DNA from: an uncultured Nitrospiraceae bacterium
GTDB lineage: Bacteria > Nitrospirota > Thermodesulfovibrionia > Thermodesulfovibrionales > Dissulfurispiraceae
Reading direction: 5' to 3'
NCBI GenBank assembly: GCA_947085205.1
Contig: CAMTVO010000014.1
Coordinates: forward strand, 17,946 to 81,945
DNA length: 64,000 bases
In this document: positions 1 through 64,000 of the stretch, one piece after another
Layout: each line of letters begins with the position of its first letter
How positions within the stretch are numbered: the stretch's first letter is position 1
Program-made: the position numbers and the translations under genes
The notes under the pieces: model-generated
The model's input: the letters and a program-made list of their open reading frames with translations, nothing else
Told to the model about the DNA's origin: nothing
Database searches by the model: none

Positions 1-762
1 ACAATAAAGGTGATGAGGGAACATATGGAAGTAGTCAGGAAAGCGATGGAAAAACAAAAAAACATTTCAAATCCCCCCTTATCCCCCTTTTCTAAACTCC
101 TAACTCCTAACTCTCAACTCTCAACTATAATTGGTGTCCATCTTGAAGGGCCTTTCTTGAACCCGTCCAAATGCGGCGCATTAAATGCAATAACATTCAT
201 AGAGCCTACAGAATACAATTTCAAAGAACTCATAGAAGGTTTTGAGGATGTAATCAAGATAATCACCATTGCACCTGAAATAAACGGAGCGACAAAACTT
301 ATAAAAAATACAACTGATATGGGAATCATCGCAAGCATGGGACATTCCGATGCAACATATTCTGAGGCTGAAGCAGGCTTTCATGCAGGCGCAAAAGGTA
401 TCACTCACATATTCAACGCCACGAGGGGCTTTCATCACAGAGAGCCCGGAATTGCCGGTTTCGGGCTTTTAAATAAGGACATTTATATCGAAGTCATTGC
501 AGACCCTTATCATCTGCACCAAAAGACCATTGAACTGATATTTAAAACAAAGAATCCTGACAGAATAATTATTGTCTCTGATTCGGTAAAAGAGGCAACA
601 CCATTCACCAAAAGTCAGGGAGTTATGGACACGCATGGCAAACTCTTAGGTGGCTGTATAACTATTGCAGAATCCTCTCAGAGGCTCATTGAAATGGGCT
701 TTGACGAGGATGTTATAATAAAATGTATAACAGAAAATCCTGAAAGGTATCTAAATCAGTAA
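1..762 (+). CDS. nagA: N-acetylglucosamine-6-phosphate deacetylase, C-terminal ~250 aa (5' end outside window)
   Basis: Frame open from nt 1. Amidohydrolase/NagA-type motifs IGVHLEGPF, GHSDATY, ITHIFNA, REPGIAG, IVSDS. Stop at 760-762. Carries a repeat-derived in-frame segment at nt 71-126. Confidence 0.8.
   Translation, partial: TIKVMREHMEVVRKAMEKQKNISNPPLSPFSKLLTPNSQLSTIIGVHLEGPFLNPSKCGALNAITFIEPTEYNFKELIEGFEDVIKIITIAPEINGATKLIKNTTDMGIIASMGHSDATYSEAEAGFHAGAKGITHIFNATRGFHHREPGIAGFGLLNKDIYIEVIADPYHLHQKTIELIFKTKNPDRIIIVSDSVKEATPFTKSQGVMDTHGKLLGGCITIAESSQRLIEMGFDEDVIIKCITENPERYLNQ
95..126. repeat. Heptamer array AACTCCT x2, AACTCTC x2 (+partial) inside the nagA CDS
   Basis: Tandem 7-nt periodicity read directly. 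Preceded by two C-run units (71-89). Confidence 0.85.
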
Positions 763-809
763 TGTGTAATGTGTAATGTGTAATGTGTGTAATGAGTGAT
801 GAGTAAAGA
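759..809. repeat. Heptamer array GTAATGT x4 plus degenerate units (GTAATGA, GTGATGA, GTAAAGA)
   Basis: Spans the nagA stop codon, the spacer and the start codon of the M48 protease gene. Confidence 0.9.
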
Positions 810-2292
810 GTTAAAAATAAAAAATTTACTGCCCGCAAGAAAAGAAATTCTGTTACTGCTTACTGCTTACTGCCTACTGCTCACTTTTTTTGGCTGTGCC
901 ATCAACCCTGTAACAGGACAGAGGGAGCTGATGTTCATATCCGAAAATCAGGAAATAGAGTTTGGTAAAAAGCTTTATCCAAATACCTTATGGGGTGACC
1001 TCGGCGGCGGAGGAGAATATAAAGACGAAAAACTAAAGACCTATTTAAAAGATATTGTCGTCAGAATTCACGGCGTTTCTCACAGACCGGGTCTGCCTGT
1101 TCAATTCGCAATCCAGAACAGTTCCGTTCCCAATGCATGGGCTATACCGGGATATGTGGTAATGACAAGAGGATTACTTGCAGCGCTTGATAGCGAGGCA
1201 GAATTCACATTCGTCATGGGGCATGAAATGGGACATGTATCTGCAAGGCATTCAGCAAGGCAGATAACCCGCGGGATGCTGCATCAAATAGGGCTTGGCG
1301 CTGCAGGCATTGCGCTGGAAGACAGGGAAGCCTCTGACATTGCATTAAGACTCGGCGCAGTGGGCAGCAGCCTCTTGCTCCTGAAATACAGCAGGGACGA
1401 TGAACTCCAAGCCGACAGGCTCGGTATCCAATACATGACGAATCTCGGATATAACCCGGAAAATGCTGTCAGCGCTCATAAAAATTTAGAGAGAGCATCC
1501 CATGAATATCTGAAATCTTTGGGCAAAAATGCAGAGGAACGTAGTTTCTTTGAAGACCTGCTCTCGACACACCCGAGGACAGCGGCGAGGATTGAAGAGA
1601 TCCAGAGCATTATAAATGAGATGAGACCGTTTAAAGTTACAGAAGATGGGACAAACAGAGAGCGTTTTAAGAATATGATTGCAGAACTGAAAAACACCAA
1701 CAGAATTTATACAGGATATTATGACAATGCTGTGAGGGCATTCGGAAAGAATAACATGGATGAGGCAGACCATCTCACATCAAAGGCAATAAAGGCAGAT
1801 GAAGGCCAGCCTCCATTCCATACGCTTAAAGGTTTCATAATGCTGAGGAAAAAAGACTATAATGAAGCGGAAAAGTATTTTAATGTTGCCCTAAGCATCG
1901 ATAAAGATTACGAGCCGGCTCTAAGGGGTATGGGCACAATCAGATATTTCAGGGGTGATTATTCAGAAGGCATAAGTTATCTGAAAAGAAGCATATCTCT
2001 TTTTCCGCAGGACATATCAGCCCACTACTTTTTAGGCATGAGTTATTACAAAATGAGAATGTACAAAACAGCAATACCGCATTTGAGGCTATTTGCTGAT
2101 GCACAGCCAAGACATCCCGAAATACACGGCATATTGGGCATATGCTATGAGAATATAAATGACCTTTATTCAGCCTACAATGAATATATTGCCCAACTTA
2201 AAGTCGCCCCGAACACTGAGATGGGAAGACACGCAGCATCAAGGGTAGCTGCTTTGAGACTCATCATCGAAGGTTCAAAGATAAGACGATAA
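799..2292 (+). CDS. M48-family zinc metalloprotease with C-terminal TPR repeats (BepA-like), probable lipoprotein
   Basis: HEMGH zinc motif. C-terminal TPR-like repeats (YNEAEKYFNVALSIDKDYEPA etc.). N-terminal signal ending LLTFFGC (lipobox-like). ATG 799 preferred over GTG 796. Confidence 0.8.
   Translation: MSKELKIKNLLPARKEILLLLTAYCLLLTFFGCAINPVTGQRELMFISENQEIEFGKKLYPNTLWGDLGGGGEYKDEKLKTYLKDIVVRIHGVSHRPGLPVQFAIQNSSVPNAWAIPGYVVMTRGLLAALDSEAEFTFVMGHEMGHVSARHSARQITRGMLHQIGLGAAGIALEDREASDIALRLGAVGSSLLLLKYSRDDELQADRLGIQYMTNLGYNPENAVSAHKNLERASHEYLKSLGKNAEERSFFEDLLSTHPRTAARIEEIQSIINEMRPFKVTEDGTNRERFKNMIAELKNTNRIYTGYYDNAVRAFGKNNMDEADHLTSKAIKADEGQPPFHTLKGFIMLRKKDYNEAEKYFNVALSIDKDYEPALRGMGTIRYFRGDYSEGISYLKRSISLFPQDISAHYFLGMSYYKMRMYKTAIPHLRLFADAQPRHPEIHGILGICYENINDLYSAYNEYIAQLKVAPNTEMGRHAASRVAALRLIIEGSKIRR
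850..884. repeat. Heptamer array (CTGTTAC, TGCTTAC x2, TGCCTAC, TGCTCAC) encoding the signal peptide of the M48 protease
   Basis: Five units. Translated as LLLLTAYCLLLT. Confidence 0.9.
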
Positions 2293-2293
2293 A

Positions 2294-4138
2294 TTAAAGT
2301 CCGGCAATGAGTTTATGGAGCATTGGATATTTTTCTTTTAACAGTATGCTGTTTTCTTTCAGCAGCCTTAATCCCTCCGGAATGTGTTTTAAAAAATATT
2401 TTTTGCCCTTTACCAGCGAAAGAAAACCATAAGCGCCAAGCGCCTGCATGTGCCTCTGGATCCGGCATAGAAGAAGCGATTCGATGAGGTCTTTTTCATT
2501 AAGCATATTCTCAATTTGATTGACATAATATTCCAGCAGCCTTTCCCTCATATCGCCAGAAAGCCTGAAATAAGGGTCCCAGAGCATCGATGCAATATCA
2601 TATGCAGGCGGCCCTATTCTTGCGCCCTGATAATCTATAACTCTCGGCACATCGCCTTTAGCAATCATAATATTCTGCGACTGGAAATCACGATGGATTA
2701 TAGTCTTTTGATAGGAGTCAGCCTTTAACGCCAGCCTGTGAAATTCTTCGTCCAGCTCAGGCATATCTTCAATCGTAATTCTTTTTATCGGTTTTATAAA
2801 CCTCTCGATAAAATAATCCGACTCCCATCTGAAATGCTCATAATCAAAGATTCTTTCCTGAAGGCAGCGGCATTCAGAAACATTTTGGGTTGCAGCGGTA
2901 TGAATAAGCACTGCAATATCTATGACTTTCCTGTATATTTTTTCTATCTGTCCCGAATCCCGTAGCCATTTAAGCCAACTGTAAAGTGACACATCACCGA
3001 GGTCTTCAAACAGTGCAGTCATATCGTCAATATTTACATCTATCAATTCGGGAACAGGTATATCATGTCTTCTGAAAAACCTCGTGTATTCTATATGTCT
3101 TTTAAAGTCAGGGTCATCTTTGCCGTATTTAACAAATACATGAGTTGAATCCCCTTTTCGTACTCTGTAATATTTCCTGTCAGATCCGCCTGTACCGATA
3201 AGGATTAATCTGTTATTATCGGCTGTTCCGAGCATTTCTGATTCGCTTAACCGTATCTCAAAATCAGGCCCGATTATACAATTCTCATAATCCTTTTTAT
3301 CAGTCCTGCTTCCTTGAAGGACAATGCAATTTCTGAGTGATGACCCCTCGCTAAAAACACACCCTGCTTCTATTGATATATATCCATCCAATTCAATATT
3401 TGCACATTCTTTTGCTGAAGGATGAATATAGACTGTTTCACCTCCAGCCCTCAATGCATCAATAACGGCAGAGGCATAGGCAGCAGGGCTTCCAATGTCT
3501 GTCCAGCAGCATCCGGTCACATCCATCGTGCCTATTTTATAACCGGCATCTATGGCCTTAATCCATGCATCCACAACACTTGATATGCCTGAAGGAAGGA
3601 ATCTCAGAAACTCAGGCTCATAAACAGCAATGCCGGTGAATGCCTTTACATTTTGATTTTTCGATAAACTATCTATTCCTTTGAAACAGCCTGTTTCATC
3701 AATCACGACATTGTTGAAACAGGGGTAATCATGCACAGCAAGTGTGGCCATATTTCTTGACGAATAATGAAAATCAAGAAGCGCTTTTAGATCAATGTCA
3801 GAAATTATGTCAGAATTGTGCACGAGAAGAGTTCCATCACAGAGCAATCCCTCTGCATTCTTTAATGCGCCGCCTGTTCCCAAGATTGGGTCTTCGTGAA
3901 AAAATTTTAGTTTGTCTTTAAATGGAGAACCGTTTATGTAATCTTTTATCCGCTCCCCCTTATAGTGAAGGTTGATTGCAATGCTGTCTGGACAAAGAGC
4001 GATGACCTTTTCCAGAACAAGTCCTAAAACAGATTTTCCAAGAATATGCAATAAAGGTTTCGGTATGCGGTATGTGATCGGTCTAAGCCTTTCACCAAGC
4101 CCGGCAGCGGGGATAAAAACATTGAGCCTCTTATTCAT
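2294..4138 (-). CDS. Fusion protein: sugar-1-phosphate nucleotidyltransferase (MurU-like) + left-handed beta-helix + APH-type kinase (AmgK-like)
   Basis: N-terminus IPAAGLGERLRPITYRIPKPLL (NTP-transferase G-loop). Middle hexapeptide-like segment. C-terminus has Brenner motif IIHRDFQSQNIMI, typical of AmgK/COG3178 kinases. Neighbours are nagA and a DUF1343 gene. Confidence 0.65.
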   Translation of the reverse strand: MNKRLNVFIPAAGLGERLRPITYRIPKPLLHILGKSVLGLVLEKVIALCPDSIAINLHYKGERIKDYINGSPFKDKLKFFHEDPILGTGGALKNAEGLLCDGTLLVHNSDIISDIDLKALLDFHYSSRNMATLAVHDYPCFNNVVIDETGCFKGIDSLSKNQNVKAFTGIAVYEPEFLRFLPSGISSVVDAWIKAIDAGYKIGTMDVTGCCWTDIGSPAAYASAVIDALRAGGETVYIHPSAKECANIELDGYISIEAGCVFSEGSSLRNCIVLQGSRTDKKDYENCIIGPDFEIRLSESEMLGTADNNRLILIGTGGSDRKYYRVRKGDSTHVFVKYGKDDPDFKRHIEYTRFFRRHDIPVPELIDVNIDDMTALFEDLGDVSLYSWLKWLRDSGQIEKIYRKVIDIAVLIHTAATQNVSECRCLQERIFDYEHFRWESDYFIERFIKPIKRITIEDMPELDEEFHRLALKADSYQKTIIHRDFQSQNIMIAKGDVPRVIDYQGARIGPPAYDIASMLWDPYFRLSGDMRERLLEYYVNQIENMLNEKDLIESLLLCRIQRHMQALGAYGFLSLVKGKKYFLKHIPEGLRLLKENSILLKEKYPMLHKLIAGL

Positions 4139-4226
4139 AAAGCAGATAGTGCTTCCTTACATTCTTTGCAAATAAAGAACATTCGGCGCTCCACCACTCT
4201 TCCATTTCATCAATGCCTTTACCGTC

Positions 4227-5306
4227 TTATATATCATTCCTGGGCCTGCTGCCTCCTGCAAGAATATCTATTGGCATCTTTATTGTCTCATACTCGTATG
4301 GAGGCTCTTTCCATTTGAAGTCATCTGGATAAAGGTCATACACTGCCTTGATTATGGCAACGCCTGTCTTAAAAGATTTGAATTTCTTTCTGTCTGTTAC
4401 ATGGATTTGCGCGCCGCCGCATAGCTTTCCTGCATATTTCTGAAATGTGGGCTGAAAATACATAGGCCTGAAAACTACTCCCGGCAGATTGAATTCTTTA
4501 AGTCTATCGACCAGCGCATCGGAATCAATAAACGGCGCTCCGAATATTTCGAACGGTTTCGTTGTGCCGCGTCCCTCGCTGAGCATTGTCCCTTCTAAAA
4601 GACACATTCCGGGATACACAATGGCAGCATCAATCGTAGGCATATTGGGAGAAGGCAATACCCAAGGAAGTTTCGTGTCGTCAAAAAACATATCCCTTTT
4701 CCAACCTCTCATTGCAATGACATGAAAATCAAGAAATGAATAGAATTCATTCCTCAGATAATTCCCTATCTCTCCGATTGTCATGCCATGCCTTACAGGG
4801 AGAGGTCTCAGCCCGACAAAGGACGAATAGTCAGTATCAAGCACAGGGCCCTCGGTGATATATCCTCCGATTGGATTCGGCCTGTCGAGAATTATGATAG
4901 ATTTGGATATCTCAAGACATGCCTGCATGCAGAGTTCCATCGTCCATATGAAGGTGTAATAGCGCGAGCCTACATCCTGCATATCTATTACCATGACATC
5001 AATGTTTTTCAACATTTGAGACTCTGGTTTTCTCGTATGTCCGTAAAGGCTGTAAACGGGAAGCCCTGTTTTTTTGTCTTTGAACCCATCCCATTCAATC
5101 ATGTTGTCCTGAGTCTCGCCTCTGATTCCGTGCTGCGGGCCGAATAAAGACTTCAATCGGAACTTTTTCGACTTCAAAGCAACATCGATTGAGTGTTTAA
5201 GACTTCTGTTTACGGACGCAGGATGCACCACAAGCCCAATGCTTGCGCCGCTAAGGTTTTTAGGCCAATGTTTCTCTATGATGTCTAATCCTGTCAATAT
5301 ACGCAT
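4227..5306 (-). CDS. DUF1343 family protein (NamZ-like exo-beta-N-acetylmuramidase candidate)
   Basis: N-terminus MRILTGLDII...IGLVVHPASVN and length (~360 aa) fit DUF1343/YbbC-NamZ as I recall the family. Confidence 0.65.
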   Translation of the reverse strand: MRILTGLDIIEKHWPKNLSGASIGLVVHPASVNRSLKHSIDVALKSKKFRLKSLFGPQHGIRGETQDNMIEWDGFKDKKTGLPVYSLYGHTRKPESQMLKNIDVMVIDMQDVGSRYYTFIWTMELCMQACLEISKSIIILDRPNPIGGYITEGPVLDTDYSSFVGLRPLPVRHGMTIGEIGNYLRNEFYSFLDFHVIAMRGWKRDMFFDDTKLPWVLPSPNMPTIDAAIVYPGMCLLEGTMLSEGRGTTKPFEIFGAPFIDSDALVDRLKEFNLPGVVFRPMYFQPTFQKYAGKLCGGAQIHVTDRKKFKSFKTGVAIIKAVYDLYPDDFKWKEPPYEYETIKMPIDILAGGSRPRNDI

Positions 5307-5376
5307 GGCATTAGAGCTATTAAATTCTTCTTCGGCATCGATATTCCTTCCTTTTCCCTTGCTCTAAAATTCATCC

Positions 5377-7335
5377 TTACCCCTCAAACATCACTTTTCC
5401 CATATCCCTCGTATCATATCCTCCGAGGGATTCGACGGTAGCTCTGAATTCCTTGTTATTCCTTATGACGTCCAGTAATATCCTTATCATCTGCATATCC
5501 ATAAACTCTGCCGGAATTCCGATATCATAGCGCTCGCTGGCAACAGTGATAAAGTCGAGGCCGAGGGCCTTTGCAGAGGAATAGACTGCAAGTCCTGTAT
5601 CCGCAAGACCGGTGAGCACGGCTGATGCGACAGCCATATGTGTATATTCTTCCCTATCATATCCCTTGACCATATAGGGATTAATTCCAAGCTCCCTGAG
5701 ATGTTTATCAAGAAGCAGTCTCGTTCCCGAGCCTGACTGCCTGTTAATAAAAATCACATCATCCCTTATGAGGTCTTCAAAACCGTTGATATTCTTTGGA
5801 TTGCCTTTTTTTACAAGAAGCCCCTGCTGGCGATAAACAAGATTAACAAGAATAATCTTTCTGTCGGACAGCAATCTCTTGATAAACGGTATATTGTATT
5901 CCCCTGTCTGTTCATCCAACAGATGTGTTCCTGCAATATGCGCCTCTTTTCTCTTCAATGCCGTCAATCCGCCCATTGAGCCGACATGGGCTGATGACAG
6001 AGAAAATTCAGGATGGTTCTTCTTTATGGTATTTGCAAGGATGTCCAGTGTATTGTCATGGCTTCCTATGCATACGATAGTATTTTTAATCTCATTCTTA
6101 TTCCTCATCAGTTCTACTTCAACTTCAGTCCCTGCCTGTAAGCCTTCCGAGTTCACGGGAATTTTCAAAATACCGTCTGCCCTCACGAGGGACATAAGCA
6201 ATCCCGCTCCCCTGCCGACAGGAGTAGCAATATATTTATCATCGACAACTCCAACCTTTACCCTGATAAATTCATCCACACCCAATAGAGATGCAATCTG
6301 TCTTGAGATTTTAGCCTTTATCTTTTCATTTTCTTCCACAGCAACCCCCAATAGCCTTGCAATAACAGGCTTCACGAATAACTGGAATGTGAGATATGCT
6401 GAAACAGGATAGCCCGGAATGCCGAATACAGGCTTGTTATTAACAAAGCCTGCAATTAAGGGTTTGCCGGGTTTTATCGAAACACCGTTTATAATCACTT
6501 CTCCTAATTCCTTTATGGCTGTCAATGTATAGTCCTTTGAGCCTCTTCCTGCGCCTGCATTAATAAGAACAATATCTGATACCTTTGATGCCGCGCTTAT
6601 AGCCTTTTTAATTTCATCTAAATCATCTTTGACAATATTAAATCTTACAGCCTCTGCGCCGTATTCATTTGCAAGACCTGAAAACATCGATGAGTTGTAC
6701 TCTATTATCTCAGGAGGCTCAGGCGGCCTGTTTATTACAACATCAGGTTCGATAATCTCAGTGCCTGTCGGGATTACTGCAATCTTCGGCCTTTTCCTTG
6801 CAGATACTTCAATATGGCCGCTTGCGAGCATTGCTCCCATGTCTATTGGTCTTATTTTGTGGTTTTCGGAAATAATAAGCTCAGTTGCAACGATGTCCTC
6901 TCCGATTGTCCTTACATGCTGATACGGCGTAACAGGCTCATAAATCTCTATGCATTCCTCCTCTTGCCTCTCGCCTCTCGCCTCTCGCTTGATTATATTC
7001 ACATCTTCAATCATGATAACTGCATTGAAACCTTGAGGCATGGGGTCGCCTGTATCCACATACACAGTGTCGTATCCGATTTTCAGCATGTATGGAGATG
7101 TTTCTGATGCTGTGAATGTATCTGCAAATCTCACTGCATATCCGTCCATTGCAGCGGAGTGATAAAACGGCGATGAATACCTTGCAAATACAGGCTCTGC
7201 AGTTATACGGCCAAGGGATTCGGTAACATTTATAATCTCAGAAGGAAGGCGGTGCAGGCCTCTCTCATCAAAGTGATGAAAAAGGACTTTAATTGCTTCT
7301 TCGAGTGAAAGGCTGTCAAGGAATACAGATTTCAT
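5377..7335 (-). CDS. moeA: Molybdopterin molybdenumtransferase MoeA fused to a C-terminal periplasmic-binding-protein-like domain
   Basis: MoeA N-terminal and MoCF-binding regions (SPFYHSAAMDGYAV, PTGTEI, INAGAGRGSKDY, SIKPGKP). ~230-aa C-terminal PBP-like extension. Repeat-derived insert REARGERQEEE. Confidence 0.75.
   Translation of the reverse strand: MKSVFLDSLSLEEAIKVLFHHFDERGLHRLPSEIINVTESLGRITAEPVFARYSSPFYHSAAMDGYAVRFADTFTASETSPYMLKIGYDTVYVDTGDPMPQGFNAVIMIEDVNIIKREARGERQEEECIEIYEPVTPYQHVRTIGEDIVATELIISENHKIRPIDMGAMLASGHIEVSARKRPKIAVIPTGTEIIEPDVVINRPPEPPEIIEYNSSMFSGLANEYGAEAVRFNIVKDDLDEIKKAISAASKVSDIVLINAGAGRGSKDYTLTAIKELGEVIINGVSIKPGKPLIAGFVNNKPVFGIPGYPVSAYLTFQLFVKPVIARLLGVAVEENEKIKAKISRQIASLLGVDEFIRVKVGVVDDKYIATPVGRGAGLLMSLVRADGILKIPVNSEGLQAGTEVEVELMRNKNEIKNTIVCIGSHDNTLDILANTIKKNHPEFSLSSAHVGSMGGLTALKRKEAHIAGTHLLDEQTGEYNIPFIKRLLSDRKIILVNLVYRQQGLLVKKGNPKNINGFEDLIRDDVIFINRQSGSGTRLLLDKHLRELGINPYMVKGYDREEYTHMAVASAVLTGLADTGLAVYSSAKALGLDFITVASERYDIGIPAEFMDMQMIRILLDVIRNNKEFRATVESLGGYDTRDMGKVMFEG
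6957..6988. repeat. Heptamer array CTCTCGC x3 (+ CTCTTGC) inside moeA
   Basis: Read directly. Encodes REARGERQE on the minus strand. Confidence 0.85.
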
Positions 7336-7347
7336 CTGGAGGTGAAA

Positions 7348-7728
7348 TTATTTTGCCGATGCTTCTTTATTCGGAAAGTCTATTACCTTTGTTTCGTCCT
7401 TTTGTATAAATGAGCGGCCTTCAAAAATACCGCCCTCGGCAACAGATAGTTTGCTTGTATGAATGTCGCCGAAGAGCTTGCCTGTATGCTTAATCTCCAC
7501 AAGCTCTTCCGCACTGATACTGCCGTCCACCCTGCCGCCTATTACAACACACCTGGCCTTTATGTCGCCTGCAACAGATGCATCATCTCCGAGAATAACC
7601 GAATCAGCAATGATATTCCCAGTTATTTTACCGTCTATACGCATAGTTCCTTGAGCAGCAATATCCCCTTTGAACTCGGAGTTTGAACCGATCAGCGCCT
7701 CCAGCTTATTGTTTTTCTTTAGGAACAT
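7348..7728 (-). CDS. Bactofilin (polymer-forming cytoskeletal protein)
   Basis: Repetitive beta-helix pattern: G.IGS...F.GDI...G.MRIDG...G.I......V.I...G.V.G. Strong SD AAGGAGG 6 nt upstream of ATG 7728. Confidence 0.8.
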   Translation of the reverse strand: MFLKKNNKLEALIGSNSEFKGDIAAQGTMRIDGKITGNIIADSVILGDDASVAGDIKARCVVIGGRVDGSISAEELVEIKHTGKLFGDIHTSKLSVAEGGIFEGRSFIQKDETKVIDFPNKEASAK

Positions 7729-8575
7729 TTTTAGCCTCCTTGATAAAAGACATCGGATTTACAGCCTTGCCGTTATGCCATACCTCATAATGCAGATGAG
7801 GGCCTGTAGTGTTTCCGGTAGAGCCTATATGTGCAATAATATCGCCCCTCTTTACCTTCTGCCCTACCTTTACAGCGTTTGAACTGTTGTGAGCATAAAA
7901 TGAGGAGTAGCCAAATCCATGCTCTATGACTACAAGATTGCCGTTTCCAGCGCTCCAGCCGGAAAAGCTGACTATTCCGTCAGCAGTTGCCTTAACAGGT
8001 GCCCCCATGCTGGCAGAGATATCCAGTCCTGAGTGAAACTCCTGTTTTCCATGTATCGGGTTTTCTCTACCGCCAAACTCGGATGTTATTCTTCCGACAA
8101 TAGGCCAGCCCTTTGGGGTTGCCATATAGATGTCCTTTTGGTTCCTCAAGAATTCCTTGATGTCCGTAACCTTTTCCACGGTATTCTTTATCTGGTCTTT
8201 TAATATATCCATATCGAGAGAGCCTGCATCGTGTGTATTGATTTTTGTGTCAACATTTTCGAGTATCTTTTCCTTACTTTTGAAAGATAAAATCCTTTTA
8301 AACTCAGCCTCTGCTTTTTCAAGCGTTGATATTGTGGACTTCAGCTCTACGAATTGTGACGTGTAAAAGTTCAATTTGCTCTTCATATCGTAGTATTCGA
8401 CCGTATCTATCGCTATGGAAACGACATAAACGGAACCTACAAGCCATAGTAAAACCGAAGAAAATACGCCTATAGATGGAAGTTTTATATTGATTGTGCG
8501 CTTGCTGTCATGCGGTATCATCATGATAGTGACCGGGGTAAAAAGCCTTTTTAAAAATCGTTTAATTTTATACAT
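7706..8575 (-). CDS. M23 (LytM) family metallopeptidase with N-terminal TM helix and coiled coil
   Basis: HSGLDISA, GNLVVIEHG, STGNTTGPHLHYEV motifs. Overlaps the bactofilin start by 23 nt. Confidence 0.85.
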   Translation of the reverse strand: MYKIKRFLKRLFTPVTIMMIPHDSKRTINIKLPSIGVFSSVLLWLVGSVYVVSIAIDTVEYYDMKSKLNFYTSQFVELKSTISTLEKAEAEFKRILSFKSKEKILENVDTKINTHDAGSLDMDILKDQIKNTVEKVTDIKEFLRNQKDIYMATPKGWPIVGRITSEFGGRENPIHGKQEFHSGLDISASMGAPVKATADGIVSFSGWSAGNGNLVVIEHGFGYSSFYAHNSSNAVKVGQKVKRGDIIAHIGSTGNTTGPHLHYEVWHNGKAVNPMSFIKEAKNVPKEKQ

Positions 8576-9599
8576 AACGTATCTTACCTCCTCCTTTCTC
8601 TATAATTCCGATTGGATAGGCATCGAAGCCAGTATCCTTGAGATACAAAATGGCTAAATCCAAATCCGATTTGTCCAAAATTATAACATATCCTATTCCC
8701 ATATTAAAGGTTTTTTTCATATCGTCAGCGGGGACATTGCCTAATTTCTTAATAAGTTCAAAAACATGCGGCACAGCCCATGTTTTTTCATCAATTACTG
8801 CCATGATCCCTTCTCTAATTATTCTCGGCACATTACCAATTATTCCCCCGCCTGTTATATGTGCCATCCCATGAATATCCACTCTGCCTTTCAATGCATT
8901 AAATGCCTTTACATAAATCCTTGTGGGCATGAGCAGTCCTTCTCCGACGGTTGTATTTAGTTCAGGAATGTAGGTATCAACACTGAATTTTGCTACATCG
9001 AAAAAGACCTTTCTCGCCAGGGAATAGCCATTGCTGTGAAGGCCGCTGGACGCTATGCCTATGATTACATCCCCTTCCTTTATCTTTGAGCCGTCGATAA
9101 TTTTATCTTTATCTACAACCCCAACAGCAAAGCCTGCAAGGTCGTATTCGTCTTCTCCATAAAATCCCGGCATTTCTGCTGTCTCTCCGCCTATAAGGGC
9201 GCATCCGGATTCTTTGCATCCATCTGCGATTCCCTTAACAACATCCTTTGCCTTTTCTGACTTGAGTTTTCCAGTGGCAAAATAGTCGAGAAAGAATAAA
9301 GGCTCTGCTCCGAGGGTGAGTATATCATTAACGCACATAGCAACGAGGTCGATGCCGACAGTATCGTGTTTGTCCATCATAAATGCTATCTTTAATTTTG
9401 TTCCCACGCCGTCAGCGCCGCTTACAAGTACAGGCTCTTTGTATTTGAACATATCGAGTTTAAATAATGCGCCGAATGAGCCGATGTCGGTCATTACCTC
9501 CGGCCTGAATGTCTTCTTAACCATAGGGGAGATAAGGCTCACAAACCTGTCGCCCTCGTCTATATCAACCCCTGCTTTTTTATATGTAAGTTCTTCCAT
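8568..9599 (-). CDS. purM: Phosphoribosylformylglycinamidine cyclo-ligase (AIR synthetase)
   Basis: Full-length PurM-like sequence (YKKAGVDIDEG, GADGVGTKL, DLVAMCVNDI, GGETAEMP, HITGGG). Confidence 0.95.
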   Translation of the reverse strand: MEELTYKKAGVDIDEGDRFVSLISPMVKKTFRPEVMTDIGSFGALFKLDMFKYKEPVLVSGADGVGTKLKIAFMMDKHDTVGIDLVAMCVNDILTLGAEPLFFLDYFATGKLKSEKAKDVVKGIADGCKESGCALIGGETAEMPGFYGEDEYDLAGFAVGVVDKDKIIDGSKIKEGDVIIGIASSGLHSNGYSLARKVFFDVAKFSVDTYIPELNTTVGEGLLMPTRIYVKAFNALKGRVDIHGMAHITGGGIIGNVPRIIREGIMAVIDEKTWAVPHVFELIKKLGNVPADDMKKTFNMGIGYVIILDKSDLDLAILYLKDTGFDAYPIGIIEKGGGKIRYV

Positions 9600-9612
9600 A
9601 AATTAGCTTTTG

Positions 9613-9663
9613 GCTCATAGCTGATAGCTCATAGCAAAAAACTATGAACTATGAGCTATGAAC
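9613..9663. repeat. Inverted pair of heptamer arrays (GCTCATA-type vs CTATGAG-type), purM|nadC spacer
   Basis: Arms at 9613-9635 and 9642-9663, with an AAAAAA loop. The right arm covers the last nadC codons and the stop. Confidence 0.9.
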
Positions 9664-10485
9664 TGTCTTCATGCTTATATCAACGGCCATTACTGAATGG
9701 GTCAATGCGCCGATGGATATTATATCAACTCCTGTCTCAGCAATGCTTCTTATGTTTTCGAGATTTACATTTCCAGATGCCTCAAGGAGAGCCTTGCCTC
9801 TTGCGATTTTTACAGCCTCTTTCATGTCAGGGATGGACATATTATCAAGCATAATTACATCCGCTCCTGCATTCAGTGCCTCTTTTAATTCATCAAGGCT
9901 TTTTACTTCGACTTCTATCTTGAGGAGATGATGTGCCTTCTTTGCAAGTTCAACAGACTTTTTTACTCCTCCAGCAACCTTTATGTGGTTGTCCTTAATC
10001 AATACGCCGTCATAAAGTCCGAACCTGTGATTAACTCCTCCCCCCATCCTTACGCCATATTTTTCCATGAACCTCATTCCAGGAGTTGTCTTTCTCGTAT
10101 CAGCAATCTCAACCGGCAGACCGGATACCTTCTCCACATAAGCCTTTGTCATCGTAGCAATTCCTGATATGCGCTGGAGTATATTCAATGAAACTCTTTC
10201 TCCGGCAAGAAGACTTCTGCTGCTTCCGGAAATCTCCACTATTATATCGCCTTTTTTTACATGCGAGCCGTCATGGAAGAATTCATTGATAACAACATCA
10301 GGGTCTACGGCATTAAAAACTTCCCTCGCAAATGGCATTCCAGCAAGGATAAAGTCTTCCTTTGCCATAATCTGCGCCTTTGCCTTGCTGTCTTCGGGAA
10401 TAATGAGAAGGGATGTTATATCGCCGTGACCGATGTCTTCAAGTATCGCAAGGCGGATTGTCTCTTTTAATATTAAAAATTCCAC
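9649..10485 (-). CDS. nadC: Nicotinate-nucleotide pyrophosphorylase (quinolinate phosphoribosyltransferase)
   Basis: LEDIGHGDITS, ERVSLNILQR.SGIAT, DTRKTTPG.R, IMLDNM motifs. GTG start. The last codons and the stop lie in a repeat array. Confidence 0.9.
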   Translation of the reverse strand: MEFLILKETIRLAILEDIGHGDITSLLIIPEDSKAKAQIMAKEDFILAGMPFAREVFNAVDPDVVINEFFHDGSHVKKGDIIVEISGSSRSLLAGERVSLNILQRISGIATMTKAYVEKVSGLPVEIADTRKTTPGMRFMEKYGVRMGGGVNHRFGLYDGVLIKDNHIKVAGGVKKSVELAKKAHHLLKIEVEVKSLDELKEALNAGADVIMLDNMSIPDMKEAVKIARGKALLEASGNVNLENIRSIAETGVDIISIGALTHSVMAVDISMKTVHSS

Positions 10486-10486
10486 C

Positions 10487-10972
10487 TTATCTGCCTTTTC
10501 TGAACAAAGAAAAAAGACCTAAAACCCCTCCTGCAACAGCGCCCAGTGCAAGCGCAGAACGCCAGTCAAGGAGTGTTGTTACATTGCCGTTTATATTTTT
10601 GCCTATCATAAGTATTGAAGTGCTGTTGTTCGAATTGATATTCCTTGCGACCATGGCTCCCACAGCGCTTCTGTTTACTACTGTCTCATCGGCCGAAACC
10701 GAAACAGGTGCGAAAGAAAAGTTGAGGGTCGTAGTATTTCCGGCTGCAAGAATTCCTATGCTCTGGTTTAAAGAAAGATTTGCGCCTCTCATTAATACAG
10801 AAGCTCCCTGAGTAACCTCTACACGCTCGCCATCGATGCTCAATGCGCCGACCTGCTGCAACTCAATATGGCCGCCTTCCACAGACCTGACTGTGCTGTG
10901 CCTTATGTTCATAAACTCCGCTTCAACCATACCAAGGTTTTTATTCTCCATCTCTATTATCTCTTTTCCCAT
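10487..10972 (-). CDS. Hypothetical tail-anchored membrane protein with a beta-rich repetitive domain
   Basis: SD AAGGGGG upstream of ATG 10972. C-terminal hydrophobic helix ALALGAVAGGVLGLFSLF followed by RKGR. No family recognised. Confidence 0.5.
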   Translation of the reverse strand: MGKEIIEMENKNLGMVEAEFMNIRHSTVRSVEGGHIELQQVGALSIDGERVEVTQGASVLMRGANLSLNQSIGILAAGNTTTLNFSFAPVSVSADETVVNRSAVGAMVARNINSNNSTSILMIGKNINGNVTTLLDWRSALALGAVAGGVLGLFSLFRKGR

Positions 10973-10990
10973 ATTTTACCCCCTTTAGTT

Positions 10991-11049
10991 CAGTAAGCAT
11001 TAAACAGTGAGCAGTTTTCGGCTGACTGCTTACTGCTTACTGCTTACTG
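10991..11049. repeat. Inverted pair of arrays (CAGTAAG/CAGTGAG vs CTGCTTA), spacer between the hypothetical gene and valS
   Basis: Arms at 10991-11014 and 11022-11049. The right arm covers the valS C-terminus and stop. Confidence 0.9.
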
Positions 11050-13873
11050 TCTTTAATAGTTTTATGTTCTCCTCTATCTTTTCTTTTTTGTGGACAAAGT
11101 CATCAAACTTTGCCTTCTCCTTTTCGACCACAACCCTTGGAGCATTCTTCAAAAAATCTTCATTTAGAAGCTTCTTGTTTAACGTTGCTATTGAATCATC
11201 TATTTTCGACTTCTCTTTCTGAAGCCTCTCCACTTCAGATTTTATATCCAGCAGACCCTCTATTGGAATGTATATCTCCATCTTATCCCTTACGGATACC
11301 GCCGAGCCTTTTTCTTTCCTAATATCAGCCCCGATATTTATCTCTTTGCAACGTGTCAATTTCATTATAGCAGTAAGATTGTTTTTCATAACATCTTCCA
11401 CTTCCTTTGAAGCGGTTTTTATACCTGCCCTCATTTCAAGAGATGGGGCGATATTCAACTCTCCCCTTATGCTCCTTATGCCGGTTATCGCACTTATTAT
11501 ATAGTCCATCTGTTCCTCAGCATCGGGATATTTAGGTAAATCTACCGGATATTGTGATATCATAATACTTTTGCTCTGCTCAAATACGGTATTCCACAAT
11601 TCTTCTGTAACATACGGCATAAATGGATGTAACAACTGAATGATCTTCTCAAGAACAAAGAACAAACAATTTATAACCGCCGCCTTTTCTTCGCTGCTTC
11701 CGTGATAAAGAACAGGCTTTGTAAACTCTATATACCAGTCGCAGAATTCATGCCACACAAACTGGTATATGCTGTTGGCCGCATCGTTGAACCTGTAGTT
11801 TCCAAGATTTCTGTTGACCTCTTCTGCTGTAAAAGCCAGTCTGCTCAGTATCCATCTGCCCGGAAGGTCTAAGTCCTTGTCATGCCCGTGCAGCGGCTGC
11901 TTTGCCCATAATTCTTCGTTATTCACTATGAATTTTGCGGCATTCCATAATTTATTTATGAAATGTCTGTACCCTTCGACCCTATCTTCGGAAAATCTCA
12001 CATCCCTTCCCTGAGCAGCAAATGCAGCAAGGGTAAACCTGAAGGCATCGGCGCCGTATTTATCTATCATTACGAGAGGGTCTATCACATTGCCTTTTGA
12101 CTTGGACATCTTATGTCCCTTTGAGTCACGAACAAGGGCATGGATATACACATCCCTGAAAGGAGCATCTTTCATTACCTTCAGTCCCATCATAATCATT
12201 CTTGCGACCCAGAAGAATAAAATATCAAAGCCTGTGACAAGAACACCCGTCGGATAAAATGTCTTTAAATCCTCTGTCTCTTGCGGCCATCCGAGAGTAG
12301 AAAACGGCCATAATGCAGATGAAAACCATGTATCAAGAACATCAGGGTCCCGGATGATATTTTTGCTGCCGCACTTAGGGCATTCCGTTAGCTCTTCCCT
12401 CTGACAAATCGGTTTTACTTTCTTTGATATCCTTATAATCTTTGAATTCCTGATTATTTCCTCATGGCTCATTCCCAGCTTTTTCAATTCTGAATATATA
12501 CCGCCGGTAGCCTTGATTCCCGCACGGAGCATTACAGGCTCAAAAAATATATGCTCTATTATTTCGCCTTGAGGAGGTGTACCGTCTTCTCCTTTGCAGT
12601 CAGGACAGCACCAGACAGGTATCTGGTGTCCCCACCATATCTGGCGTGATATGCACCAGTCCTTTATGTCTCTCATCCATGCAAAATAGTTGTTTTCCCA
12701 TGAATCAGGAATGAGCCTTATTGTTTTGTCCTGCACTGCCCTTACAGCCTCAGATGCAAGAGACTCTATTTTGACATACCACTGAATTGTAAGCAGAGGC
12801 TCTATTATGGTCTTGCATCTGTAGCAATGTCCCACAGAATGGAGGTATTTCTTATCGCCTTCAAGCAAATCAAGTTCTCTTAAATCCTCAACTATCTTTT
12901 TCCTGCAAATGTATCTGTCAAGGCCGCTGTATCTTTCTCCTGCTTCTGCAGACATGCGTCCGTCTTCAGAAATTACGCTGATTGATTTAAGCTTATGGCG
13001 TTTGCCGATTGCTTCGTCATTAAAATCGTGTGCAGGTGTAACCTTTACAGCGCCTGTTCCAAAAGCAGGATCAACAGCAGCATCTGCAATTACAGGAATT
13101 TTTCTGCCTGTCAAAGGCAAATCGAGGTTTTTACCGATAATATCTTTATATCTCTCGTCTTCAGGATGGACGGCAACCGCCGTATCACCGAGCATAGTCT
13201 CCGGTCTTGTGGTTGCAACAGTTATATACCCCCCCTCTATCCGAACAGGGGGGGTAAGAGGATATTTTATGCTGTAAAGTTTGCCTTCGATTTCTTCATA
13301 TTCCACTTCAAGGTCGGAAAGCGCAGTATGGCATCTCGGACACCAGTTAATTAGACGGTTATCCCTGTATACAAGCCCTTCCTCAAAAAGCCTTACAAAC
13401 ACTTCCCTTACGGCAGCGGATAATCCTTCATCAAGGGTGAACCGTTCTCTCGACCAGTCGCATGAAGCGCCTATTTTTTTTAGCTGGTGTATTATCTTTC
13501 CGCCGTATTCGGCCTTCCATTTCCAGACCCTTTCAATGAACGTCTCTCTTCCAAGTTTATGCCTGTCGATTCCTTCCTTTGAAAGCTCCCTCTCCACCAC
13601 ATTCTGTGTTGCTATTCCTGCATGGTCGGTTCCAGGGAGCCACAAGACTTTATGTCCAGACATCCTCTTCCATCGTGTAAGAATGTCCTGAATTGTGGCA
13701 TTGAGTGCATGACCCATGTGGAGGGAACCAGTAACATTGGGCGGCGGTATGACTATGCAGAACGGTGCTTTTGTGGCATTAGGATTCGGCTTAAAATATC
13801 CATTCTGCTCCCAAAAAACATACCACTTGTCTTCTATGTCTTCCGGACTGTAAGTTTTCTTTAGTTCAATCAT
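11030..13873 (-). CDS. valS: Valyl-tRNA synthetase
   Basis: Class I signatures PPPNVTGSLHMGH and KMSKSKGN, TTRPETM, C-terminal coiled coil. 947 aa, with an enlarged CxxC...CxxC insertion. Confidence 0.97.
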   Translation of the reverse strand: MIELKKTYSPEDIEDKWYVFWEQNGYFKPNPNATKAPFCIVIPPPNVTGSLHMGHALNATIQDILTRWKRMSGHKVLWLPGTDHAGIATQNVVERELSKEGIDRHKLGRETFIERVWKWKAEYGGKIIHQLKKIGASCDWSRERFTLDEGLSAAVREVFVRLFEEGLVYRDNRLINWCPRCHTALSDLEVEYEEIEGKLYSIKYPLTPPVRIEGGYITVATTRPETMLGDTAVAVHPEDERYKDIIGKNLDLPLTGRKIPVIADAAVDPAFGTGAVKVTPAHDFNDEAIGKRHKLKSISVISEDGRMSAEAGERYSGLDRYICRKKIVEDLRELDLLEGDKKYLHSVGHCYRCKTIIEPLLTIQWYVKIESLASEAVRAVQDKTIRLIPDSWENNYFAWMRDIKDWCISRQIWWGHQIPVWCCPDCKGEDGTPPQGEIIEHIFFEPVMLRAGIKATGGIYSELKKLGMSHEEIIRNSKIIRISKKVKPICQREELTECPKCGSKNIIRDPDVLDTWFSSALWPFSTLGWPQETEDLKTFYPTGVLVTGFDILFFWVARMIMMGLKVMKDAPFRDVYIHALVRDSKGHKMSKSKGNVIDPLVMIDKYGADAFRFTLAAFAAQGRDVRFSEDRVEGYRHFINKLWNAAKFIVNNEELWAKQPLHGHDKDLDLPGRWILSRLAFTAEEVNRNLGNYRFNDAANSIYQFVWHEFCDWYIEFTKPVLYHGSSEEKAAVINCLFFVLEKIIQLLHPFMPYVTEELWNTVFEQSKSIMISQYPVDLPKYPDAEEQMDYIISAITGIRSIRGELNIAPSLEMRAGIKTASKEVEDVMKNNLTAIMKLTRCKEINIGADIRKEKGSAVSVRDKMEIYIPIEGLLDIKSEVERLQKEKSKIDDSIATLNKKLLNEDFLKNAPRVVVEKEKAKFDDFVHKKEKIEENIKLLKTVSSKQ
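13227..13256. repeat. C7...G7 palindromic element inside valS
   Basis: TACCCCCCC-tctatccgaaca-GGGGGGGTA. Encodes LTPPVRIEGGY. Confidence 0.8.
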
Positions 13874-13887
13874 AGATGCTTAAAAGG

Positions 13888-13966
13888 GGCTATAGACGAT
13901 AGGCAAAAGGCAATAGGCATAAGACCACAATAATTGTTATCGCCTATCGCCCATTGCCTATTGCCT
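13888..13966. repeat. Inverted pair of AATAGGC-type arrays, valS|response-regulator spacer
   Basis: Arms at 13888-13920 and 13939-13966. Confidence 0.9.
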
Positions 13967-14920
13967 AATCTCTGAAGTAATCTTTTCTATCTCTTTTTTT
14001 ATCAGTGTCTCTGCAACTTCCGGGACAATTCTTTTTATTGCAGCATCTATTTCGCCGCGCAATGATCTCAACAGGTCTTTTATCACTTCTCTCGTTACAT
14101 CCTCAATAATGTCAGGGACGTTGCTTGATATTGCCTCTTTCACAGAATCCTGTATTGTTAAAGAAATATCGCTGCTTATTATACTGGAAACCTTTTCTTC
14201 AATGGTCTGTTTTATTATTTCGTATATCTCTTCCTTTGCAGGTAATTCTACTTCCTTTAACTCGTAACTCTTAACTCCTAACTCCTCACCGCCTTTCAAC
14301 GCCTCGGCGAGCTCTTCTGCAAATCCCTTTGTATCCTCAGATAAAGCAGCCTTAGCTTCATATTCCTCATCCGCCATTACCTCTTCGGCCTTTTCTTCTG
14401 CAATAGGAATTTCTTCGTCCCATTTCGGCTCTTCCCGAGTTTGCGGAGTAGCCGATACTGCTAATTCCACTGTAGCTTCAGGGGCATCTTCTGTTGCGGC
14501 CAACAACTCCTCTTCTATCGCCTCTTCCGGCTCCGTCTTCTTTGACTGCTCAAAGCCGACAAGCAGTGCTTTCACTTTGCTTATCAACTCCTGCGACTCG
14601 AATGGTTTAATGATAAAGTCGTCTGCAAAAACAGATTTTGCATATTCTTCGTCGAAAGGTTCAAAGGCACCTGCAAGTAAAATTACAGGAATAGCTGCAG
14701 TAGCCATATCATTTTTAATCTTTTCGCACAACTGATACCCGTTCAATTTAGGCATCTCGATGTCGGCAAGAATTATGTCGGGTTTAAAAGACTCCATTGC
14801 ATTTAATGCCTGCTCGCCGTCATTAAATGCCCTTATTTCGAAATTTTCCGACGTAAGGACAAGCTCAACCACCTTCTGTATGGTGAGGCTATCGTCTGCT
14901 AATAATAGTTTATAGGGCAT
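13958..14920 (-). CDS. Response regulator: receiver domain plus ~200-aa acidic, low-complexity/helical C-terminal region
   Basis: REC motifs LLADDS, ILADIEMPKLNG, IIKPF. The tail is rich in E/A/K and no output domain was recognised. Confidence 0.8.
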   Translation of the reverse strand: MPYKLLLADDSLTIQKVVELVLTSENFEIRAFNDGEQALNAMESFKPDIILADIEMPKLNGYQLCEKIKNDMATAAIPVILLAGAFEPFDEEYAKSVFADDFIIKPFESQELISKVKALLVGFEQSKKTEPEEAIEEELLAATEDAPEATVELAVSATPQTREEPKWDEEIPIAEEKAEEVMADEEYEAKAALSEDTKGFAEELAEALKGGEELGVKSYELKEVELPAKEEIYEIIKQTIEEKVSSIISSDISLTIQDSVKEAISSNVPDIIEDVTREVIKDLLRSLRGEIDAAIKRIVPEVAETLIKKEIEKITSEIRQ

Positions 14921-14934
14921 AATTAACCTCTTTC

Positions 14935-15039
14935 GTTATAGCGTTTATTGCGTTGAGCGTTATAGCGTAAAGCGTTGAGCAATATAAGGAAATAAATAAT
15001 TTACGCATAACTCTATAACTCTATAACTCTATAACGCTA
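14935..15039. repeat. Inverted pair of TATAGCGT/TATAACTC-type (8-mer) arrays
   Basis: Arms at 14935-14980 and 15003-15039. TATAACTC x3 is perfect. Confidence 0.9.
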
Positions 15040-15043
15040 CTTG

Positions 15044-15415
15044 TCAAGACTTTTTCTTACTCCTGTAGTCTTCTATAGCCTTTCTCAACGCATCGGCGCC
15101 CAGATTCGAACAGTGCATTTTCTGAGGCGGTAGACCTCCCAATTCCTGAGCCACCGCCTCCTTTGATATAGCAAGGGCATCATCGAGAGTCTTCCCTTTG
15201 ACCATTTCTGTAACCATGCTGCTTACTGCAATGGCAGCGCCGCATCCGAATGTCCTGAACTTTGCGTCTACTATCCTGTCGTTTTCGACCTTTATGAATA
15301 TCTGCATCGCATCCCCGCATATCGGGTTGCCTTCCATGCCGACGCCGTCTGCATCAGTGATTTCGCCCACATTTCTCGGATTCATAAAATGGTCCATTAC
15401 CTTTTCAGAATACAT
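15044..15415 (-). CDS. iscU: Fe-S cluster assembly scaffold (IscU/NifU N-terminal type)
   Basis: GNPICGD, FGCGAAIA and HCS cysteine motifs. 123 aa. Confidence 0.9.
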   Translation of the reverse strand: MYSEKVMDHFMNPRNVGEITDADGVGMEGNPICGDAMQIFIKVENDRIVDAKFRTFGCGAAIAVSSMVTEMVKGKTLDDALAISKEAVAQELGGLPPQKMHCSNLGADALRKAIEDYRSKKKS

Positions 15416-15427
15416 TTTTATCCTCCT

Positions 15428-16639
15428 TTATCCTGTATAACATTTTTCTCCTTCGCCGTGCTCTTCAAATCCTTTTTGGCCCCATCCCTTTGCAAATGGG
15501 GACATCTCCCTCAGCCTGCTGATTATCTGCGGAAACTCATTGACAAAGCAGTCCACATCTTCATTTGTATTGCTCATTCCGACGCTGAATACGATAGAGC
15601 CCTGCGCAAGCGCAGAAGGGATTCCGAGAGATAATAGCACCGGAGAAGATTTAAGCGCCCTCGAAGAACAGGCAGAGCCGCTGGCTGCATATATGCCCTT
15701 CATCGAGAGCATCAAGAGCATAGCCTCTCCCTCGATAAATTCGACTACGAAACTCGCATGATGCGGCAGTCTGTTTTCCGGATGTCCCGTGAGATATACG
15801 TTGGGTATTTTAAGCGCGTTTTCTATTATTCTGTCGCGAAGCCTTTTGCAGTGCTCGATTCTATTGCTCAGCTCGCTCTTTGCAAGTTCGGCAGCCTTGC
15901 CCATTCCGGCTATTGCAGGGACATTTTCAGTGCCTGCCCTCCTGCCGCCTTCCTGAATGCCTCCGTAAATGAGGGGAACTATTCTCAAGCCTTCCCTGAC
16001 ATAAAGCGCTCCTGCTCCTTTCGGACCGTAAAACTGGTGCGCCGCCATGCTCAGGAGGTCAACGCCTAACTCCTTCACATCTACCGGGATATTTCCTGTT
16101 GTTGCGACCGCATCCGTGTGGAATAAGATATTCCTTTCCTTTGCTATTGCCGCTAATTTCTTTATAGGCTCTATTGAGCCGATTTCGCTGCTTGCATGCG
16201 CCACGGAAATGAGAATCGTCTCTTTTGTAATAGAACTTTTTAAAACCTCCGGGTCGACAAGCCCATATTTATCTACAGGAAGATAGGTAACCACAAAACC
16301 GCTCTTTTCCAAAAATCGCGCTGAATTAAGGATAGAGTGGTGCTCTACTTTCGACACTATCACATGTTTACCCTGATTCTGCTTTGCAAGGGCTATTCCC
16401 CTGAGTGCGAAATTGTTTGCCTCAGCGCCGCTTGCAGTAAAGACAATTGCAGAAGGCTTTGCATTAATGAGCAAGGCAACCTGTTCTCTTGCTTTTTCTA
16501 TGGCATCCCTCGCCCTTATTCCGAGGTCATAGACGCTGAGAGGATTTCCGAAATCTTCCTTGAAATGAGGCATCATTGCATTCAGCGCTTCCGGATGCAA
16601 TGGATTTGTTGCCACATGGTCAAAATAGCACTTTCCCAT
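15428..16639 (-). CDS. iscS: Cysteine desulfurase (IscS/NifS class)
   Basis: PLP-dependent class V fold. HKFYGPKG-like segment (AHQFYGPKG) and SGSACSS active-site loop. Confidence 0.9.
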   Translation of the reverse strand: MGKCYFDHVATNPLHPEALNAMMPHFKEDFGNPLSVYDLGIRARDAIEKAREQVALLINAKPSAIVFTASGAEANNFALRGIALAKQNQGKHVIVSKVEHHSILNSARFLEKSGFVVTYLPVDKYGLVDPEVLKSSITKETILISVAHASSEIGSIEPIKKLAAIAKERNILFHTDAVATTGNIPVDVKELGVDLLSMAAHQFYGPKGAGALYVREGLRIVPLIYGGIQEGGRRAGTENVPAIAGMGKAAELAKSELSNRIEHCKRLRDRIIENALKIPNVYLTGHPENRLPHHASFVVEFIEGEAMLLMLSMKGIYAASGSACSSRALKSSPVLLSLGIPSALAQGSIVFSVGMSNTNEDVDCFVNEFPQIISRLREMSPFAKGWGQKGFEEHGEGEKCYTG

Positions 16640-16656
16640 AATAGCTCCTTAAAATT

Positions 16657-16724
16657 AGGCGATAGGTCATAGACTATAGGCAATAGGTTTTTGTTTTTTA
16701 CCTATAGCCTATTGCCCATTGCCT
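16657..16724. repeat. Inverted pair of ATAGGC-type arrays, iscS|tusA spacer
   Basis: Arms at 16657-16687 and 16701-16724. The right arm covers the tusA C-terminus and stop. Confidence 0.9.
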
Positions 16725-16965
16725 GTTTTTTTACATAAAACTTGTAATAATCCTCATCCTCGTCCATCCCTATAAACTCATTTCCTGTCCTTTCGCACCA
16801 TTGTGGTATATCTTCGAGGGCGCCATCATAATCAGTAAGTATCTCAAGCACCTGTCCCTTCTCAAGCCCCTTTATCATCTCGTCCAGTTTGAGAAGATGC
16901 ATGGGACACATCATATAAACAATATCGGCGGTTACGTCCGCCTTTACATCATGAACGAATTTCAT
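16702..16965 (-). CDS. TusA/SirA-family sulfur carrier protein
   Basis: 87 aa with an MCPMHLLKL (CPxP-like) motif followed by ...GQVLEILTD. Sits between iscR and iscS. Confidence 0.7.
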   Translation of the reverse strand: MKFVHDVKADVTADIVYMMCPMHLLKLDEMIKGLEKGQVLEILTDYDGALEDIPQWCERTGNEFIGMDEDEDYYKFYVKKQAMGNRL

Positions 16966-16993
16966 ACGTTAAAAGTTTCAAAGAATCATATTA

Positions 16994-17455
16994 TTAAAGT
17001 GTCAGCGTTTTATATCTTGACTCTTTGAGTCTCTGGCTCTTTGATATAAACTCTCCTGTTATGAGATTCTTCAGTGTTATGGTATTCAAAAACGCCTCGA
17101 TCTGCTCACCCAATACCTTCCACAACAGATGGGTCACGCAACTGTCAACCCTCACACAGCCTCCTTCAGGATCGAGACATGAAGTTAGGGCAACAGGGCC
17201 TTCCAGTTCGTTTAAAATCGAGGCAATGCTTACATTTTCAGGACTTTTGTCTAAGATATAACCGCCTCCGGGGCCTTTTATGCTTTTTATAAGTCCGGCC
17301 TTCCTGAGTTTATTGAGTATCTGCTCAAGGTATGCAACAGAGACATCCTGTTTTTCGGAAATTTCCTTAATGGTTACCGGAGTTTCAGGATAGCCCTTTG
17401 CAATCTCATACATGGCCCTGACGCCATACTGTCCTTTTGTCGATAATCTCAGCAT
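16994..17455 (-). CDS. iscR: Rrf2-family transcriptional regulator (IscR-like)
   Basis: MLRLSTKGQYGVRAM N-terminus. wHTH. Cys cluster C-x7-C-x5-C (CLDPEGGCVRVDSC). First gene of the isc cluster. Confidence 0.85.
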   Translation of the reverse strand: MLRLSTKGQYGVRAMYEIAKGYPETPVTIKEISEKQDVSVAYLEQILNKLRKAGLIKSIKGPGGGYILDKSPENVSIASILNELEGPVALTSCLDPEGGCVRVDSCVTHLLWKVLGEQIEAFLNTITLKNLITGEFISKSQRLKESRYKTLTL

Positions 17456-17461
17456 GAATTT

Positions 17462-17494
17462 ATGCTATAAAACCTTACTGTTTTTGTCAAGTAT
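17462..17494 (-). promoter_or_regulatory. iscR promoter (TTGACA-N17-TAGCAT) overlapped by an IscR type-1-like operator
   Basis: Minus strand 17494-17470 reads ATACTTGACAAAAACAGTAAGGTTT. It matches 22 of 25 positions of the E. coli type-1 IscR consensus ATASYYGACTRWWWYAGTCRRSTAT, as I recall it. The -10 element ends 6 nt before the ATG. Confidence 0.5.
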
Positions 17495-17500
17495 TATGAT

Positions 17501-17533
17501 AAAAAACAGGCGATAGGCTATTGCCTATCGCCT
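17501..17533 (-). terminator. Rho-independent terminator after mlaC
   Basis: 11-bp perfect stem AGGCGATAGGC/GCCTATCGCCT with a 4-nt loop, followed on the minus strand by GTTTTTT. It starts right after the mlaC stop. Confidence 0.75.
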
Positions 17534-18214
17534 CTACTTTGCCTTTTCCTCAAAAAGCTCTTCTTCCTGTTTGTCCTTCATCTTCTTGACAAGCTCTTCG
17601 TAGGAATCCCGCAGAATGATCTTATTAAATTGTGTCCTGTAATTGCTTACGAGGCTTACGCCTTCTATCACCACATCATATACTTCCCATTTGCCATTCT
17701 TTTTGAGGAGCCTGTAATGTATAGGTATTTCAACATTTCTCTTTGTGATTACCTTGCTTTTTACAACAGAGTATTCGCCCTCTATATCCTCACCCACATA
17801 CAAAATCTTTTCGTCTTCATAGGCCTCAATCTTTTTAATATATGACCTTTCAAGAAGGTCGGCATATAACGGCACAAACTCTTTTCTTTCCTCTGGCGTC
17901 CTTTTTCTCCAATGAAGGGCGAGGGACCTCTTTGCCATTTCCTCAAAATCAAATCTCTCGGAAATAGTCTTGCGGATTGCAGTCCTTCGCTCCTTTGTTT
18001 TTTCCGGCTTCTTCAGTTCCTTGTTTCTTAAGATATCAAGAACCTTATCAACGGTCTGCTTTACCTGATTTGTAGGCTCACCAGCATAGGCATCAGAAGC
18101 AGTGAATAGTGAATAGTGAATAGTGAACAGCAGAAGCATAACGAGTAACGAGTAATGAGTAACAAGTTTTTTGAAATCTGAAATCTGAAATCTGAAATCT
18201 GAAATTTTTCCCAT
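17534..18214 (-). CDS. mlaC: MlaC/Ttg2D-family periplasmic lipid-binding protein
   Basis: Tol-tolerance family pattern (RRTAIRKTISERFDFEEMAKRSLALHWRK...ERKEF). Signal peptide ends AYA|G. SD GAGAGG before ATG 18214. Confidence 0.8.
   Translation of the reverse strand: MGKISDFRFQISDFKKLVTHYSLLVMLLLFTIHYSLFTASDAYAGEPTNQVKQTVDKVLDILRNKELKKPEKTKERRTAIRKTISERFDFEEMAKRSLALHWRKRTPEERKEFVPLYADLLERSYIKKIEAYEDEKILYVGEDIEGEYSVVKSKVITKRNVEIPIHYRLLKKNGKWEVYDVVIEGVSLVSNYRTQFNKIILRDSYEELVKKMKDKQEEELFEEKAK
18100..18205. repeat. Three consecutive heptamer arrays (TAGTGAA x3-4; GTAACGA-type x4; CTGAAAT x5) in the mlaC 5' coding region
   Basis: Arrays at 18100-18130, 18137-18166 and 18171-18205. Confidence 0.9.
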
Positions 18215-18224
18215 AATCGCCTCT

Positions 18225-19634
18225 CTATCTTATCTCTTTCAAATCCAATCCTGTTGCATACAAAAGATTTGCGAATGATATCCTATGATTATATATAGAG
18301 CGTAGATTATCTGCCTTCATCTGTGAGTAAGCTACCGCTGCATCAGCCACATCCTTTGCATCGCCTATCCCGAGGTCGAAGTTAGCCACTGCCGCAACAA
18401 GCCACTTCCTTGCATTTCTGTATGCCTTTTCTGTCTCTATGATATTCTTCCTTGCCTCTTCCAGATCGAGATATGCCTTTCTCACCTGAAACGGTATGGC
18501 ATCGTCGGCGAATTTCTTCTTCTCCAGCAATTTATAATATTCAGCCTGAGCCTCCTTCACCCTTCCCCCTGTTATTCCGAAATCGATAGACCACTTAAGC
18601 CCCATAAATGCAGCGCTGTAGGCATGGTTAAAGTAATCGTAAATATACGGGTTATCCACCTTATCCCTGTTTGTTGCACCTGCTACAGATGCCTTCAGTC
18701 CTACAAATAACTGAGGATAGTAGTTGCTCTTCTCCACACCGATAAGGGCATTCCTCGCATTCAAACCCTCTTTAAGCTGGATAAATTCAGGTCTGAGTTC
18801 CACAGCATTTTTCAAATAGTTATTCAGCTCCTCGGGGATTCTGCTTTCCGGCGTGAGAAAAGTGTCTGCAGTATCGAATTCGGTTCCTCTTGGAAACCCC
18901 ATGCTTGTTACAAGGGCATCTGTTGCAAGGGCAATTCCCTTTTCTGCCTCGTTGATGTTTTTGTCAACCGCTCCTAAAAATGTCCTGAGTTTGAATAGAT
19001 TGAGTTCGTCCGCCCACGGAGAGTCTATTTCTATCTGTTTCTCCGCCTTTTTTATCGATTCGACAAGTTCGTCCTTGACTTCCAGAGCAAGGTTTCGCAT
19101 ATCCTTTGCAAGGAGAAGGCCGTAATAAAGTTCCTTTGTTCTTAAAACTATATCAGATGTCTTCTTATCCACACCTGCCTTTGCCACTTTTATGCCGCTC
19201 GAGGCAGCCTCTCTATAACTGCTTATCTTGCCGAATGTGTATATGGGCTGGATTAATGTGACCTCTGTACTGCCGAATATCCCGTTGACAGTTGTTCCTA
19301 CAGATGTATTAACATTTGGGCTTATCTGCTCCCTCTTTGCCCTTGGAGACGGCCCTGTAATTGCGAGTACCTCTATCTGAGGATAGACTGCCGAGTCTGC
19401 CTGGAGCTTTTTTGACTTATACGCTTCCTCTTCGTATCGTGATTCGCCTATCTCGGGGCTGACCTCGATAGCCTTTTTTATGCACTGCTCGATATTTAAA
19501 ACAATCTTTCCACTATCTTGAGCATATGCAGGAATGGCTAAATTAGTAGACAGTAAGCAGTAGACAGTAGACAGTAAAAAAAGAAAAATTTTTTTTGACT
19601 GCTGACTCCTGACTGCTGACTGCTGACACTTCAT
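18225..19634 (-). CDS. TolC-family outer membrane efflux protein
   Basis: Two OEP repeats, signal peptide ending AYA|Q, strong SD AGGAGG 5 nt before ATG 19634. Confidence 0.8.
   Translation of the reverse strand: MKCQQSAVRSQQSKKIFLFLLSTVYCLLSTNLAIPAYAQDSGKIVLNIEQCIKKAIEVSPEIGESRYEEEAYKSKKLQADSAVYPQIEVLAITGPSPRAKREQISPNVNTSVGTTVNGIFGSTEVTLIQPIYTFGKISSYREAASSGIKVAKAGVDKKTSDIVLRTKELYYGLLLAKDMRNLALEVKDELVESIKKAEKQIEIDSPWADELNLFKLRTFLGAVDKNINEAEKGIALATDALVTSMGFPRGTEFDTADTFLTPESRIPEELNNYLKNAVELRPEFIQLKEGLNARNALIGVEKSNYYPQLFVGLKASVAGATNRDKVDNPYIYDYFNHAYSAAFMGLKWSIDFGITGGRVKEAQAEYYKLLEKKKFADDAIPFQVRKAYLDLEEARKNIIETEKAYRNARKWLVAAVANFDLGIGDAKDVADAAVAYSQMKADNLRSIYNHRISFANLLYATGLDLKEIR
19544..19630. repeat. 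Two heptamer arrays (CAGTAGA/CAGTAAG x5; TGACTGC/TGACTCC x5) in the tolC 5' coding region
   Basis: Arrays at 19544-19578 and 19596-19630. Confidence 0.9.
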
Positions 19635-19643
19635 ACTTTCCTC

Positions 19644-20087
19644 CTAAACCTCACCGAATACATATTTTTGCAGCAATTCTTCTATATCAATAGCTGATTC
19701 TGTCTCCCTTATTTTACCGCCGTCCGAAATGATTTTTTCAGAACCGCCTGGTGTTATCTGTAAATATTTTTCACCTATAAGTCCCTTTGTCTTTACAGAT
19801 GCTATAGCATCCTCCTGCAGCTTGACACTGCTGTATATTGTTATTTCAACCAACGCCCCGTAGTCCTTGCTTAACCTTACGCCTTTTACCTTCCCTATAT
19901 CAACACCTGCCATTTCAACCACTGCGCCAGGTTTAATCCCCCCTGCCTTTTCAAATTCAGCATATACTGTATAACTGTTCTTCCCTATTATTTCAAGTTC
20001 ACCAAGCTTTATGGATAAATAGCCGAGGGAGATAATACCTATTAAAACAAAGAAACCGACAGCCAATTCTACGTCAATTTTTTTCAT
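19644..20087 (-). CDS. mlaD: MCE-domain protein MlaD
   Basis: N-terminal TM helix plus MCE domain (AEFEKAGGIKPGAVVEMAGVDIGKV). Confidence 0.85.
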   Translation of the reverse strand: MKKIDVELAVGFFVLIGIISLGYLSIKLGELEIIGKNSYTVYAEFEKAGGIKPGAVVEMAGVDIGKVKGVRLSKDYGALVEITIYSSVKLQEDAIASVKTKGLIGEKYLQITPGGSEKIISDGGKIRETESAIDIEELLQKYVFGEV

Positions 20088-20132
20088 AAACTCTCCTGCT
20101 TTGCCGGAATGCGGAAAATGCGGTTTCTTTAA

Positions 20133-20882
20133 TCAATCCATTACTCCTATTGGCCCCTCAATGCCGCCTGTTATAAACTGTCGTACCACCGGATTGTTTG
20201 ACCTCTTAATTTCATCAGGAGTACCAGCATCTATTATAATGCCATTATACAACATGGCAACACTGTTTGCTACCTCAAATATCTTCGGCACATCATGACT
20301 TATTACCACACCTGTATACCCATATTTTTCATGGGTGCTTGTTATAAGTTTCTGCATAGAACTCGATAGAATCGGGTCAAGACCTGTGGTTGGCTCATCA
20401 AAAAGCACAATGGATGGCTCTGTAATAAGCGCCCTTGCAAGGGCGACCCTCTTTTTCATGCCTCCGCTCAGTTCTGCTGTGTACTTGTTCTCCACTCCTT
20501 TCAGACCAACATCAGCCAGTGCATGCATAACCCTATCCTGTATTTCCATCTTACTTAACCTTGTTTTTTCCATAAGTTGGAAAGCGACATTTCCATATAC
20601 ATTAAGGGAATCAAAAAGCGCACCTCCCTGAAAGAGCACTCCAAATTTTTCTCTTATTATATCCAGCTCCTTTGGTTCAAGCCCTGTAATATCCACACCG
20701 TCAACTAACACCTTCCCCTTATCAGGCATGAGGAGACCTATAATATGTTTTATCAGCACACTTTTACCGCAGCCGCTCTTTCCCATTATGGTTATAATTT
20801 CTTTGTCATGGATTGTCAAATTTACACCCTTGAGGACTTCCTGACCGTTAAAAGATTTATGAAGGTCAATGATTTCTATCAT
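20133..20882 (-). CDS. mlaF: ABC transporter ATP-binding protein MlaF
   Basis: Walker A GKSGCGKS, signature LSGGMKKR, Walker B VLFDEPTTGLD. Confidence 0.9.
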   Translation of the reverse strand: MIEIIDLHKSFNGQEVLKGVNLTIHDKEIITIMGKSGCGKSVLIKHIIGLLMPDKGKVLVDGVDITGLEPKELDIIREKFGVLFQGGALFDSLNVYGNVAFQLMEKTRLSKMEIQDRVMHALADVGLKGVENKYTAELSGGMKKRVALARALITEPSIVLFDEPTTGLDPILSSSMQKLITSTHEKYGYTGVVISHDVPKIFEVANSVAMLYNGIIIDAGTPDEIKRSNNPVVRQFITGGIEGPIGVMD

Positions 20883-20891
20883 TTAATCCTC

Positions 20892-21662
20892 TCATAAAAG
20901 GACTGAGCCGAGGAAGTAATCCCAGACAAGGATTAATATGGATGATATCACTACAGCCTCTGTTGTGGCCTTGCTGACCCCTTCTGCGCCATAACCTGTA
21001 TAAAAACCCTTATAGCAGCATACCCATGACACGATAACGCCGAAACTGAGGGATTTATAAAGTCCGATCATTACATCCTCCATATCCACATAATCCTTCA
21101 TAAGCGAGAAATATGTTCCTGAATTAATCCCGAGTATCTCCACTCCCACCACATATCCACCATATATGCCGATTACATCAAAAATGGCTGTAAGCAAGGG
21201 AAAGACTATTATGGCAGCAGCTATGCTTGGCACAATGAGATAACGCATGGGATTGAGTCCCATTGCTGTAAGGGCGTCTATCTGCTCGGTAATCCTCATC
21301 ATGCCTATCTCTGCAGTCAATGCCGAACCTGCCCTGCCTGTAACCATCAGGGCAGAAAGGACAGGCCCCAATTCCCTGATAAGGCTGAGTGCAATGCCAG
21401 GACCTAATAATGCATCTGAGCCGAACTTTCTTAGGATATAATATAATTGCAGGGCGAGGACCATACCGGTAAAAGCGCCTGTAAGGAGAATTACAGCCAT
21501 GGATTTATTTCCAAAGAATCTTATCTGCCTCAAAAGCAATTTGAATTTAAATGGTGGAATGAAGATAAAATAAAAGGAGTTTAACAGAAAGAGGAACATG
21601 TGGCCCATTCTTCTCAAGATTGAGAGTGCCCACGAACCTAATATCCTCAATAATTTTTCCAT
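20892..21662 (-). CDS. mlaE: ABC transporter permease MlaE
   Basis: Polytopic membrane protein with the MlaE pattern (RELGPVL.ALMV.GR.GSA..AEIG.M..TEQIDAL). Confidence 0.9.
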   Translation of the reverse strand: MEKLLRILGSWALSILRRMGHMFLFLLNSFYFIFIPPFKFKLLLRQIRFFGNKSMAVILLTGAFTGMVLALQLYYILRKFGSDALLGPGIALSLIRELGPVLSALMVTGRAGSALTAEIGMMRITEQIDALTAMGLNPMRYLIVPSIAAAIIVFPLLTAIFDVIGIYGGYVVGVEILGINSGTYFSLMKDYVDMEDVMIGLYKSLSFGVIVSWVCCYKGFYTGYGAEGVSKATTEAVVISSILILVWDYFLGSVLL

Positions 21663-21698
21663 TTAAATACACTTCCGTCCGTTTATTCTTAGCCTTTA

Positions 21699-21727
21699 AT
21701 AATAAAAAAAGCGCGTAGTGTTGTCAA
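21699..21727 (-). promoter_or_regulatory. Sigma70-like promoter upstream of mlaE
   Basis: Minus strand reads TTGACA-N17-TATTAT, 36 nt upstream of ATG 21662. Confidence 0.55.
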
Positions 21728-21733
21728 TTAAAT

Positions 21734-21747
21734 TTGCTTTAAAGCAA
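21734..21747. promoter_or_regulatory. Perfect 14-bp palindrome TTGCTTTAAAGCAA just upstream of the mla -35 box (operator candidate)
   Basis: Self-complementary sequence 6 nt upstream of the TTGACA box. Confidence 0.3.
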
Positions 21748-21787
21748 TGACCTTTATATCCAAAGTCAGTGGTAAGGGTTATAATTC

Positions 21788-21826
21788 GCTCATGGCTCAT
21801 AGTTTTATAGTTTTTTGCTATGAGCC
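21788..21826. repeat. Inverted GCTCATG/GCTCATA vs GCTATGAGCC arms, mlaE|pyrD spacer
   Basis: Arms at 21788-21802 and 21817-21826. The right arm covers the pyrD stop. Confidence 0.8.
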
Positions 21827-22756
21827 AATTTTCAGGCTTCCGATGATTTCATTAATATCAGAAAGCCCTTCCTCTTTAAGAAATCTCTCAAGACCTTCTA
21901 TTATTTCAATTGTTGCAGTAGGATTTACAAAATTAGCGGTTCCGACAGCAACAGCTTTTGCTCCTGCTATCAAGAATTCGAGGGCATCATTGGCGTCCAT
22001 TATTCCGCCCATTCCGATAATCGGTATCTTTACAGCCTTATAGACTTCCCACACCATCCTAACTGCAACAGGCCTGATTGCAGGTCCTGAAAGCCCACCG
22101 GTGACATTTGCAAGCGCCGGCTTGCGTTTTTTAATATCAACTACCATTCCGGTTATTGTGTTTATCAAAGAAACCGCATCAGCGCCTGAATTTTCTGCAA
22201 CTTTTGCCATAAATCCAACATTGGTAACATTAGGAGAGAGTTTTACTATCAGGGGGAGTTTTATTGCCTTCCTGACAGCAGTTACGGCCTGTTCCATTAT
22301 TTTTGGGTCTGTGCCGAATACTATCCATCCTGCCTGCTTGTTCGGGCAAGAGATATTCATTTCAAGGGCATGGACTCCTTCAGCGCTGCTTAATTCCTCT
22401 GCTGCCTGAACATATTCATCTATGCTGTCTCCAAAGAAATTTGCAATGACAGGAGTCTTGAACTTTTTCAGAAATGGGAGTTTCTCCTCTACGAAAGCCT
22501 TAACTCCTATATTCTGAAGACCAATGGCATTGAGCATTCCTGCTGGCGTTTCGATAACCCTCGGTGTTGGATTTCCTTGTCTTGGCGCAACAGAAAGCCC
22601 CTTGACCACGATTGCGCCAAGCCTGCTTAAATCAAGAAATTCAGAATATTCCTCGCCATATCCGAATGTCCCTGATGCAGTCATCACAGGATTTTTGAGC
22701 CTTAATCCAGCGATGTCTATCTCAAGATTTATTTTCTTTTCTTTACTTAAATCCAT
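21818..22756 (-). CDS. pyrD: Dihydroorotate dehydrogenase, class 1B catalytic subunit
   Basis: NPVMTASGTFG, NISCPN, GGLSGPAIRP, IIGMGGI motifs. Start shares a TAATG overlap with the pyrK stop. Confidence 0.9.
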   Translation of the reverse strand: MDLSKEKKINLEIDIAGLRLKNPVMTASGTFGYGEEYSEFLDLSRLGAIVVKGLSVAPRQGNPTPRVIETPAGMLNAIGLQNIGVKAFVEEKLPFLKKFKTPVIANFFGDSIDEYVQAAEELSSAEGVHALEMNISCPNKQAGWIVFGTDPKIMEQAVTAVRKAIKLPLIVKLSPNVTNVGFMAKVAENSGADAVSLINTITGMVVDIKKRKPALANVTGGLSGPAIRPVAVRMVWEVYKAVKIPIIGMGGIMDANDALEFLIAGAKAVAVGTANFVNPTATIEIIEGLERFLKEEGLSDINEIIGSLKIGS

Positions 22757-23622
22757 TACTCCAACACTCCATCACTCCATACAATGTCTTCTATATCAAA
22801 GACCGGCCCCTCTTTACATACCCTTTTATAAGTAAACAGCGAATGGTGAGCGGTGAGCAGTTGAGATTCGTTTTTATTACTGCTTCCTGCTTCCTGCTCA
22901 CTGCTTACCGTCTTCACCACACATCCCAGACATGCACCGACTCCGCATGCCATGTGTTCCTCCAGAGAAACATAACACTTTATATCTTTGTCTGCGACAA
23001 CTTTGGAAAGTTCTTTCAGCATTGGTGTAGGGCCGCAAGCATAAATCGGTAATGCGTAATGCGTAATGCGTGATGGGTTAAGAAAATCGCTTAAAGAATC
23101 TGTTATCAAACCCTTCTTGCCTTCAGAGCCGTCATCCGTTGCTATAAACAATTCCTTTGAAAATGTTTTTGCCTCATTTAGCATTACCAGTTCTTGTTTA
23201 TTCCTTGCGCCATAAAAAAGATATGCCTTGCTTTTAAATTTCTCCAGAAGATGCAATAAAGAGGCAATACCAATTCCGCCGGCAACCGCTATGAAATCCC
23301 CATGAGGTTCCGGATAGCTGTTACCGAGCGGCCCGATTACATTGATTACATCGCCGCCTTTAAGATTAGATAAACATGATGTGCCTTTCCCCCTAATCCT
23401 GTAAAGAAACCGGAGCGTGTTATCTTCATATCCGAAAATACTAAATGGTCTTTTTAAGAGAGGGTCGTAAGTGTCGCCTGCCTGAAGCATATAAAATTGT
23501 CCCGGCTCCGGAATCTTTACAGTAGACAACGGACTAAGGCTTAATAATTTGAAGCGCTTGTTTAAAGAGATATTGTCGGTTACATCTGCTTTGAAATATT
23601 TATTAGACAAAGCTGATCTCAA
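22756..23622 (-). CDS. pyrK: Dihydroorotate dehydrogenase electron-transfer subunit (FAD/2Fe-2S)
   Basis: RPFSI FAD motif, GGIGIA NAD-type motif, C-terminal CGVGACLGC...C cluster motif. TTG start. Two repeat-derived in-frame inserts. Confidence 0.85.
22845..22909. repeat. Inverted pair of arrays (GGTGAGC x2 vs CTGCTTC/CTGCTCA units) inside the pyrK CDS
   Basis: Arms at 22845-22860 and 22880-22909, with a 19-nt loop. Confidence 0.85.
23049..23080. repeat. Heptamer array GTAATGC x3 (+GTGATGG) inside the pyrK CDS
   Basis: Read directly. Encodes [10 protein letters not shown] on the minus strand. Confidence 0.85.
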
Positions 23623-24076
23623 TGATTTCGTATTCTATAGTCCTTGCAGGAGCCTTTACAACTGCAATATCGCCCACTTCTTTGCCTATCAATGCCCTCC
23701 CGACAGGCGAGATTATGGAAATCTTTCCGCTCTTGACATCAGCCTCGTCAGGGCCTACAAGGGTGAATTCATACTCATTGTCTGCCTCGACATCAACTAC
23801 CTTAACCTTTGCTCCAAATGCTACATTTGACTGGTTTATCTTTGCAGGGTCTATGACATCTGCAGTTGCAAGCTTTCCCTGAAGCTCCTGTATGCGTCCT
23901 TCTATAAAGGACTGCCTCTCCTTTGCGGCATGATACTCGGCATTCTCTGACAAATCCCCATGCGCCCTTGCCTCGGCTATATCCTGTATGTTCTTCGGCC
24001 TCTCGACCTTTAGAAGTCTGTCAAGCTCGTCCTTAAGCTTCCGATAACCTTCAGGTGTCATTGGAACACGGTTCAT
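23603..24076 (-). CDS. greA: Transcription elongation factor GreA
   Basis: Full-length GreA pattern (PMT.EG...L..EL..L......I...[18 protein letters not shown]). Confidence 0.95.
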
Positions 24077-24097
24077 TATCGATGCATCCCTTCTTTT

Positions 24098-24172
24098 GAA
24101 GTAGGAACTGAGAAGTAAAAACTGGGAAACAAAAGTTCCGTTTTCAACTTCTAACTTCCAACTTCATACTTC
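24098..24172. repeat. Inverted degenerate arrays (GAAGTAG-type vs AACTTC-type), greA|fliW spacer
   Basis: Arms at 24098-24130 and 24135-24172. Confidence 0.75.
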
Positions 24173-24220
24173 TTAATAAAATAACACTTTTATAATGATT
24201 TTTTCAAAAAGGAAAGATTC

Positions 24221-24655
24221 TTACGCGTTTTCCGCTTCTTTAGAGAGAGATTGCACAGGCGCCCTGAAAGAATAGCGGTCATCTTCAAGGATTATCTGTA
24301 CCGCCTTTAATTTGGCGATATTAACGATTAGCGGAGCCTTTAGATTTGCATTCAATGCATTCTCAGAAACATTTAAAATTACAAGGACAGCAGTATCTCC
24401 CGCATCCTTAATTTCGAGAAACTCCTCAACATCATCTTCGACAGTGAGAGAATAATCATGGAAAAAGCTGAAAGGCTCAGTAACTATGAAAGCCACTTCA
24501 GGGTCTTCAACTGCATGAAGCCATTTTATAGGGTCTTTATAGTCAAGGAGGATATATCGCTTTAAGTGTGGGAAACCCGGAATTCCCAAAGGAAAACTGA
24601 TTATCTTATCCTCTTCAATGTCTATCTCGCCGAACCTTGTAGTATTTATTTTCAT
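24221..24655 (-). CDS. fliW: Flagellar assembly factor FliW
   Basis: TRFGEIDIEEDKIISFPLGIPGF N-terminus. Adjacent to csrA. Confidence 0.9.
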   Translation of the reverse strand: MKINTTRFGEIDIEEDKIISFPLGIPGFPHLKRYILLDYKDPIKWLHAVEDPEVAFIVTEPFSFFHDYSLTVEDDVEEFLEIKDAGDTAVLVILNVSENALNANLKAPLIVNIAKLKAVQIILEDDRYSFRAPVQSLSKEAENA

Positions 24656-24672
24656 CTTCGCCCCGCTATTGT

Positions 24673-24900
24673 CTATTTGTCTTTCAATCCCAAGAAATCT
24701 TTAAGTTTGTCCATATCGAGCTTTGCTGCCTCAACATTTAGCTGTCTGAGTTTTTCATAGAGCTCTTCTCTGTAAATAGGCAGTTCCCTCGGCGCTTCTA
24801 TGCCGATTTTTACAAACCCGTTTCCTATTTCAACAATCTTTATCCGTATATTGTCGCCGATGTTTATTGTCTGATTTGTTTTTCTGGTTAGAACAAGCAT
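24673..24900 (-). CDS. csrA: Carbon storage regulator CsrA
   Basis: MLVLTRK..Q.I.IGD.I.I.IV.I....V.IGI.AP....I.R.E motif. 75 aa. Confidence 0.95.
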
Positions 24901-24941
24901 TTTATCCTATCATTGGCCTATTATTTGCCTCATATCAGGCA

Positions 24942-26384
24942 TCACCTTATAAAGTCGAAAAGGCTTGTTCTAAGAAAATCAGACGATATGGTTCTCAAGC
25001 TCTGAAGCACAGTCTGTCTCTGAGTCATTTCTGATATAACCTTTGCAATATCGGCATCCTGGTCATTGGAAAGGTATGTATTAATATCGTATTCCCTGTC
25101 GTCCTGATAGTTGCCTTCGGCTTGCAGTTTGTTAAGGTTAGCTCCCACTTCTGCTTGTGACTGGAACACCTTTTCCGCTACCTTGCCGATATAGTCTATT
25201 GCCTTTTGAATACGGCCGTTATCGTTCATTTCAAGAGATACCTTCAGAAAATGAATCGCACGCAGTATATTATTTTCGTTCAGATAGTTGTTATTGAAGC
25301 TGTAATAATTGGGATTTGTTATGTCGGTAATATAGTTGTAATTTGCAATGCGGTCTCTCCCAAGAGTCATATTCTGTATTCCCTGTGGGTCGTATGCAAG
25401 TCTGTTAAGCCCGGCGCCTGCTCCGTCGGTCGTAGTTACAGTTATCTTAATTTTATCGGATTGACCCACCGGGCTCGATGCGATAATAAGTCTGTAATCA
25501 GGGCTTCCTGCTGTCCCGAAATTCACGATGTTTGCTTTTACTTTTATTCCAGGCTGATTGTTGATTGCATCACGAATATTGTTAAGAGAGGCATTGGCAG
25601 CAATCACAACATCTACCGGTGTTGTATTATTTTCACCTACTGTTATAGTTAAAGTTCCTCCATTGGTAGTAAAACCGGCTGCAGAAGAATCAGCCACTGC
25701 TGCTGACAGTTGCAGCGCTGATAAGGGATCTGCATCCGGTGGAGTTTTGCGTTCTCCGGTAAGCGGGTCGTTTGCGGTATCGAAGTCTCTATTATGCGGC
25801 GGTAAAATAGCATTTGACGGGTCTGCTGCATTTACACGTGCAAAGCTGAACAAGCTGTTTGCCGGCATATTTAATCCAATCTCCGCTCCAGCGCTTATAC
25901 TGATTTTGAAAATATTTGCATCCACAACAAATTCGCCGGTATTAATATCAATAGGAGCAATGTTTGATTTATAACCGGAAAATATATATTTGTCTCCTAC
26001 TTTTGTATTGGCAATATCAATGGCAGTTTTCAAAAGAATATCTACTTCCTTTGAAATCATCACCTTCGAATTGGGGTCGGTAGTCCCTGTCGCGCCTTGC
26101 AATGCCAGTTCTTTTACCCTTATCAGGGCGCTGTTCAGATTGGACATGGAAGAATCCAGCGCCTCAAAAGAGCTCTTTGCAGAATTTATCGCTTTTTTGT
26201 ATTCGCCTATTGCTGAAATTTGCGTCTTATAACCGACAATCCTCGACATGACAGTCGGGTCGTCCGACGGCCTGTTTATTTTCTTGCCTGTAGAAATCTG
26301 TTCATTGGAAATGAATATAGACTCCAGATTTTTCCTCATATCAGATAGAAATCTGTCGTAAAACATCTTATTCGTAATTCTCAT
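24942..26384 (-). CDS. flgL: Flagellar hook-associated protein 3 (FlgL)
   Basis: Flagellin-like N-terminus (MRITNKM...) and C-terminus (RTSLFDFIR), 480 aa. Follows flgK. Confidence 0.85.
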   Translation of the reverse strand: MRITNKMFYDRFLSDMRKNLESIFISNEQISTGKKINRPSDDPTVMSRIVGYKTQISAIGEYKKAINSAKSSFEALDSSMSNLNSALIRVKELALQGATGTTDPNSKVMISKEVDILLKTAIDIANTKVGDKYIFSGYKSNIAPIDINTGEFVVDANIFKISISAGAEIGLNMPANSLFSFARVNAADPSNAILPPHNRDFDTANDPLTGERKTPPDADPLSALQLSAAVADSSAAGFTTNGGTLTITVGENNTTPVDVVIAANASLNNIRDAINNQPGIKVKANIVNFGTAGSPDYRLIIASSPVGQSDKIKITVTTTDGAGAGLNRLAYDPQGIQNMTLGRDRIANYNYITDITNPNYYSFNNNYLNENNILRAIHFLKVSLEMNDNGRIQKAIDYIGKVAEKVFQSQAEVGANLNKLQAEGNYQDDREYDINTYLSNDQDADIAKVISEMTQRQTVLQSLRTISSDFLRTSLFDFIR

Positions 26385-26386
26385 GT

Positions 26387-28123
26387 CTATCTTCTTCCTG
26401 TCATGGCAATAAGCGTTTCGAGGAGTTCATCTGCAACGCTTATCAGCTTTGCCGAAGCCTGAAAAGCTTTTTGGTACTTAATCAGATTGGCGGCTTCTTC
26501 GTCCAGACTGACGCCCGAAACCTCCTGCCTTCTTCTTTCAAGCTCTTCAACGAGCGTGCTCTGAAATTTCATGTTTATTTTCGAGGAGCTTGCATCAACG
26601 CCGACATCAGAAACCATGGAGCGATAAAAATCGATAGGGATAGCGCCAGCAATAATCCTCTGATTAATTAAATCTGCTATCAACCTTGCATTTCTGTTAT
26701 CTCCTACACCTCCTGAGGGATCAGAAGGATCGGTCTGAGCCGCAGCCACCTTCTGAGGGTCGGTTATCGCTGTAGCCATATACTTAGCGGCATTGGAATT
26801 AAAGCTTATACCGAATTGTTCGGTGACTGTAGTTACTAAATCGCTCTGGTTGCCGTCTATTCTGATTTTTATTCCGCTGAACTCCAATGTCCTGTAATCA
26901 GGGATTGTAGAAGTATCAGATGAAAGAGTCACTGATAAAGGGTTAATCGTTGTCCATGTAGTTCCATCAGTAGATTCCTGAACACGCCAATAAATATCGG
27001 TTGCGCCTGCCTCTTCTTGCTGATAGCCTGCACCGCCTACGGTGTTATAGTCTATCCGGTACATTTTACCGAGATTGACTACGCTGATATTTGTAAAATC
27101 TATTCCTGCAACCGTTCCTCCAACTGCAGGGCTTGAATCCGTTATTGAATAAAGCTGCCGAAAGAAGTCATTTCCAGTTGAGTTATCCAGCCCGTATCCC
27201 TGCCTGTGATAATAGTTGACGGTAAAAGAGAGGTCTATAGCAAAGGCATTGAGCCTGTTCATTATGGAAAGTATATTCGTTTCCCTTAAGTCGAGGTTTG
27301 CCTTCAGTTCTCCGCCTGTTATATAGCTGTTTATCTCCCTCACTTCGCTCTCCAGATCCACATAAAAATGCATTGCATTTGCCGTGTCTGTAGTAACGCT
27401 CATTTTATAAGTCTTTCCGCCGTCGACAAGCGGAGTGCCGCCGATTAGAACCGAATACCTGCCAACATTATCCTCGAATGTCGAAACCTTAACTATCTCG
27501 TTTAATTTTTCAATGAGAAGGTCTCTTTGATCCTTTAAATCAAGCGCTCCAGGAACCGCTGCAATCTTATCGTTTAAATAAGCAATCTTGGCTGCAATGC
27601 TGTTTACCTCATTCACAAGGCTCTGGCTGCTCTTAAATATTTCAGTTCGTCCATCGTCGAGCATTGTATACGCCCCGCTTATGCGGCTGCTCATATATTC
27701 AGCCTTTTTTATCAATAAAGTCCTCTGCGCATATCCTTCCGGATTTTGAGCAACTTCCTGCCATGCATTAAAGAAATCTGTAATGGCTGTGCTAATGCCG
27801 GTGTCGGATGCCTCGTTGAATATATTCTCTATTTTGACAACACCCTTCTCATATGCATTCCAATAAGAAAGGTTCGATTTTTCGGTTCTTAACTGCAAGG
27901 TTAAAAAGGCGTCGTACATCCTTTTTACCTCTGTAATCCTGACGCCTCTTCCGGTTGTTCCTACAGCGGTTATATCTCCTGTAGGAATATTTTCGAGAAC
28001 AACATCCTGTCTCGTATAGCCGGGAGTTGCGGAATTGGCTACATTGTGAGCTATTGTATCGAGCGCCCTTCTATTCATTAAGAGAGCGGTTTTGCCGATA
28101 TCAAACAGGCCGAAACCGCCCAT
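26387..28123 (-). CDS. flgK: Flagellar hook-associated protein 1 (FlgK)
   Basis: N-terminal rod/hook motif IAHNVANSATPGYTRQ. C-terminal SGVSLDEEAANLIKYQKAFQASAK. Confidence 0.9.
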   Translation of the reverse strand: MGGFGLFDIGKTALLMNRRALDTIAHNVANSATPGYTRQDVVLENIPTGDITAVGTTGRGVRITEVKRMYDAFLTLQLRTEKSNLSYWNAYEKGVVKIENIFNEASDTGISTAITDFFNAWQEVAQNPEGYAQRTLLIKKAEYMSSRISGAYTMLDDGRTEIFKSSQSLVNEVNSIAAKIAYLNDKIAAVPGALDLKDQRDLLIEKLNEIVKVSTFEDNVGRYSVLIGGTPLVDGGKTYKMSVTTDTANAMHFYVDLESEVREINSYITGGELKANLDLRETNILSIMNRLNAFAIDLSFTVNYYHRQGYGLDNSTGNDFFRQLYSITDSSPAVGGTVAGIDFTNISVVNLGKMYRIDYNTVGGAGYQQEEAGATDIYWRVQESTDGTTWTTINPLSVTLSSDTSTIPDYRTLEFSGIKIRIDGNQSDLVTTVTEQFGISFNSNAAKYMATAITDPQKVAAAQTDPSDPSGGVGDNRNARLIADLINQRIIAGAIPIDFYRSMVSDVGVDASSSKINMKFQSTLVEELERRRQEVSGVSLDEEAANLIKYQKAFQASAKLISVADELLETLIAMTGRR

Positions 28124-28560
28124 TATGCCTCCACCGATATTTTCTGGCGTGGAGCGACATCAAAAGTATTAAGAAAATTGTACGAAGTCTTTATGTAATA
28201 CAGCGACTTTTCTATAAGTATGCTGTTAAATCTATTGAGCTCCGATATGCTGTTGATTATGGATTTAAATTTTGACGCTATATCGGTAAGCCTCTCTCTG
28301 TAACCGTTTTCCGCCATTTCAGCGACTTCAGATATGGTCTTGTTTTTAAAACCGATGGATTCAAGTATCTTTTCTCGCGTTTCGTCGCACACCTTTATCA
28401 TAGTCGTTACAGCCTCTTTTTCGCCCAACAGCGATTCGAGCGCTCTCGGGTCAAGGCTTACTATTACATCCTTTTCCTTCTGCAAGAGTTCGACCAGTTG
28501 AGTGCACAGGGAAAACTCCTTTTCCAGCACATCGATTAAGTCTTCATATAATTGAGTCAA
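28123..28560 (-). CDS. flgN: FlgN-like flagellar export chaperone
   Basis: 145-aa helical protein between flgM and flgK. N-terminus resembles the FlgN family. TTG start, uncertain. Confidence 0.6.
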   Translation of the reverse strand: MTQLYEDLIDVLEKEFSLCTQLVELLQKEKDVIVSLDPRALESLLGEKEAVTTMIKVCDETREKILESIGFKNKTISEVAEMAENGYRERLTDIASKFKSIINSISELNRFNSILIEKSLYYIKTSYNFLNTFDVAPRQKISVEA

Positions 28561-28837
28561 TGATAGCCTCCTTTAGAAGTTTGCCTGCTACCGCCTCGCC
28601 TCTGACATTATAGATGCCGGCGTTGATAGCATTTTTTATCTCATCTACACGGTCCGTCCTTATCTCAGGTAGTTTGCTGACCTCCACCTGCAGCCTGCCA
28701 ATCTCTTTGGCCTTTTCAGAGACCGTTACATGGTCCTTGGATAAAACCTCCTCCGACCTTTCCCCTGCCTTTTCCTTTGCCTTGTCGGGCTTCTGAAAAT
28801 TCGGCCCTACAACATCAATCTTGTCTGTTATTCTCAT
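28544..28837 (-). CDS. flgM: Anti-sigma-28 factor FlgM
   Basis: 97 aa. C-terminal RTDRVDEIKNAINAGIYNV...AGKLL, typical of FlgM. SD AAGGAGG. Confidence 0.75.
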   Translation of the reverse strand: MRITDKIDVVGPNFQKPDKAKEKAGERSEEVLSKDHVTVSEKAKEIGRLQVEVSKLPEIRTDRVDEIKNAINAGIYNVRGEAVAGKLLKEAIIDSII

Positions 28838-28878
28838 CTCTCAAATCCTCCTTTTGCGTTTATTGCGCTATAACTATT

Positions 28879-28905
28879 ATATCGGAGGATTTAACTAAAA
28901 ATTAA
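28879..28905 (-). promoter_or_regulatory. Weak sigma28-like promoter candidate upstream of flgM
   Basis: Minus strand reads TTAA-N15-TCCGATAT, a partial match to TAAA-N15-GCCGATAA. It lies ~40 nt upstream of ATG 28837. Confidence 0.3.
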
Positions 28906-29648
28906 CCAATCATGCCTGCCGGGTCCACCGGAATCCCGTTTTTCCTTAACTCGAAATGAAGATGATGGCCTGTCGACCTTCCGGTTGAGCCTGACAGCGC
29001 AATTACTTTCCTTTCGTCTACGGTGTCTCCTGTTTTTACAAGATTTATTGAATTGTGCGCATAAAGACTGCTCAGTCCATTTTCATGTTCAACAATCACA
29101 GTGTTGCCGTAACCTGCTGAAAAACCGCTGAAAACAACCCTACCTGGCGCTGACGATATTACCGGAGAGCCTTCCGGCATAGCTATATCCACTCCGTTAT
29201 GGTGTTTAAGCCGTCCGTCGATAGGGTCGTGCCTTAGGCCATACCCTGAGGTTATTTTAGCTTCCGCAGGAAGTCTCAACTTTAGTTCAGAGCTTAGAGT
29301 TACCCCCCAATTCCCCCCCTTAGTAATGAGGGGATTAGAGGGGGGGGTAATTGGCTCGTTACTACCGGAAAATGGAGTTCTCAAAAAGAAATCGCCTATG
29401 CCTATCCCTCTGTCTGCTAAGGATTTGGCCATTTCAGAGGTTATGTAAGGCATATAAGTAGAAATAGTCCTGTCTTTACCGAAAGATGTCTGTTCCATCA
29501 TTATCTTCAGGAACTCGTTCAAAAAAACGGTTTCCACCTGTTTTGCCATTGCCTTCGGGTCAGACGAGTTCTGAGTTCGGAGTTCGGAGTTGAGAGCTTT
29601 TAACTCCTGACCGCTGACCGCTGACTGCTGACTGCCGACTATCTTCAC
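28902..29648 (-). CDS. flgJ: FlgJ-like protein: rod-binding domain fused to an M23 peptidase domain
   Basis: Rod-binding segment QVETVFLNEFLKIMMEQ. C-terminal HNGVDIA, GNTVIVEH, STGRSTGHHLHFEL. GTG start overlaps the flgI stop (GTGA). An internal ATG (MAKQ) is an alternative start. Confidence 0.75.
   Translation of the reverse strand: MKIVGSQQSAVSGQELKALNSELRTQNSSDPKAMAKQVETVFLNEFLKIMMEQTSFGKDRTISTYMPYITSEMAKSLADRGIGIGDFFLRTPFSGSNEPITPPSNPLITKGGNWGVTLSSELKLRLPAEAKITSGYGLRHDPIDGRLKHHNGVDIAMPEGSPVISSAPGRVVFSGFSAGYGNTVIVEHENGLSSLYAHNSINLVKTGDTVDERKVIALSGSTGRSTGHHLHFELRKNGIPVDPAGMIG
29301..29353. repeat. Nested C-run/G-run palindromic element inside flgJ (contains a G8 tract at 29339-29346)
   Basis: TACCCCCCAATTCCCCCCTT...GAGGGGATTAGAGGGGGGGGTAATTGG. 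Encodes PITPPSNPLITKGGNWGV. Confidence 0.8.
29566..29640. repeat. Two heptamer arrays (GAGTTCG-type x4; CTGACCG/CTGACTG x4-5) in the flgJ 5' region
   Basis: Arrays at 29566-29596 and 29607-29640. Confidence 0.85.
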
Positions 29649-30784
29649 ATTATCACCAATTCTGCCTTCAAGCTTCCGGCAGCTTTAATTGCTTGCAATA
29701 TCGCCACCATATCCTTGGGTGTTACGCCTAAGACATTAAACGCTTTAACCAGTTCACCGATTGTTGCCCCTTTCACCTCCACCATGGGCGCCTTTTTCTC
29801 CTCTGCCTTTATTTCTACTTTTGGGACAATTACTGTTTCAGCTGTGGGAGGGGCAAAAGGAGGAGGTTGAACAACCTCGTATTCAACCTTAATCTCTATG
29901 GCAAGTCCCCCATGCGCAAGGGCGATTGGACTGATTTTTACATTTTCACCTATGACAACTGTACCTGTCCTCTCATTGATAACAACCCTTGCAGGCATAT
30001 CCACATCTACATTTATAAGTTCGATTTTCGACATCAAATCAACTACCCTGTTTGTATAGGTATCCGGAACTTTTATGGAAATAACCGAAGGGCCTTCAGC
30101 CTTAGCGAAACTTCCACCGAGAATGTCGTTTATTCCATCGGTTATTTTCTTGGCAGTCGTAATGTCCTGAACGGTCAATAAAAGGTCTAATCTCTGTTTC
30201 TCGTTTAACTGCACAGGGACCTCTTTTTCGACAATAGCGCCATTAGGGATAGCGCCGACATTCGGATGATTCTTGATTACCTGTGCACCTGTTCCACCAG
30301 CCACAAATCCGCCAATAGATACAGGGCCTTGTGCAACAGCATAAACATTACCATCTGGCCCCTTTAGAGGCGCCATTAAAAGCGTCCCACCCTGAAGGCT
30401 CTTTGCATCGCCGATGGACGATACCTGAACGTCGACCTTAGAGCCCGGCTTTACCATTGTAGGCAGTTTTGCAGTAACTATTACCGCAGCTATGTTCTTT
30501 GTCTTTCCCTTTATATCTGCGGCATTCACGCTGATTCCCATTCTTGTAAGCATATTTGCAAACGGCTGGAATATGTATGTCCCGTCCTTATCGCCGGTGC
30601 CGTTGAGTCCGACAACAATTCCGTATCCGATAAGTTCGTTCTCCCTTATTCCGGAAAATGCGGCGATATCCTTAATCCTCTCGGCATGAACGACAGTGAA
30701 CAGTGAACAGTTAATAGTGAATAGTAAAAAACAGAAAAAAACAGTTCGTTGCATTTTTTTAAGATACTCAGTTTTCCGGTTCAT
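29645..30784 (-). CDS. flgI: Flagellar P-ring protein FlgI
   Basis: Full-length FlgI pattern (RIKDIA...RENELIGYG.VVGL.GTGD). Signal peptide ends VHA|E. SD AAGGAG. Confidence 0.95.
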   Translation of the reverse strand: MNRKTEYLKKMQRTVFFCFLLFTINCSLFTVVHAERIKDIAAFSGIRENELIGYGIVVGLNGTGDKDGTYIFQPFANMLTRMGISVNAADIKGKTKNIAAVIVTAKLPTMVKPGSKVDVQVSSIGDAKSLQGGTLLMAPLKGPDGNVYAVAQGPVSIGGFVAGGTGAQVIKNHPNVGAIPNGAIVEKEVPVQLNEKQRLDLLLTVQDITTAKKITDGINDILGGSFAKAEGPSVISIKVPDTYTNRVVDLMSKIELINVDVDMPARVVINERTGTVVIGENVKISPIALAHGGLAIEIKVEYEVVQPPPFAPPTAETVIVPKVEIKAEEKKAPMVEVKGATIGELVKAFNVLGVTPKDMVAILQAIKAAGSLKAELVIM

Positions 30785-30837
30785 CCCTTATACTCCTTTC
30801 TATTACTGTTCACTAAGCACTTTACACTATTCACTGC
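30694..30837. repeat. Inverted CAGTGAA-type arrays flanking the flgI start codon
   Basis: Coding arm 30694-30728 and 5' UTR arm 30803-30837 (TTCACTG orientation). About 29 of 39 positions are complementary by eye. Confidence 0.75.
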
Positions 30838-30839
30838 CG

Positions 30840-31568
30840 TTAAAACGGCCATACCTTGTCCAAAAATCTCACAAGCCAGCCCTGCGACTGCTTGTCATCC
30901 AAAACACCGTCGCCGACAAAGTATATCTGGGCGTCTGCTATATACTGTGACAGGACTGTATTATTCGGCGATATATCATCAGGCCTCACAATGCCCTTCA
31001 ATACGAGTATCTCTTTTTCATTGTTCACGACTACCTCTTTTCTCGACTCGAGCACCAGATTGGAATTGGGCAGAACCTCCACAACCTTTGCCGTTACAGT
31101 GCCTGTAAGTTTTCCCTCTCTCGTGGTATCGCCTTTTCCTTTAAAGTCAGACTTCCCCTTTCCCTCGACAGACGGAGAAAACACATTTGCCCCTTTGTAA
31201 AATCCGCCTAACATAGGGAGTTTATCTACGCCAAAGTCAGTATTCATCCCAAAAAAATTGTCCAGTCCGTAATCAGCGGATGAATCACGGCTGGCATTGG
31301 TGGTAGCCTTTTTAGAAGCGGTCGATTTTTCATTGATTAATATTGTCACAAGGTCATTTACCCTCTTAGCCCTTCTGTCCTCAAAAAGCGAAGCGCTGTC
31401 CTTCCATAAAGAACCTTCTGATGAGGATGCCTCTTTTTCCTTTGTTTCGACATATCTCGGCGGCATAGGAGCATTTTTTATATCGCGCGCGTCCTTGAGA
31501 CCGGAACAACCAATTAATACAGTGAACAGTGAACAGTGAACAGTGAACAGTAATATAGTGCGAATCAT
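30840..31568 (-). CDS. flgH: Flagellar L-ring lipoprotein FlgH
   Basis: Lipobox LIGC, GSLW, RAKRVNDLVTI, GKG.T..EG.LTG.VTA.V motifs. Confidence 0.95.
   Translation of the reverse strand: MIRTILLFTVHCSLFTVLIGCSGLKDARDIKNAPMPPRYVETKEKEASSSEGSLWKDSASLFEDRRAKRVNDLVTILINEKSTASKKATTNASRDSSADYGLDNFFGMNTDFGVDKLPMLGGFYKGANVFSPSVEGKGKSDFKGKGDTTREGKLTGTVTAKVVEVLPNSNLVLESRKEVVVNNEKEILVLKGIVRPDDISPNNTVLSQYIADAQIYFVGDGVLDDKQSQGWLVRFLDKVWPF
31520..31554. repeat. Heptamer array CAGTGAA x4 perfect (+CAGTAAT) in the flgH signal-peptide codons
   Basis: Read directly. Confidence 0.95.
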
Positions 31569-32320
31569 ATCTTTACCCTCACTGTATCAGGCGATGTAAG
31601 AATTCCGCTCACCTCTTTTTTGGACACATCGCATGAAACCTTTGCCGTACCGCCCATTACGGCGTCATTTTTGAGCGATCCCTGAGTTGTTATAACCACG
31701 TTGCCTCCTTCGACCACAACATTAACCCTCTGTCCCCTTTTAATGCTCAACTGGGTTGTTAGATGATCGCTCCTTAAAATAACCCCTTGTCCTATGTTCG
31801 TCTTAAGCGCTTTTCCTTCCAAATCGTTCATGCTCAACACTGCGCCTGCCGGCAGTCTCGAACTCTTCTGCTTTACGATATAAAAATCGTCAGCGCTCAG
31901 CGTAGTTCCTTTTACAAGAGGCCTTGAGGTTATGAACACATCCACAAGCACATTGTAAGATGCTTCGACAATTATACTTTTCGTCTCAATCTTCCTGTTT
32001 TTAAGACCGACTGAAAAATGAGCCTTATTGCGTCCTGCATATCCGTTCATAACTGCATTGGCAACCGTATACCCATCCGGGCTTTTTAAGACATCCGCCC
32101 CTGAGATTACTCTCAGTCCATTAACTTCGACATCTCCTGAAACAGACTTCTTCAGTTCATTCAATACTGCCTTTTTAACCGCATCCATCAATTCGACTTG
32201 AGCATAGGACTCGGTTATAGTAAGCAGTAAGCAGTAAGCAGTAAGCAGTAATATAGCAACAAGTAACGAATAACGAGTTTTTTGACTTCCGACTCTTGAT
32301 GCTTGACGCTCGACGCTCAT
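31565..32320 (-). CDS. flgA: Flagellar basal-body P-ring formation chaperone FlgA
   Basis: C-terminal SAF/ChapFlgA pattern (IKRGQRVNVV...G..V...G.....G..G..V.V). Signal peptide. SD GAGGAG. Confidence 0.85.
   Translation of the reverse strand: MSVERQASRVGSQKTRYSLLVAILLLTAYCLLLTITESYAQVELMDAVKKAVLNELKKSVSGDVEVNGLRVISGADVLKSPDGYTVANAVMNGYAGRNKAHFSVGLKNRKIETKSIIVEASYNVLVDVFITSRPLVKGTTLSADDFYIVKQKSSRLPAGAVLSMNDLEGKALKTNIGQGVILRSDHLTTQLSIKRGQRVNVVVEGGNVVITTQGSLKNDAVMGGTAKVSCDVSKKEVSGILTSPDTVRVKI
32218..32318. repeat. Three arrays (CAGTAAG x3 perfect + 2 degenerate; GTAACGA x2; GACGCTC-type x5) in the flgA 5' coding region
   Basis: Arrays at 32218-32252, 32263-32277 and 32284-32318. Confidence 0.9.
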
Positions 32321-32324
32321 TTTA

Positions 32325-33113
32325 TTATCTCCTCAGTGCACTGGCAGTCTGGAGCATTTCATCAGACGCCTGCACCGCCTTTGAGTTAAGGTCAAATGCC
32401 CTTTGAGCGATTATGAGATTAGCCAGCTCTTCAACAACATTGACATTTGACATCTCCACAAAGCCTTGATTTATAGAGCCTCGGCCTTCAGTGCCGGGTG
32501 TGCCGGTGGCAGCCTCTCCTGAAGCATCGGTGGCGAGGAAGAGATTCTTGCCCAATGCAAGAAGACCTGCTGGGTTTACGAATCGCGCTGTCTCTATCGT
32601 GCCTATTTCAACAGGCGTAGTGCTTCCTGCCTGCAATACAGTTACTCGACCGTCGGAGCCTACGGTGATTTTAGTTGTGTCGGCAGGAATGGTAATAGCA
32701 GGCTCAAGGGGATAACCGTCGGAGTTTACAATCCTACCGTCCCTGTCGAGTTTTAATGCTCCGGCCCTCGTGTATGCTATTGTTCCGTCAGGCCTTGTAA
32801 CCTGAAAAAAGCCGTCGCCTTCTATAACAAGGTCGAGGTCATTACCGGTATTTATAAAGTCGCCTTGCGTAAAGAGCTTCTGGACAGCAACAGGCTTAAC
32901 TCCGAGACCAATCTGTATTCCAGACGGTATCTGGACTCCTTCTCCTGATGGTGCGCCGGGAGCCTTTATTGTCTGATAAAGCAAATCCTGAAAATCCGCT
33001 CTGCTCCTTTTAAAGCCTACTGTGTTCACATTTGCAAGATTGTTTGCTATAACATCCACATTTAAGCTCTGTGCATGCATGCCTGTTGCTGCGGTAAAAA
33101 GCGATCTTATCAT
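32325..33113 (-). CDS. flgG: Flagellar distal rod protein FlgG
   Basis: [12 protein letters not shown]....[18 protein letters not shown]-terminus. C-terminal [24 protein letters not shown]. Confidence 0.95.
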
Positions 33114-33122
33114 CTTACCCCC

Positions 33123-33842
33123 TTATATTTTTGCAATCTCAGAAACAGCCCTCTGGGAAAGCTCCTCGAAGCTCTTAATAACCTTCTGGGCTGTTTCGTA
33201 TTGCCTCAATGCAGTTATTATGCCGACCATTTCACGAATCGGATTCACATTCGACATCTCGATGCCGCCCTGAATTATCTCGCCTTTAGATGCGCCTGCT
33301 TCATTTCCGGAAAAGAGAGAATCTCCGGCATGCTCTATGTTATTCAGATTTATCAGTTTGAGCTTGGCTGCTATATTGCCGTTCATGTATATATTGCCGT
33401 CAGGAGCGATGTTGACGCTTTTACCCTCGATTCTTATGGGTTTATTCGCCGTATCCAGCGCTTTCTGTCCGTTTGCTGTAACCAGAAATCCGTCTTTATT
33501 CATGCTGAAAGAGCCGTTCCTGGTGTAATAGGTCTTGTCATGCCCCTCAATTGCAAAAAAGCCCTCGCCTTTAATTGCAAGGTCGAGCGGATTGCCGGTA
33601 GTCTTTATATTCCCTTCAGAGGTATCGATATGGTACTTACCGTAATAAGCCATAGCCCTCGCATCGGGATAGACAGCTTTCTGTTCCTGCGGTACGCCTT
33701 CCAATAATGGATACAGACGGGAAGAAAACGATGTCCTCTTATAGCCCGCTGTGCTGACATTCGCCAAATTATTGGCGACACTGTCCAGTTCTCGACTTCT
33801 CAGCACCGCCCCTGTCATTGCTATGTATATGCCTTTGTACAT
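33123..33842 (-). CDS. flgF: Flagellar proximal rod protein FlgF
   Basis: Rod-family N-terminus (ANNLANVSTAGYK) and C-terminus (SNVNPIREMVGIITALRQYE). Directly upstream of flgG. Confidence 0.85.
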   Translation of the reverse strand: MYKGIYIAMTGAVLRSRELDSVANNLANVSTAGYKRTSFSSRLYPLLEGVPQEQKAVYPDARAMAYYGKYHIDTSEGNIKTTGNPLDLAIKGEGFFAIEGHDKTYYTRNGSFSMNKDGFLVTANGQKALDTANKPIRIEGKSVNIAPDGNIYMNGNIAAKLKLINLNNIEHAGDSLFSGNEAGASKGEIIQGGIEMSNVNPIREMVGIITALRQYETAQKVIKSFEELSQRAVSEIAKI

Positions 33843-33899
33843 TCAACCGTCCTTCTTTTAAGAGTTTTATTTAAAATTTTATTTAATATTTAATAACAA

Positions 33900-33914
33900 G
33901 CAATATTGATGCCA
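33900..33914 (-). promoter_or_regulatory. Sigma54 (-24/-12) promoter upstream of flgF
   Basis: Minus strand reads TGGCAT-caata-TTGCT, which fits TGGCAC-N5-TTGCW. It lies ~57 nt upstream of ATG 33842, immediately downstream of an inverted repeat array. Confidence 0.7.
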
Positions 33915-33919
33915 GAATT

Positions 33920-34005
33920 GCGTTATAACGTGCAGCGTTGAGAGTTATAGTGAAAATAATAAAAAAACGCCATGACGCAATAAACGCTATAACTCATGAC
34001 GCTAT
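33920..34005. repeat. Inverted pair of GCGTTATA/TATAACGC-type arrays between the micro-ORF and the flgF promoter
   Basis: Arms at ~33920-33952 and ~33967-34005, with an A/T-rich loop. Confidence 0.8.
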
Positions 34006-34037
34006 CTGGTGGGAAAATTTTTCCTGAGGTAGGAAAA

Positions 34038-34220
34038 TTATACCTCTATGTCTATTCCTTCTCTTTTTTCTTCGCCTGATTTTTTGGGGAGTTCTTTCTC
34101 TTCTTTGGGAGGCTTCTTTGCCTTGCGCTCTACTCTCGTCTTCGGAAACACATGTTCCGCTCCTATGCCGCGTATGCCTGCGACCCTGTAAAGCTCTCTT
34201 ATGCCGTCATCGTCTGCCAT
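34038..34220 (-). CDS. Hypothetical 60-aa basic protein, transcribed from a consensus sigma28 promoter (possibly leaderless)
   Basis: ATG 34220 lies 11 nt downstream of the -10 element GCCGATAA, with no SD. The product is Lys/Glu-rich and no family was recognised. Coding status is uncertain and it could be an sRNA. Confidence 0.4.
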   Translation of the reverse strand: MADDDGIRELYRVAGIRGIGAEHVFPKTRVERKAKKPPKEEKELPKKSGEEKREGIDIEV

Positions 34221-34231
34221 CTTAATTTTTT

Positions 34232-34258
34232 TTATCGGCAGGAACTTGATTTTCTTTA
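34232..34258 (-). promoter_or_regulatory. Sigma28 (FliA) promoter
   Basis: Minus strand reads TAAA-gaaaatcaagttcct-GCCGATAA, an exact match to TAAA-N15-GCCGATAA. It starts just after the HDOD stop codon, and the -10 element ends 11 nt before ATG 34220. Confidence 0.75.
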
Positions 34259-34259
34259 G

Positions 34260-35102
34260 CTACTCCAAAAGCTTGGCCTTTTGTTCTGTATACGCTTTCT
34301 TTATAGTCTCCTGAATTCCGCTGAATTTTTCTTCAGACATGCCTAACCGTTCAAGTTCGATATTGGATACATTTACAGGCCGCCGCAAGCCGATACCGAG
34401 ATTTAAACAAACAGCATCGGCAATCTTGATCATCTCGCAAAGTGTTTCAAAATTACTGTCTTCAAAGGCAGGAAATGTTTCTAAGTGATGATACTCTATA
34501 ACCACTTCGAGGTTTTTGGGCAGCTTCCACTTTCTTGCAATAAGACCCCCAACATTGCAGTGGTTAAACCCAAGCATCTCATCCTCAACCTCTATAAAAG
34601 ACAGTCCCTCTTCATAAACCTTTTCAATAACTACAGAATACGACTCAGACATGCTGTTGTTGAGAACAGTTTTTCCAACATCGTGAATCAACCCTGCAAC
34701 AAGCGCTTCCTCAGCCTGCACCATCTTTGTCTCTGCAGCAAGGATAGATGCAGCAATAGACACGCCAAGGCTGTGTTCCCAGAGTCTCTGCTCGAAGAGA
34801 CCGAACTTCCTGTGCAAGTCCTTCAATGAGGCGGCAACCACAAGATTTTTCATGGTATTAAAGCCAATAAGAATTATTGCAGTGGATATTGTGTCTATGC
34901 TCTTGCCCCTGCCGTAATACGGCGAGTTGGCAATCCTCAGAAGCCTTGTGGAAAATGCCTGGTCTTTGGAAATAATCTTTTCGAGCTCGTTTATAGATGA
35001 GTAATCGTCATTCATAAGCTGTAAGACCTTCATTGCAACAGGAGGAAGGCTTGGAATGTCAACGGTCTCTAAAATAATTTTTTCTAATATCTCTTCTTTC
35101 AT
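34260..35102 (-). CDS. HDOD domain protein
   Basis: LPPVAMKVLQLMNDD....ELEKIISKDQAFSTRLLRIANSPYYG, typical of HDOD. Confidence 0.85.
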   Translation of the reverse strand: MKEEILEKIILETVDIPSLPPVAMKVLQLMNDDYSSINELEKIISKDQAFSTRLLRIANSPYYGRGKSIDTISTAIILIGFNTMKNLVVAASLKDLHRKFGLFEQRLWEHSLGVSIAASILAAETKMVQAEEALVAGLIHDVGKTVLNNSMSESYSVVIEKVYEEGLSFIEVEDEMLGFNHCNVGGLIARKWKLPKNLEVVIEYHHLETFPAFEDSNFETLCEMIKIADAVCLNLGIGLRRPVNVSNIELERLGMSEEKFSGIQETIKKAYTEQKAKLLE

Positions 35103-36361
35103 GCCGTCCCCTCATACCTCATATACTCTTCCCCTGCCTTAAGCTGAGCATCGAGCCTCACATCATTGAGGTGCTTAAAATATGTGCTTGCGACACTCAC
35201 AATACTTGGGTCGAGGCTATTGTTTTTAGCCATGCCTTCTATTATTCTCAAAGCCTCCTTTCCACTCATCCCTTTTCTGTAAGGTCTGTCCTCTGTTATT
35301 GCAGTAAAGACATCAGCTACTGCCATAATCCTTGAGCCAATTGGCAACTTATTGCCCTTTATATGGAACGGATAGCCGTCACCATCCATCCGTTCATGGT
35401 GAAAGGATGCCCATGTATTAATTATATCAAACCCTTTCACAGATTCCAGTATTCTGAAGGAATGATAAACATGACTTTTCATTATATTGAATTCTTCCAC
35501 TGAAAGTTTTGCAGGTTTTTCGAGTATTTCTGCCGGAACAGCCAATTTGCCGACGTCGTGGAGATAACCTGCAACAGACATCATCCGACACTCCATCTCT
35601 GAAAAACCTATCATCTGTGCCAGTAATGTAGCCACTGCACTTACACCTGCTGAATGAACTGCTGTAAATGAACTTCTATAATCCACAATATTACTGAAAA
35701 GTTTAGCAATACTTAGAAGGCCTTCCATATCCAGCTCTATATCAGGCAGAACATTTCTATCTAAAATTATCTGGTCAATCTCCGGCGATGTTGCATCAAA
35801 CCAGAAAGATTCTTTAGCTGATAGGTTCTCAAAGAGATCTACAAGCTCAGGCATAAATATTTTATTTGAGCGGGATTTGACTACATTCACTATGCTTTTG
35901 CTCTGACTCAGCACCTCCTGATGTTTATCAATAAGCACTTCTATCCTGTCAGCAAGATAGATGATATGGCCGCCAATAGGGACGTCTTCTCCATTAAACC
36001 TGCGACCTTCGCCTTCTGCCCATGGGATATGATGGTAACGAATAAGCTTAGAAACAGATGGAAATATGTCAAAGTCCTTAATAAGCAAATATCCCCTTTC
36101 AGCATGCAGGTAAGGGTTTTTAATCTCAAATTCGAGGGAATCAATCTTTTCATGCTCTGAAAAAACACCAATGTCATGAATTGCTGATGCTAAAAATATA
36201 TCATTTATCTCCTGTCGTGAAAGCCCTGATTCCTTTGCTATCTCACTGGCAATTACAGCCACCCTCAGATGGTGATTGGCAACTTTTGGATTAACAAAAT
36301 CCAGTGCCCTTGAAAAGGAAAGGATCAGGTCAGATAGTTTTATTCTTATGTTACCAATCAT
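35099..36361 (-). CDS. HD-GYP domain protein (tandem HD domains; c-di-GMP phosphodiesterase candidate)
   Basis: HDIGV and HDVGKLAVP HD motifs plus HHERMDGDGYP. ATGA overlap with the HDOD gene. Confidence 0.85.
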   Translation of the reverse strand: MIGNIRIKLSDLILSFSRALDFVNPKVANHHLRVAVIASEIAKESGLSRQEINDIFLASAIHDIGVFSEHEKIDSLEFEIKNPYLHAERGYLLIKDFDIFPSVSKLIRYHHIPWAEGEGRRFNGEDVPIGGHIIYLADRIEVLIDKHQEVLSQSKSIVNVVKSRSNKIFMPELVDLFENLSAKESFWFDATSPEIDQIILDRNVLPDIELDMEGLLSIAKLFSNIVDYRSSFTAVHSAGVSAVATLLAQMIGFSEMECRMMSVAGYLHDVGKLAVPAEILEKPAKLSVEEFNIMKSHVYHSFRILESVKGFDIINTWASFHHERMDGDGYPFHIKGNKLPIGSRIMAVADVFTAITEDRPYRKGMSGKEALRIIEGMAKNNSLDPSIVSVASTYFKHLNDVRLDAQLKAGEEYMRYEGTA

Positions 36362-36393
36362 AACTTTGTATCATCACTCCATTACTCCATTAT

Positions 36394-38367
36394 TTACGCC
36401 TCAGCCTCGAGCTTCGTCAGTATGGAGATTATCTCATCAACCAATCTCACTGATTCTGTCACACGAAGCTTTATTGATTCCCTGTCTCCTTTTTTCGCAG
36501 CTTCGTAAGCCTTCAATCCGAGTTCATGCAGTCTGCTGTGAGGCGACTCGAGATCTCTGAATAAACTGCGATTTCCGAACAACTCTCTTCCCTCTCCGTA
36601 ATACCATGCGCCCATCCTCGATTTATCTGCATGCAGCTCATCAGGACCGACTGATATTTCCTTTGCATCAAGGAGGTTCAGAATCCTGTGAAGCCACAAA
36701 ACATAATCTGCCTTAAGCACACCTATTCTCATTTTAGGGTCGTTAAAACCATCCAGCAAGCTTAAAAATTCCTTTGCATCGGTGCTGAATTTATTAAAGG
36801 ACAATGCCATGTCCTTGACTGTCTTAGAGCTCCCCTTTGCATCTTCCGCAATGTTGGTTAAGTTGCTCGATATTTCGGTTGCAGTAGCCGACTGTTCCTC
36901 CGTAGCGGTGACCACCTGATGAATCATGTCTGAGACCTTTTCAAAACTTTCGTATATTTGCATAAATGCGCCTTCCAGACGTCGCGCAATCTCACCTGTA
37001 ACTTTAGACTTTTCAACTGCCACATCCATTATATCTGTGGCATCAACCGTGCCTGCATGTATAGAGCTCAAAATATTGTTTATCTCGGATGTTGCGTTTG
37101 CAGTCCTCTGCGCAAGCTTCCTCACCTCGTCAGCAACTACCGCAAATCCCCTTCCCTGCTCCCCTGCCCTTGCAGCCTCTATTGCGGCATTCAGGGCGAG
37201 GAGGTTTGTCTGGTCCGCTATATCCTTTATCATTACCACTATCTCGTCTATTTTCTTTGAAAATTCGGACAGATCCTTTACCTTGCCCGATGCCTTTTCT
37301 ATCTGCGTATTCACTTCGTCTATGGAAGATACCGTTTCATTGATCATCCCCTTACCTTGAGACGATGCTGTTTTTGCGCGCTCTGCCGCCTGCGATGCGA
37401 TATTTATATTGCGCGCTATGTCGCCTATGGTAGACGACATCTCCTCTGTTGCAGTTGCAGCAGTAGTTGTGCGTTCAAGGTCTTTATCAACCCTCTGCGA
37501 TACATCCTTGCCGTAAAGGGTAAGGTTGACGGCATCCTTTAGGATATGAACCGTCTTGCCCGCCACATCCCTCATAACATGCCTCATTGCCTTTATTATG
37601 CTCGTTACATCTTCCGCCACCTTCCCGAACTCGTCGGCGGTCTTTGATTCAATCCTGACTGTAAGGTCGCCTTTTGCAACCTTCCCTGCAGATGCGCTGA
37701 TATCGTGCAGGACACTGATGACATACCTGTTGACAAACCAGAAAGAGAACGCAAAAGCTATAGAGAATACCACGAGAACAATTACTGCCACAGAGACTGT
37801 GGTCGTCTTGATTTCTCTCTTAATAGTATCCATGCTATTGACAAATTCTTTTCTTGAGTCTTCTATAATTTCGTCCATCATTCCTAAAAATATCTTTGAC
37901 CTTTCCGCTTGCACGGTCCCGACTATTTTTAGCATATCGTTGATTCTTTCCGATTTGATTAAGGCAATCACTTCACCTTTAATGGTCTGCAAAAAAGGCG
38001 CTATCGCCTTTTCCATTTCTACGGTTTTATCCTTATACCTGCCTTTTTTTAATTCTTCGGTATTTCTTAAAATTTTATCCGAAAGAGAGACGATAACGCC
38101 CTCCTGCGCTTCCCATACATCTGGGTCTTTTGCCAAGCTCATCCTCAAAAATGCAGCCCTTATTCCGTTAATATCTGCCTTGATCTGGGTTATCAGTTGA
38201 ATGTCGTTGCTCATAGTATTCATGGAATCGTATTTCGATTTGATGCTCATGAAATTGACGCCTATCAATCCTAATATCCCGAATATCAGGGCAGTCATAA
38301 AGATATAGCCCATCAACACCTTCTTCTTCAGGCCAATTGACAGTACTAAAGAAAACAAACCCTTCAT
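36394..38367 (-). CDS. Methyl-accepting chemotaxis protein with a C-terminal CZB-like domain
   Basis: Two TM helices, HAMP, signalling hairpin [38 protein letters not shown]-terminal ...LWLHRI...SRMGAWY...HSRLH resembles a chemoreceptor zinc-binding domain. Confidence 0.9.
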
Positions 38368-38380
38368 TTTTCCTCCATTA

Positions 38381-39433
38381 CTATACCGAATTTATTATCT
38401 CGCCGGCCATTTCTTCTATGGCCAATATCTTGTCAGCTATGCCTGCATCCACGACCGCCTTCGGCATTCCATACACAACACATGTATCTTCGTTTTGTGC
38501 AAATATCCTGCCGCCCGTCTTTTTCACTTCAATAAGTCCTTTGCATCCATCATTTCCCATGCCTGTTAGTATTACGCCGAGCGCCCTGCCGGGGAAAAAT
38601 TCTGACACAGAAAACATCAGCGCATCGACAGATGGGCGATAAATAAACTCCTCTTTATTCTCAGAAATGGTAACAACAGTCTCTATACCCCTCGGTCTTC
38701 TCACCCTCATATGTCCTCTTCCGGGCGCTATAAGAGCAACTCCCGGCTTCAGAGGTTCTCCCTCTTCTGCCTCTTTTACCGTAATCTGACTGAGTTGATT
38801 GAGCCTCTCGGCAAATGGCCCGGTGAAGTTTGGCGGCATGTGTTGGGCTATTACTATAGGGGTAGGAAAGTCCTTGGGCAATTTAGGAATTATCTCCTGG
38901 AGCGCCTTCGGCCCGCCTGTAGAAGTCCCTATGGACACTATGCCGACCCTTCTTTCGCCTGTTGTCCTGACAGGCATGGATTTAGGAATCTCTATCGTTC
39001 TTGGCGCAGTTGTAGGCCTGATGCGCTTCCTAATAATTCCTGCTCTGGCTATATGCTTTATCTTGTCAATCAATATCTCCCTTATCTTCACAATGTTTAC
39101 AGAAAGGTCAGATAGGTTTTTGGGGATAAAATCCACTGCACCGAGGTCAAAGGCATCCAGTGTAACCTTTGCTCCTTCTACGGTCAGGGAGCTGACCATA
39201 ATTACAGGAACAGGATTTTTCTCCATTATATGCTTCAGGGCAGTAATGCCGTCCATCCTCGGCATTTCAACATCCATGGTCACAATATCAGGCCTTAGTT
39301 TTTCTATCAGCTCAATTGCTTCAAGACCGTCCCTTGCCTTACCGACAATCTGGATTTCAGGGTCAGAGGAAAGCATACTGGACAGGGCATTCCTCATAAA
39401 TGCAGAATCATCTACAATAAGAACCTTTACCAT
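38381..39433 (-). CDS. cheB: Chemotaxis protein-glutamate methylesterase CheB
   Basis: REC domain ([16 protein letters not shown]) plus esterase domain (GTSTGGP, HM, GMGNDG). Confidence 0.95.
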
Positions 39434-39435
39434 TT

Positions 39436-41889
39436 TTATACCCTAAACCAACCTGCCGTTGAATTTAATTCGGTTGCAAGTCTTGAAAGGTCTTCTGATG
39501 CACGCTTTATCTCAACAATGGAGTTGCTCAACTGTCTTGTTATTACTGCAATGCTTTCCATATTATGCGAAACCTCTTCGGAAGCGGACGATTGTTCTTC
39601 TGTTGCCGCTGCAATCCTCTGTACCATATCCGCAACCTGCTCCACGTATGTGACGATTTCGTCTATGGACTTTAATGTGCTATCTACATTGCCAATCACT
39701 TTTCCTACAGAATCTCTGTTGTCTTTCATTGAATTTACAGAATCCTTAACCTCTGTCTGCATCGTCATTACGGTGTTTGCAATGTCATCTGTAGCTGCTG
39801 TAGTCCTTTCAGCAAGCTGCCTGACACTATCAGCCACAACTGCAAATCCCCTTCCATGCTCCCCTGCCCTTGCCGCCTCTATGGCTGCATTCAATGCAAG
39901 GAGATTGGTCTGGTCGGCAATCTCTTTGATTAAGCTTATAATATCGTTTATCTCTTCTGATTTTTTACCGAGGGACTCCACCTTTTTAGAGGATTCATTA
40001 ATCGTATTCGCAAACTTCTGAAGTTCCTGCACGGTAATATGCATCGCACCTTTACCCTGCAGTGCAATCTTCTTCATTTTCTGAGCAGTCTCTGCTGTGT
40101 GTGAGGCGCTTTTTGCAACATCTAATGTGGTCTGAGACATCTCTGTCATTGCAGTTGCTGATTGCTCTATCTGCATGCTCTGCTCATTCGAGCCTTTTTC
40201 AAGCGTCGTAGATGTAGCAGACAGTTCCTCCGAGCTGCTCGCCAGCGTTCCTGTAGATGTCTTAACCTTTCCGACTATATCCCGTAGGTTTTCTACCATC
40301 TTGCACATTGACTGTTGAACCATTCCAATTTCATCCTTGCTGTGTTCATCCTTGGAGCATGTAAGGTTACCCTGCGCAATCTGCTCAGCTCCCCAGATAA
40401 GTTCATTTAAAGGCTTTGAAACAGAACGATAAACCCATGTGCCAAAGGCAATCCCGAATACAATTGCTCCGATTCCTATGGCGATAATCAGAATCGTGCT
40501 GAACCTTACCATCTTGTTTACAGTACCGATGGCCTTTTCCTGCTCGCCCTGGGCTGTCGTTACGGTTTCCTTGCCCTTTGCTGCCTGCTTCAATACTATC
40601 TCCCTCAATCTCTCCGTGGCCTGCAAGGCCTTTTCTTTCATAGAAATCTGATGACGAATCTTTGCGATTATGCCGTCTTTTGCAAATAAAAGGCTCCGCA
40701 CTGAACTTAGCGCAGACTGTGTATTGTGAAGTATCTTGATCTCTTCCCTTGCATCGAGTTTCAAGAGAAATTTTTCGAGACTCTTACCTGTAGAGTCTAT
40801 CTTCTCGTATATCTTCTTAATCTCAGCATCAACAACATCGACCTCTTTTAGAGAATTAACAGTGAAAAGCCTTGCAGTCAGACCTTCTACGGATAAACCA
40901 AGCAAGATGAGTTCCGAATTTCCCGCCATCACGTTTGTTGCAATATTAGCCTGAGTAAAGACACCTCCCTGTTTTTTTGTCTCAACTCCATATCTATCGC
41001 TTGCAGAAACGACCTCCTGCTCTATGGTCAGCAAAAGAGCCGAAAGCTTCTCGCTAACTTCTTTATTTATAGCTTCAAAGCGGTTTTTGGTTTCTTCATT
41101 CGCCTGTCCTAAGATGGCTGTCTGGAGTTTGGTAAGCTCTTCTATTTTCTCTCCAAGCGTCTTGACATCAGAGTAAATAGTCTTGGAGTCTTTTGAATAT
41201 TCGTTCTGGAGCGCCTTATTTATGGCAGAGTTAATCTTGCCTCTGGCAATGATTACTGTCTTTTTGTCCTGAGCCTTCTGTATCTCAAAGACAGCAAGCT
41301 GGAGGTCTTTCAGTGTTGCCTTCAACAGTTCTATATTCCTGAGTTTCGATGAAATACCCTTTGTATCCTCCAGAGATGTCACAAAGGCTGCCGAACGATT
41401 GAGCTGAAGCCCCTTTATCTTTGTATCCAGTTCCTTCAATCTGTTCGATGCTTCCTTCAACTTCTTTGTAATTGTTTTGTTTGCTGTGCCGGCATCTTCT
41501 TCTGCATTGAGTCTTCCCTCTGTTATATCAAAAAGTTCCTTTGCTATACGGCTTAATTCATTGTGGGTCTCCATCTTTGCGCCTCCGGACAGGGCTTCCA
41601 ATGCGTCCTGAATGCTTTTAACCTCTGACAGAGATTTTTCCGCTTCGGTGCGGTAGGTCTTATATTCCTCCACATTTGTAGAAGCGCTCACATTGACAAG
41701 GTCGGCAGTAGTGCCCTGAATGGTTCTCTGAAATTCAACCGTCCTCAGCTGAAACGGAGTGCTCCGCTCTGTAAGATAAAAAAGCTTGCTCTTTACAAAT
41801 CCCATGCCTATCACGCTCGTTGCAGCAACAGCGCCGATTATTATAAGCACTGCTATTACGTTCCATGTAAGTTTAGTCTTAATTGTCAT
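39436..41889 (-). CDS. Methyl-accepting chemotaxis protein with a very long (~430 aa) helical periplasmic region
   Basis: TM1 near aa 10-32, TM2 near aa 465-490, HAMP, signalling hairpin [37 protein letters not shown]. Confidence 0.9.
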
Positions 41890-41920
41890 AAACGTCCCCC
41901 TCGCTTCTATCTAATTGCCT

Positions 41921-41947
41921 GGAAGTGCAGGAATATCCTGCACTTCC
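41921..41947. promoter_or_regulatory. Perfect 12-bp inverted repeat GGAAGTGCAGGA-ata-TCCTGCACTTCC between the binding-protein gene and the MCP gene
   Basis: Seen directly. There is no U-run on either strand, so it is either an operator or an RNA stem-loop. Confidence 0.4.
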
Positions 41948-41972
41948 TAAGTTTATGTCCAAACAGCCTTTG

Positions 41973-42734
41973 CTATTTTATATGCTTCTGTCCTTCGCCC
42001 TTGATAAAGTCTATGAGCTTCTGTACATTTGGAGATGGTTTGCCTTTAGTAACAAGGATTATTGGTCTTGCCACTTCAGGGGTCTCAGGAGACTTTATAG
42101 TAGCATCCACTACCGCTGCCGGACCAATCCCCACTGCTTCAGGATTTGATGTAATATTCTGCCTTACGTCTTCTGCAGTGGTTGCTTCAAGAACATCCTT
42201 TGTCTGGGATTCTCCATCAAGCATGTTTTTTATAAATAAACTGTTAGTACCGGGAATAAGCTTACCCCACACCACTATTATAGGCATGTCTTTGCCGCCC
42301 ACATCTTTCCAGTTGGCTATTTTGCCGGTGAATATACCTTTTAACTGCTCCTTTGAAAGCTTTGAGACAGGGTTATCTTTATGCACGAGTACAATAATCT
42401 TATCTTTTCCAATGGTTACCTGCTGAAGTGATGCAGGGTCCTTAACCTCTGCCCCCTCTTTTTTCATAAGATTCATCCAGTCATCAAAGGTAAGACCTGC
42501 TGCTGCTGCATCAACAGCGCCTTTTTCCAAATCCATTAAGGCAATCTTAGGCCCTGAAGCAATAATGGTAAGCCTTACCCCTATAGCCCTCTCAAATGGC
42601 TCCTTTATAGGCTTTAACACATTCTCTGTCGGTGCGGCCCCTGCCCCAATCTTTACCTCGTCTGCAAAGACGGCGAGGCTAAAGGTCAACAGAAAAACAA
42701 ATGCAACTGCTAAAATCAGTCTAAATCTCTTCAT
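41973..42734 (-). CDS. PstS-family (PBP_like_2) periplasmic substrate-binding protein
   Basis: Signal peptide ends VFA|D. LKGIFTGKIANWKDVGG motif, typical of phosphate-type binding proteins. SD GGAGG. Confidence 0.75.
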   Translation of the reverse strand: MKRFRLILAVAFVFLLTFSLAVFADEVKIGAGAAPTENVLKPIKEPFERAIGVRLTIIASGPKIALMDLEKGAVDAAAAGLTFDDWMNLMKKEGAEVKDPASLQQVTIGKDKIIVLVHKDNPVSKLSKEQLKGIFTGKIANWKDVGGKDMPIIVVWGKLIPGTNSLFIKNMLDGESQTKDVLEATTAEDVRQNITSNPEAVGIGPAAVVDATIKSPETPEVARPIILVTKGKPSPNVQKLIDFIKGEGQKHIK

Positions 42735-42759
42735 CTTGTCCTCCAGATAAAAAAATTGT

Positions 42760-42777
42760 ATCCACCATAAGGTGGAT
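42760..42777 (-). terminator. Weak hairpin/attenuator between the 90-aa ORF and the binding-protein gene
   Basis: 7-bp stem ATCCACC/GGTGGAT with a 4-nt loop. On the minus strand it is followed by acaaTTTTTTT. Confidence 0.3.
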
Positions 42778-42780
42778 TTG

Positions 42781-43053
42781 TTATCTACGCTTCCGTTTTA
42801 CTTGTGCAGTATGAACTTCTGTATTGTTCCTATGGGCAATAAGTTCCTCATGAATCATGTCTGTCTTCTGCTTTAGCCCAGATATATCCTTTTTCATATC
42901 CTGCTGCTGGTCAATTACAAAACCAATGTTCTTCTGAAATTCTTCCAAAAGAATCCCGGTGTGTCTCCTGAATTCTTCTTTTATCTCCTTAAATTCTTCC
43001 TTTACCTCTTGGTTAAATTCTTCAAAGTCCTTTTTCGTAACATAATCATCCAT
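42781..43053 (-). CDS. Hypothetical 90-aa coiled-coil protein
   Basis: ORF between cheW-cheZ and the binding-protein gene. Second ATG (43053) has better SD spacing (AAGGGG). Charged heptad-like sequence, no family recognised. Confidence 0.45.
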   Translation of the reverse strand: MDDYVTKKDFEEFNQEVKEEFKEIKEEFRRHTGILLEEFQKNIGFVIDQQQDMKKDISGLKQKTDMIHEELIAHRNNTEVHTAQVKRKRR

Positions 43054-43069
43054 AAAAATCATCCCCTTT

Positions 43070-44245
43070 TTAGAATCCGAAGTCCTTCAGAAGGTCATCC
43101 ACATCTGCCTGTGAGACCTCTTCAGGAGTTACTTCTGCCTTTAGTCCATGTTCTATCTTTACACCAAAGGTTGCTATCAGTTTTACAAGCTCCTCCTCTA
43201 TGTCGCCTACAAGCTTAATCACCTTCTTTATTGTCTGGCCCGTAATGTCCTGAAAGGACTGCGCGGTAAGTATCTCTGTAAAGTCGTCTTCAAGCCTGTT
43301 CTTGAAATTCTTTAAATATGCAACCGATTCTTCCGGTTCTTTCAGGTTTCTTATGTGTGTGGCAAGGTCGTCCATGCCGATTATATATTTTTCTACAATA
43401 CCCATAGTCTTGTTTGCTGCATCTTCTGTCTTTTCTATAACAAACTGGAGTTTGTCAACAGCATTGGGCATATCTGTTACTGCCATATCCTTAAGTCGAG
43501 GGTCTATGGCCTCCTTAAAGCTCTTTATAGCGTCGTGAAGCTTCCTCGTAACCTTCCCGACCTCTTTAAAGAGGTCGCTCTGGCCTTTATTCATTATGTT
43601 CTGGATAGTGCTGTCCGCCTTTTCGTAATCCTGCGTTGCAATGGCATTCATAAAACTGATCATATCGTCAAAAAGGGCGTATCTCGGATCATTAGCGCTT
43701 ATACCCCTTTTCTCAAAAAAGTCCTTTGCATCCATTACTTCTTTAACAACCATCTCTCCGCCCATTCCTTCTATCTTCTTTACCACCTCAACCTTATCCC
43801 CGATTTCCTTTACCTCAAAGACCTCGTCTTCAAAGATACTCATGTCCTCCACAGGAATAAGCTTCCTTGTGTCTAAAAGCACTACAAGCTTATCGCCAAC
43901 CTTTGCGACGCCTGAGACAATATCGGATGCATTAAAGTCGGTAGGAGGCTCTATCTCCGACTCCTCTATCGTAATAACTCCTGTTATACTGTCAACCAGA
44001 ACTCCAAAGGTAATACGGCCGCTGGTGACAACGATTACCTTTTCTCCGACTGTTCCGCCATTTAAACCCGCGAGCCTCTTAAGATCCACCACAGGTATTA
44101 TTCTCCCCCTGAGATTTGCAATTCCCTCGATATAACCCGGCGACTGAGGCAGTTTCGTAAGAGACGGAAAATTTATAATCTCCTGAACCTTCAGAATCGG
44201 TATTGTGTATTCATTGTTATTCATTGTAAAGCCTATATACTGCAT
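43070..44245 (-). CDS. CheW-domain / CheZ-phosphatase fusion protein
   Basis: aa 1-140 form a CheW domain (IEGIANLRGRIIPVVDLKRL). The C-terminal ~215 aa align by eye to E. coli CheZ: VGKVTRKLHDAI, MPNAVDKLQFVIEKTEDAANKT, catalytic box AQSFQDITGQTIKKVI (D and Q conserved), CheY-binding tail ADVDDLLKDFGF. SD GGAGGG. Confidence 0.85.
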   Translation of the reverse strand: MQYIGFTMNNNEYTIPILKVQEIINFPSLTKLPQSPGYIEGIANLRGRIIPVVDLKRLAGLNGGTVGEKVIVVTSGRITFGVLVDSITGVITIEESEIEPPTDFNASDIVSGVAKVGDKLVVLLDTRKLIPVEDMSIFEDEVFEVKEIGDKVEVVKKIEGMGGEMVVKEVMDAKDFFEKRGISANDPRYALFDDMISFMNAIATQDYEKADSTIQNIMNKGQSDLFKEVGKVTRKLHDAIKSFKEAIDPRLKDMAVTDMPNAVDKLQFVIEKTEDAANKTMGIVEKYIIGMDDLATHIRNLKEPEESVAYLKNFKNRLEDDFTEILTAQSFQDITGQTIKKVIKLVGDIEEELVKLIATFGVKIEHGLKAEVTPEEVSQADVDDLLKDFGF

Positions 44246-44268
44246 ATATACCCTCCGTAAACGTAAAA

Positions 44269-46014
44269 TTATTTACTGCTCGTTTTAAATATGCTCCTCG
44301 AAACAACCGCAAGGTCAAGGATTAACACAACCTTTCCATCGCCTGTAATAGTAGCTCCAAGAATGCCGCAGGCTTCGGACTCTATACCGTTAATTGTCTT
44401 AATGACTACCTCCTCCTGACCTAACAACTCATCCACAGAAATGCAGAACCTCCTGTCTCCAACAGTGGCGACAAGGACATAATTGTTGTCATGTTCAACT
44501 TCAGACCTTCTTCTTACTCCTAAGACCTCTGACATCTCAAACAGTGGCAATACCCTGCCCCTTATGGTCAGCACCTTCTGCCCTGTTACATCCTTGATGT
44601 CGCTCTTTTTGACCCTGAGCGTCTCTTCTATCATTGACTGCGGTATTGCATAAAACTCGTCTCCGATTCTCACCATCATTGCCTGAAGTATTGCGAGCGT
44701 CAGAGGCAGGCTTATTCTGAATGTGCTTCCGACATCCCTTTTGGTCATTACTTCGACATATCCGTTCAGCTTTGCCACATTTGTTTTTACCACGTCCATT
44801 CCGACTCCGCGGCCGCTCAGTTCTGTAGAGACCTCTTTTGTAGAAAAGCCGGGCAGGAATATGAGATTGATTGCAGCATCGTCCGGCATCCTCTGCGCTT
44901 CATCTTCGGATATGAGGCCCTTTCCAATAGCCTTTCTCTTTACGGCCTCGACATCGATGCCTTTGCCGTCGTCGGATACCTCTATGACAATCTGGGTTCC
45001 CTTCTGATAGGCGCTTAAGATTATTCTCCCCTTCTTGGGCTTGCCTTTCATTTCCCGATCTTCCGCATACTCGATTGCGTGGTCTATGGAGTTTCTTATG
45101 ATATGCACAAGCGGATCGCCGATATTCTCTATCACCGTCTTATCCACTTCGGTATCCTCTCCGAACATTTCAAGATCTATATCCTTGCCGAGATTTCTCG
45201 ACATGTCTCTTACCATTCTGGGGAACTTGCCGAAGACCTTCTGGATGGGCTGCATCCTCATCTTCATTACGGCAAGCTGAAGATCTGACGTCATCCTGTC
45301 CAGAAAACCGGTGGTCTCAAGGAGACTTTCCACCTGCGGGTCCCCGGAATAGTTAAGTTCGAGTTTCGCGGCAAGGTTCAAGAGCCTGTTTCTGACAAGG
45401 ACTATTTCCCCGGCCAGGTCCATTACCTTATCTATCCTCGATACGTCAACCCTCAGCGTTGAGACTACTTCCTTCTCCTTTGTTATCTGCTGCACCTGCT
45501 CTTCTGCCGCAGGCTGTGGCTGAGGTTTGGGTTTAGGCTCAGGTTTCGGTGGCGGCATAATCTCGACACGGGGTTCGGGTTTAGGTTCAATCTTTATTTC
45601 AACCTTCTCAGGCGCCCCTCCTGCTAATGCCGTCTCCTGCGCAGAATCAAGCTCCCTTAAAAGGTCCGATGTATCTTCTTCTATGCCGTCTTTCAGCTTT
45701 ATATGAAATATCAGAAGCCTCAGTGTATCCACGCTCTTGAGTATTACATCCATCAATTCCCTCGAAAGCGCTATCTCGCCGTCGCGCAGCCTCTTCATTA
45801 TGCTCTCTGCCCTGTGGGCAACATCAACTATCAGCTGAAAACCAAGGAAACCGGCTGCACCTTTAAGGGTATGCATTCCGCGGAATATCTCATTGAGGAT
45901 ATCTTTGTCATATCCTTTGGTCTCCAACTCCACAAACATGGGGTCGATCTTTTCCAGAGTCTCTTCAGCCTCTGTAACAAATTCGCTTATAATCTCATCC
46001 ATCTCATCAGCCAT
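44269..46014 (-). CDS. cheA: Chemotaxis histidine kinase CheA
   Basis: Hpt (MHTLKGAAGFLG), dimerisation, HATPase (GRGVGMDVV) and C-terminal CheW-like domains. A Pro/Lys-rich linker (PKPEPKPKPQPQP) sits where a P2 domain would be. Confidence 0.95.
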   Translation of the reverse strand: MADEMDEIISEFVTEAEETLEKIDPMFVELETKGYDKDILNEIFRGMHTLKGAAGFLGFQLIVDVAHRAESIMKRLRDGEIALSRELMDVILKSVDTLRLLIFHIKLKDGIEEDTSDLLRELDSAQETALAGGAPEKVEIKIEPKPEPRVEIMPPPKPEPKPKPQPQPAAEEQVQQITKEKEVVSTLRVDVSRIDKVMDLAGEIVLVRNRLLNLAAKLELNYSGDPQVESLLETTGFLDRMTSDLQLAVMKMRMQPIQKVFGKFPRMVRDMSRNLGKDIDLEMFGEDTEVDKTVIENIGDPLVHIIRNSIDHAIEYAEDREMKGKPKKGRIILSAYQKGTQIVIEVSDDGKGIDVEAVKRKAIGKGLISEDEAQRMPDDAAINLIFLPGFSTKEVSTELSGRGVGMDVVKTNVAKLNGYVEVMTKRDVGSTFRISLPLTLAILQAMMVRIGDEFYAIPQSMIEETLRVKKSDIKDVTGQKVLTIRGRVLPLFEMSEVLGVRRRSEVEHDNNYVLVATVGDRRFCISVDELLGQEEVVIKTINGIESEACGILGATITGDGKVVLILDLAVVSRSIFKTSSK

Positions 46015-46016
46015 TT

Positions 46017-46424
46017 TTATCCCCCTGCCTTCAAAGATGTTTTCTTGTCCGCTATCTTTTCGAGTTTCTCTTTCAGCACCTCGGCTGTAAACGGCTTGAC
46101 GATATAATTATCAACGCCTGCCTTAATCGCTTCAATAACCTTCTCCTTCTCAGCCTCGGCAGTTACCATGAGAAACGGTATATCCTTCAACGGTTCAGCC
46201 TCCTGCCTGATAGTTCTGAGGAGGTCTATACCCTCCATATTAGGCATGTTCCAGTCAGATACAACAAGCCCGTAATTTCCGCTCCTAAGCTTGTTAAGCG
46301 CCTGTGTGCCATCCTCTGCCTCATCTATATTTTCAAAACCTATCTGTTTTAATAGGTTTTTGATTATCCTTCTCATAGTCGGGAAGTCGTCAACCACAAG
46401 CACCTTGATGCCAAAATTAAACAT
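46017..46424 (-). CDS. cheY: Chemotaxis response regulator CheY
   Basis: [28 protein letters not shown] motifs. ATG 46424 with SD GGAGGTGA preferred over upstream GTG 46433. Confidence 0.9.
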
Positions 46425-46809
46425 TACCCTCACCTCCAGAGCTAAATATCTTTTTAAGAATCTTTTTTATGCTGTCATTTATCTGGTCTGCGTTCGTAGG
46501 TTTGACTAAATAATCATCGGCGCCTGCCTCAAACGCCCTTTTTTTCTCATCCTCATCCGCCTCGGTAGTAACCATAACAATAGGAATGCTGCTTAGAATC
46601 GGGTCTGATTTCAAGTTTTTTGTAAACTCTATGCCGTCCATATAAGGCATATTCATATCGGTAAGAATAAAATTGATATTCTCTGTTCCGACTTTTTCCA
46701 TTGCATCAAGTCCGTTTTCTGCTGTTACCACCTCGTATCCCTTCCCCTTGAGATATAAACTTAGCAGCTTTCTTGTAGTTTTGTCATCGTCAACAACCAA
46801 TATCTTCAT
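46417..46809 (-). CDS. CheY-like single-domain response regulator (second copy)
   Basis: [28 protein letters not shown] motifs. SD AGGAGG. Confidence 0.85.
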
Positions 46810-46828
46810 CTATAACCTCCTGAGACCT

Positions 46829-47659
46829 TTATACCTTCTGATAGACAATAACTTTATTAATAACAACAGGTCTGAAAGCCCTCGTCACATTGTGAAGACT
46901 CTCAGACGTACCCACAAACAAATAACCGTTAGGCCTTAATGCATCGTATAAGTTGGAAACAGCCTTCTGTTTTGCCTTATCATCAAAGTATATGAGAACA
47001 TTCCTGCAGAATATTACATCGGCTCCGCGCATTGTCCTGACATCTTTATCATCGATGAGGTTAATCCTCATAAATTTGGTTATGGATTTTACGCTATGTG
47101 ATATGGAATACTGCTGATTGGCATTAGTGAAATATTTTTTTAAATATGCATCCGGGATATTTCTGATCGCATAAGAACCATAGACGCCTGACTTTGCAGA
47201 GCTCAAAACAGATTCGCTTATATCCGAGGCATATATCTCTTTTCTAATCATGGTAGCTTCAGGCTTCTCAAGGAGTATCATTGCAATCGTATAAGCCTCT
47301 TCTCCTGTTGAAGCAGCTGCAGACCATATCTTTATGTCTTTGCGGCCTGCTTTGGCATTTTCAGCTAACATACGGTTAAAGATCTCTCCTCCAAAAACAT
47401 CGAACTGCTGCGGCTCCCTGAAAAAAAAGGTCTCATTTGTGGTAACTAAATTAAACAATATGTCCTGTTCATTCTTATCCGCGCTGTATTTCAGGATGTA
47501 AAGGTAATCCTCGTATCCTTTCAGGTTCTTTTCCTGAACTCTTCTTCCGAGCCTGTTTTCCAGAAAATATTTCTTGTTGTCCGGAATGAAGATGCCGCTC
47601 CTCTCGTATATAAAATCCCTCAGTTGTTTGAAAATATCGTCTGTCATCAATAAACTCAT
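46829..47659 (-). CDS. cheR: Chemotaxis protein methyltransferase CheR
   Basis: TTNETFFFRE, IWSAAASTGEE, IFCRNVLIYFD motifs. ATGA overlap with the upstream HEAT gene. Confidence 0.95.
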   Translation of the reverse strand: MSLLMTDDIFKQLRDFIYERSGIFIPDNKKYFLENRLGRRVQEKNLKGYEDYLYILKYSADKNEQDILFNLVTTNETFFFREPQQFDVFGGEIFNRMLAENAKAGRKDIKIWSAAASTGEEAYTIAMILLEKPEATMIRKEIYASDISESVLSSAKSGVYGSYAIRNIPDAYLKKYFTNANQQYSISHSVKSITKFMRINLIDDKDVRTMRGADVIFCRNVLIYFDDKAKQKAVSNLYDALRPNGYLFVGTSESLHNVTRAFRPVVINKVIVYQKV

Positions 47660-49503
47660 AGAGAGTTTAATGCCTCCTTTATCTTATCTCTCACATCAGC
47701 ATTCGGATGCTCCTCGTGAGCAGCCAATGCCTCATATGCGGCACTTCCGCCTATCTCCTTGATAGCATCTATTGCGGACATGACAACAGGGATAAATTCG
47801 TCGTGCAGCATCGTGCTTATCATGCTTATGGCCTTTTCCCTTTCGCAGGAAAACGCTATCGCCTTAATGGTATAAAACCTTACCCATGGGTCGTCATCCT
47901 GAAGCGCATTGAAAAGCTCCGCTGAGCAGTATCTCGCTTCTCCGAGTCCTACGACAGAGGCCTTTCTTATATCGGCGTCTGCGTCTCCTAAAAACCAGAT
48001 AAGCCTCGATACCGCTTTGTCCGTGCCGAGCCGGCCAAGGCCGTATATTGCGGCAATCTTCACCTTTTTATTCGGGTCGTCGGCAAGGCTTAGAAGAATA
48101 TCCACATCAAACACGGTCTTTGCTATCACTTCCCTTACTGTATCGCGATACCTCGAAATATTCGACAGAAATGCTCCGGCGTCTATCTTTATCAGGGCCT
48201 CAACAATCTTTTCAATAACATCGTAATATTTCTCGACCTCCAATAAATCCATCAGCGGCTTAAATGCATCCTGCGACTGTATGTTTCCGAGAGCCTCTAT
48301 GGCAGAGCGTCTGACATGGGCATCCACATCCTTTACTGAAATCTCAAGCAGATACTCTGTAGGTGCTGGCTCTCTTATTTCCCCGAGGGCTTCTGCAGAC
48401 GCCCTCCGGAGGTCCCTGCTGATGTCTGTCAGATAGTTGAGCAATCTCGATACGGCCTTTTTGCTCCTTGTAGTTCCGAGTATTTCTATGGCGAATGATT
48501 TTCCCCTGTATTTCATGTCGGGAGACTCCAGAAGCTTCAGCAGCTCTTCTTCAGAATCCATAGCGCTTACAGCGTCCATTAACAAGGTTATTCTTTCTTC
48601 GCTTTCGGGCAATGATGGATCAAGAGAGCCGGCAATATCAACTATCACAGGAACTGCCTCTCTGCAATTGAAGGAAACAATGCCCTTCAATGCTATTTCC
48701 TTTTCCTCCCAATCACCCTCTTTGAGCATCTTTATGAGGTGTCCTGACAAATCAGCCATTTCAGGGGTAATTCCTATCTGAATCAGGCTTTTTATGGCTG
48801 CATTTCCTTCATCTTCCGATGCCTTCGGCAAATATGACAGAAGCGCATCCACAGCCTTTTCAGAGCCGAGTTTTCCAAGTGTTTCGATAGCAGCGAAACG
48901 GACTGCTTCAGATGAATTAGAAAGCAGGGATGCTATATCGCTTACAGCCTCCTCAGCCTTTAACTCTCCGAGTGCATCCAGGGCAGAAAAACACACCCAC
49001 TCTTCATCTTTAAGGGCCTTTATTAATTCTGGAATAGCCTCCCTGTACCCCAATAAGCCAAGGCTTTTTGCAGCAGTAGCCCTTACATTTGCATTCGGGT
49101 CTTTAAGAAAAGGTACAATTTTAGAGGGCTCAACTCCTTTCTTTATATCCCCCATAAGGTCAATAGCAAACTTCCTTACATCATCATCCTTGTCCTCTAA
49201 TAATGGATAAAGAAGGGGAATCACAATTTCTCCCAGCGCCGTAAGAATAATCAAAGCAGTATTTCTGAGATAGGAGTTTTCCCTCAATAACGGCAATACC
49301 ATGTAACCGACAACCTCTCCGCCTATGGTAATGAGAGAGCGCATAGAAGCGTCCTGAACGCCTGCATTTTCATCGCTCAGCGCCTTAATAAGCGGGAATA
49401 TCGCCCGCTCGTCACCTTCCGATAACTCTTCCGCTGCCCTCCTTCTGAGAGAAGGATCTTTATCGCTGAGTCTCTGAATCAGCTTTTTAATATTCTTGAC
49501 CAT
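47656..49503 (-). CDS. HEAT-repeat (PBS-lyase-type) protein, 615 aa
   Basis: More than 12 repeats of the pattern D.D..VR..A..ALG.IG...A...L. First gene after a sigma70-like promoter. Confidence 0.8.
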   Translation of the reverse strand: MVKNIKKLIQRLSDKDPSLRRRAAEELSEGDERAIFPLIKALSDENAGVQDASMRSLITIGGEVVGYMVLPLLRENSYLRNTALIILTALGEIVIPLLYPLLEDKDDDVRKFAIDLMGDIKKGVEPSKIVPFLKDPNANVRATAAKSLGLLGYREAIPELIKALKDEEWVCFSALDALGELKAEEAVSDIASLLSNSSEAVRFAAIETLGKLGSEKAVDALLSYLPKASEDEGNAAIKSLIQIGITPEMADLSGHLIKMLKEGDWEEKEIALKGIVSFNCREAVPVIVDIAGSLDPSLPESEERITLLMDAVSAMDSEEELLKLLESPDMKYRGKSFAIEILGTTRSKKAVSRLLNYLTDISRDLRRASAEALGEIREPAPTEYLLEISVKDVDAHVRRSAIEALGNIQSQDAFKPLMDLLEVEKYYDVIEKIVEALIKIDAGAFLSNISRYRDTVREVIAKTVFDVDILLSLADDPNKKVKIAAIYGLGRLGTDKAVSRLIWFLGDADADIRKASVVGLGEARYCSAELFNALQDDDPWVRFYTIKAIAFSCEREKAISMISTMLHDEFIPVVMSAIDAIKEIGGSAAYEALAAHEEHPNADVRDKIKEALNSL

Positions 49504-49550
49504 TTAATACCCCCTAAAGACAGTAGCAAGCAATGAAATAAAACTTAATT

Positions 49551-49579
49551 ATTATAATGCCTTGCTAAGACTAATTCAA
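49551..49579 (-). promoter_or_regulatory. Sigma70-like promoter upstream of the HEAT-cheR-cheY-cheA operon
   Basis: Minus strand reads TTGAAT-N17-TATAAT. The -10 element ends ~47 nt upstream of ATG 49503. Confidence 0.5.
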
Positions 49580-49612
49580 TGTAACATACTTGTTAAACTT
49601 AACCGCACGTCC

Positions 49613-50368
49613 TTATGCGTTCCCATCCCTGAATTGCTCCATTTTATTTCTAAGTTTAATAAGGACCTTTCCATGCAGCTGACAAACCCTCGACTCGCTT
49701 ATGTCCAGAATCTTTCCTATCTCCTTCATTGTGAGTTCTTCAAAATAATAAAGCGTTACCACAAGCCTTTCCTTCTCCGGGAGTCCATCTATGGCATTTC
49801 CAAGTGCAGACCTCAATTCCTTCAGGTTCAATTCATCCAGCATGTCCCTCTCGTCCTCCCTCGATATGCATTCAAGGATGTCGAGGGTTTCTCCGTCTTT
49901 GCCGACGCCTAAATCCTCGAGGCATATCATATTCATGGTGTTGACTGTAGAAAGGGTCTTATAAAGTTCATCAAGTGTTATATTCAGCTTCTCGGCAACC
50001 TCCTCATCAGTGGCTATCCTGTTAAGGCTTTTTTCGAGCTCTGAATAAGTATTCCTTACCTCTTCCAGCTTCTTCCTTGCATCCTTTGATGCCCACTGCA
50101 TGGAGCGAATCTCGTCAATTATTGCTCCCCTTATCCTGAAGTCCGCAAAGGTGCTGAGAGTAGCGTTCATAGAAGGGTCGTATCTTTCTATTGCCTCTAA
50201 AAGCCCGACTATTCCGGCTGATACTAAATCTTCTATACTCAACTCAGGAGGCAGGTAGAACGCATATTTGCCTGCATAATACTTTATCCTCGGCAGGAAC
50301 TGTTCGACTATCTTTTCTTTTTGCTTCTGGGATATTCTTTGTTTTCGGGCTAATTTCTTCATCAGCAT
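49613..50368 (-). CDS. fliA: Flagellar sigma factor FliA (sigma-28)
   Basis: Sigma70 regions 2, 3 and 4 (DLVSAGIVGLLEAIERYD, LYYFEELTMKEIGKILDISESRVCQLH). Follows flhF-flhG. Confidence 0.9.
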   Translation of the reverse strand: MLMKKLARKQRISQKQKEKIVEQFLPRIKYYAGKYAFYLPPELSIEDLVSAGIVGLLEAIERYDPSMNATLSTFADFRIRGAIIDEIRSMQWASKDARKKLEEVRNTYSELEKSLNRIATDEEVAEKLNITLDELYKTLSTVNTMNMICLEDLGVGKDGETLDILECISREDERDMLDELNLKELRSALGNAIDGLPEKERLVVTLYYFEELTMKEIGKILDISESRVCQLHGKVLIKLRNKMEQFRDGNA

Positions 50369-50440
50369 TATAGCGTTTTTACAAATTCTAACATTTTATC
50401 TCTTTCAACTCAACGCTATAACTCTATAACGCTATAACGC
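50367..50440. repeat. TATAACGC/TATAACTC array with a short inverted partner, fliA|flhG spacer
   Basis: Left arm 50367-50377. Right array 50412-50440. Confidence 0.75.
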
Positions 50441-50453
50441 CTCACGCTGTGCA

Positions 50454-51272
50454 TTATCCCACTCTCAGCGCCTTTTTCAAAAAGAACTGTATATTGCCCT
50501 TTACTTCATCGAGCGGGTTATCGAGCACTTTTTTGGCTATGGCTGCAAGTTTTTTTGTAAAGTTGCTGTTCGGATACATGGCTATAAAGCCTTTCTGAGC
50601 GATAATCGCATCCTTTACATGCTGGTCAAAGGGCAGATAGCCGAGATAATCTATGGAAAGATTCAGGAACTTATCCGCCACTATTGCCAGTTTTCTGAAG
50701 GTGTCGAAAGCCTCTTTCTCGGAGCGCGCCGTATTTACGAGAATCCTGAAATGTCTTTCGCTGAAATCCCGTGAAAGCACCTTTATCAAGGCATAGGCGT
50801 CCGCTATGGATGTAGGCTCCGGCGTTACGATAACTATCGTCTCCTGAGCGGCGCTGCAAAAGAACAGCACATTGTCGGATATGCCTGCGCCGGTGTCGAT
50901 GAGAAATATATCGAAAGACATATCGAAGTCATCCAGCTCCGAAACGAGCTTAAGCCTGTGCCTGTCCGTTAGATTCGTAAGCTCCCTGATGCCTGAGCTT
51001 GCCGGAAGAATCATTATCCCCAACGGCCCTGTAACGATAATATCCTTTATCCTCTTTTCTCCTAACAGCACATGCTTTAGATTGTATTTAGGCGCTATCC
51101 CGAATAAAACATCTATATTGCTCAGCCCGAGGTCTGCATCGAGTATAAGCACCCTTTTGTTAAGGCTTGCATAGAAGAGAGCGAGATTGGCGACAAAGTT
51201 CGTCTTTCCGACTCCTCCTTTTCCGCTCGAGACTGCTATTATTCTGGGACCTCCATTATTGTTAATAGTCAT
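50454..51272 (-). CDS. flhG: MinD/ParA-type ATPase FlhG (flagellar number regulator)
   Basis: Deviant Walker A SGKGGVGKT, ILDADLGL. Positioned between flhF and fliA. Confidence 0.9.
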   Translation of the reverse strand: MTINNNGGPRIIAVSSGKGGVGKTNFVANLALFYASLNKRVLILDADLGLSNIDVLFGIAPKYNLKHVLLGEKRIKDIIVTGPLGIMILPASSGIRELTNLTDRHRLKLVSELDDFDMSFDIFLIDTGAGISDNVLFFCSAAQETIVIVTPEPTSIADAYALIKVLSRDFSERHFRILVNTARSEKEAFDTFRKLAIVADKFLNLSIDYLGYLPFDQHVKDAIIAQKGFIAMYPNSNFTKKLAAIAKKVLDNPLDEVKGNIQFFLKKALRVG

Positions 51273-52315
51273 TAAACACCTCCGACTATAATGCCTGCAA
51301 GAAATTCGGGTGTAGGAATCCTTATGTCATCAGGGACATCCGGGCCTGTGGCTACAAAGGAAAGCGGACGGCTTGTAAGAAGTGAAAGATTATAAAGGCT
51401 TCCAAACTGCGTAGCCATATCCAGCTTTGTAAAGCCTATCGAGTCAATCATATCGGAATTGCAGCTCTGCCATGCCTTAAGGGCAGCATGTGTATCCATA
51501 GAGGCATCCATCAGGAAGCATTTCTTTACGGGGAAGCCTGACGGGAATATCTCTTTTATGTCTTTTAGTATCTCCTTGTATTCGTAGCCCGGCGTATCAA
51601 TAAGTATAGGCCCTCTACCCATCTCCCTGTACACAATCTTAGGCAAATCGCTTACCTTTCTTATAACTTTCAAAGGAGACTTCAACTGCTTCGAGAGCTC
51701 CTTCATATATGCTATGGAGCCTATCCTGTTGTCATCGAGAGAAATGAGATTCACATTCTTCTTCTTCGATGTGAGCAAATGGGCTACCTTTGACATTGTT
51801 GTAGTTTTACCCACGCCGGGAGGGCCGAAGAATATAATTCCGCTTTCCTCTGCCGGCAGCATTCCCTGTATCTTCAGGTCATTCTTGATAACACCCTTTA
51901 GGCTGTCCAGAGAATCCTGAGCCCTTTCGAGCAAGATTATGGCGAATTGCATATCAACGCCCTGCTTTATAAGAAGGTTGAATAAGCCCTTTTTATCCTT
52001 TCCAACCCTGAGGCTCGGCACTATGGGTTTTAATGTCTCTTTGAGAAAACCCATCTCATCCCTGAGTCCTCTTATCTCTTTCAGTATCTCCTCAAACTCA
52101 AAAGATACGGTCTTAGCAGCGGTAGATATGTTTGTTGATACATCTCCGGATTCATCGATGGCGGCAGTTACCTCAACAGCATCCTTGTTGACTATGCCGA
52201 ACAGCCCTGTCTTAACAGACTTGCTCGAAAGAATTATCGCATCGGGTCCGAGTTCCTTTTTCACCGTCTCAAGGGCTTCCTTAAAGCTCTTGCCGACAAA
52301 TTTCTTAATCTTCAT
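51272..52315 (-). CDS. flhF: SRP-type GTPase FlhF
   Basis: GPPGVGKTTT, DTPG, TKLD G-motifs. SD AAGGAGG. Confidence 0.9.
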   Translation of the reverse strand: MKIKKFVGKSFKEALETVKKELGPDAIILSSKSVKTGLFGIVNKDAVEVTAAIDESGDVSTNISTAAKTVSFEFEEILKEIRGLRDEMGFLKETLKPIVPSLRVGKDKKGLFNLLIKQGVDMQFAIILLERAQDSLDSLKGVIKNDLKIQGMLPAEESGIIFFGPPGVGKTTTMSKVAHLLTSKKKNVNLISLDDNRIGSIAYMKELSKQLKSPLKVIRKVSDLPKIVYREMGRGPILIDTPGYEYKEILKDIKEIFPSGFPVKKCFLMDASMDTHAALKAWQSCNSDMIDSIGFTKLDMATQFGSLYNLSLLTSRPLSFVATGPDVPDDIRIPTPEFLAGIIVGGV

Positions 52316-52348
52316 TTAGCCGCCCTCCTTGAACAATTTTTAAACAAT

Positions 52349-54394
52349 CTATTCAACCTTCACCGTTCCTATGGAATAGACCTTTGTATTCGGCGCTATC
52401 TCTCCATGAGAGACAACCATAATGCTGTTGGAAACGCGCTCTGTCAGTTTTTTCACGAATCTCCTTATCGCAGGAGAACATATAAGCACAGGCTGATACC
52501 CTTTCATAACGCCCTCTTCAAAATTCTTCCTTATGCCATCGATGACTTTTTCTGTTGTAACCGGATCGAGAGCAAGATACGAGCCCTGCGGCGTGGTCTG
52601 CACCGCTTCAATGATCAGCCTCTCCGTCCTCGGGTCTATCAGCATCACGGATATAGAGCCGTCGGGATTCTGTATCTGTTTTGTTATGCTCCTGGCCAAC
52701 GACTGCCGCACATACTCGGTAAGAAAATCCGGGTCTTTTGTGATACTCGCATAATCGGATAATGTCTCAAGAATTGTCTGGAGGTCTCTTATACAGACCC
52801 TTTCCCTCAGCAGGTTCTGCAGCGCCTTCTGTACAGCGCTTAAATTCAGCAATCCAGGAATCAAATCTTCCACTACCTTCGGATGCGTCTTTGAGAGGTT
52901 ATCGAGCAATTTCTGGGCATCCTGCTTACCTAACAGCTCATGCGCATGATTTCTTATAACCTCAGTAAGATGAGTTGTAATAACAGACGGGACATCCACG
53001 ACAGTGTAGCCCGCAAGCTGCGCCCTGTCCATATCCCTCTCATCTATCCATAAGGCAGGCAGCCCGAAGGTCGGGTCTTTAGTCGGCAATCCTTCTATTT
53101 TAGTCTTCTCGGCTCCTGAAGAAATAGCAAGATACTTATTGACCATTACCTCAGCGGATGATACCTCTATACCTTTTATGAGGATGGAGTATTGCATCGG
53201 CTTCAAAGACAAATTGTCTTTTATATGAACAGGAGGCACTATAAATCCCATCTCGGTCACTATCTGCTTTCTTATTGCCTTAATCCTCGCCAAAAGCGGG
53301 CCTCTTTCTTCCACAAGAGGAATAAGTCCGTAGCCGATTTCTAAAGAGAGCGGATCAAGGGGCAATAATGACTCAAGGGTTTCAGCAGGCCTTGCCTCCT
53401 CAACCGGTGCAGGAGCAGCCTCCTCCTCTTTCTTGGCTGCCTTGCTTAAGAAATAAGCGCCTGTACCGGTAATAGCGGCAAGCGTCAGGAAAGACAGATG
53501 CGGCAGTCCCGGAATAAGACCGAAAAAGGCGAGTATGCCTGCTGTTGTTCCCATCACCTTTGGATTCACAAATAACTGCTTAACCGCCTCAGCGCCTAAA
53601 TTTGCCTCTGATGCCGCGCGTGTCACAACAAGACCTGCTGCCGTTGATGTAACAAGGGCAGGTATCTGGGCAACGAGTCCGTCGCCCACTGTAAGTATTG
53701 TATAGGTCTTTGCAGCCTCGGCTATTGGCATACCCTTTTGCAGGACTCCGATAAGAAAACCGCCTATGATATTGATGACCATTATGACTATCCCTGCTAT
53801 GGCATCGCCCCTCACAAATTTGCTCGCACCGTCCATTGCTCCGTAAAAGTCGGCCTCCCTGCTTATCTCCTGCCTCCTCCTCCTCGCCTCCGACTCATCC
53901 ACCAGTCCTGCATTTAGGTCTGCGTCTATGCTCATCTGTTTGCCCGGCATTGCATCGAGCGTAAACCTTGCCGAAACCTCTGCAATCCTTCCGGCGCCTT
54001 TTGTTATGACTATGAAATTAATCAGAATCAGTATTGAAAATATTATAAAGCCGACCACAAAATTACCGCCGACAACAAATTCACCGAAGGACTTGATGAC
54101 CTTTCCTGCTGCCTCGGTGCCTTCGTGTCCCCTCATGAGTATCAGCCTTGTGGATGCTATGTTCAGAGAAAGCCTGAGGAGTGTCGCTATCAAAATAATA
54201 GAAGGGAACACAGAAAAATCGAGGGGTTTATAGATATAGGCAGAGACAAGAATTATCACAATAGCGAGTGTAATGCTGAAAGACAGCGACAGGTCGAGCA
54301 GTATTGGCGGAATAGGTATTATCATTAATCCGAGTATTAATACAACGCCCAATGCAAGCACAAAGTCGCTATGTCTCAAAAGCCTGTCAAGCAT
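52349..54394 (-). CDS. flhA: Flagellar type III export protein FlhA
   Basis: Full-length FlhA (FPS.ILI.TL.RL.LN.A.TRLIL, FVRGDAIAG, cytoplasmic domain). Confidence 0.97.
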   Translation of the reverse strand: MLDRLLRHSDFVLALGVVLILGLMIIPIPPILLDLSLSFSITLAIVIILVSAYIYKPLDFSVFPSIILIATLLRLSLNIASTRLILMRGHEGTEAAGKVIKSFGEFVVGGNFVVGFIIFSILILINFIVITKGAGRIAEVSARFTLDAMPGKQMSIDADLNAGLVDESEARRRRQEISREADFYGAMDGASKFVRGDAIAGIVIMVINIIGGFLIGVLQKGMPIAEAAKTYTILTVGDGLVAQIPALVTSTAAGLVVTRAASEANLGAEAVKQLFVNPKVMGTTAGILAFFGLIPGLPHLSFLTLAAITGTGAYFLSKAAKKEEEAAPAPVEEARPAETLESLLPLDPLSLEIGYGLIPLVEERGPLLARIKAIRKQIVTEMGFIVPPVHIKDNLSLKPMQYSILIKGIEVSSAEVMVNKYLAISSGAEKTKIEGLPTKDPTFGLPALWIDERDMDRAQLAGYTVVDVPSVITTHLTEVIRNHAHELLGKQDAQKLLDNLSKTHPKVVEDLIPGLLNLSAVQKALQNLLRERVCIRDLQTILETLSDYASITKDPDFLTEYVRQSLARSITKQIQNPDGSISVMLIDPRTERLIIEAVQTTPQGSYLALDPVTTEKVIDGIRKNFEEGVMKGYQPVLICSPAIRRFVKKLTERVSNSIMVVSHGEIAPNTKVYSIGTVKVE

Positions 54395-54403
54395 AAATCT
54401 CTC

Positions 54404-55462
54404 CTAAACTCCTTTACTCTTTAACTTATACACATTTGCCAGTATGGTTGCCACTGCCCTGTAAAGCATTTCCGGAATCTCCTGACCTATATTCAACTTA
54501 AACAATGTTCTTGCGAGAGGCTTGTCCTCAAATACAGGAACACCGCTCTTTTGCGCAATCTCCTTTATCTTTTCTGCAATAAGATTTGCGCCCTTTGCAA
54601 CAATCGTGGGCGCGCCCATCTTAGGTGAATCGTATTTTAAGGCGACTGCAAAGTGCGTAGGGTTTGTTATAACCACATCCGCCTTTGGAACCTCCTGCAT
54701 CATCCTTTTCCTCGCCATCTCTTTCTGCAGGCTCTTTATCCTTGCCTTAACGATCGGGTTGCCTTCCACTTCTTTGTATTCTTCTTTTATTTCTTGTTTG
54801 GTCATTCTCAGGTTCCGGTTATACTGCCATCTCTGATAAGCAAAATCCGCTACAGCAAAAACGGTCAGGACAACAGCCGAGATGAGCAGAAGCTTTCGTA
54901 TCTGGTTAAATGAAAATCCGGTAATAGCCTGTATATCCATATCGACAAGGAGCGGCAGGTTCGCAAGCTCCTTTTTAATTAGCAGATACAGTATCAGACC
55001 GAGGACAATAACCTTTAATACTCCTTTTAGGGCTTCAAAGACCGTATTAAGCGCGAAAAATCTCTTAATACCCTTGATTGGACTAATCTTTTTAAGATCC
55101 GGACTCAACGGCGCAGCAGATATTAAAAAGCCTGTCTGGAGGAAATGTACAATGGCAATGACCAGCAGCATAGTTCCCAGAAGAGGCGCCATCATTGCTA
55201 CTACCTGAAAGGTATCGGCCTTGATTACATTTACAAAAGAAACCTCGTTCAATGAAATCTCAAATCCGCGCTTTAACGAAGCCCTCATGTAAGTCAGAAG
55301 TGTCGTGAACATAACACCGCCGAATGAGAAGTATAAAAAAACCACCCATAAAGGAACTATCCCGGTGAATTCCCTACTTCTCGGAATTTCGCCTTTTTCT
55401 CTTGCCTTCTGACGCTTTCGCGGCGTCGCTTGTTCCGTTTTCTCTTCAAACTGCTCAGGCAT
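54404..55462 (-). CDS. flhB: Flagellar export switch protein FlhB
   Basis: EKTEQATPRKRQKAREKGE N-terminus and NPTH autocleavage motif (VITNPTHFAVAL). Confidence 0.95.
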   Translation of the reverse strand: MPEQFEEKTEQATPRKRQKAREKGEIPRSREFTGIVPLWVVFLYFSFGGVMFTTLLTYMRASLKRGFEISLNEVSFVNVIKADTFQVVAMMAPLLGTMLLVIAIVHFLQTGFLISAAPLSPDLKKISPIKGIKRFFALNTVFEALKGVLKVIVLGLILYLLIKKELANLPLLVDMDIQAITGFSFNQIRKLLLISAVVLTVFAVADFAYQRWQYNRNLRMTKQEIKEEYKEVEGNPIVKARIKSLQKEMARKRMMQEVPKADVVITNPTHFAVALKYDSPKMGAPTIVAKGANLIAEKIKEIAQKSGVPVFEDKPLARTLFKLNIGQEIPEMLYRAVATILANVYKLKSKGV

Positions 55463-55465
55463 CGG

Positions 55466-56215
55466 TTACCTCGCCAAGCCTATGGTAAATACCATTATCG
55501 CGTCCTTCACATTTATAAAGGCCTTTGAAACAACCATTATTACAAGCGGCAATGACAATGCCATAAAAATAATCCCTCCGGCAATAAGCAGTGGAAAACT
55601 TATAAAGAATATGTTCGCCTGCGGCAATGCCCTCGAAAGAAAACCCAGCGCAAGATTAATCAGCGCCTGCACAAGGATTACCGGCGCCGCTATCTTAAAA
55701 GCAAGCGGGAAGAAAATGGAGTTGAGTTTTATAATCGAATCGAATATGCCGGTATACTGAATGCTTCCTATATCAAAGCTCCGCACAATGCCATCGATAA
55801 AATAATGATGCATATCGAGGACAAAAAATATCCCCATTGCAAAAAGGCTGTAGAAAAGACTAAGAGGACCAAGCTGCTCTCCAAACATAGGATTGAAAAC
55901 AGCAGCCATACCGAGTCCCATCGCCAAGCTCATCCACTGTGCGGCCATTTCGACAGCGCCGAGGATTATCCTCGCAGTCAAACCTATAGCGGAGCCTATA
56001 TAAAAAGCCTCAAAGACAGACCTCACAGGATTATCCGTATTCACATTCACAACAGGCAAAAGAAGCAATGTAAGCGCAATTGCAAGAGCAGCCCTTACCA
56101 TAACAGGCGTCATCCTTGCGCCGATAAAAGGGATAAATGAAAGCATAACAGCGATCCTTATGAATATCGGGATAAACTTTTCAGAATATGTGGTTATCAG
56201 GTTATAAAGTTCCAT
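55466..56215 (-). CDS. fliR: Flagellar export gate protein FliR
   Basis: Polytopic, ~250 aa, FliR-like pattern, located between flhB and fliQ. Confidence 0.9.
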   Translation of the reverse strand: MELYNLITTYSEKFIPIFIRIAVMLSFIPFIGARMTPVMVRAALAIALTLLLLPVVNVNTDNPVRSVFEAFYIGSAIGLTARIILGAVEMAAQWMSLAMGLGMAAVFNPMFGEQLGPLSLFYSLFAMGIFFVLDMHHYFIDGIVRSFDIGSIQYTGIFDSIIKLNSIFFPLAFKIAAPVILVQALINLALGFLSRALPQANIFFISFPLLIAGGIIFMALSLPLVIMVVSKAFINVKDAIMVFTIGLAR

Positions 56216-56223
56216 ACCATTAG

Positions 56224-56299
56224 TTTATAGTTCATAGCTATCTTTATAGTGTTTATTTTTATCTTTACCATGAGCAATGAGCCATCAGCCATGAGCTAT
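56224..56299. repeat. Inverted CATAGCT/CATGAGC-type arrays, fliR|fliQ spacer
   Basis: Arms at 56224-56249 and 56268-56299. Confidence 0.8.
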
Positions 56300-56302
56300 T
56301 AT

Positions 56303-56572
56303 TCACCTCACATACATCGGTATGTTCTCGAATATGCTCCTCGTAAATCCGACCAGCACCTTAACCATCCAGGGCAGCGCCACCAGCAGCGTCACAAAAA
56401 CTGCTATTATCTTAGGCACAAAGGTCATAGTCATCTCCTGAAGCTGTGTGATTGCCTGAAAAATGCTTATCACCATTCCGACAATAAGGCTGACAAGCAA
56501 TACAGGGCCTCCGACCAGCAGGATAGTCTCGAAGGTCTGCCTTGATACCTGATTTAATAATTCCATTGTCAT
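56303..56572 (-). CDS. fliQ: Flagellar export gate protein FliQ
   Basis: The 89-aa product from ATG 56572 (MTMELLNQV...) matches FliQ length and pattern (SLIVGMVISIFQA.TQLQE.T..FVPK). ATGA overlap with the fliP stop. Confidence 0.9.
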   Translation of the reverse strand: MTMELLNQVSRQTFETILLVGGPVLLVSLIVGMVISIFQAITQLQEMTMTFVPKIIAVFVTLLVALPWMVKVLVGFTRSIFENIPMYVR

Positions 56573-57663
56573 CTGACGAACCCTCCGATAAGCGAACCTA
56601 TCAATAAATCCCATCCGTCCACAAGTACGAACAGGAGCAATTTAAAGGGCATGGAAATCATAATGGGCGGAAGCATCATCATACCCATCGAAAGAAGGAT
56701 ACTCGCTACAATCATATCGATTACAAGAAATGGAAGAAAAATAAGAAAGCCTATTTCGAATGCCCTTTTCAGTTCTCCTATGGAGAATGCCGGAATAACA
56801 ACCCTCATTGGAAGATCCATCGGTGTTGCAGGCCTCTCAAGCTTCGACATCCTTAAAAAAAGCGCAAGGTCTTTTTCCCTCGTCTGCTTCAGCATGAACT
56901 CCTTCAAGGGGACTCCGGCCCTGTTAAGCGCCTCCTCAGCATTTATCTGCTTTTTTGTATAAGGCTGGTAGGCATCGGTGTAGATTCTGTCTACAACCGG
57001 AGACATGATAAAAAGGGTAATAAAAAGCGACAGGCCTATTATTACCTGTGTGGGAGGAACCTGCGGTGTTCCGAGCGCCTGCCTAAGAAACGAGAGCACA
57101 ACCACTATCCTTGTAAAACATGTAGTCATAACAAGAATTGCAGGCAGTATGGAAATCAGCGTAAGAAACAAAAGGAGTTCGAGCGGAGTCGTTAATCCCA
57201 AAAAGCTGCCGCCCGCAGGCGGAGGCGGAGCAGGAGCGGCAAAAGAGAAAGAAGGCAATAGGCAATAGGCGATAGGCAGAAAAGTAACGAGTAACGAGTA
57301 CCGGGTAACGAGTTTTTTCAAATTTTGAATCTTTGATTTAAAATCTTTTATTCCTGACTCCTGACTCCTGACTCCTAACTCTTGCTTTAAAGCTTCTTCC
57401 ACGTCCGATGGGTTAGGCTTGCTGAGAAGGGATATGCTTTCATCCGCAACGCCCAATACAAGATATTCTTTTAAGACCTTGACTATTGCAACTCCCTTTT
57501 TAGGACCAAAAGGCTGGTATTGAATAATTTCTATCATTCCCTTTTGGGGTAATATCCTCTGTTTCAAAAATCTCAGAAGCAGATACAGACCCCCTAAAAC
57601 TATCAAAAGTGCAAGTGTAACTTTTATTAATTCAATGCCCAAGTTTTCCTCCCAATACTCCAT
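56569..57663 (-). CDS. fliP: FliO-like domain fused in frame to flagellar export gate protein FliP
   Basis: aa 1-~95: single TM helix plus a FliO-like segment (GMIEIIQYQPFGPKKGVAIVKVLKEYLVLGV). aa ~115-364: FliP (signal-like LVTFLPIAYCLLPSFSFA, then TCFTRIVVVLSFLRQALG, PPTQV, MLPP). No stop codon between the two parts. Confidence 0.85.
   Translation of the reverse strand: MEYWEENLGIELIKVTLALLIVLGGLYLLLRFLKQRILPQKGMIEIIQYQPFGPKKGVAIVKVLKEYLVLGVADESISLLSKPNPSDVEEALKQELGVRSQESGIKDFKSKIQNLKKLVTRYSLLVTFLPIAYCLLPSFSFAAPAPPPPAGGSFLGLTTPLELLLFLTLISILPAILVMTTCFTRIVVVLSFLRQALGTPQVPPTQVIIGLSLFITLFIMSPVVDRIYTDAYQPYTKKQINAEEALNRAGVPLKEFMLKQTREKDLALFLRMSKLERPATPMDLPMRVVIPAFSIGELKRAFEIGFLIFLPFLVIDMIVASILLSMGMMMLPPIMISMPFKLLLFVLVDGWDLLIGSLIGGFVR
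57253..57381. repeat. Three arrays (AGGCAAT-type x4; GTAACGA-type x4; CTGACTC x3 + CTAACTC) forming the FliO-FliP junction
   Basis: Arrays at 57253-57280, 57284-57312 and 57354-57381. Confidence 0.9.
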
Positions 57664-57673
57664 TGCTCCATCA

Positions 57674-58003
57674 CTATCTCAATTGCCTTACTCTTTCTGT
57701 AGGGCTGACAATATCCGTAAGTCTTATGCCGAACTTCTCGTTTACAACAACAACCTCTCCCCTGCCTATAAGCCTGTCGTTAACATATACCTCCATCGGC
57801 TCGCCGGCAAGTTTTTCAAGGGCGATAACAGATCCCTGTCCTAACTGGAGAAGTTCCTGAACTAAAATCTTCGTTCTGCCGATAACTACTGTAAGCTCCA
57901 GAGGGACATCAAGGATAAAATTTATGTCCCTCTGCGCCACCTGAGGCGACTGCGATTCTCCCTGAAATTCCTGCACATCCAAATTTTTAACCTCGTCTGC
58001 CAT
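57674..58003 (-). CDS. fliN: Flagellar motor switch protein FliN
   Basis: C-terminal SpoA domain (LDVPLELTVVIGRT.I.V.ELL.L..GSVI.L). SD GGAGG. Confidence 0.9.
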   Translation of the reverse strand: MADEVKNLDVQEFQGESQSPQVAQRDINFILDVPLELTVVIGRTKILVQELLQLGQGSVIALEKLAGEPMEVYVNDRLIGRGEVVVVNEKFGIRLTDIVSPTERVRQLR

Positions 58004-58020
58004 TTTATTCCTCCAATTTG

Positions 58021-58096
58021 GCTGTTAGCTCATTATTCATCGCTCATGGCTTAAAGTTTTTTATACTCTTTTTTTTGCTATGAGCTATGAGCTATG
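58021..58096. repeat. Inverted GCTCAT-type vs GCTATGA-type arrays, fliN|fliM spacer
   Basis: Arms at 58021-58050 and 58077-58096. The right arm contains the fliM stop. Confidence 0.85.
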
Positions 58097-59054
58097 TTAC
58101 CTTTGTTATTTTTAATGCATACGAGCCTTTATAAATGCCAAACCTGCCTTTAAACTTCGGCGTTTCCTCGGCAAGTATATCTATATCCTCATCCACCCTT
58201 TTATCGAGAGTTATTACATCACCGACTTTCAAATCGATTACATCCTGAACAGTAACCTTTGAGGCGCCGAGATTGCCTGTCAAGATGAGCGGAATCCCTC
58301 TCAGCCTTTCCTTCAGTCTCTCGAGCCATTTTATGTCCAACTCATCCCTGTCTGCGGAAAATGCGCTGTAAAGTTTTTCTTTAATAGGCTCTACAGTGCC
58401 GTATGGAATACAAAGAAACGCCCTGCACTGCTTGCCTTCTATTTCAAGCACAAATTCAACCTTTATCACGACATCAACCGGTGTCACGATAGTCACGAAC
58501 TGCGGGTTCATCTCAGAGCGTACATATGTAGGAACTATCGGATAGACAGGTTTCCATGCCTCTTCCATATCGCTGAAAAACATCATTACGACCTTGTATA
58601 TTATCTTCTGCTCTATGGGCGTAAACTCCCTTCCCTCAGGCTTGTAATAGCTTTTACCGGTACCGCCAAAGAAGAATTCGATAAGACTGAAAATCATCGG
58701 GGCATCAAACACCAGAAGACCGAATCCCCTAAGGGGCTCCATCTTGAATACATTAATGCTCGAAGGGAAAGGAACTCCACGCATAAAATCATAGAATTTC
58801 GTGATACTGACATTCACATTCGTTACATCAACCATGCGCCTGACAGCGGCAGACAGGGAAAGGCGGAAATTCCTGGCAAGCCTTTCATTAGCGATGTCCA
58901 GCGAAGGCATCCTGCCCCTGACAATCTTTTCCTGTCCGGTAAAGTCATAGGGTTTTACGCCGGAGACCTCTTCTACTTTTTCTGTCTCTACAGCGCCTTC
59001 AGATATGCCTTTTAGCAGCGCATCAACTTCTTCTTGCGAAAGGATATCTTCCAA
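58092..59054 (-). CDS. fliM: Flagellar motor switch protein FliM
   Basis: N-terminal CheY-P binding motif LSQEEVDALL and a FliM middle domain. TTG start with SD GGAGG 6 nt upstream. Confidence 0.95.
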   Translation of the reverse strand: MEDILSQEEVDALLKGISEGAVETEKVEEVSGVKPYDFTGQEKIVRGRMPSLDIANERLARNFRLSLSAAVRRMVDVTNVNVSITKFYDFMRGVPFPSSINVFKMEPLRGFGLLVFDAPMIFSLIEFFFGGTGKSYYKPEGREFTPIEQKIIYKVVMMFFSDMEEAWKPVYPIVPTYVRSEMNPQFVTIVTPVDVVIKVEFVLEIEGKQCRAFLCIPYGTVEPIKEKLYSAFSADRDELDIKWLERLKERLRGIPLILTGNLGASKVTVQDVIDLKVGDVITLDKRVDEDIDILAEETPKFKGRFGIYKGSYALKITKVT

Positions 59055-59070
59055 TTAAACCTCCAAATCA

Positions 59071-59141
59071 GGCTATAGGCAAGAGGCCATAGGCTATAGG
59101 GAGTGTTAAGAAATTCTCTTCTTGCCTATTGCCAATTGCCT
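59071..59141. repeat. Inverted ATAGGC-type arrays, fliM|fliL spacer
   Basis: Arms at 59071-59100 and 59121-59141. Confidence 0.85.
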
Positions 59142-59145
59142 GTTC

Positions 59146-59637
59146 TTACTGCATTACAAAGTCTGTAAGATAGACATTTTTTACAGAGCTTTCTCCCAGT
59201 ATTTGGTTAATCCTTATATTTATCTCATCTTTAAGCTGCAGCTTGCCCTCAGGAGAAATAAGCGCATCAGATGTCTTAGCAGTAAGAAGCGTAATAATCG
59301 CATCCCTTATTTGAGGGCTCTTTGTCTTTGCCTTTTCCATAACCGCAGGTCCTGCAAGCTCAAGCTGCAAAGATAACTTTAAAAATCTTGTCCCTGCAGG
59401 GTCGCTGAGGTTGACAACAAACGGCTCAAGGGCAAATGTCACTCCCTCTTCAGCCTTTGCTGCTTCTTTTTTATCAGCTTTATCCCCGTATTTTGTAAAA
59501 AAGAAGAACGCTCCTGCGCCGCCGGCAATCACAGCAACTGCAATAATGATAATCAGAATCAAATTCTTTCCCTTTTTCTTTTTAGTCTCCTGTCCCTCTT
59601 CTTCCCCTTCTAACATCTTTTCTTTTTCATCAATCAT
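59146..59637 (-). CDS. fliL: Flagellar basal body-associated protein FliL
   Basis: Single TM helix, then the FliL pattern (FALEPFVVNL....G.RFLK..L.LE). SD AGGAGGG. Confidence 0.85.
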   Translation of the reverse strand: MIDEKEKMLEGEEEGQETKKKKGKNLILIIIIAVAVIAGGAGAFFFFTKYGDKADKKEAAKAEEGVTFALEPFVVNLSDPAGTRFLKLSLQLELAGPAVMEKAKTKSPQIRDAIITLLTAKTSDALISPEGKLQLKDEINIRINQILGESSVKNVYLTDFVMQ

Positions 59638-59664
59638 AGAAACCCTCCTGTAATTAGTTCGTAA

Positions 59665-59695
59665 ACCCCGTTAGAAAAAAACTTTCTAACGGGGT
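59665..59695 (-). promoter_or_regulatory. 13-bp perfect hairpin in the predicted fliL 5' UTR
   Basis: ACCCCGTTAGAAA / TTTCTAACGGGGT with a 5-nt loop. It lies 28 nt upstream of ATG 59637, with no trailing U-run on the minus strand. Confidence 0.4.
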
Positions 59696-59725
59696 AAAAA
59701 TAAATTGTGAACGGTGAACTACATT

Positions 59726-59740
59726 TCAAAGAATGTGCCA
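59726..59740 (-). promoter_or_regulatory. Sigma54-like promoter candidate upstream of fliL
   Basis: Minus strand reads TGGCAC-attct-TTGAA. The -24 element is perfect, but the -12 element is GA instead of GC. It lies ~90 nt upstream of ATG 59637 and downstream of the flgE terminator. Confidence 0.45.
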
Positions 59741-59782
59741 AGAAATAACTATTTGAATTACAATCGATTTTAAAGAGATGGG

Positions 59783-59833
59783 TCAAAAACTTGACGGTTA
59801 GATGCCTATGTCAAGGCATCTAACCGTCAAGTT
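59783..59833 (-). terminator. Rho-independent terminator after flgE
   Basis: Perfect 20-bp stem (AACTTGACGGTTAGATGCCT / AGGCATCTAACCGTCAAGTT) with a 6-nt loop. On the minus strand its last two stem T residues run directly into three further T residues (five consecutive T in total). Confidence 0.75.
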
Positions 59834-59888
59834 ATCAACTATGAACAGTGAGTTCTAAATTAAATTTAACCTAAGGCAAAAAGACTGG

Positions 59889-59911
59889 ATTCCCCGATTA
59901 AATCGGGGAAT
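59889..59911. other. Perfect 10-11 bp hairpin ATTCCCCGAT(T)/(A)ATCGGGGAAT in the flgE-fliL spacer
   Basis: Inverted repeat seen directly. On the minus strand it is followed by ccagtcTTTTT. Confidence 0.4.
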
Positions 59912-59965
59912 GACAAAGTATAAGAATCGCTCAATTTAGGTTTAAGCCATAAGCTATGAGCTATT

Positions 59966-61654
59966 TTACCTCTTTATCGCCATCAGCTCATTCAACAAAT
60001 CATCTGTGGTTGTAATAACCCTCGTATTCGCCTGAAAGCCCCTCTGATACGCAATCATCTTCACAAACTCTTCTGCAAGGTCAACATTGGATGTCTCGAG
60101 AGAACCAGCCATAACCCTTCCCCTTCCCGATGTATTAGGAGAGCCTATGATCGGACTGCCTGAAGCAGCCGATTCAGTATAAAGGTTTCTTCCCTGTTTT
60201 GAAAGCTGGGTGGAGGCTATAAACCTTGCAAGATAAATCTCTGCAATCTTTAATGTCTGTCCGTTGGTAAATGAGCCGACCATCGTGCCTGTATTATCAA
60301 TTATAAGGCTCTTCAAACTTCCTGATGAATATCCGTCCTGTTGCTGGAATATGACAGAGGAGGCAGAGCCATATTGGGTAGTCTTATCCTGACCGCTTCC
60401 GCCTGCTGATGTGCCTGTTCCGAAGTCAAAGCTTATCGCCTGCCCCTGTGTCACGCCTCCTGCAAAGTCAAATGCCTGGCCCGTTGTCTGTCCATACTGC
60501 TGAATATCTCTGACAAGCTTTCCGTTTGTGTCGAACTCAAGATAGCCCTGCCCTCCAACCTGTATCTGCCCTTGAGTACTGTCTGCAGACTGTGTAATAG
60601 CATACCAGTGCCATCTGTTTCCTGTGGTTGTCTCTGCGCCGGCGCCATCGAGGTCAACAGATTCAGCGGTCTTTCTAAAATATACGGTAACAAGATGTCC
60701 GTAACCGAGTGAGTCATAAACAGTGATCGATGTAGTAAAATCAGATGTATTTGCTGCATTCAGAGGGTCGAACCCTACTGCTGCATAATCAGCCGTAAAT
60801 GAAGCGGCTGCCGCAGAAGGTCTAACAGACCTGAAACCCAGGATCTGTTCTATTGTTGTGTTTGTGTCTGCCAATTCAGGAGTAAAAGCGCCGGCAGCTT
60901 TGGATATTACAAATTTCGGAGGTCTGCCATCAGTGCCGGCCGTATAGCCAACAGTAAAATTCCTATCAGCTAAAGGTATCGGCTCAGCATTCAGGGCGCC
61001 TTGAACTGCAGTTGCAAGTCCTGAACCATCGTAAGTGCCTGTAGCAATACTTACAGTATAATCGGTCCCTCCTATGTCAACCACGAGGGTTCTATTCGAT
61101 GCGTCGATAGTAAATGAATCTGCAGTTCCTGAAAGAGGGTCTTTGGAGGTTGTAGCTGAATTAAGGTTCGCTGATACCTCAACATTAGCGGTCTGCTTTG
61201 GCGGGCTGTTAAGAGATGCTATATTTATAGTGCTTACCTGCCCAGCCTGAGTTCCTGTCAACAGTTTGCCTTGCAAGCGCAATCCATCGGGATTGACAAT
61301 ATTGCCGCTGCTGTCAAGATTAAACTGACCTGCCCTCGTGTAGTACTGGGCACCGGAAATGTCCGTCAGAATAAAAAATCCGTCTCCCTCTATTGCCATA
61401 TCGAGCGGATTGGACGAACTCTCGAGGCTCCCCTGATTAAATATCGCCTGAACATTACTGATGAATGTGCCCCTTCCTACCTGAAAGGCAGCTCCGCCTC
61501 CTAAAGAAGAGCTCAAAACATCCGCAAATACAGTCCTGCTGCCTTTAAACCCGATGGTATTTGAGTTTGCTATATTGTCGCCTACAACAGAAAGCGCCTG
61601 TCCGTTTGTGCTAAGTCCACTTACTCCTGTAAAAAGTGATGTCAACATTCCCAT
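59966..61654 (-). CDS. flgE: Flagellar hook protein FlgE (562 aa, long variant)
   Basis: N-terminal GDNIANSNTIGFK, DGFF, YTRAG.F. C-terminal SNVDLAEEFVKMIAYQRGFQAN. SD AAGGAGG. Confidence 0.9.
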   Translation of the reverse strand: MGMLTSLFTGVSGLSTNGQALSVVGDNIANSNTIGFKGSRTVFADVLSSSLGGGAAFQVGRGTFISNVQAIFNQGSLESSSNPLDMAIEGDGFFILTDISGAQYYTRAGQFNLDSSGNIVNPDGLRLQGKLLTGTQAGQVSTINIASLNSPPKQTANVEVSANLNSATTSKDPLSGTADSFTIDASNRTLVVDIGGTDYTVSIATGTYDGSGLATAVQGALNAEPIPLADRNFTVGYTAGTDGRPPKFVISKAAGAFTPELADTNTTIEQILGFRSVRPSAAAASFTADYAAVGFDPLNAANTSDFTTSITVYDSLGYGHLVTVYFRKTAESVDLDGAGAETTTGNRWHWYAITQSADSTQGQIQVGGQGYLEFDTNGKLVRDIQQYGQTTGQAFDFAGGVTQGQAISFDFGTGTSAGGSGQDKTTQYGSASSVIFQQQDGYSSGSLKSLIIDNTGTMVGSFTNGQTLKIAEIYLARFIASTQLSKQGRNLYTESAASGSPIIGSPNTSGRGRVMAGSLETSNVDLAEEFVKMIAYQRGFQANTRVITTTDDLLNELMAIKR

Positions 61655-61675
61655 AGTAAAACCCTCCTTATTGTG

Positions 61676-62992
61676 TTAGATATTTATCAGTTTATCGAGC
61701 ATTTCTTTTGCTGTCGACATGACCATACCATTGGCCTGAAATGCCCTCTGCATCATTATCATGGTAATAAACTCCTCTGCTAAATCAATATTGCTCATTT
61801 CAAGGGAGTTCGCAAAAACATTTCCCGCGCCTCCGGTTCCAGCCGCTGCAATTGTCTGCTGCCCGGAGAATGAAGACTCGGCAAACAGATTATCTCCCCT
61901 TTTAGTAAGCTCGGTAGGCGCGCCGAATTTTGCAAGCGCGAGTTGGGCAACGGCTTTATCCTGTCCGTTTGAGTATTTGCCGTAAAGTATGCCGCTCTGA
62001 GCCAATCTAAAGCTTACAAGACCGCCCTCAGGATAGCCGTCGACTTTTTGAAATACGGTAGAATATGGAGAACCATATTGTGCAGAACCGGTAAAATCTA
62101 TGGTTACCGGCTGAGAAGTTGCCGCATTCCATGCAGGGTCCCATGTCAGTGTAACGCTTGCAGGGGCTGTGGGACTTGTGAGATTGCCGCTTGTATCAAA
62201 TGCAAGGCTTATTATCTGCTCTCGATAATCGACGATGGTTTTACCGGCATTCCATATTATATGGGCATCCCATGCTGCGCCGACATCAGGGGTAATGCTT
62301 GTCTTTTTAAAATATATCTCCACAGGATGGGCATTGCCTGCACTGTCATAAACACTCATTGCAGCGCTGTAGTTATAAGTGTTCGCCGCAGGCCCCTTTG
62401 TAGTATTTAGAGGGTCCAGAAGGGTTCCAGACGCAAAAATAGGTTCATTCGGGTCTGCATTTAGGTTCAACTGAATTTCTGCCGCAGATGTTGGCCTGGC
62501 ATTCATTACAGGAAGTCCCTCGGCATTCAACGGTTGCATCTGTATATCGCCGAGAGTTTGCGTAATATTGCCTGCGCTGTCTGCCTGATACGCCTGAAGC
62601 CTCAACCCGTCAGGGTTTACCAAGTACAATCTCCTATCAAAGCCGAACTGTCCCGCCCTTGTATAAAATAGATTTCCTGCCGCCCCTGTAACCGCATCGA
62701 ACTCCCTGACCATAAAAAATCCGTCTCCGTCGATTGCAAAATCGAGCGGATTATTAGTGGGCTGAAAAGCGCCCTGTGTAAACATGGTTCTCACCTCATT
62801 TGGCCTCACGCCTCTTCCCACCTGCCTCGATGCGTCTTCCCCAAGAGATGCGAGCACATCGCTGAATAAGGTGCGGCTGCCTTTGAAGCCTATAGTGTTT
62901 GTATTGGCTACATTGTTGCCTATAACAGACATGCCGAATGAGGTTGTATTAAGACCGCTTACACTTGTGTATATCGCTGATGACAGACTCAA
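61676..62992 (-). CDS. Second hook-protein paralogue (FlgE-like, 438 aa)
   Basis: GNNVANTNTIGFK, DGFF, YTRAGQF. C-terminal SNIDLAEEFITMIMMQRAFQAN. TTG start with SD GGGAGG. Confidence 0.85.
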   Translation of the reverse strand: MSLSSAIYTSVSGLNTTSFGMSVIGNNVANTNTIGFKGSRTLFSDVLASLGEDASRQVGRGVRPNEVRTMFTQGAFQPTNNPLDFAIDGDGFFMVREFDAVTGAAGNLFYTRAGQFGFDRRLYLVNPDGLRLQAYQADSAGNITQTLGDIQMQPLNAEGLPVMNARPTSAAEIQLNLNADPNEPIFASGTLLDPLNTTKGPAANTYNYSAAMSVYDSAGNAHPVEIYFKKTSITPDVGAAWDAHIIWNAGKTIVDYREQIISLAFDTSGNLTSPTAPASVTLTWDPAWNAATSQPVTIDFTGSAQYGSPYSTVFQKVDGYPEGGLVSFRLAQSGILYGKYSNGQDKAVAQLALAKFGAPTELTKRGDNLFAESSFSGQQTIAAAGTGGAGNVFANSLEMSNIDLAEEFITMIMMQRAFQANGMVMSTAKEMLDKLINI

Positions 62993-63003
62993 GATAAACC
63001 TCC

Positions 63004-63435
63004 CTAAATTGAGACATCAATTTTTCTAATTTCGTTAAACTTTATTTCCTTAGAACCGTTCTTTACGTTTCCATACATATCTCTTTCCTGATAAACGATT
63101 GAAAAGGCAGGTTCTCCTTTCATATCTACGCTTACACCTATGACCACGCCCGTAACGCCCGTGGTATCAGTTAATTTTTTTCCAAGCAGGTCTAAAGAAA
63201 GGTATCTCTCCAGATTTTTGTTCATATTGCCCATCTGCTCAAGACTGCTGAATGTTGCCAGTTGGGATATGAATTCAGTATCCTTCATCGGATTAAGAGG
63301 GTCCTGATTTTTCAACTGGGCTATCAAGAGATTCAAAAAATCATTCTTGCCGAGCTCATTTTTGGATTTTACTGCATTATTGTCAGTGTAGGTTTTATAC
63401 GCCGGGTCATTCAAAATTGGTGCTATAGATGCCAT
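63004..63435 (-). CDS. flgD: Flagellar hook capping protein FlgD
   Basis: LGKNDFLNLLIAQLKNQDPLNP motif. SD AGGAGG. Confidence 0.9.
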   Translation of the reverse strand: MASIAPILNDPAYKTYTDNNAVKSKNELGKNDFLNLLIAQLKNQDPLNPMKDTEFISQLATFSSLEQMGNMNKNLERYLSLDLLGKKLTDTTGVTGVVIGVSVDMKGEPAFSIVYQERDMYGNVKNGSKEIKFNEIRKIDVSI

Positions 63436-63448
63436 AACTTACCTCCTG

Positions 63449-64000
63449 TTATGCAAAATAATCAAAAAACCGATGTTTCTGCTGTTTATTCTGTTTCTGC
63501 TGATGCTGATTTGCATCTTCCTGCTGCTGCCTCTTGCCGCTGTCTGAATAATAATCCTCCTTTACATCAACGAAGAAATCGCTAACCTTGATGCCTGAAT
63601 TCTCAAGAGATGCCTTTATCTGCGGCATAGCTGCTGAAAACAAATCCCTTACAACATTGGAGTCAACCCTGAAATCGGCTCTCAGCACACCGCTATTGTC
63701 TATCCTCAGTTTTATCTGTATGCTTCCAAGGTCAGGCGGTTCAAGTCTTATTATTAAATGCTTGTCTCCTGCGCCGAGCGTCTTCATAATCGGTTCGCTG
63801 ATTTCGTTCAGTCTGCTTGCATGCACCATTTCCTTTACTACAGTCTCGCCTTTATTGCTTGCCGCATGCTGAACATGCGTAACACCGGCAGGCATTTCCT
63901 TATTATTATTCCCTGACGAAAAAGACTTCTCTCCTGCATCCATATCCGTTCCGACATCTCCGACTTTCATCACAGCAGCATTATTTTCAGCCCCTATGGA
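63449..64000 (-). CDS. fliK: Flagellar hook-length control protein FliK, C-terminal part (5' end outside window)
   Basis: Flg_hook-type C-terminal domain (LRLEPPDLGSIQIKL......L.A.F.V.S..VR). The frame stays open to nt 64000. Confidence 0.75.
   Translation of the reverse strand, partial: SIGAENNAAVMKVGDVGTDMDAGEKSFSSGNNNKEMPAGVTHVQHAASNKGETVVKEMVHASRLNEISEPIMKTLGAGDKHLIIRLEPPDLGSIQIKLRIDNSGVLRADFRVDSNVVRDLFSAAMPQIKASLENSGIKVSDFFVDVKEDYYSDSGKRQQQEDANQHQQKQNKQQKHRFFDYFA

Follow-up and report, generated by a model that had tools for sequence, protein, structure and literature searches.

The pyrK gene in the window (the whole 64,000-nt stretch of DNA that was analysed, from an uncultured Nitrospirota bacterium) carried a heptamer-armed hairpin element (22831..22908, minus strand) between the codons for Cys3 and Cys4, the last two of the four cysteines that bind its 2Fe-2S cluster. 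The element, delimited by DNA alignment with the empty site of a relative, by orthologue alignment and by parsing of its heptamers, was 78 nt long (boundaries ambiguous by a few nucleotides) and replaced approximately 9 nt, a net gain of 69 nt or 23 amino acids, in frame. It is probably a selfish or neutral repeat lodged in a working pyrK: a passenger element which is tolerated and translated.

The pyrK-pyrD locus

Based on the ORF list, Pfam, a PDB match and the fold of its model, pyrK (22756..23622, minus strand) encoded the electron-transfer subunit of a class 1B dihydroorotate dehydrogenase, 288 amino acids long when counted from the TTG at 23622 (ORF list) and 284 in the public gene call of a near-identical contig, which starts from the TTG at 23610. 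Two Pfam domains were detected: DHODB_Fe-S_bind (PF10418, 57.7 bits, cut-off 23.9), whose match was broken into two stretches by the insert, and the FNR-type NAD_binding_1 (PF00175, 31.7 bits). Lactococcus PyrK was matched in the PDB (1ep1_B, E=1e-24), and FAD and 2Fe-2S binding, together with electron transfer to NAD+, are the predicted functions. The start of pyrD (21818..22756, minus strand; ORF list and PF01180 search), the gene for the class 1B catalytic subunit, overlapped the pyrK stop (translational coupling), and pyrD was the sole dihydroorotate dehydrogenase gene of the genome (one full PF01180 match in a whole-genome search), a MAG of 1.9 Mb which is around 90% complete.

The ligand pattern C-X4-C-X2-C-Xn-C was present, with C222, C227, C230 and C265 (284-aa numbering) invariant in a 72-sequence alignment; the window's PyrK retained all 37 family-invariant columns, these four cysteines included. 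Invariant columns and codon offsets placed the third (C230) and fourth (C265) cysteine codons at 22921..22923 and 22816..22818, both on the minus strand. On the best reading of these sequence features, PyrK with its insert still works alongside the adjacent PyrD.

The hairpin element

Three parts were distinguished, all on the minus strand. Arm 1 (22881..22908; codon-phase analysis, unit census and family copies elsewhere) consisted of the units GTAAGCA, GTGAGCA, GGAAGCA and GGAAGCA, and thus had the genomic (GTAAGCA)n family in the orientation which bears stops. It was followed by a 22-nt hairpin loop, GTAATAAAAACGAATCTCAACT (22859..22880), and by arm 2 (22831..22858; inverted repeat, fold and sibling-element alignment), composed of two GCTCACC units, which complement arm 1 and are free of stops in every frame, and then the degenerate units ATTCGCT and GTTTACT. 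When the insert was compared with the genome by BLAST, only the arm recurred elsewhere, and the loop was unique. An earlier reading made from the sequence alone (hereafter the sequence-only reading) had described an inverted array pair at 22845-22909, in frame in pyrK, after the CGVGACLGC motif and ahead of the final cysteine of the cluster. The inverted arms were indeed found at 22845-22860 and 22894-22909 (16 nt, 88% complementary, 33 nt apart), the minus-strand ORF read as described, and the ORF and the alignment both supported the position between the cysteines. TRF reported CTGCTTC x3.9 at 22880-22906. The predicted fold was more stable than that of shuffled sequence on both the sense (-26.8 kcal/mol, z -2.9) and the antisense strand (-31.6 kcal/mol, z -3.8), the stem being better paired on the antisense strand and the mRNA version carrying two A.C mismatches.

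PyrK homologues and the empty site

The distance from the third to the fourth cysteine was 35 positions, with the 34 residues between them (C-X34-C) that the sequence-only reading had counted, whereas it was 12 positions (C-X11-C) in 64 of 119 close homologues (VKTVSGYKRVC) and in Thermotoga NfnA (4ylf_A), and 15 (C-X14-C) in Lactococcus PyrK (1ep1_B), in agreement with the figure of about 15 which that reading gave for characterised PyrK proteins. Otherwise, Lactococcus lactis PyrK (1ep1/1ep3) and NfnA (4ylf) share with the window's protein the three-domain fold and the C-X4-C-X2-C...C ligands, and the TVSG turn of NfnA also occurs in the short family form of PyrK. The closest insert-free homologue, in the relative L022, had an uninterrupted empty site, exactly 69 nt shorter in the DNA alignment, which fixed the net size of the insert. 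Words resembling ACNGT were present at both junctions, a match too weak for a target-site duplication to be called.

The possibility that the segment is a conserved, non-repeat part of related PyrK proteins was not borne out: 64 of 119 homologues had the short form, and unrelated extra sequences, of 4-25 residues, were located at the same loop in 53 of 112 homologues; many were plain heptamer arrays, unable to form a hairpin, and at least 16 gains or losses were counted across the PyrK tree. The Fe-S loop is the chief insertion hot spot of PyrK within the Dissulfurispiraceae.

The window's own insert was known from one species only, and its nearest relatives were without it. The same insert was present in a second MAG contig (L021; 7 SNPs between both over 3230 nt), in Logan contigs of the runs X1 and X5 and, in part, in run X4, which belongs to another study (Logan contigs break within the repeats); owing to this recurrence, it is no assembly artefact. 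A search of RNA runs found none that contains this organism; the one metatranscriptome with similar words, X7, contained the pyrK of a relative, with a short loop.

Structure models

The AF2 model of the window's PyrK adopted the three-domain PyrK fold (pLDDT 84.5), with 5ksw_B (E 3e-21, TM 0.77/0.83) and 1ep1_B as the best PDB matches; models were computed without the cluster and without PyrD. An SG turn linked strands 230-233 and 236-239 when the insert was left out of the model; with the insert, strands 231-235 and 259-263 lay on either side of it, residues 243-254 had pLDDT values below 50, and the remainder was confident and fitted PyrK structures. Predicting the structure both ways, as the sequence-only reading had suggested, thus located the insertion, in the models, at the tip (the two-residue turn) of the beta-hairpin joining the third and fourth ligands, in an otherwise confident fold. 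The inserted residues, modelled as disordered, probably form a surface loop, which would be solvent-exposed in the PyrK-PyrD complex.

Other arrays in pyrK

A second array (23049..23076, minus strand; TRF, relatives' arrays and genome family sites) consisted of the unit CCATCAC followed by three GCATTAC units (GTAATGC x3.9 at 23049-23075 by TRF) and encoded PSRITHYAL(P), in a loop ahead of the IYACGP strand. The sequence-only reading had reported it at 23049-23080; the repeat and its position just before IYACGP stood, but not the ten residues it was said to add, since the segment had 21 residues in the window against 16 in relatives without an array there (around five added). It did not fold into a hairpin. 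Homologous heptamer arrays occupied the same site in several genera, with the units TCGTTAC, TCATCAC and GCATCAC, and the (NCATYAC)n family to which it belongs had 45 genome sites with recurring non-repeat flanks, TTTTCTTTTAAC and GGTCTTTTAT. As far as the sequences indicate, this array is older than the hairpin insert and common to several genera.

A third array, absent from the sequence-only reading, was an octamer array of the TGGAGTGA type (22752..22780, minus strand; TRF, alignment and L022/L006 comparison), detected by TRF as TCCATCAC x3.6 at 22752-22780. It added SDGVLE to the PyrK C-terminus, most relatives stopping at ...IVWE in the alignment, and both the stop codon of pyrK and the ATG of pyrD lay inside it, within GGAGTAATGG. 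The relatives L022 and L006 had the same octamer array type. Both the GCATTAC and the C-terminal octamer array are best read as earlier insertions belonging to the same broad class.

Heptamer and octamer arrays in the genome

TRF (score of at least 40) detected 265 period-7 and 70 period-8 arrays in the genome, against 0 and 2 respectively in the locally shuffled genome. Of these 335 strong arrays, 172 were inside crude ORFs, some of them within Pfam domains (CobQ, MurD, FabF and CobA-HemD). For the arrays in ORFs, none of the three frames of the sense strand contained a stop in 119 of 172 cases, against 34 of 172 for the antisense strand and approximately 25-30% in spacers. The heptamer design explains how such repeats can reside in genes: since seven is coprime to three, an array in the open orientation meets no stop whichever frame it is read in, and the one remaining requirement is a length which is a multiple of three. 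Unit sequences varied between loci (for example GTAAGCA, GCATTAC, AGTCAGC and AGAAGTC), and the GTAAGCA arm unit recurred at a minimum of seven other loci. Both pyrK segments belonged to repeat families of the genome, with family copies elsewhere, and sat in frame, as had been proposed. The pyrK case was one instance of a genome-wide phenomenon, not a peculiarity of pyrK. The literature searched contained no account of heptamer arrays, or of repeats inserted in frame, for the Dissulfurispiraceae or the Nitrospirota.

A sibling element was located 12 kb away in the window (10985-11050), sharing with the pyrK insert the flank AAGAC, GTAAGCA units and the loop end AACT-GCTCAC. The idea of a mobile element conserved over its full length was rejected, the loop being unique in the genome. 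Two genes of the PF05635 four-helix-bundle family, known from rRNA intervening sequences, were flanked by inverted 7/8-mer arrays: C65:981-1298 had arrays of the GGAGGTT type on its upstream side and CTCCAAC x5 on the other, and C23:26276-26581 had GCAAAGAG-type and CTCTGCGC-type arrays. As for the pyrK insert being a gene-less version of such a cassette, its arm units differed from theirs (GTAAGCA/GCTCACC against CTCCAAC and CTCTGCGC). A phase-variable contingency locus was also discarded: no array indels were observed over 3230 nt in two strains (7 SNPs), a small sample; arrays were degenerate, and contigs from four runs, again a small sample, were identical.

Origin of the insert

The insert would have been copied or derived from the heptamer-armed hairpin repeat of this same genome and have become lodged in pyrK at the beta-hairpin turn. 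Its source was probably a different repeat locus, with short homology priming the copying; the argument from microhomology draws on 5-6 nt and a single sibling element. Cut-and-paste transposition with target duplication seems less likely.

For this origin step only, polymerase slippage on a chance heptamer of the ancestral pyrK is a rather unlikely rival. Heptameric repeats are over-represented in many bacteria, with slippage proposed as the cause (PMC4692102), the ancestral target CTGTTTCAG was similar to a family unit, and the second-site arrays of relatives were internally homogenised (GCATTAC, TCGTTAC, TCATCAC), which resembles local concerted evolution. However, slippage yields neither an inverted second arm nor a 22-nt loop, and it does not account for a GTAAGCA unit that was identical at the other loci, for a sibling sharing AAGAC and AACT-GCTCAC, or for CATYAC arrays with recurring non-repeat flanks; nor were there copy-number differences between strains.

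Beyond templated copying as such, it is conceivable, but quite doubtful, that a dedicated homology-primed copying process, shared with the PF05635 cassettes, writes heptamer-armed hairpins and targets unit-like sequences such as CTGTTTCAG at the tip of the PyrK hairpin. If so, the repeated strikes on the Fe-S loop and other PyrK loops in the Dissulfurispiraceae would reflect target choice plus tolerance, and the stems could be RNase III substrates modulating pyrK-pyrD expression.

Probable translation and tolerance of the insert

The third unit of arm 1 has its first base at codon position 3, and a canonical unit there would be read as CAG TAA GCA. The unit at this place was GGAAGCA, and either GTAAGCA or GTGAGCA there would create an in-frame TAA or TGA stop. 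G at unit position 2 was found in none of the 26 units of seven other GTAAGCA arrays (unit census). The T>G change at the single stop-prone heptamer appears to have kept the frame open and is evidence, at the level of the sequence, of translation.

The sequence-only reading had left a choice between a tolerated loop and a removal at the RNA or protein level. A tolerated, translated loop was favoured by four results: the T>G change at exactly the stop-prone heptamer, the unrelated and often non-hairpin extras at the same spot in homologues, the insertion at a beta-hairpin tip, and the absence of any intron, intein or Rfam family match. Pfam detected no intein domain in PyrK, and Rfam gave at the insert only weak matches to the microRNA precursors mir-483 and MIR156, antisense and far below the gathering scores. 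The insert would accordingly not be removed; it would be present in the transcript and give rise to a surface loop of 23 residues, probably disordered, while the four ligands and the remaining fold stay put and PyrK functions with PyrD. Selection would only have filtered and tidied the insert (a length multiple of three, T>G at one heptamer), and elements of this kind would persist as selfish or neutral DNA wherever a protein loop absorbs them.

With -27 kcal/mol on the mRNA, the pyrK stem might have an RNA-level effect, and the insert may have been co-opted, either as an RNA hairpin around 90 nt upstream of the pyrD start which sets cistron ratio or stability (RNase III, ribosome pausing), or as a protein loop tuning access to the 2Fe-2S cluster or its potential. 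Co-option is consistent with a hairpin whose stability significantly exceeds that of shuffled sequence on either strand, with an insert fixed and identical across samples of two studies, and with PF05635 genes flanked by similar inverted arrays, a hint at RNA processing of stems. It is nevertheless distinctly unlikely: the nearest relatives of the one species with the insert do without it, other lineages have unrelated sequences of very different lengths at the same spot, many of them non-hairpin, the better-paired stem is the antisense one, the inserted residues are disordered in the model, and no terminator-like or Rfam signal was detected at the insert.

That pyrK is decaying or non-functional, with pyrimidine salvage or PyrD alone in its place, is very improbable. 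An alternative system could be missed in a MAG of this completeness, but the ORF is full-length, every family-invariant residue and the four cysteines are kept, translational coupling to the only pyrD persists, the insert has lost its potential in-frame stop, and the model is confident outside the insert; a pseudogene, raised by the sequence-only reading, was disfavoured on these grounds. Removal of the insert as a mini-intron, by programmed translational bypass or by protein splicing, which a stable hairpin within the ORF brings to mind (the coding gap of phage T4 gene 60 forms a hairpin), is hardly credible, as the frame runs open through the segment and seems to have been kept so by mutation, needlessly if the segment were skipped, there was no take-off stop and no matched take-off and landing codons, the approximately 23-24 residues are far below intein size, no intron family matched in Rfam, and relatives have similar-sized non-hairpin inserts at the same site.

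Comparison with known repeat systems

The tolerated passenger in pyrK is, on the best reading of the analogy, comparable to the Rickettsia palindromic elements (RPE), yet of an undescribed heptamer-armed type. RPEs stand among the MITE-type repeats which create in-frame fusions (Ogata et al. 2000/2002, in PMC10969869); they measure around 100-150 bp, both their consensus and the peptide they encode being conserved, and R. conorii has 44 RPE insertions in metabolic genes (PMC10969869). Both systems are dispersed hairpin-forming repeats, many of them in frame in unrelated housekeeping genes and translated at fold-compatible positions, though translation was here read from the sequence; in PyrK the position was the beta-hairpin turn of the models, in the loop that varied in 53 of 112 homologues. 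In contrast to RPEs, there was no full-length consensus, the heptamer arm alone recurring beside a unique loop; arms were made of tandem 7-nt units which differed by locus; and the elements were far denser (about 170 arrays in the ORFs of a 1.9-Mb genome) and from a different phylum.

Heptanucleotide repeats (STRR) of Calothrix and Nostoc are abundant and mainly intergenic, with an unexplained origin (PMC4692102). The arrays described here resembled them in being abundant tandem arrays of 3-8 copies of 7 nt, with several unit families per genome, but around half were in coding sequence, often as inverted, hairpin-forming pairs. To our knowledge, the units GTAAGCA, GCATTAC, AGTCAGC and AGAAGTC are not among the cyanobacterial STRR units. 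The REP/REPIN-RAYT system also has scattered inverted doublets which form hairpins, and one Y1_Tnp gene was present here; unlike REPs, which are extragenic by definition, these arms were tandem heptamers and not a fixed palindrome of 20-40 nt. A RAYT link was rejected: the single Y1 transposase (PF01797, C5:2779-3105) had no 7/8-mer arrays in its 2.1-kb locus.

After RPEs, the arrays of this genome may represent a second, denser and structurally different case of selfish repeats in essential genes. The Cys3-Cys4 segment of 2Fe-2S clusters of the PyrK/NfnA type apparently takes 4-25 arbitrary, repeat-derived residues, which marks it out as a naturally permissive place to graft loops or attach tags. 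The elements also matter for annotation, as they lengthen proteins, divide domain matches (PF10418 was in two pieces) and create 7-residue periodic peptides recurring in unrelated proteins: a 10-residue repeat peptide was common to PyrK and a protein which we take to be HypF.

Insertion in the Cys3-Cys4 loop of PyrK

The pyrK ORF (22756-23622, minus strand, 288 codons) matched PF10418, the DHOD B Fe-S-binding domain, in two stretches (57.7 bits) and also contained an FNR-type NAD-binding domain (Pfam); the closest solved structures were Lactococcus PyrK (1ep1_B, E 1e-24) and NfnA-type homologues. Its stop overlapped the start of a class 1B pyrD (21818-22756), the sole full DHODH match in the genome (1.89 Mb, ~90% complete), and all 37 family-invariant residues of the homologue alignment were retained. 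Taxon names carried by close homologues assigned the organism to Dissulfurispiraceae (Thermodesulfovibrionales, Nitrospirota). Over window positions 22600-23300, the pyrK of a related groundwater organism, whose loop is a short version of 21 nt, was present in contigs of sequencing runs X6 (DNA) and X7 (metatranscriptome); pyrK genes of this family are thus transcribed in situ, there in an organism other than that of the window.

The repeats described in the sequence-only reading (inverted arms, 22845-22860 and 22894-22909; a CTGCTTC array, 22880-22906; and a GTAATGC array) were all recovered. The arms belonged to an element of 78 nt (insert 1: 22831-22908, minus strand) in place of ~9 nt, with the coding strand GTAAGCA GTGAGCA GGAAGCA GGAAGCA, GTAATAAAAACGAATCTCAACT, and GCTCACC GCTCACC ATTCGCT GTTTACT. 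The mRNA fold (-26.8 kcal/mol) had two A.C mismatches, which turned into G.U pairs on the opposite strand (-31.6 kcal/mol). The distance between cluster cysteines 3 and 4 was 35 in the window PyrK and 12 in most orthologues (20 genera). L. lactis PyrK had a value of 15, and Thermotoga NfnA, which shares a TVSG turn with the short-form orthologues, one of 12. An empty site was found in L022, a metagenome contig from a relative (protein P0002), which was exactly 69 nt shorter and nearly identical to the window directly upstream. The orthologue alignment and this contig upheld the earlier claim that insert 1 is a genuine insertion between Cys3 and Cys4.

Probable read-through and structure

Two fates had been proposed for the insert: a tolerated loop, or handling at the RNA or protein level. 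Of the latter the sequence gave no sign: no intein domain was found in PyrK (Pfam), and no Rfam family or terminator-like site at insert 1. Tolerance was borne out by the 37 invariant residues, by the reading frame and by the structural models. Arm 1 was in the stop-bearing orientation of the GTAAGCA family; its unit 3 started at codon position 3, where canonical GTAAGCA or GTGAGCA gives CAG TAA (or TGA) GCA. The unit observed was GGAAGCA, and a G at that position occurred in 0 of 26 units from seven other arrays with at least 3 units. As for the models, AlphaFold folded the window PyrK confidently (pLDDT 84.5, best PDB matches PyrK chains), with strands 231-235 and 259-263 on either side of the insert and pLDDT below 50 for residues 243-254; in insert-free P0002, strands 230-233 and 236-239 were linked by a two-residue SG turn. 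Insert 1 was therefore placed at a beta-hairpin tip, a classic permissive position. It is thus probably read through, not removed: a putatively translated, tolerated repeat insertion at a hairpin tip between two Fe-S ligands.

Fixation and origin of insert 1

A second MAG contig (L021) carried an identical insert 1; across 3230 nt it showed 7 SNPs relative to the window and no indels in any array. Logan contigs of runs X1 and X5 spanned the insert with zero differences, an X4 contig from another study covered half of it, also with zero differences, and the loop occurred in no further protein among 5.8 billion clusters searched; insert 1 is therefore species-specific and fixed there.

In BLAST searches of the genome only the GTAAGCA arm recurred. 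Seven further loci had 3-4 perfect copies of the unit, as a rule with a loop and then another array behind them. An intergenic sibling (~10985-11050, minus strand; AAGACA (GTAAGCA)x3 GTCAGCCGAAAACT GCTCACT GTTTAAT GCTTACT) matched insert 1 in its left-hand flank (AAGAC), its arm and the end of its loop (AACT-GCTCAC), and AAGAC is native coding sequence in pyrK (VKT). These features are suggestive of homology-primed copying, as opposed to transposition with target duplication; the duplication could not be demonstrated at insert 1. The sibling lay directly upstream of a Shine-Dalgarno sequence and ATG.

The single-copy Y1_Tnp gene (RayT/IS200-like, 172 aa, C5:2779-3105, L023) had no 7/8-mer arrays in its 2.1-kb surroundings. 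Both full PF05635 genes (23S rRNA intervening-sequence, four-helix-bundle; C65:981-1298 and C23:26276-26581, loci L024 and L025) were flanked by inverted 7/8-mer arrays, GGAGGTT-type and CTCCAAC x5 for one, GCAAAGAG-type and CTCTGCGC-type for the other, with units different from those of the pyrK inserts. Such loci may represent hairpin repeats that carry a gene.

Cluster-loop plasticity and genome-wide repeats

The short loop form was found in 64 of 119 close homologues, the remainder having Cys3-Cys4 distances of 16 to 37. At least 4 extra residues exactly at this loop were present in 53 of 112 homologues, far more commonly than at any of seven other variable PyrK sites, and the short/long state changed at least 16 times on a tree built with the loop columns left out. 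Many extras were plain heptamer arrays at the DNA level (AGAAGAC/AGAACAC x4 in locus L003, AGAAGTN x7 in L005, AGAAGCC AGAAGAC in L011). The loop is a family-wide insertion hot spot. Unrelated repeat peptides, such as PPFPPLLKGGEGG and VIPAKAGIQ...LDSRLHGNDG, stood in the PyrK of other relatives. Among other Dissulfurispiraceae, further repeat classes were translated in the PyrK homologues P0022, P0031, P0042, P0034 and P0061: PPFPPLLKGGEGG, NPSSLLPLNKGRMGG and a 43-aa insert containing VIPAKAGIQ...LDSRLHGNDG. All three are presumably what GC-rich palindromic repeats typically give on translation.

At a TRF score of at least 40, the genome had 265 arrays of period 7 and 70 of period 8; after local shuffling the numbers were 0 and 2. 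On a crude ORF map, 172 of the 335 lay in ORF interiors and 60 in the first 45 codons; Pfam placed arrays within domains of CobQ, MurD, FabF and CobA-HemD. For the 172 arrays inside ORFs, the sense strand lacked stops in every one of the three frames in 119 and the antisense strand in 34, compared with ~25-30% for either strand in spacer arrays; this excess is the mark of selection acting as a filter. Arrays near pyrK were frequent in the closest genera, and none occurred at the locus in more distant ones. Heptamer-armed repeats have colonised coding sequence throughout the genome, and insert 1 is one striking example; its interest lies in this repeat system and in cluster-loop plasticity, above any special function of its own.

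Insert 1 behaves like the Rickettsia palindromic elements, which form hairpins and are translated within housekeeping genes at fold-compatible sites (PMC10969869), but lacks their defining conserved consensus. Its tandem heptamer make-up resembles STRR and the general heptameric-repeat excess of bacteria, described as mainly intergenic and attributed to proposed slippage (PMC4692102). No literature on such repeats in Nitrospirota was found.

Insert 2 and the pyrK-pyrD junction

The GTAATGC array (insert 2: 23049-23075, coding strand CCATCAC GCATTAC x3) encoded PSRITHYAL and formed no hairpin on folding. It does precede the IYACGP strand, as first read, but adds ~5 residues, not 10, the segment being ~5 residues shorter and array-free in more distant genera. 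Relatives carried arrays of different, internally homogenised units at this site (TCGTTAC x3 in L002, TCATCAC in L006, GCATCAC/GCATTAC in L003 and L004, AATTTCA in L008); insert 2 is therefore old and shared. The (NCATYAC)n family had 45 genome sites, many of them bordered by the recurrent sequences TTTTCTTTTAAC and GGTCTTTTAT. An 860-aa protein (C43:27926-30508), which we take to be HypF, contained at least 7 in-frame arrays, one of which encoded a peptide nearly the same as insert 2 and included the 3' flank GGTCTTTTAT, read as RSFI.

An octamer array missing from the first reading (22752-22780, coding strand TGGAGTGA TGGAGTGT TGGAGTAA TGGA) spanned the pyrK stop and pyrD start, appending SDGVLE to the PyrK C-terminus and providing GGAG motifs and the ATG of pyrD; arrays of the same type were found at this junction in L022 and L006. 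Over ~22950-23125, a pyrK stretch of ~170 nt that contains the GCATTAC array, the window and L022 differed at only 2 positions, with many more differences in both flanks; this pattern resembles that of a tract recently exchanged between lineages by recombination.

What the first reader, a model, noticed from the sequence alone, without database searches (positions are those of the whole stretch)
30694..32318. Signal peptides of exported proteins are literally encoded by the heptamer arrays
FlgI (FLLFTINCSLFTV, nt 30694-30728), FlgH (ILLFTVHCSLFTV, 31520-31554) and FlgA (ILLLTAYCLLLT, 32218-32252) have hydrophobic cores read straight from TTCACTG/CTTACTG tandem units. The same holds elsewhere in the window for the M48 protease (850-884), MlaC (18100-18205), TolC (19544-19630) and FliP (57253-57312). 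That is seven of at least eight proteins with cleavable signals here. The PstS-like protein is the exception. Strong SD sequences upstream of the long starts (for example AGGAGG before tolC ATG 19634) argue that the arrays are translated. A non-coding repeat family doubling as a source of signal peptides is unusual. It also raises the possibility of an RNA-level role, such as membrane targeting of mRNAs or co-regulation.
Basis: partly seen in the sequence, partly recalled or inferred. Interest (0 to 1): 0.72.

Follow-up and report, generated by a model that had tools for sequence, protein, structure and literature searches.

The report
Signal peptides built from heptamer repeats
In this Nitrospirota bacterium and its close relatives, the export signals of most secreted proteins are encoded by short 7-base tandem repeats from a genome-wide repeat family, often one arm of an RNA hairpin, which shows that repeat DNA can be taken over wholesale as working protein-targeting sequence.

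Summary
Period-7 tandem arrays are hugely over-represented: 19 in the window, against 0 in shuffles and 0-2 for other periods. Seven of the eight cleavable signal peptides (FlgI, FlgH, FlgA, M48, MlaC, TolC, FliP) have array-encoded hydrophobic cores. None of the 11 retained membrane anchors does.

The arrays are translated. A lipobox or an AXA cleavage site follows each array directly. No start codon lies between the array and the cleavage site. In relatives, 33 of 33 array-bearing FlgA/H/I leaders are in frame with an upstream start.

- The arrays often come as inverted pairs that form 25-35 bp hairpins. The purine-rich 5' arm encodes a polar n-region or lies in the 5' UTR. The pyrimidine-rich 3' arm encodes the h-region.
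- Orthologous leaders carry different units in different species, and distant relatives have ordinary signal peptides.
- The same arrays sit in intergenic spacers, supply stop codons, form a terminator and make in-frame loop insertions (PyrK, MoeA).

Best reading: a lineage-specific repeat and hairpin family colonises weakly constrained DNA and is co-opted as signal peptide. An RNA-level function is possible but unproven. Phase variation is unlikely. This is a new variant of known kinds, with no prior description found.

The parts
30683..30784 (-). flgI leader, ATG 30784 to VHA|E cleavage. The h-region is encoded by the array at 30693-30725 (CTATTCA/CTGTTCA).
   Evidence: The mature ERIKDIA is conserved in 36 orthologues. 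Pfam FlgI.
30800..30835 (-). Degenerate array in reverse orientation (AGTGAAT-type, stop-rich) in the flgH-flgI spacer. It is the 5' arm of a hairpin whose 3' arm is the flgI h-region array. The SD and ATG lie in the loop.
   Evidence: MFE -51.1 kcal/mol, z = -4.8, 0 of 200 shuffles as stable. The same architecture occurs in L002, L035, L059, L003 and L038.
31506..31568 (-). flgH lipoprotein leader, ATG 31568 to lipobox LIGC. The h-region is the array at 31519-31551 (CTGTTCA x4.7).
   Evidence: Pfam FlgH.
32201..32320 (-). flgA leader. It comprises a polar array at 32291-32317 (AGCGTCA-type, SVERQASRV), an A-run (QK), a CTCGTTA-like stretch at about 32260-32282 (TRYSLLV), the h-array at 32219-32251 (CTGCTTA x4.7) and a unique c-region SYA|Q.
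   Evidence: ATG 32320 is the only in-frame start upstream of the hydrophobic array and the predicted cleavage site.
796..897 (+). M48/TPR lipoprotein leader. The h-array is at 853-885 (CTTACTG x4.7), followed by the lipobox FFGC. The array at 754-811 (GTAATGT) lies upstream.
18083..18214 (-). mlaC leader made of three arrays: 18172-18205 (ATTTCAG, polar ISDFRFQ), 18139-18167 (CTCGTTA, LVTHYSL) and 18101-18127 (CTATTCA, LFTIHYS). The c-region is AYA|G.
   Evidence: The public 226-aa gene call is identical.
19521..19634 (-). tolC leader. AGGAGG and the ATG are followed by a polar array at 19596-19627 (GTCAGCA, QQSAVRSQQS), an A/T-run loop (KKIFLFL) and the h-array at 19545-19578 (CTGTCTA, LSTVYCLLST). 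The two arrays pair as a hairpin.
   Evidence: One search gives z = -2.55, with 3 of 200 shuffles as stable. It is 82% identical to the flgH leader of L003.
57238..57385 (-). fliO-fliP junction and fliP leader. It comprises a polar array at 57352-57381 (GGAGTCA), a candidate TTG start at 57319-57321 (KKLVTRYSLLV) and arrays at 57283-57313 (CTCGTTA) and 57253-57278 (TGCCTAT, LPIAYCLLP). The c-region is SFA|A. fliO has no stop codon before fliP.
10991..11049 (-). Intergenic hairpin made of inverted CAGTAAG/CTTACTG arrays. Its 5' arm supplies the last codons and the stop of valS.
   Evidence: I1. One search gives z = -5.1. (TVSSKQ*).
13893..13967 (-). Intergenic hairpin of inverted GGCAATA/TATTGCC arrays, upstream of valS.
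   Evidence: I2. One search gives z = -6.1.
9615..9661 (-). Intergenic hairpin of inverted GCTCATA/TATGAGC arrays. It supplies the nadC stop codon.
   Evidence: I6. One search gives z = -6.6..
17508..17533 (-). Intrinsic-terminator-like hairpin plus T-run directly after mlaC, built from GGCGATA/GGCAATA units.
   Evidence: best-scoring terminator. (I17).
22845..22909 (-). In-frame array-hairpin insertion in PyrK that splits the Fe-S domain ([10 protein letters not shown]...[10 protein letters not shown]).
   Evidence: I24. PF10418 is matched in two stretches.
6960..6988 (-). In-frame array (GCGAGAG x4, KREARGERQEE) inside the MoeA N-terminal domain.
29566..29640 (-). Two stop-free arrays (GTCAGCA/GTCAGCG and AACTCCG) between the flgI stop and the conserved FlgJ-like N-terminus. 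They are either an N-terminal extension from GTG 29648 or a 5' UTR if the start is ATG 29549.

Best explanation
These are genuine, translated Sec-type signal peptides of both the signal peptidase I and the lipoprotein kind. Their n- and h-regions are encoded by members of a lineage-specific, genome-wide family of short heptanucleotide tandem arrays, 3-5 units long with many different unit sequences. The arrays are frequently arranged as inverted pairs that form hairpins.

Shown:
- The arrays occupy intergenic spacers, gene ends, a terminator, a few protein loops and, above all, cleavable leaders.
- In leaders they are always in frame, stop-free and hydrophobic in the h-region.
- Orthologous leaders in related species carry arrays of different units.
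- More distant relatives have ordinary leaders.

Inferred mechanism:
1. A heptamer-specific slippage and template-switching process keeps generating and homogenising arrays in any DNA under weak sequence constraint.
2. Cleaved signal peptides need only a polar/positive-hydrophobic-cleavage pattern and are discarded after export. They are therefore the one coding niche that accepts the arrays wholesale.
3. The reverse complement of a codon with T at position 2 (hydrophobic) has A at position 2 (polar). An inverted-array hairpin read 5'-purine-arm to 3'-pyrimidine-arm therefore already spells a polar n-region followed by a hydrophobic h-region. An A-run often supplies Lys-Lys between the two.
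4. Only the unique c-region, the AXA site or lipobox, stays non-repetitive.
5. Leaders of different genes share cassettes, which suggests ectopic conversion or copying between leaders.
For: Over-representation of period 7.

Evidence for translation: cleavage motifs abut the arrays and no start codon lies between the h-array and the cleavage site. In relatives, 33 of 33 leaders are in frame. Public gene calls use the long starts.

Selectivity: 7 of 8 cleaved signal peptides carry arrays, against 0 of 11 retained membrane anchors and 2 of 57 among all other proteins, anchors included.

Sequence filter: 9 of 9 h-arrays are stop-free, lie at the 74th-95th hydropathy percentile and have a purine fraction of 0.26-0.33. 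The polar arrays lie below the median hydropathy. Of 14 intergenic arrays, 10 carry stop codons.

Evidence that the family is not specific to signal peptides: arrays also occur as intergenic hairpins, as a terminator, as stop-codon donors and as in-frame insertions in PyrK, MoeA and a response-regulator linker.

Lineage-specific turnover: FlgI, FlgH and FlgA leaders carry CTGTTCA, CGCATTA, TCTGTTA, CTCGTTA, CTTTTTA, CTGCTTA, GGCAAAG/CCTTTGC and other units in different genomes. In total 118 orthologous leaders from array-poor genomes are ordinary. MlaC shows the same pattern.

Hairpin read as n-region plus h-region: FlgH of L037, L038 and L003, FlgI of L054 and L055, FlgA of L034 and the window's TolC. 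Arm composition is 0.68 purine for 5' arms and 0.30 for 3' arms.

Cassette sharing: the MlaC, FlgA, FliP and TolC leaders align as one modular layout. The window's tolC leader is 82% identical to the flgH leader of L003.
Against: Array density in leader-coding DNA is at least as high as in intergenic DNA. Simple tolerance does not predict that, so some positive factor may operate: selection, a hotspot near start codons, or slower decay under purifying selection.

Growth of a period-7 array inside an ORF must pass through frameshifted intermediates or occur in 3-unit steps. The route is not explained.

Hairpin pairing is retained across species although the sequence is completely different, and G.U pairs are strongly favoured over A.C mismatches (89+24 against 3). 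This could mean selection on RNA structure rather than a neutral by-product.

No signal-peptide predictor or experiment was available. Some h-regions contain His or Arg and are only moderately hydrophobic.

Only one 64-kb window plus about 0.45 Mb of related loci were examined, not whole genomes.
Confidence: 0.7

Rival explanations
1. The arrays are there mainly for an RNA-level function. Inverted heptamer arrays form hairpins around or just after the ribosome-binding site of genes for exported proteins, and between genes in operons. They would act as translational or stability control elements, as RNase III or Csp-type protein binding sites, or as mRNA localisation signals. On this view the signal-peptide coding is a secondary accommodation.
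For: The flgI 5' region folds with z = -4.8 and holds the SD and ATG in the loop. tolC gives z = -2.55.

Array-bearing orthologous leaders fold significantly better than array-less ones: median z of -1.56 against -0.02, Mann-Whitney p = 8.5e-5, with 14 of 33 below z = -2.

Pairing is preserved at the flgH-flgI junction in many species although the unit sequences are entirely different.

G.U pairs heavily outnumber A.C mismatches on the sense strand.

Intergenic hairpins lie about 15-20 nt upstream of start codons with z of -3.7 to -6.6. One is a terminator.
Against: Five of the seven window leaders (FlgH, FlgA, M48, MlaC, FliP) show no significant fold, with z above 0. So do 19 of the 33 orthologous array leaders.

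In the straddling architecture the SD and ATG sit in an open loop and are not sequestered.

Intergenic hairpins show no sense-strand G.U bias. The G.U excess in leaders can therefore be explained by protein-level selection for T in the h-arm.

Complementarity could also come from the process that generates the palindromes. No Rfam family matches.
Confidence: 0.22
2. The arrays are contingency loci. Slippage by one unit (7 nt, a +1 frameshift) would switch exported and flagellar proteins on and off, as in Neisseria opa (CTCTT) or the CT tracts in Helicobacter outer-membrane protein leaders.
For: The unit length is not a multiple of 3 and the tracts lie in the leader-coding region, exactly as in opa (own knowledge). 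The units are homogenised within arrays and differ between species, which implies ongoing slippage. A Logan contig ends exactly at the flgA array.
Against: All 33 array-bearing leaders in independent genomes are in frame; two thirds would be off if frames drifted.

Two assemblies of the window's population differ by 1-2 SNPs and show no indel in the tolC and mlaC arrays.

The tracts are short, at 4-5 units.

The genes are housekeeping (MlaC, TolC, M48, FlgI/H/A, FliP), not variable surface antigens.

The contig break is also explained by the same array occurring three times in the window.
Confidence: 0.05
3. The arrays are non-coding 5' UTR repeats that the longest-ORF rule has swallowed. The real starts would lie downstream, with separate signals.
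For: This probably holds for some polar arrays. The FlgJ-like ORF has a plausible ATG after its two arrays. MlaC has an internal Met26 that would skip two of its three arrays. Many arrays in the family are truly intergenic.
Against: No in-frame start exists between the h-array and the cleavage site in any of the seven genes. In FlgH and M48 the lipobox Cys follows the array by 3-4 codons. tolC and flgA have a single possible start with a strong SD before the polar array. In relatives, 33 of 33 leaders are in frame.
Confidence: 0.03

Closest known systems
Simple-sequence repeats inside signal-peptide coding regions of phase-variable outer-membrane proteins: Neisseria opa CTCTT pentamers and Helicobacter pylori CT tracts in hop/oipA/sabA leaders (own knowledge; general SSR background in PMC3315296 and PMC5953494)
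   Same: A pyrimidine-rich tandem repeat whose unit is not a multiple of 3 encodes the hydrophobic core of a leader peptide. All three frames of the repeat are open.
   Different: Here the tracts are short (4-5 units), built from dozens of different heptamers and found in housekeeping exported proteins. They were always in frame in the 33 leaders checked. They belong to a family that is mostly intergenic and often palindromic. No ON/OFF switching is evident.
Intergenic heptanucleotide arrays: TAACTGA repeats of marine Beggiatoaceae, cyanobacteria and Bacteroidetes (MacGregor 2015, PMC4679880), cyanobacterial STRR heptamers, and the heptamer excess among long SSRs (Mrazek 2007, as summarised in PMC4679880)
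   Same: Sets of 2-6 heptamer copies lie mostly just upstream of start codons. In the orientation that carries stop codons they overlap the ends of upstream ORFs. Inside ORFs they lie mostly at protein termini. Many units here share the T-N-ACTG core with TAACTGA.
   Different: There is no single dominant unit: at least 45 canonical units occur among 86 arrays. Inverted pairing into hairpins is frequent. The arrays are used systematically as signal peptides, which that paper does not report (0 occurrences of 'signal peptide'). The host phylum, Nitrospirota (Thermodesulfovibrionales), is also different.
Rickettsia palindromic elements and other small palindromic repeats or MITEs inserted in frame in protein-coding genes (own knowledge; reviews PMC2229807 and PMC10969869)
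   Same: Hairpin-forming repeat DNA is tolerated and translated inside ORFs at permissive sites. The PyrK and MoeA insertions here look just like that.
   Different: The elements here are not a conserved 100-150 bp consensus with defined ends. They are short tandem arrays of variable heptamers. Their main coding niche is the cleaved leader, not surface loops.
REP/BIME-type intergenic palindromes
   Same: These are imperfect palindromes of 20-35 bp in operon spacers, and some serve as terminators or 3' stabilisers.
   Different: The stems here are internally periodic (period 7) and differ in sequence from site to site. No RAYT-like gene or conserved head motif was seen in the window.

Membership tests
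Sec signal peptides (SPase I and lipoprotein SPase II types) | N-terminal tripartite layout: a positively charged n-region, a hydrophobic h-region of about 7-15 residues, and a c-region with small residues at -3 and -1 or a lipobox L-x-x-C | tested here: met
   All seven leaders show K/R, then a hydrophobic array, then AXA or a lipobox. The 10-residue maximum hydropathy is 2.2-3.2.
Sec signal peptides (SPase I and lipoprotein SPase II types) | The mature protein belongs to a family known to be exported, and the cleavage site aligns with the start of the conserved mature domain | tested here: met
   Pfam assigns FlgI, FlgH, ChapFlgA, MlaC, OEP, Peptidase_M48 and FliP. The mature FlgI start ERIKDIA is conserved in 36 loci.
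Sec signal peptides (SPase I and lipoprotein SPase II types) | Experimentally or algorithmically verified export and cleavage | not testable with these tools
   No SignalP or LipoP and no proteomics were available.
Phase-variable contingency loci (SSR in a leader) | The SSR unit is not divisible by 3 and lies within the 5' coding region | tested here: met
   7-nt units lie in the leaders.
Phase-variable contingency loci (SSR in a leader) | Copy-number variation that produces in-frame and out-of-frame alleles among strains or reads | tested here: not met
   33 of 33 leaders are in frame. Two assemblies of the same population show no indel. Read-level data were not available.
Phase-variable contingency loci (SSR in a leader) | Long tracts and association with variable surface antigens | tested here: not met
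   The tracts are 3-5 units long. The genes are housekeeping.
TAACTGA/STRR-type heptamer arrays | Short tandem heptamer sets concentrated in intergenic DNA just upstream of start codons | tested here: met
   Intergenic hairpins end about 15-20 nt before start codons.
TAACTGA/STRR-type heptamer arrays | One or a few defining unit sequences, such as TAACTGA or CCCCAGT | tested here: not met
   45 canonical units occur among 86 arrays, and none dominates.
In-frame palindromic elements (RPE/MITE-like) | Hairpin-forming repeat inserted in frame in ORFs | tested here: met
   The PyrK insertion at 22845-22909 splits PF10418. Leader hairpins are shown.
In-frame palindromic elements (RPE/MITE-like) | A conserved element consensus with defined termini or target-site duplications | tested here: not met
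   Only the arrays are similar between sites and the flanks are not. Partial cassette sharing does occur between leaders.

The most novel reading that the evidence does not exclude
The inverted heptamer-array hairpin may be a portable, dual-coded leader cassette. It would be copied or converted between genes for exported proteins. At the protein level it would supply the n- and h-regions of the signal peptide. At the RNA level it would form a structure, or a Csp-like heptamer-binding platform, that tunes translation initiation, mRNA stability or membrane targeting of secretory mRNAs. Its pairing would be kept through G.U-compatible substitutions.
Probability: 0.2. Interest if true: 0.85.

Novelty: new variant of a known kind. 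Interest (0 to 1): 0.66.

Why it matters
Signal peptides are known to be degenerate. Here a whole bacterial clade appears to write most of them from repeat DNA: 7 of the 8 in this window, and FlgA/FlgH/FlgI/MlaC leaders in many of the related metagenome-assembled genomes and protein records examined.

This gives a natural, replicated experiment on how targeting sequences arise de novo and turn over. It also gives a simple codon-complementarity rule by which a palindrome becomes a polar arm plus a hydrophobic arm.

The finding has practical consequences as well.
- Leaders 35-60 residues long containing His, Arg or Cys may confuse start-codon and signal-peptide predictors.
- The arrays break short-read assemblies.
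- The hairpins that enclose ribosome-binding sites are candidates for a new class of cis-regulatory element in Nitrospirota.

Tried and rejected
1. A protein-database search with the 40-aa FlgA leader returned no candidates.

2. An exhaustive HMMER search of 1.84 billion representatives with the 38-aa TolC leader returned only four spurious ORFs over repeat DNA of other organisms.

3. The exact-protein look-up for FlgH found nothing. FlgG and MlaC found only near-identical Logan contigs from ERR3478717, so no intraspecies copy-number polymorphism could be assessed beyond 'no indel'.

4. The metagenome scan found no member of the same species; the best hit was 89% identical.

5. Rfam gave no match.

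6. A blastn-short search of the leaders against all loci found only self hits and the FlgI leader of L002. Cassette similarity needs gapped alignment.

7. The literature searches found no description of heptamer-encoded signal peptides in Nitrospirota.

8. I considered and rejected an assembly artefact, because the pattern recurs in dozens of independent MAGs. I rejected downstream alternative starts, because none exist for the h-arrays. I also rejected a single mobile element with fixed ends, because the flanks are unrelated.


Full report
**What the window is.** Nearly all genes lie on the minus strand, and G+C is about 43%. The FlgI protein is 90% identical to those of uncultured Nitrospirota/Thermodesulfovibrionales MAGs. 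An identical MlaC is on record from NCBI and from a Logan assembly of run ERR3478717. The window carries a mla/tolC cluster, housekeeping genes, and a large flagellar and chemotaxis region.

**Checking the observation.** Tandem Repeats Finder lists about 36 period-7 arrays. A strict self-shift score finds 18-19 period-7 arrays, against 0 for periods 3-6 and 9-12, 2 for period 8, and 0 in 100 shuffles. Pfam confirms FlgI, FlgH, FlgA, MlaC, an OEP/TolC protein, an M48-TPR protease and a FliO-FliP reading frame.

I scanned all 65 ORFs. Eight proteins have cleavable leaders, and seven of those contain arrays. The PBP-like (PstS-like) protein is the exception. None of the 11 proteins with a retained N-terminal anchor or polytopic topology has one: MlaD, MlaE, an M23 peptidase, two chemoreceptor-like proteins, FlhA, FlhB, FliR, FliQ, FliO and FliL. 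Only two other ORFs have arrays in their first 50 codons, and both have doubtful starts. Fisher tests give p = 4e-7 and p = 1.6e-4.

**Are the arrays translated?**
- In FlgH and M48 the lipobox (LIGC, FFGC) follows the array within 3-4 codons.
- In FlgI the array is followed by VHA|ERIKDIA, and ERIKDIA is the conserved start of mature FlgI in all 36 related loci.
- No in-frame ATG, GTG or TTG lies between any h-region array and its cleavage site.
- tolC and flgA have a single possible start, preceded by AGGAGG and GAGGAG. Their upstream polar arrays must therefore be translated too.
- In related genomes, 33 of 33 array-bearing FlgA, FlgH and FlgI leaders have an in-frame start upstream of the array and an open frame into the mature domain. 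Random frames would give this with p = 1.8e-16.
- All nine h-region arrays are stop-free in all three frames. This matters because a heptamer array is read in all three frames over three units. Their encoded heptapeptides (LLLTAYC, STVYCLL, TVHCSLF, CLLPIAY, FTIHYSL, TRYSLLV) lie at the 74th-95th percentile of hydropathy among the 1608 stop-free heptamer classes.
- By contrast, 10 of 14 intergenic arrays carry stops in the gene orientation.

**The family is wider than signal peptides.**
- Intergenic arrays often come as inverted pairs that fold into stems of about 25 bp. Examples are 10991-11049, 13893-13967, 9615-9661 and 58026-58094, with z of -3.7 to -6.6.
- One such hairpin, followed by a T-run, is the best terminator candidate after mlaC.
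- Arrays supply the last codons and the stop of ValS, TusA and NadC.
- Arrays also occur as in-frame insertions in MoeA (KREARGERQEE), in a response-regulator linker and twice in PyrK. One PyrK insertion is a hairpin that splits the Fe-S domain into two Pfam stretches.
- No Rfam family matches anything in the window.

**Hairpins and leaders.** The flgI leader array pairs with a reverse-oriented, stop-rich array in the flgH-flgI spacer. The SD and ATG are left in the loop. The fold has an MFE of -51 kcal/mol and z = -4.8. In tolC the polar array (GTCAGCA)n pairs with the hydrophobic array (CTGTCTA)n, with z = -2.55. The other five window leaders show no significant fold.

Across 151 orthologous FlgA, FlgH and FlgI 5' regions, the 33 with arrays fold better than the 118 without. 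Median z is -1.56 against -0.02, p = 8.5e-5, and 14 of the 33 lie below -2. Inspection shows two architectures.
- Architecture A: the whole hairpin lies inside the ORF. The purine-rich 5' arm encodes a long polar or basic n-region, for example GKGQRAKGKG or RSQKSVVRSQGSG. The pyrimidine-rich 3' arm encodes the h-region.
- Architecture B: the 5' arm lies in the UTR, and the 3' arm is the h-region.

Among paired arms, the 5' arms have a median purine fraction of 0.68 and the 3' arms 0.30. This fits a simple rule. The complement of a codon with T at position 2 has A at position 2. A palindrome read in this orientation is therefore already polar followed by hydrophobic.

Leader hairpins contain 113 G.U pairs, 89 of them with the G in the 5' arm, but only 3 A.C single mismatches. 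Intergenic hairpins show no such sense-strand bias. I therefore attribute the bias mainly to protein-level selection for T in the h-arm. I do not regard RNA-level selection as demonstrated.

**Comparative evidence.** In 36 genome loci and 24 metagenome loci, array-rich genomes have FlgI, FlgH and FlgA leaders made of arrays, but with different units. These genomes have roughly 42-49% G+C, and their FlgI is 63-90% identical to the window's. The units include CTGTTCA, CGCATTA, TCTGTTA, CTCGTTA, CTTTTTA, CTGCTTA, CTACTGG, TATTGCC and CCTTTGC. Units are homogeneous within an array and differ between species. Both arms of a hairpin change together.

Array-poor relatives have ordinary leaders of 20-25 residues. 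They include the Dissulfurispiraceae MAG loci and high-GC Nitrospira-like genomes.

MlaC shows the same split at the protein level. Close relatives have leaders of 40-60 residues with recognisable array modules, such as KIQNSKFKKLVT[HRC]YSLLV, LLATGYW, LFTVHCS and LFTIHYS. More distant MlaC proteins are 204-209 residues long with plain leaders.

Across all loci there are 45 canonical units among 86 arrays. The process is therefore specific to heptamers, not to a particular sequence.

**Cassette sharing.** The MlaC, FlgA, FliP and TolC leaders of the window align as one layout: ATG, a polar (NNNTCAG)n array, TCAAAAAA, a (CTCGTTA)n array, then a second hydrophobic array. The exact 12-mer AAAAACTYGTTA occurs only in three of these leaders. 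The window's tolC leader is 82% identical, 74 of 90 nt from the ATG to the end of the h-array, to the flgH leader of another species, L003. This points to copying or conversion of leaders between non-orthologous genes. The flanks share no similarity, and no element termini were found.

**Phase variation.** The unit length and position are those of opa-type contingency loci. Four points argue against this reading.
- All 33 leaders are in frame.
- Two assemblies of the window's population differ only by SNPs.
- The tracts are short.
- The genes are housekeeping.

I give it 5%.

**Literature.** The closest description is MacGregor's intergenic TAACTGA heptamers in Beggiatoaceae, cyanobacteria and Bacteroidetes (PMC4679880). 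That paper notes stop-rich forward repeats at ORF ends and rare reverse repeats at protein termini. It does not mention signal peptides. Six full-text searches found no report of heptamer-encoded leaders in Nitrospirota. Repeat-encoded leaders in Neisseria opa and Helicobacter, and in-frame palindromic elements in Rickettsia, are conceptual precedents that I cite from my own knowledge.

**Verdict.** The fuller picture is a lineage-specific family of short heptamer arrays, often palindromic, that colonises weakly constrained DNA and has been co-opted on a large scale as signal peptide. An RNA-level role is possible but unproven. I classify it as a new variant of known kinds and score interest at about 0.66.

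Noticed in passing
window 56569-57663 (-): fliO has no stop codon. The FliO domain (aa 39-116) runs through an array-encoded linker into the FliP leader and FliP (aa 167-358) as one 364-aa ORF. Either FliO and FliP are fused, with an internal cleavable signal, or fliP starts at a TTG (57319-57321) that lacks an SD.
   Followed up: partly
window 22756-23622 (-), arrays 22880-22906 and 23049-23075, hairpin 22845-22909: PyrK carries two in-frame array insertions. One is an inverted-array hairpin ([10 protein letters not shown]...[10 protein letters not shown]) that splits the 2Fe-2S-binding domain into two Pfam stretches.
   Followed up: partly
window 6960-6988 (-): A purine-rich array (GCGAGAG x4) encodes KREARGERQEE inside the MoeA N-terminal domain. 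The protein is a MoeA-PBP_like fusion.
   Followed up: partly
window 15007-15039, 50412-50440, 22752-22780, 36372-36392: Period-8 arrays (ATAACTCT, AACGCTAT, TCCATCAC, CATTACTC) lie in short spacers just upstream of start codons. They are a second, rarer repeat period.
   Followed up: no
window 17508-17533 (-): The best intrinsic-terminator candidate in 17-34 kb lies directly after mlaC. It is built from GGCGATA/GGCAATA heptamer units followed by a T-run.
   Followed up: partly
window 11030-11049, 16702-16724, 9649-9664: Arrays provide the last 4-7 codons and the stop codon of ValS (TVSSKQ*), TusA (QAMGNRL*) and NadC (TVHSS*).
   Followed up: partly
L001 (Logan ERR3478717_122959) end = window 32222: An independent short-read contig ends exactly at the edge of the flgA CTGCTTA array. 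The same array occurs at 853-885 and 11021-11049, so these repeats fragment assemblies.
   Followed up: partly
window 42615-42764 (-): The one leader without an array (PBP/PstS-like) still has an unusually stable 5' fold (z = -2.8). It includes a stem in which the U-run upstream of the SD pairs with the first codons after the ATG, leaving the SD in the small loop.
   Followed up: no
window 28902-29648 (-): The FlgJ-like rod-binding protein carries a C-terminal M23 peptidase domain. Its longest ORF begins with 33 residues encoded by two stop-free arrays, but a start at ATG 29549 seems more likely.
   Followed up: partly
P0002: An unrelated database ORF contains more than 30 consecutive STVYCLL repeats, which is a (CTGTCTA)n array far longer than any here. 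The same heptamer therefore expands massively in other organisms.
   Followed up: no
window 91-126 (+): An AACTCCT/AACTCTC array encodes SKLLTPNSQLST just before the conserved GVHLEGPF motif of a NagA-like amidohydrolase. The ORF's true start is uncertain (GTG at window 10).
   Followed up: no

What the first reader, a model, noticed from the sequence alone, without database searches (positions are those of the whole stretch)
34038..34258. Perfect sigma28 promoter driving a nearly leaderless 60-codon ORF (or sRNA) between the HDOD gene and flgF
TAAA-N15-GCCGATAA is an exact consensus match. It starts right after the HDOD stop codon and ends 11 nt before ATG 34220, with no SD. The ORF encodes MADDDGIRELYRVAGIRGIG… followed by a Lys/Glu-rich tail, and I recognise no family. 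It is followed by the array hairpin. A dedicated class-3 (FliA-dependent) transcript of unknown function within a flagellar/chemotaxis region is a good candidate for a new late flagellar factor or regulatory RNA.
Basis: partly seen in the sequence, partly recalled or inferred. Interest (0 to 1): 0.62.

Follow-up and report, generated by a model that had tools for sequence, protein, structure and literature searches.

The report
Sigma-28-driven leaderless small flagellar protein gene
A real, conserved late-flagellar (sigma-28) promoter sits almost directly on the start codon of a 60-residue, disordered, highly charged protein that has no known family and occurs only in one order of Nitrospirota, making it a new but modest candidate flagellar accessory factor.

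Summary
An exact sigma-28 consensus (TAAA-N15-GCCGATAA, 34232-34258, minus strand) ends 11 nt before the ATG of a 60-codon ORF (34038-34220) with no Shine-Dalgarno sequence.

It is a protein gene, not primarily an sRNA:
- 25 loci in Dissulfurispiraceae and Thermodesulfovibrio keep the frame open. Starts are always ATG, dN/dS is 0.13-0.7, and the third codon position varies most.
- 20 of 25 loci keep the -10 box 6-11 nt from the ATG, so the mRNA is leaderless or nearly so.
- In two genomes the promoter-plus-ORF unit is inverted relative to both neighbours, so it is autonomous and does not drive flgF.

The protein is predicted disordered, about 40% charged, and ends in I-D-I-x-V. It has no Pfam, NCBIfam or PDB match. 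FliA and a canonical FlgM are encoded elsewhere in the window, so it is not FlgM.

Other families of the order carry a probable 40-49-aa short form at the same position. That form often has an SD and is followed closely by a DUF6115/DUF2802 (FipA-like) gene, which the long-form genomes lack.

The "conserved 3' motif" is two 13-bp palindromes belonging to the sigma-54 flgF promoter region. The ORF's stop codon lies inside the first one.

Function is inferred only, and no RNA-seq data could be found.

The parts
34255..34258 (-). Sigma-28 -35 element, TAAA(G)
   Evidence: TAAA, TCAA or TGAA is conserved at an exact 15-nt spacer in 20 of 25 loci.
34232..34239 (-). Sigma-28 -10 element, GCCGATAA
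   Evidence: At least 6 of 8 positions match in 20 of 25 loci, always 6-11 nt from the ATG.
34221..34226 (-). Predicted transcription start zone, giving a leader of about 2-5 nt and no Shine-Dalgarno sequence
   Evidence: Inferred from the usual spacing of about 6-7 nt between a -10 element and +1. Not mapped. A conserved (C/T)AAG lies immediately before the ATG.
34038..34220 (-). Small ORF of 60 aa (MADDDGIRELYRV...EGIDIEV) encoding a disordered, charged protein of an uncharacterised family
34032..34044 (-). Palindrome site 1, GGTATAATTTTCC, containing the ORF's last codon (GTA) and its TAA stop
   Evidence: The last codon is always GTA or GCA and the stop is always TAA in the 25 long-form loci. 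The site is also present in genomes that lack the ORF.
34012..34024 (-). Palindrome site 2, GGAAAAATTTTCC, 20 bp after site 1
   Evidence: The combined element is unique in the genome. Of 20 sigma-54-like promoters, only the flgF promoter has it.
33961..34003 (-). Intrinsic terminator (hairpin plus U7) that ends the small transcription unit.
   Evidence: dG -13.8 kcal/mol, z -3.3. Lineage-specific terminator-like hairpins occupy the same place in other loci.
33899..33914 (-). Sigma-54 promoter of flgF, TGGCATCAATATTGCT. It belongs to the neighbouring unit, not to the small gene.
   Evidence: A one-mismatch search found a sigma-54-like match 27-89 nt upstream of flgF in nearly all 34 loci scanned (167 nt in L008).
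34260..35102 (-). Upstream neighbour, an HDOD-domain protein. Its TAG stop lies 1 nt before the -35 element.
   Evidence: PF08668, E 4.5e-59. The HDOD-to-small-ORF adjacency is conserved in two families.
33123..33842 (-). Downstream neighbour, flgF (the rod operon flgFGAH...)

Best explanation
This is an autonomous class-3 (FliA/sigma-28-dependent) transcription unit of about 265 nt. Sigma-28 RNA polymerase is inferred to start 2-5 nt before the AUG, and at the AUG itself in some relatives. The mRNA is therefore leaderless or nearly so and would be translated without a Shine-Dalgarno sequence. Transcription stops at a hairpin-U7 terminator before the sigma-54 flgF promoter.

The product is a 57-67-aa, intrinsically disordered protein that is about 40% charged. 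It has a conserved N-terminal block (MAxDEGIxxxYRxxGIRxIGxxxVFPKTRV), a variable Lys/Glu-rich linker and a conserved C-terminal I/V-D-I/V-x-V/A-COOH.

Inferred function: it is made only after hook-basal-body completion. It would act by folding onto a partner in flagellar assembly or placement control. The candidate partners are the adjacent HDOD protein, or the machinery served by the DUF6115/DUF2802 (FipA-like) protein whose gene closely follows its probable short-form relatives.

Shown here: the promoter match and its conservation, the coding constraint, the synteny, the predicted disorder and the absence of any known family. Inferred: the transcription start, leaderless translation, the timing of expression and the partner. 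The confidence given covers the whole statement: about 0.85 for the anatomy (real sigma-28-type promoter, protein-coding, autonomous unit) and about 0.3 for the proposed mode of action.
For: - Promoter match: exact sigma-28 consensus, with 5 exact genome hits against 0.35 expected.
- The sigma-28 system is in use: the same consensus precedes the flagellin gene, and a weaker match (TTAA-N15-TCCGATAT) lies in the region upstream of flgM. fliA is present.
- Promoter conservation: the -35/-10 boxes with a 15-nt spacer are kept in 20 of 25 loci, with the -10 box 6-11 nt from the ATG.
- Start codons: all 25 are ATG, as leaderless translation requires.
- Coding constraint: the frame is open in all loci, across at least 12 genera. 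dN/dS is 0.13-0.7. The fraction of non-majority bases is 0.33, 0.27 and 0.47 at codon positions 1, 2 and 3. Indels occur in multiples of 3.
- Family size: 40 cluster representatives among 1.84 billion proteins, 39 of them 55-93 aa and mostly 57-76 aa; one weak hit is a 418-aa protein.
- Autonomy: in L007 and L010 the promoter-plus-ORF block points away from flgF and converges on the HDOD gene.
- Termination: a terminator lies downstream.
- Disorder: AlphaFold2 run on a 25-sequence alignment gives pLDDT 51 and no secondary structure.
- Synteny: the order HDOD, small ORF, flgF holds in Dissulfurispiraceae and Thermodesulfovibrio.
- Short form: a short form followed closely by a DUF6115/DUF2802 gene is present in other lineages. 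DUF6115 is absent from the long-form genomes.
- The C-terminal IDIxV peptide is conserved in short-form loci, where it does not overlap the DNA palindrome and the final codon and stop codon vary.
Against: - No transcript data of any kind could be found. The transcription start, leaderless translation and FliA dependence are therefore inferred.
- Five of 25 long-form loci lack a recognisable sigma-28 promoter, including both Thermodesulfovibrio loci. Two of the five, L014 and L016, have SD-like sequences instead.
- Some flagellated relatives (G010, G029) lack the gene altogether. It is therefore not essential for flagellation.
- Homology between the long and short forms rests on position, composition and a 9-residue C-terminal match (hhalign probability 73%).
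- No partner has been tested.
Confidence: 0.55

Rival explanations
1. The protein is a late flagellar type III export substrate, or an FlgM-like checkpoint factor. In this reading a small disordered protein is made under sigma-28 control. It is secreted through the finished flagellum, or it binds a regulator (sigma-28, sigma-54 or its activator) until it is exported.
For: - It is small, disordered and under sigma-28 control, like FlgM.
- The N-terminus is conserved.
- It lies inside the flagellar cluster.
Against: - A canonical FlgM (PF04316, 61.5 bits) is encoded about 5.4 kb away.
- The protein gives no FlgM Pfam signal.
- No export signal can be recognised from sequence alone.
Confidence: 0.15
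2. The main role is transcriptional. Sigma-28-driven transcription runs across the two palindromes upstream of the sigma-54 flgF promoter and terminates just past them. Once late genes switch on, this would displace whatever binds there and turn down rod-gene expression. The peptide would be secondary.
For: - The stop codon lies inside site 1, and the terminator follows site 2 directly.
- The dual site is unique in the genome and is found only at the flgF promoter.
- The dual site is conserved order-wide and also occurs without the ORF.
Against: - Purifying selection acts on the protein.
- The C-terminal peptide motif is conserved where it does not overlap the DNA site.
- In L007 and L010 the inverted unit still carries the sites, which is neutral with respect to this idea.
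- No binding factor has been identified.
Confidence: 0.12
3. The transcript is primarily a regulatory RNA: a sigma-28-dependent sRNA, or a dual-function RNA whose ORF is incidental.
For: - Sigma-28-dependent sRNAs exist in E. coli and C. jejuni (PMC10578931, PMC11187230).
- The transcript is short, has its own terminator and has no SD.
Against: - The frame is conserved, dN/dS is below 1 and the third codon position is the most variable.
- The whole-transcript fold is no better than shuffled sequence (z -0.44).
- There is no covariation and no Rfam match.
- The conserved 3' sequence is a DNA element that also exists in genomes without the gene.
Confidence: 0.08
4. The sigma-28 promoter is a second, late promoter for the flgFGAH operon, and the ORF is a leader peptide or attenuator.
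For: - In most loci the ORF lies directly upstream of flgF and on the same strand.
- Leaderless short ORFs act as attenuators in mycobacteria (preprint 10.1101/834739).
Against: - A strong terminator and a separate conserved sigma-54 promoter lie in between.
- The distance to flgF varies from 118 to 621 nt and is filled with lineage-specific sequence.
- In L007 and L010 the unit points away from flgF.
Confidence: 0.05

Closest known systems
Class-3 (FliA/sigma-28) flagellar promoters, consensus TAAAGTTT-N11-GCCGATAA
   Same: - The TAAA-N15-GCCGATAA match is exact.
- fliA is present.
- The flagellin gene of the same genome carries the same type of promoter, and flgM probably does.
   Different: - The -10 box sits only 6-11 nt from the start codon, so the mRNA is leaderless or nearly so. 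The flagellin gene of this genome, by contrast, has a leader of about 140 nt.
FlgM, the anti-sigma-28 factor
   Same: - It is a small, intrinsically disordered protein expressed from a sigma-28 promoter inside a flagellar cluster.
   Different: - There is no PF04316 signal.
- A canonical FlgM is encoded separately.
- The conserved motifs are different.
Sigma-28-dependent small RNAs (E. coli FliX, MotR, UhpU and FlgO; C. jejuni CJnc230 and CJnc170)
   Same: - It is a short transcript under sigma-28 control, embedded among flagellar genes.
   Different: - Here the conserved feature is an ORF under purifying selection.
- There is no conserved RNA structure and no Rfam family.
FipA/DUF2802 and DUF6115 proteins. 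FipA is the FlhF interaction partner in gammaproteobacteria (PMC11620751).
   Same: - In other Thermodesulfovibrionales families a probable short form of the small ORF is followed closely by a coiled-coil DUF6115/DUF2802 gene at the same locus.
   Different: - The small protein itself is unrelated to DUF2802.
- The Nitrospirota DUF6115 proteins show no obvious hydrophobic N-terminal segment of the kind that anchors FipA (read from the sequences; not tested with a topology predictor). They reach the DUF2802 cut-off only marginally.
- This genome has no such gene.
HDOD-domain adaptor SadB of Pseudomonas (PMC12075610)
   Same: - An HDOD protein linked to flagellar and biofilm control acts through protein-protein contacts as an adaptor. 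That makes the adjacent HDOD protein a plausible partner.
   Different: - SadB has an extra YbaK-like domain and targets AmrZ.
- No interaction has been tested here.

Membership tests
Sigma-28 (FliA) dependent promoter | -35 TAAA(GTTT) and -10 GCCGATAA elements with the canonical spacing | tested here: met
   Exact match at 34232-34258. It is conserved with a 15-nt spacer in 20 of 25 loci.
Sigma-28 (FliA) dependent promoter | The organism encodes FliA and uses the same motif at bona fide late genes | tested here: met
   - FliA matches TIGR02479 at 240 bits, inside the window.
- The flagellin gene has TAAAGTTT-N11-TCCGATAA upstream.
- A candidate flgM promoter lies at 28879-28905.
Sigma-28 (FliA) dependent promoter | Transcription start mapped downstream of the -10 box and lost without FliA | not testable with these tools
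   No RNA runs could be found for this genome or for two relatives.
Leaderless mRNA | The 5' end lies at or within a few nt of an AUG, with no Shine-Dalgarno sequence | tested here: inconclusive
   - The -10 box lies 6-11 nt from the ATG in 20 loci.
- The start codon is ATG in all 25 loci.
- No SD is present in the window.
- The actual 5' end has not been mapped.
Protein-coding gene rather than sRNA | Conserved reading frame under purifying selection | tested here: met
   - The frame is open in 25 loci.
- dN/dS is 0.13-0.7 and the third codon position is the most variable.
- Indels occur in multiples of 3.
FlgM (PF04316) | Match to the FlgM sigma-28-binding domain | tested here: not met
   No Pfam hit at E <= 1. 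A canonical FlgM is encoded at window position about 28571-28735.
Known RNA family (Rfam) | Covariance-model match | tested here: not met
   No match at E <= 1 in window 30000-38000.
Any Pfam, NCBIfam or PDB protein family | Profile or sequence match | tested here: not met
   All database homologues that carry a name are 'hypothetical protein'.

The most novel reading that the evidence does not exclude
The unit is a two-in-one late-to-middle feedback device. Sigma-28 fires a leaderless gene whose transcription and translation end inside the dedicated dual-palindrome control element of the sigma-54 rod operon (flgFGAH). Completion of the hook-basal body would then act in two ways. It would disturb that element physically, and it would supply a disordered protein that took over the role of a lost DUF6115/FipA-like partner.
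Probability: 0.1. Interest if true: 0.7.

Novelty: new member of a known kind. Interest (0 to 1): 0.45.

Why it matters
Flagellar hierarchies outside the Proteobacteria and Firmicutes are poorly charted, and small proteins are routinely missed. This locus gives a clean, comparatively supported example of a sigma-28-controlled, apparently leaderless small-protein gene in Nitrospirota (Thermodesulfovibrionales).

It also ties together three poorly understood players: an HDOD protein, DUF6115/DUF2802 (FipA-like) proteins, and a locus-specific dual palindrome at a sigma-54 rod promoter. If the protein proves to bind one of these, it would add a new late regulator or adaptor to flagellar assembly or placement.

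The family is taxonomically narrow and is dispensable in some flagellated relatives, so its general impact is likely to be moderate.

Tried and rejected
- **Known families:** Pfam, NCBIfam, Rfam and PDB sequence searches gave nothing for the small protein or for the region.
- **Structure:** AlphaFold2 on a 25-sequence alignment gave only disorder, so no fold search was worthwhile.
- **Expression data:** four searches for public runs found only DNA metagenomes and no RNA.
- **3' motif as an RNA hairpin, terminator or 3'UTR element:**
  - RNAalifold gave -1.5 kcal/mol and the named hairpin showed no covariation.
  - The element also turned out to exist in genomes without the ORF and after other genes.
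  - I first thought it was glued to the ORF and had to revise that.
- **3' motif as a general flagellar enhancer:** rejected, because it is unique in the genome and absent from the 19 other sigma-54-like promoters, including flhB.
- **Read-through from HDOD:** the ORF is in frame with HDOD across its TAG stop in this genome, but relatives have several stop codons there. This is a coincidence.
- **TATAAT at the stop codon as a sigma-70 -10 box:** there is no conserved -35 or TG extension (read from the sequence).
- **CsrA site:** csrA is present, but the element has a single GGA and behaves as a DNA element. Not pursued.
- **C-terminal IDIxV as a shared docking tag:** only one other ORF in the genome ends this way, which is about what chance predicts.
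- **Relation to the DUF6115 protein:** none.
- **Profile scan of genome contigs:** it failed for lack of a conserved stretch. The single-sequence scan gave one locus.

Full report
**1. Observation**

All features below are on the minus strand. The HDOD gene (34260-35102; PF08668, E 4.5e-59) ends with TAG at 34260-34262. One base later comes TAAAGAAAATCAAGTTCCTGCCGATAA (34258-34232), which is TAAA-N15-GCCGATAA exactly. It is the only exact match in the window. At one mismatch the window has 2 matches against 0.42 expected. The whole 1.89-Mb genome has 5 exact matches against about 0.35 expected from base composition.

Eleven bases (AAAAAATTAAG) separate the -10 box from ATG 34220, and no Shine-Dalgarno sequence is present. 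The ORF 34038-34220 encodes MADDDGIRELYRVAGIRGIGAEHVFPKTRVERKAKKPPKEEKELPKKSGEEKREGIDIEV. A hairpin with a U7 tail follows at about 33961-34003 (dG -13.8 kcal/mol, z -3.3). The sigma-54 promoter of flgF, TGGCATCAATATTGCT, lies at 33899-33914.

**2. Is sigma-28 used here?**

fliA lies in the window (TIGR02479, 240 bits, at about 49637-50311). A canonical flgM also lies in the window (PF04316, 61.5 bits, at about 28571-28735). The flagellin gene on another contig is preceded by TAAAGTTTTTTAAATTCCCTCCGATAA. A TTAA-N15-TCCGATAT element lies about 150 nt upstream of the FlgM-domain match (28879-28905); the flgM start codon was not mapped. The consensus is therefore meaningful in this organism.

**3. 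The ORF is a conserved protein gene**

- A word-indexed search found five metagenomic proteins at 65-93% identity.
- A six-frame search of 60 related genomes found it with no internal stops in 20 loci at E < 1e-4.
- Four weaker hits proved syntenic on inspection.
- A profile search of 1.84 billion cluster representatives returned 40 proteins. All but one (a weak hit to a 418-aa protein) are 55-93 aa, and most are 57-76 aa.
- Named members are "hypothetical protein" from Dissulfurispiraceae, Thermodesulfovibrio (for example TAGGR_1417) and Thermodesulfovibrionales MAGs.

The alignment shows three parts:
- a conserved N-terminal block, MAxDEGIxxxYRxxGIRxIGxxxVFPKTRV;
- a Lys/Glu-rich linker of variable length, with indels in whole codons;
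- a conserved C-terminus, G-[IV]-D-[IV]-x-[VA].

The 15 least-diverged pairs (pS < 0.6) give dN/dS of 0.13-0.71; over all pairs mean pN is 0.42 against mean pS 0.73. The non-majority base fraction is 0.33, 0.27 and 0.47 at codon positions 1, 2 and 3. All 25 starts are ATG. The proteins are about 41% charged, strongly hydrophilic (GRAVY about -1) and mostly basic. AlphaFold2 run on the alignment predicts no structure (pLDDT 51). There is no Pfam, NCBIfam or PDB match.

**4. The promoter and the leaderless layout are conserved**

In 20 of 25 long-form loci the best -10 match has at least 6 of 8 identities to GCCGATAA. It lies exactly 15 nt after TAAA, TCAA, TGAA or TTAA, and its end is 6-11 nt from the ATG. 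If +1 lies about 6-7 nt after the -10 box, by analogy with other bacterial promoters, two groups follow. This spacing is established knowledge and was not measured here.
- The 6-nt group (L015, L018-L020) would start at the A of the AUG.
- The 9-11-nt group, which includes this window, would have a leader of 2-5 nt. These loci share (C/T)AAG just before the ATG.

Five loci lack the promoter. Two of these, L014 and L016, have SD-like sequences. L013 has neither. In the two Thermodesulfovibrio loci the ORF starts 6-20 nt after the HDOD stop and is probably co-transcribed with it.

**5. Autonomy**

The gene order HDOD, small ORF, flgF, flgG holds in 17 of the first 20 loci and in all five added later. 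In L007 and L010 (one genus) the promoter-plus-ORF block is inverted. It diverges from flgF, back to back with flgF's sigma-54 promoter, and converges on the HDOD gene. A third genome of the same genus keeps the usual orientation.

Three things rule out a role as a flgF promoter: the terminator, the separate conserved sigma-54 promoter, and a 118-621-nt spacer filled with variable sequence. These same points also argue against a leader-peptide attenuator.

**6. The conserved sequence after the stop codon**

The stop is always TAA and the last codon is always GTA or GCA. About 33 nt of highly conserved sequence follows. I first read this as a 3'UTR element of the small gene. It is unique in the genome. 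A strict pattern for it occurs exactly once in each of 20 of 201 genomes of the order, against 2 hits for the reversed control pattern.

Further work changed that reading:
- There is no RNA-structure support.
- It resolves into two 13-bp imperfect palindromes, GGTATAATTTTCC (34032-34044) and GGAAAAATTTTCC (34012-34024), spaced 19-22 bp apart.
- In families with another gene upstream, it follows that gene instead.
- In G010 and G029 it is present although the small ORF is absent.
- Of 20 sigma-54-like promoters in this genome, only flgF has it.
- In compact loci, site 2 lies 67-110 bp upstream of the -24 element.

It is therefore most likely a DNA element of the flgF control region. It could be an activator or operator site, or phased A/T-tract bends. 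The small ORF simply terminates inside site 1.

The C-terminal peptide motif is nonetheless a protein-level feature. In short-form loci, where it does not overlap the palindrome, it is kept (IDIRV, IDIKV, IDIQA), while the final codon and the stop codon vary.

**7. Wider family**

Genomes that seemed to lack the ORF carry a 40-49-aa ORF at the same position, after HDOD or, in one case, after fliA. An example is MAVEAPKSIFKIPVIKKDREEPRRGRKKPKIQKKDKKERTGRIDIKV. Several of these ORFs (L036, L043, L044) have an SD-like sequence upstream. None has a recognisable sigma-28 -10 box in the 75 nt upstream, by inspection. The ORF is followed closely by a 111-126-aa coiled-coil gene with an HTH-like C-terminus (stop and ATG 1 nt apart in L036 and L044, up to 16 nt in the others), and then by flgF.

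That second gene matches DUF6115 (27-33 bits, cut-off 27), reaches the DUF2802 cut-off only marginally, and shows no obvious hydrophobic N-terminal segment. DUF2802 is the domain of FipA, the FlhF partner that sets polar flagellum placement in gammaproteobacteria (PMC11620751).

The distribution is complementary. Long-form genomes, including this one, lack a DUF6115 gene. Short-form genomes have one next to flgF (tblastn).

Long and short forms align confidently only over the last 9 residues (hhalign probability 73%). I therefore call them probable positional orthologues, not proven homologues.

**8. What it most likely is**

- Shown: a conserved sigma-28-type promoter, a conserved coding frame for a disordered charged protein, an autonomous unit, and fixed synteny with HDOD and flgF.
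- Inferred: class-3 timing, leaderless 70S translation, and action by binding a partner.

There are two candidate partners. One is the adjacent HDOD protein. HDOD proteins can act as protein adaptors in motility and biofilm control, as SadB does (PMC12075610). The other is the FlhF/FlhG-type placement system, implied by the FipA-like neighbour of the short form.

Rivals, with their evidence, are listed in the structured Rival explanations section. They are an exported FlgM-like factor, transcriptional interference with the flgF control element, an sRNA, and a second flgF promoter.

**9. Novelty and value**

The protein family is uncharacterised and restricted to Thermodesulfovibrionales. The kind of thing, a sigma-28-controlled late flagellar accessory gene, is known. 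The leaderless coupling of a sigma-28 promoter to a small ORF, and the overlap of its stop codon with a locus-specific dual palindrome, are uncommon details. Some flagellated relatives lack the gene, so it is an accessory factor. I rate the interest as moderate.

Noticed in passing
window 34012-34044 (-); also L034 1261-1292 and L035 1314-1345: There are two 13-bp imperfect palindromes, GGTATAATTTTCC and GGAAAAATTTTCC, about 20 bp apart. They are unique in the genome and conserved across the order upstream of the sigma-54 flgF promoter, including in genomes that lack the small ORF. They are a probable activator or operator site, or a phased-bend element, dedicated to the rod operon. The binding factor is unknown.
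   Followed up: yes
L036, L039, L040, L041, L043, L044 (between HDOD or fliA and flgF): Other Thermodesulfovibrionales families have a two-gene cassette here. A 40-49-aa Lys-rich ORF ending in IDI(R/K)V is followed closely (stop and ATG 1-16 nt apart) by a 111-126-aa DUF6115/DUF2802 (FipA-like) coiled-coil gene with an HTH-like C-terminus. That gene shows no obvious hydrophobic N-terminal segment and is absent from this genome.
   Followed up: partly
L007 and L010 (two genomes of one genus), compared with L006 (a third genome of that genus): The sigma-28 promoter, small ORF and palindromes are inverted as a block between flgF and the HDOD gene. This places the sigma-28 and sigma-54 promoters back to back. 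A congener keeps the usual orientation.
   Followed up: partly
window 28879-28905 (-): TTAATTTTTAGTTAAATCCTCCGATAT is a sigma-28-like element in the region upstream of the canonical flgM gene (the domain match lies at about 28571-28735).
   Followed up: no
own genome, contig C2:31225-31251 (+), outside the window: A second sigma-28-like element (TAAA-N15-ACCGATAA) also ends 11 nt before an ATG. It heads a 143-aa ORF that looks like an isolated histidine-kinase ATPase domain. This is possibly another near-leaderless sigma-28 unit, or an internal promoter.
   Followed up: no
window 34220-34262 (-): The small ORF is in frame with the HDOD gene across a single TAG, with no further stop in the 39 nt between. 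Relatives have several stop codons there, so this looks coincidental.
   Followed up: yes
window about 24745-24900 (-): A csrA gene (PF02599, 85 bits) lies in the same flagellar cluster. The flagellin gene has a leader of about 140 nt. Together these are consistent with CsrA/FliW-type control of flagellin.
   Followed up: no
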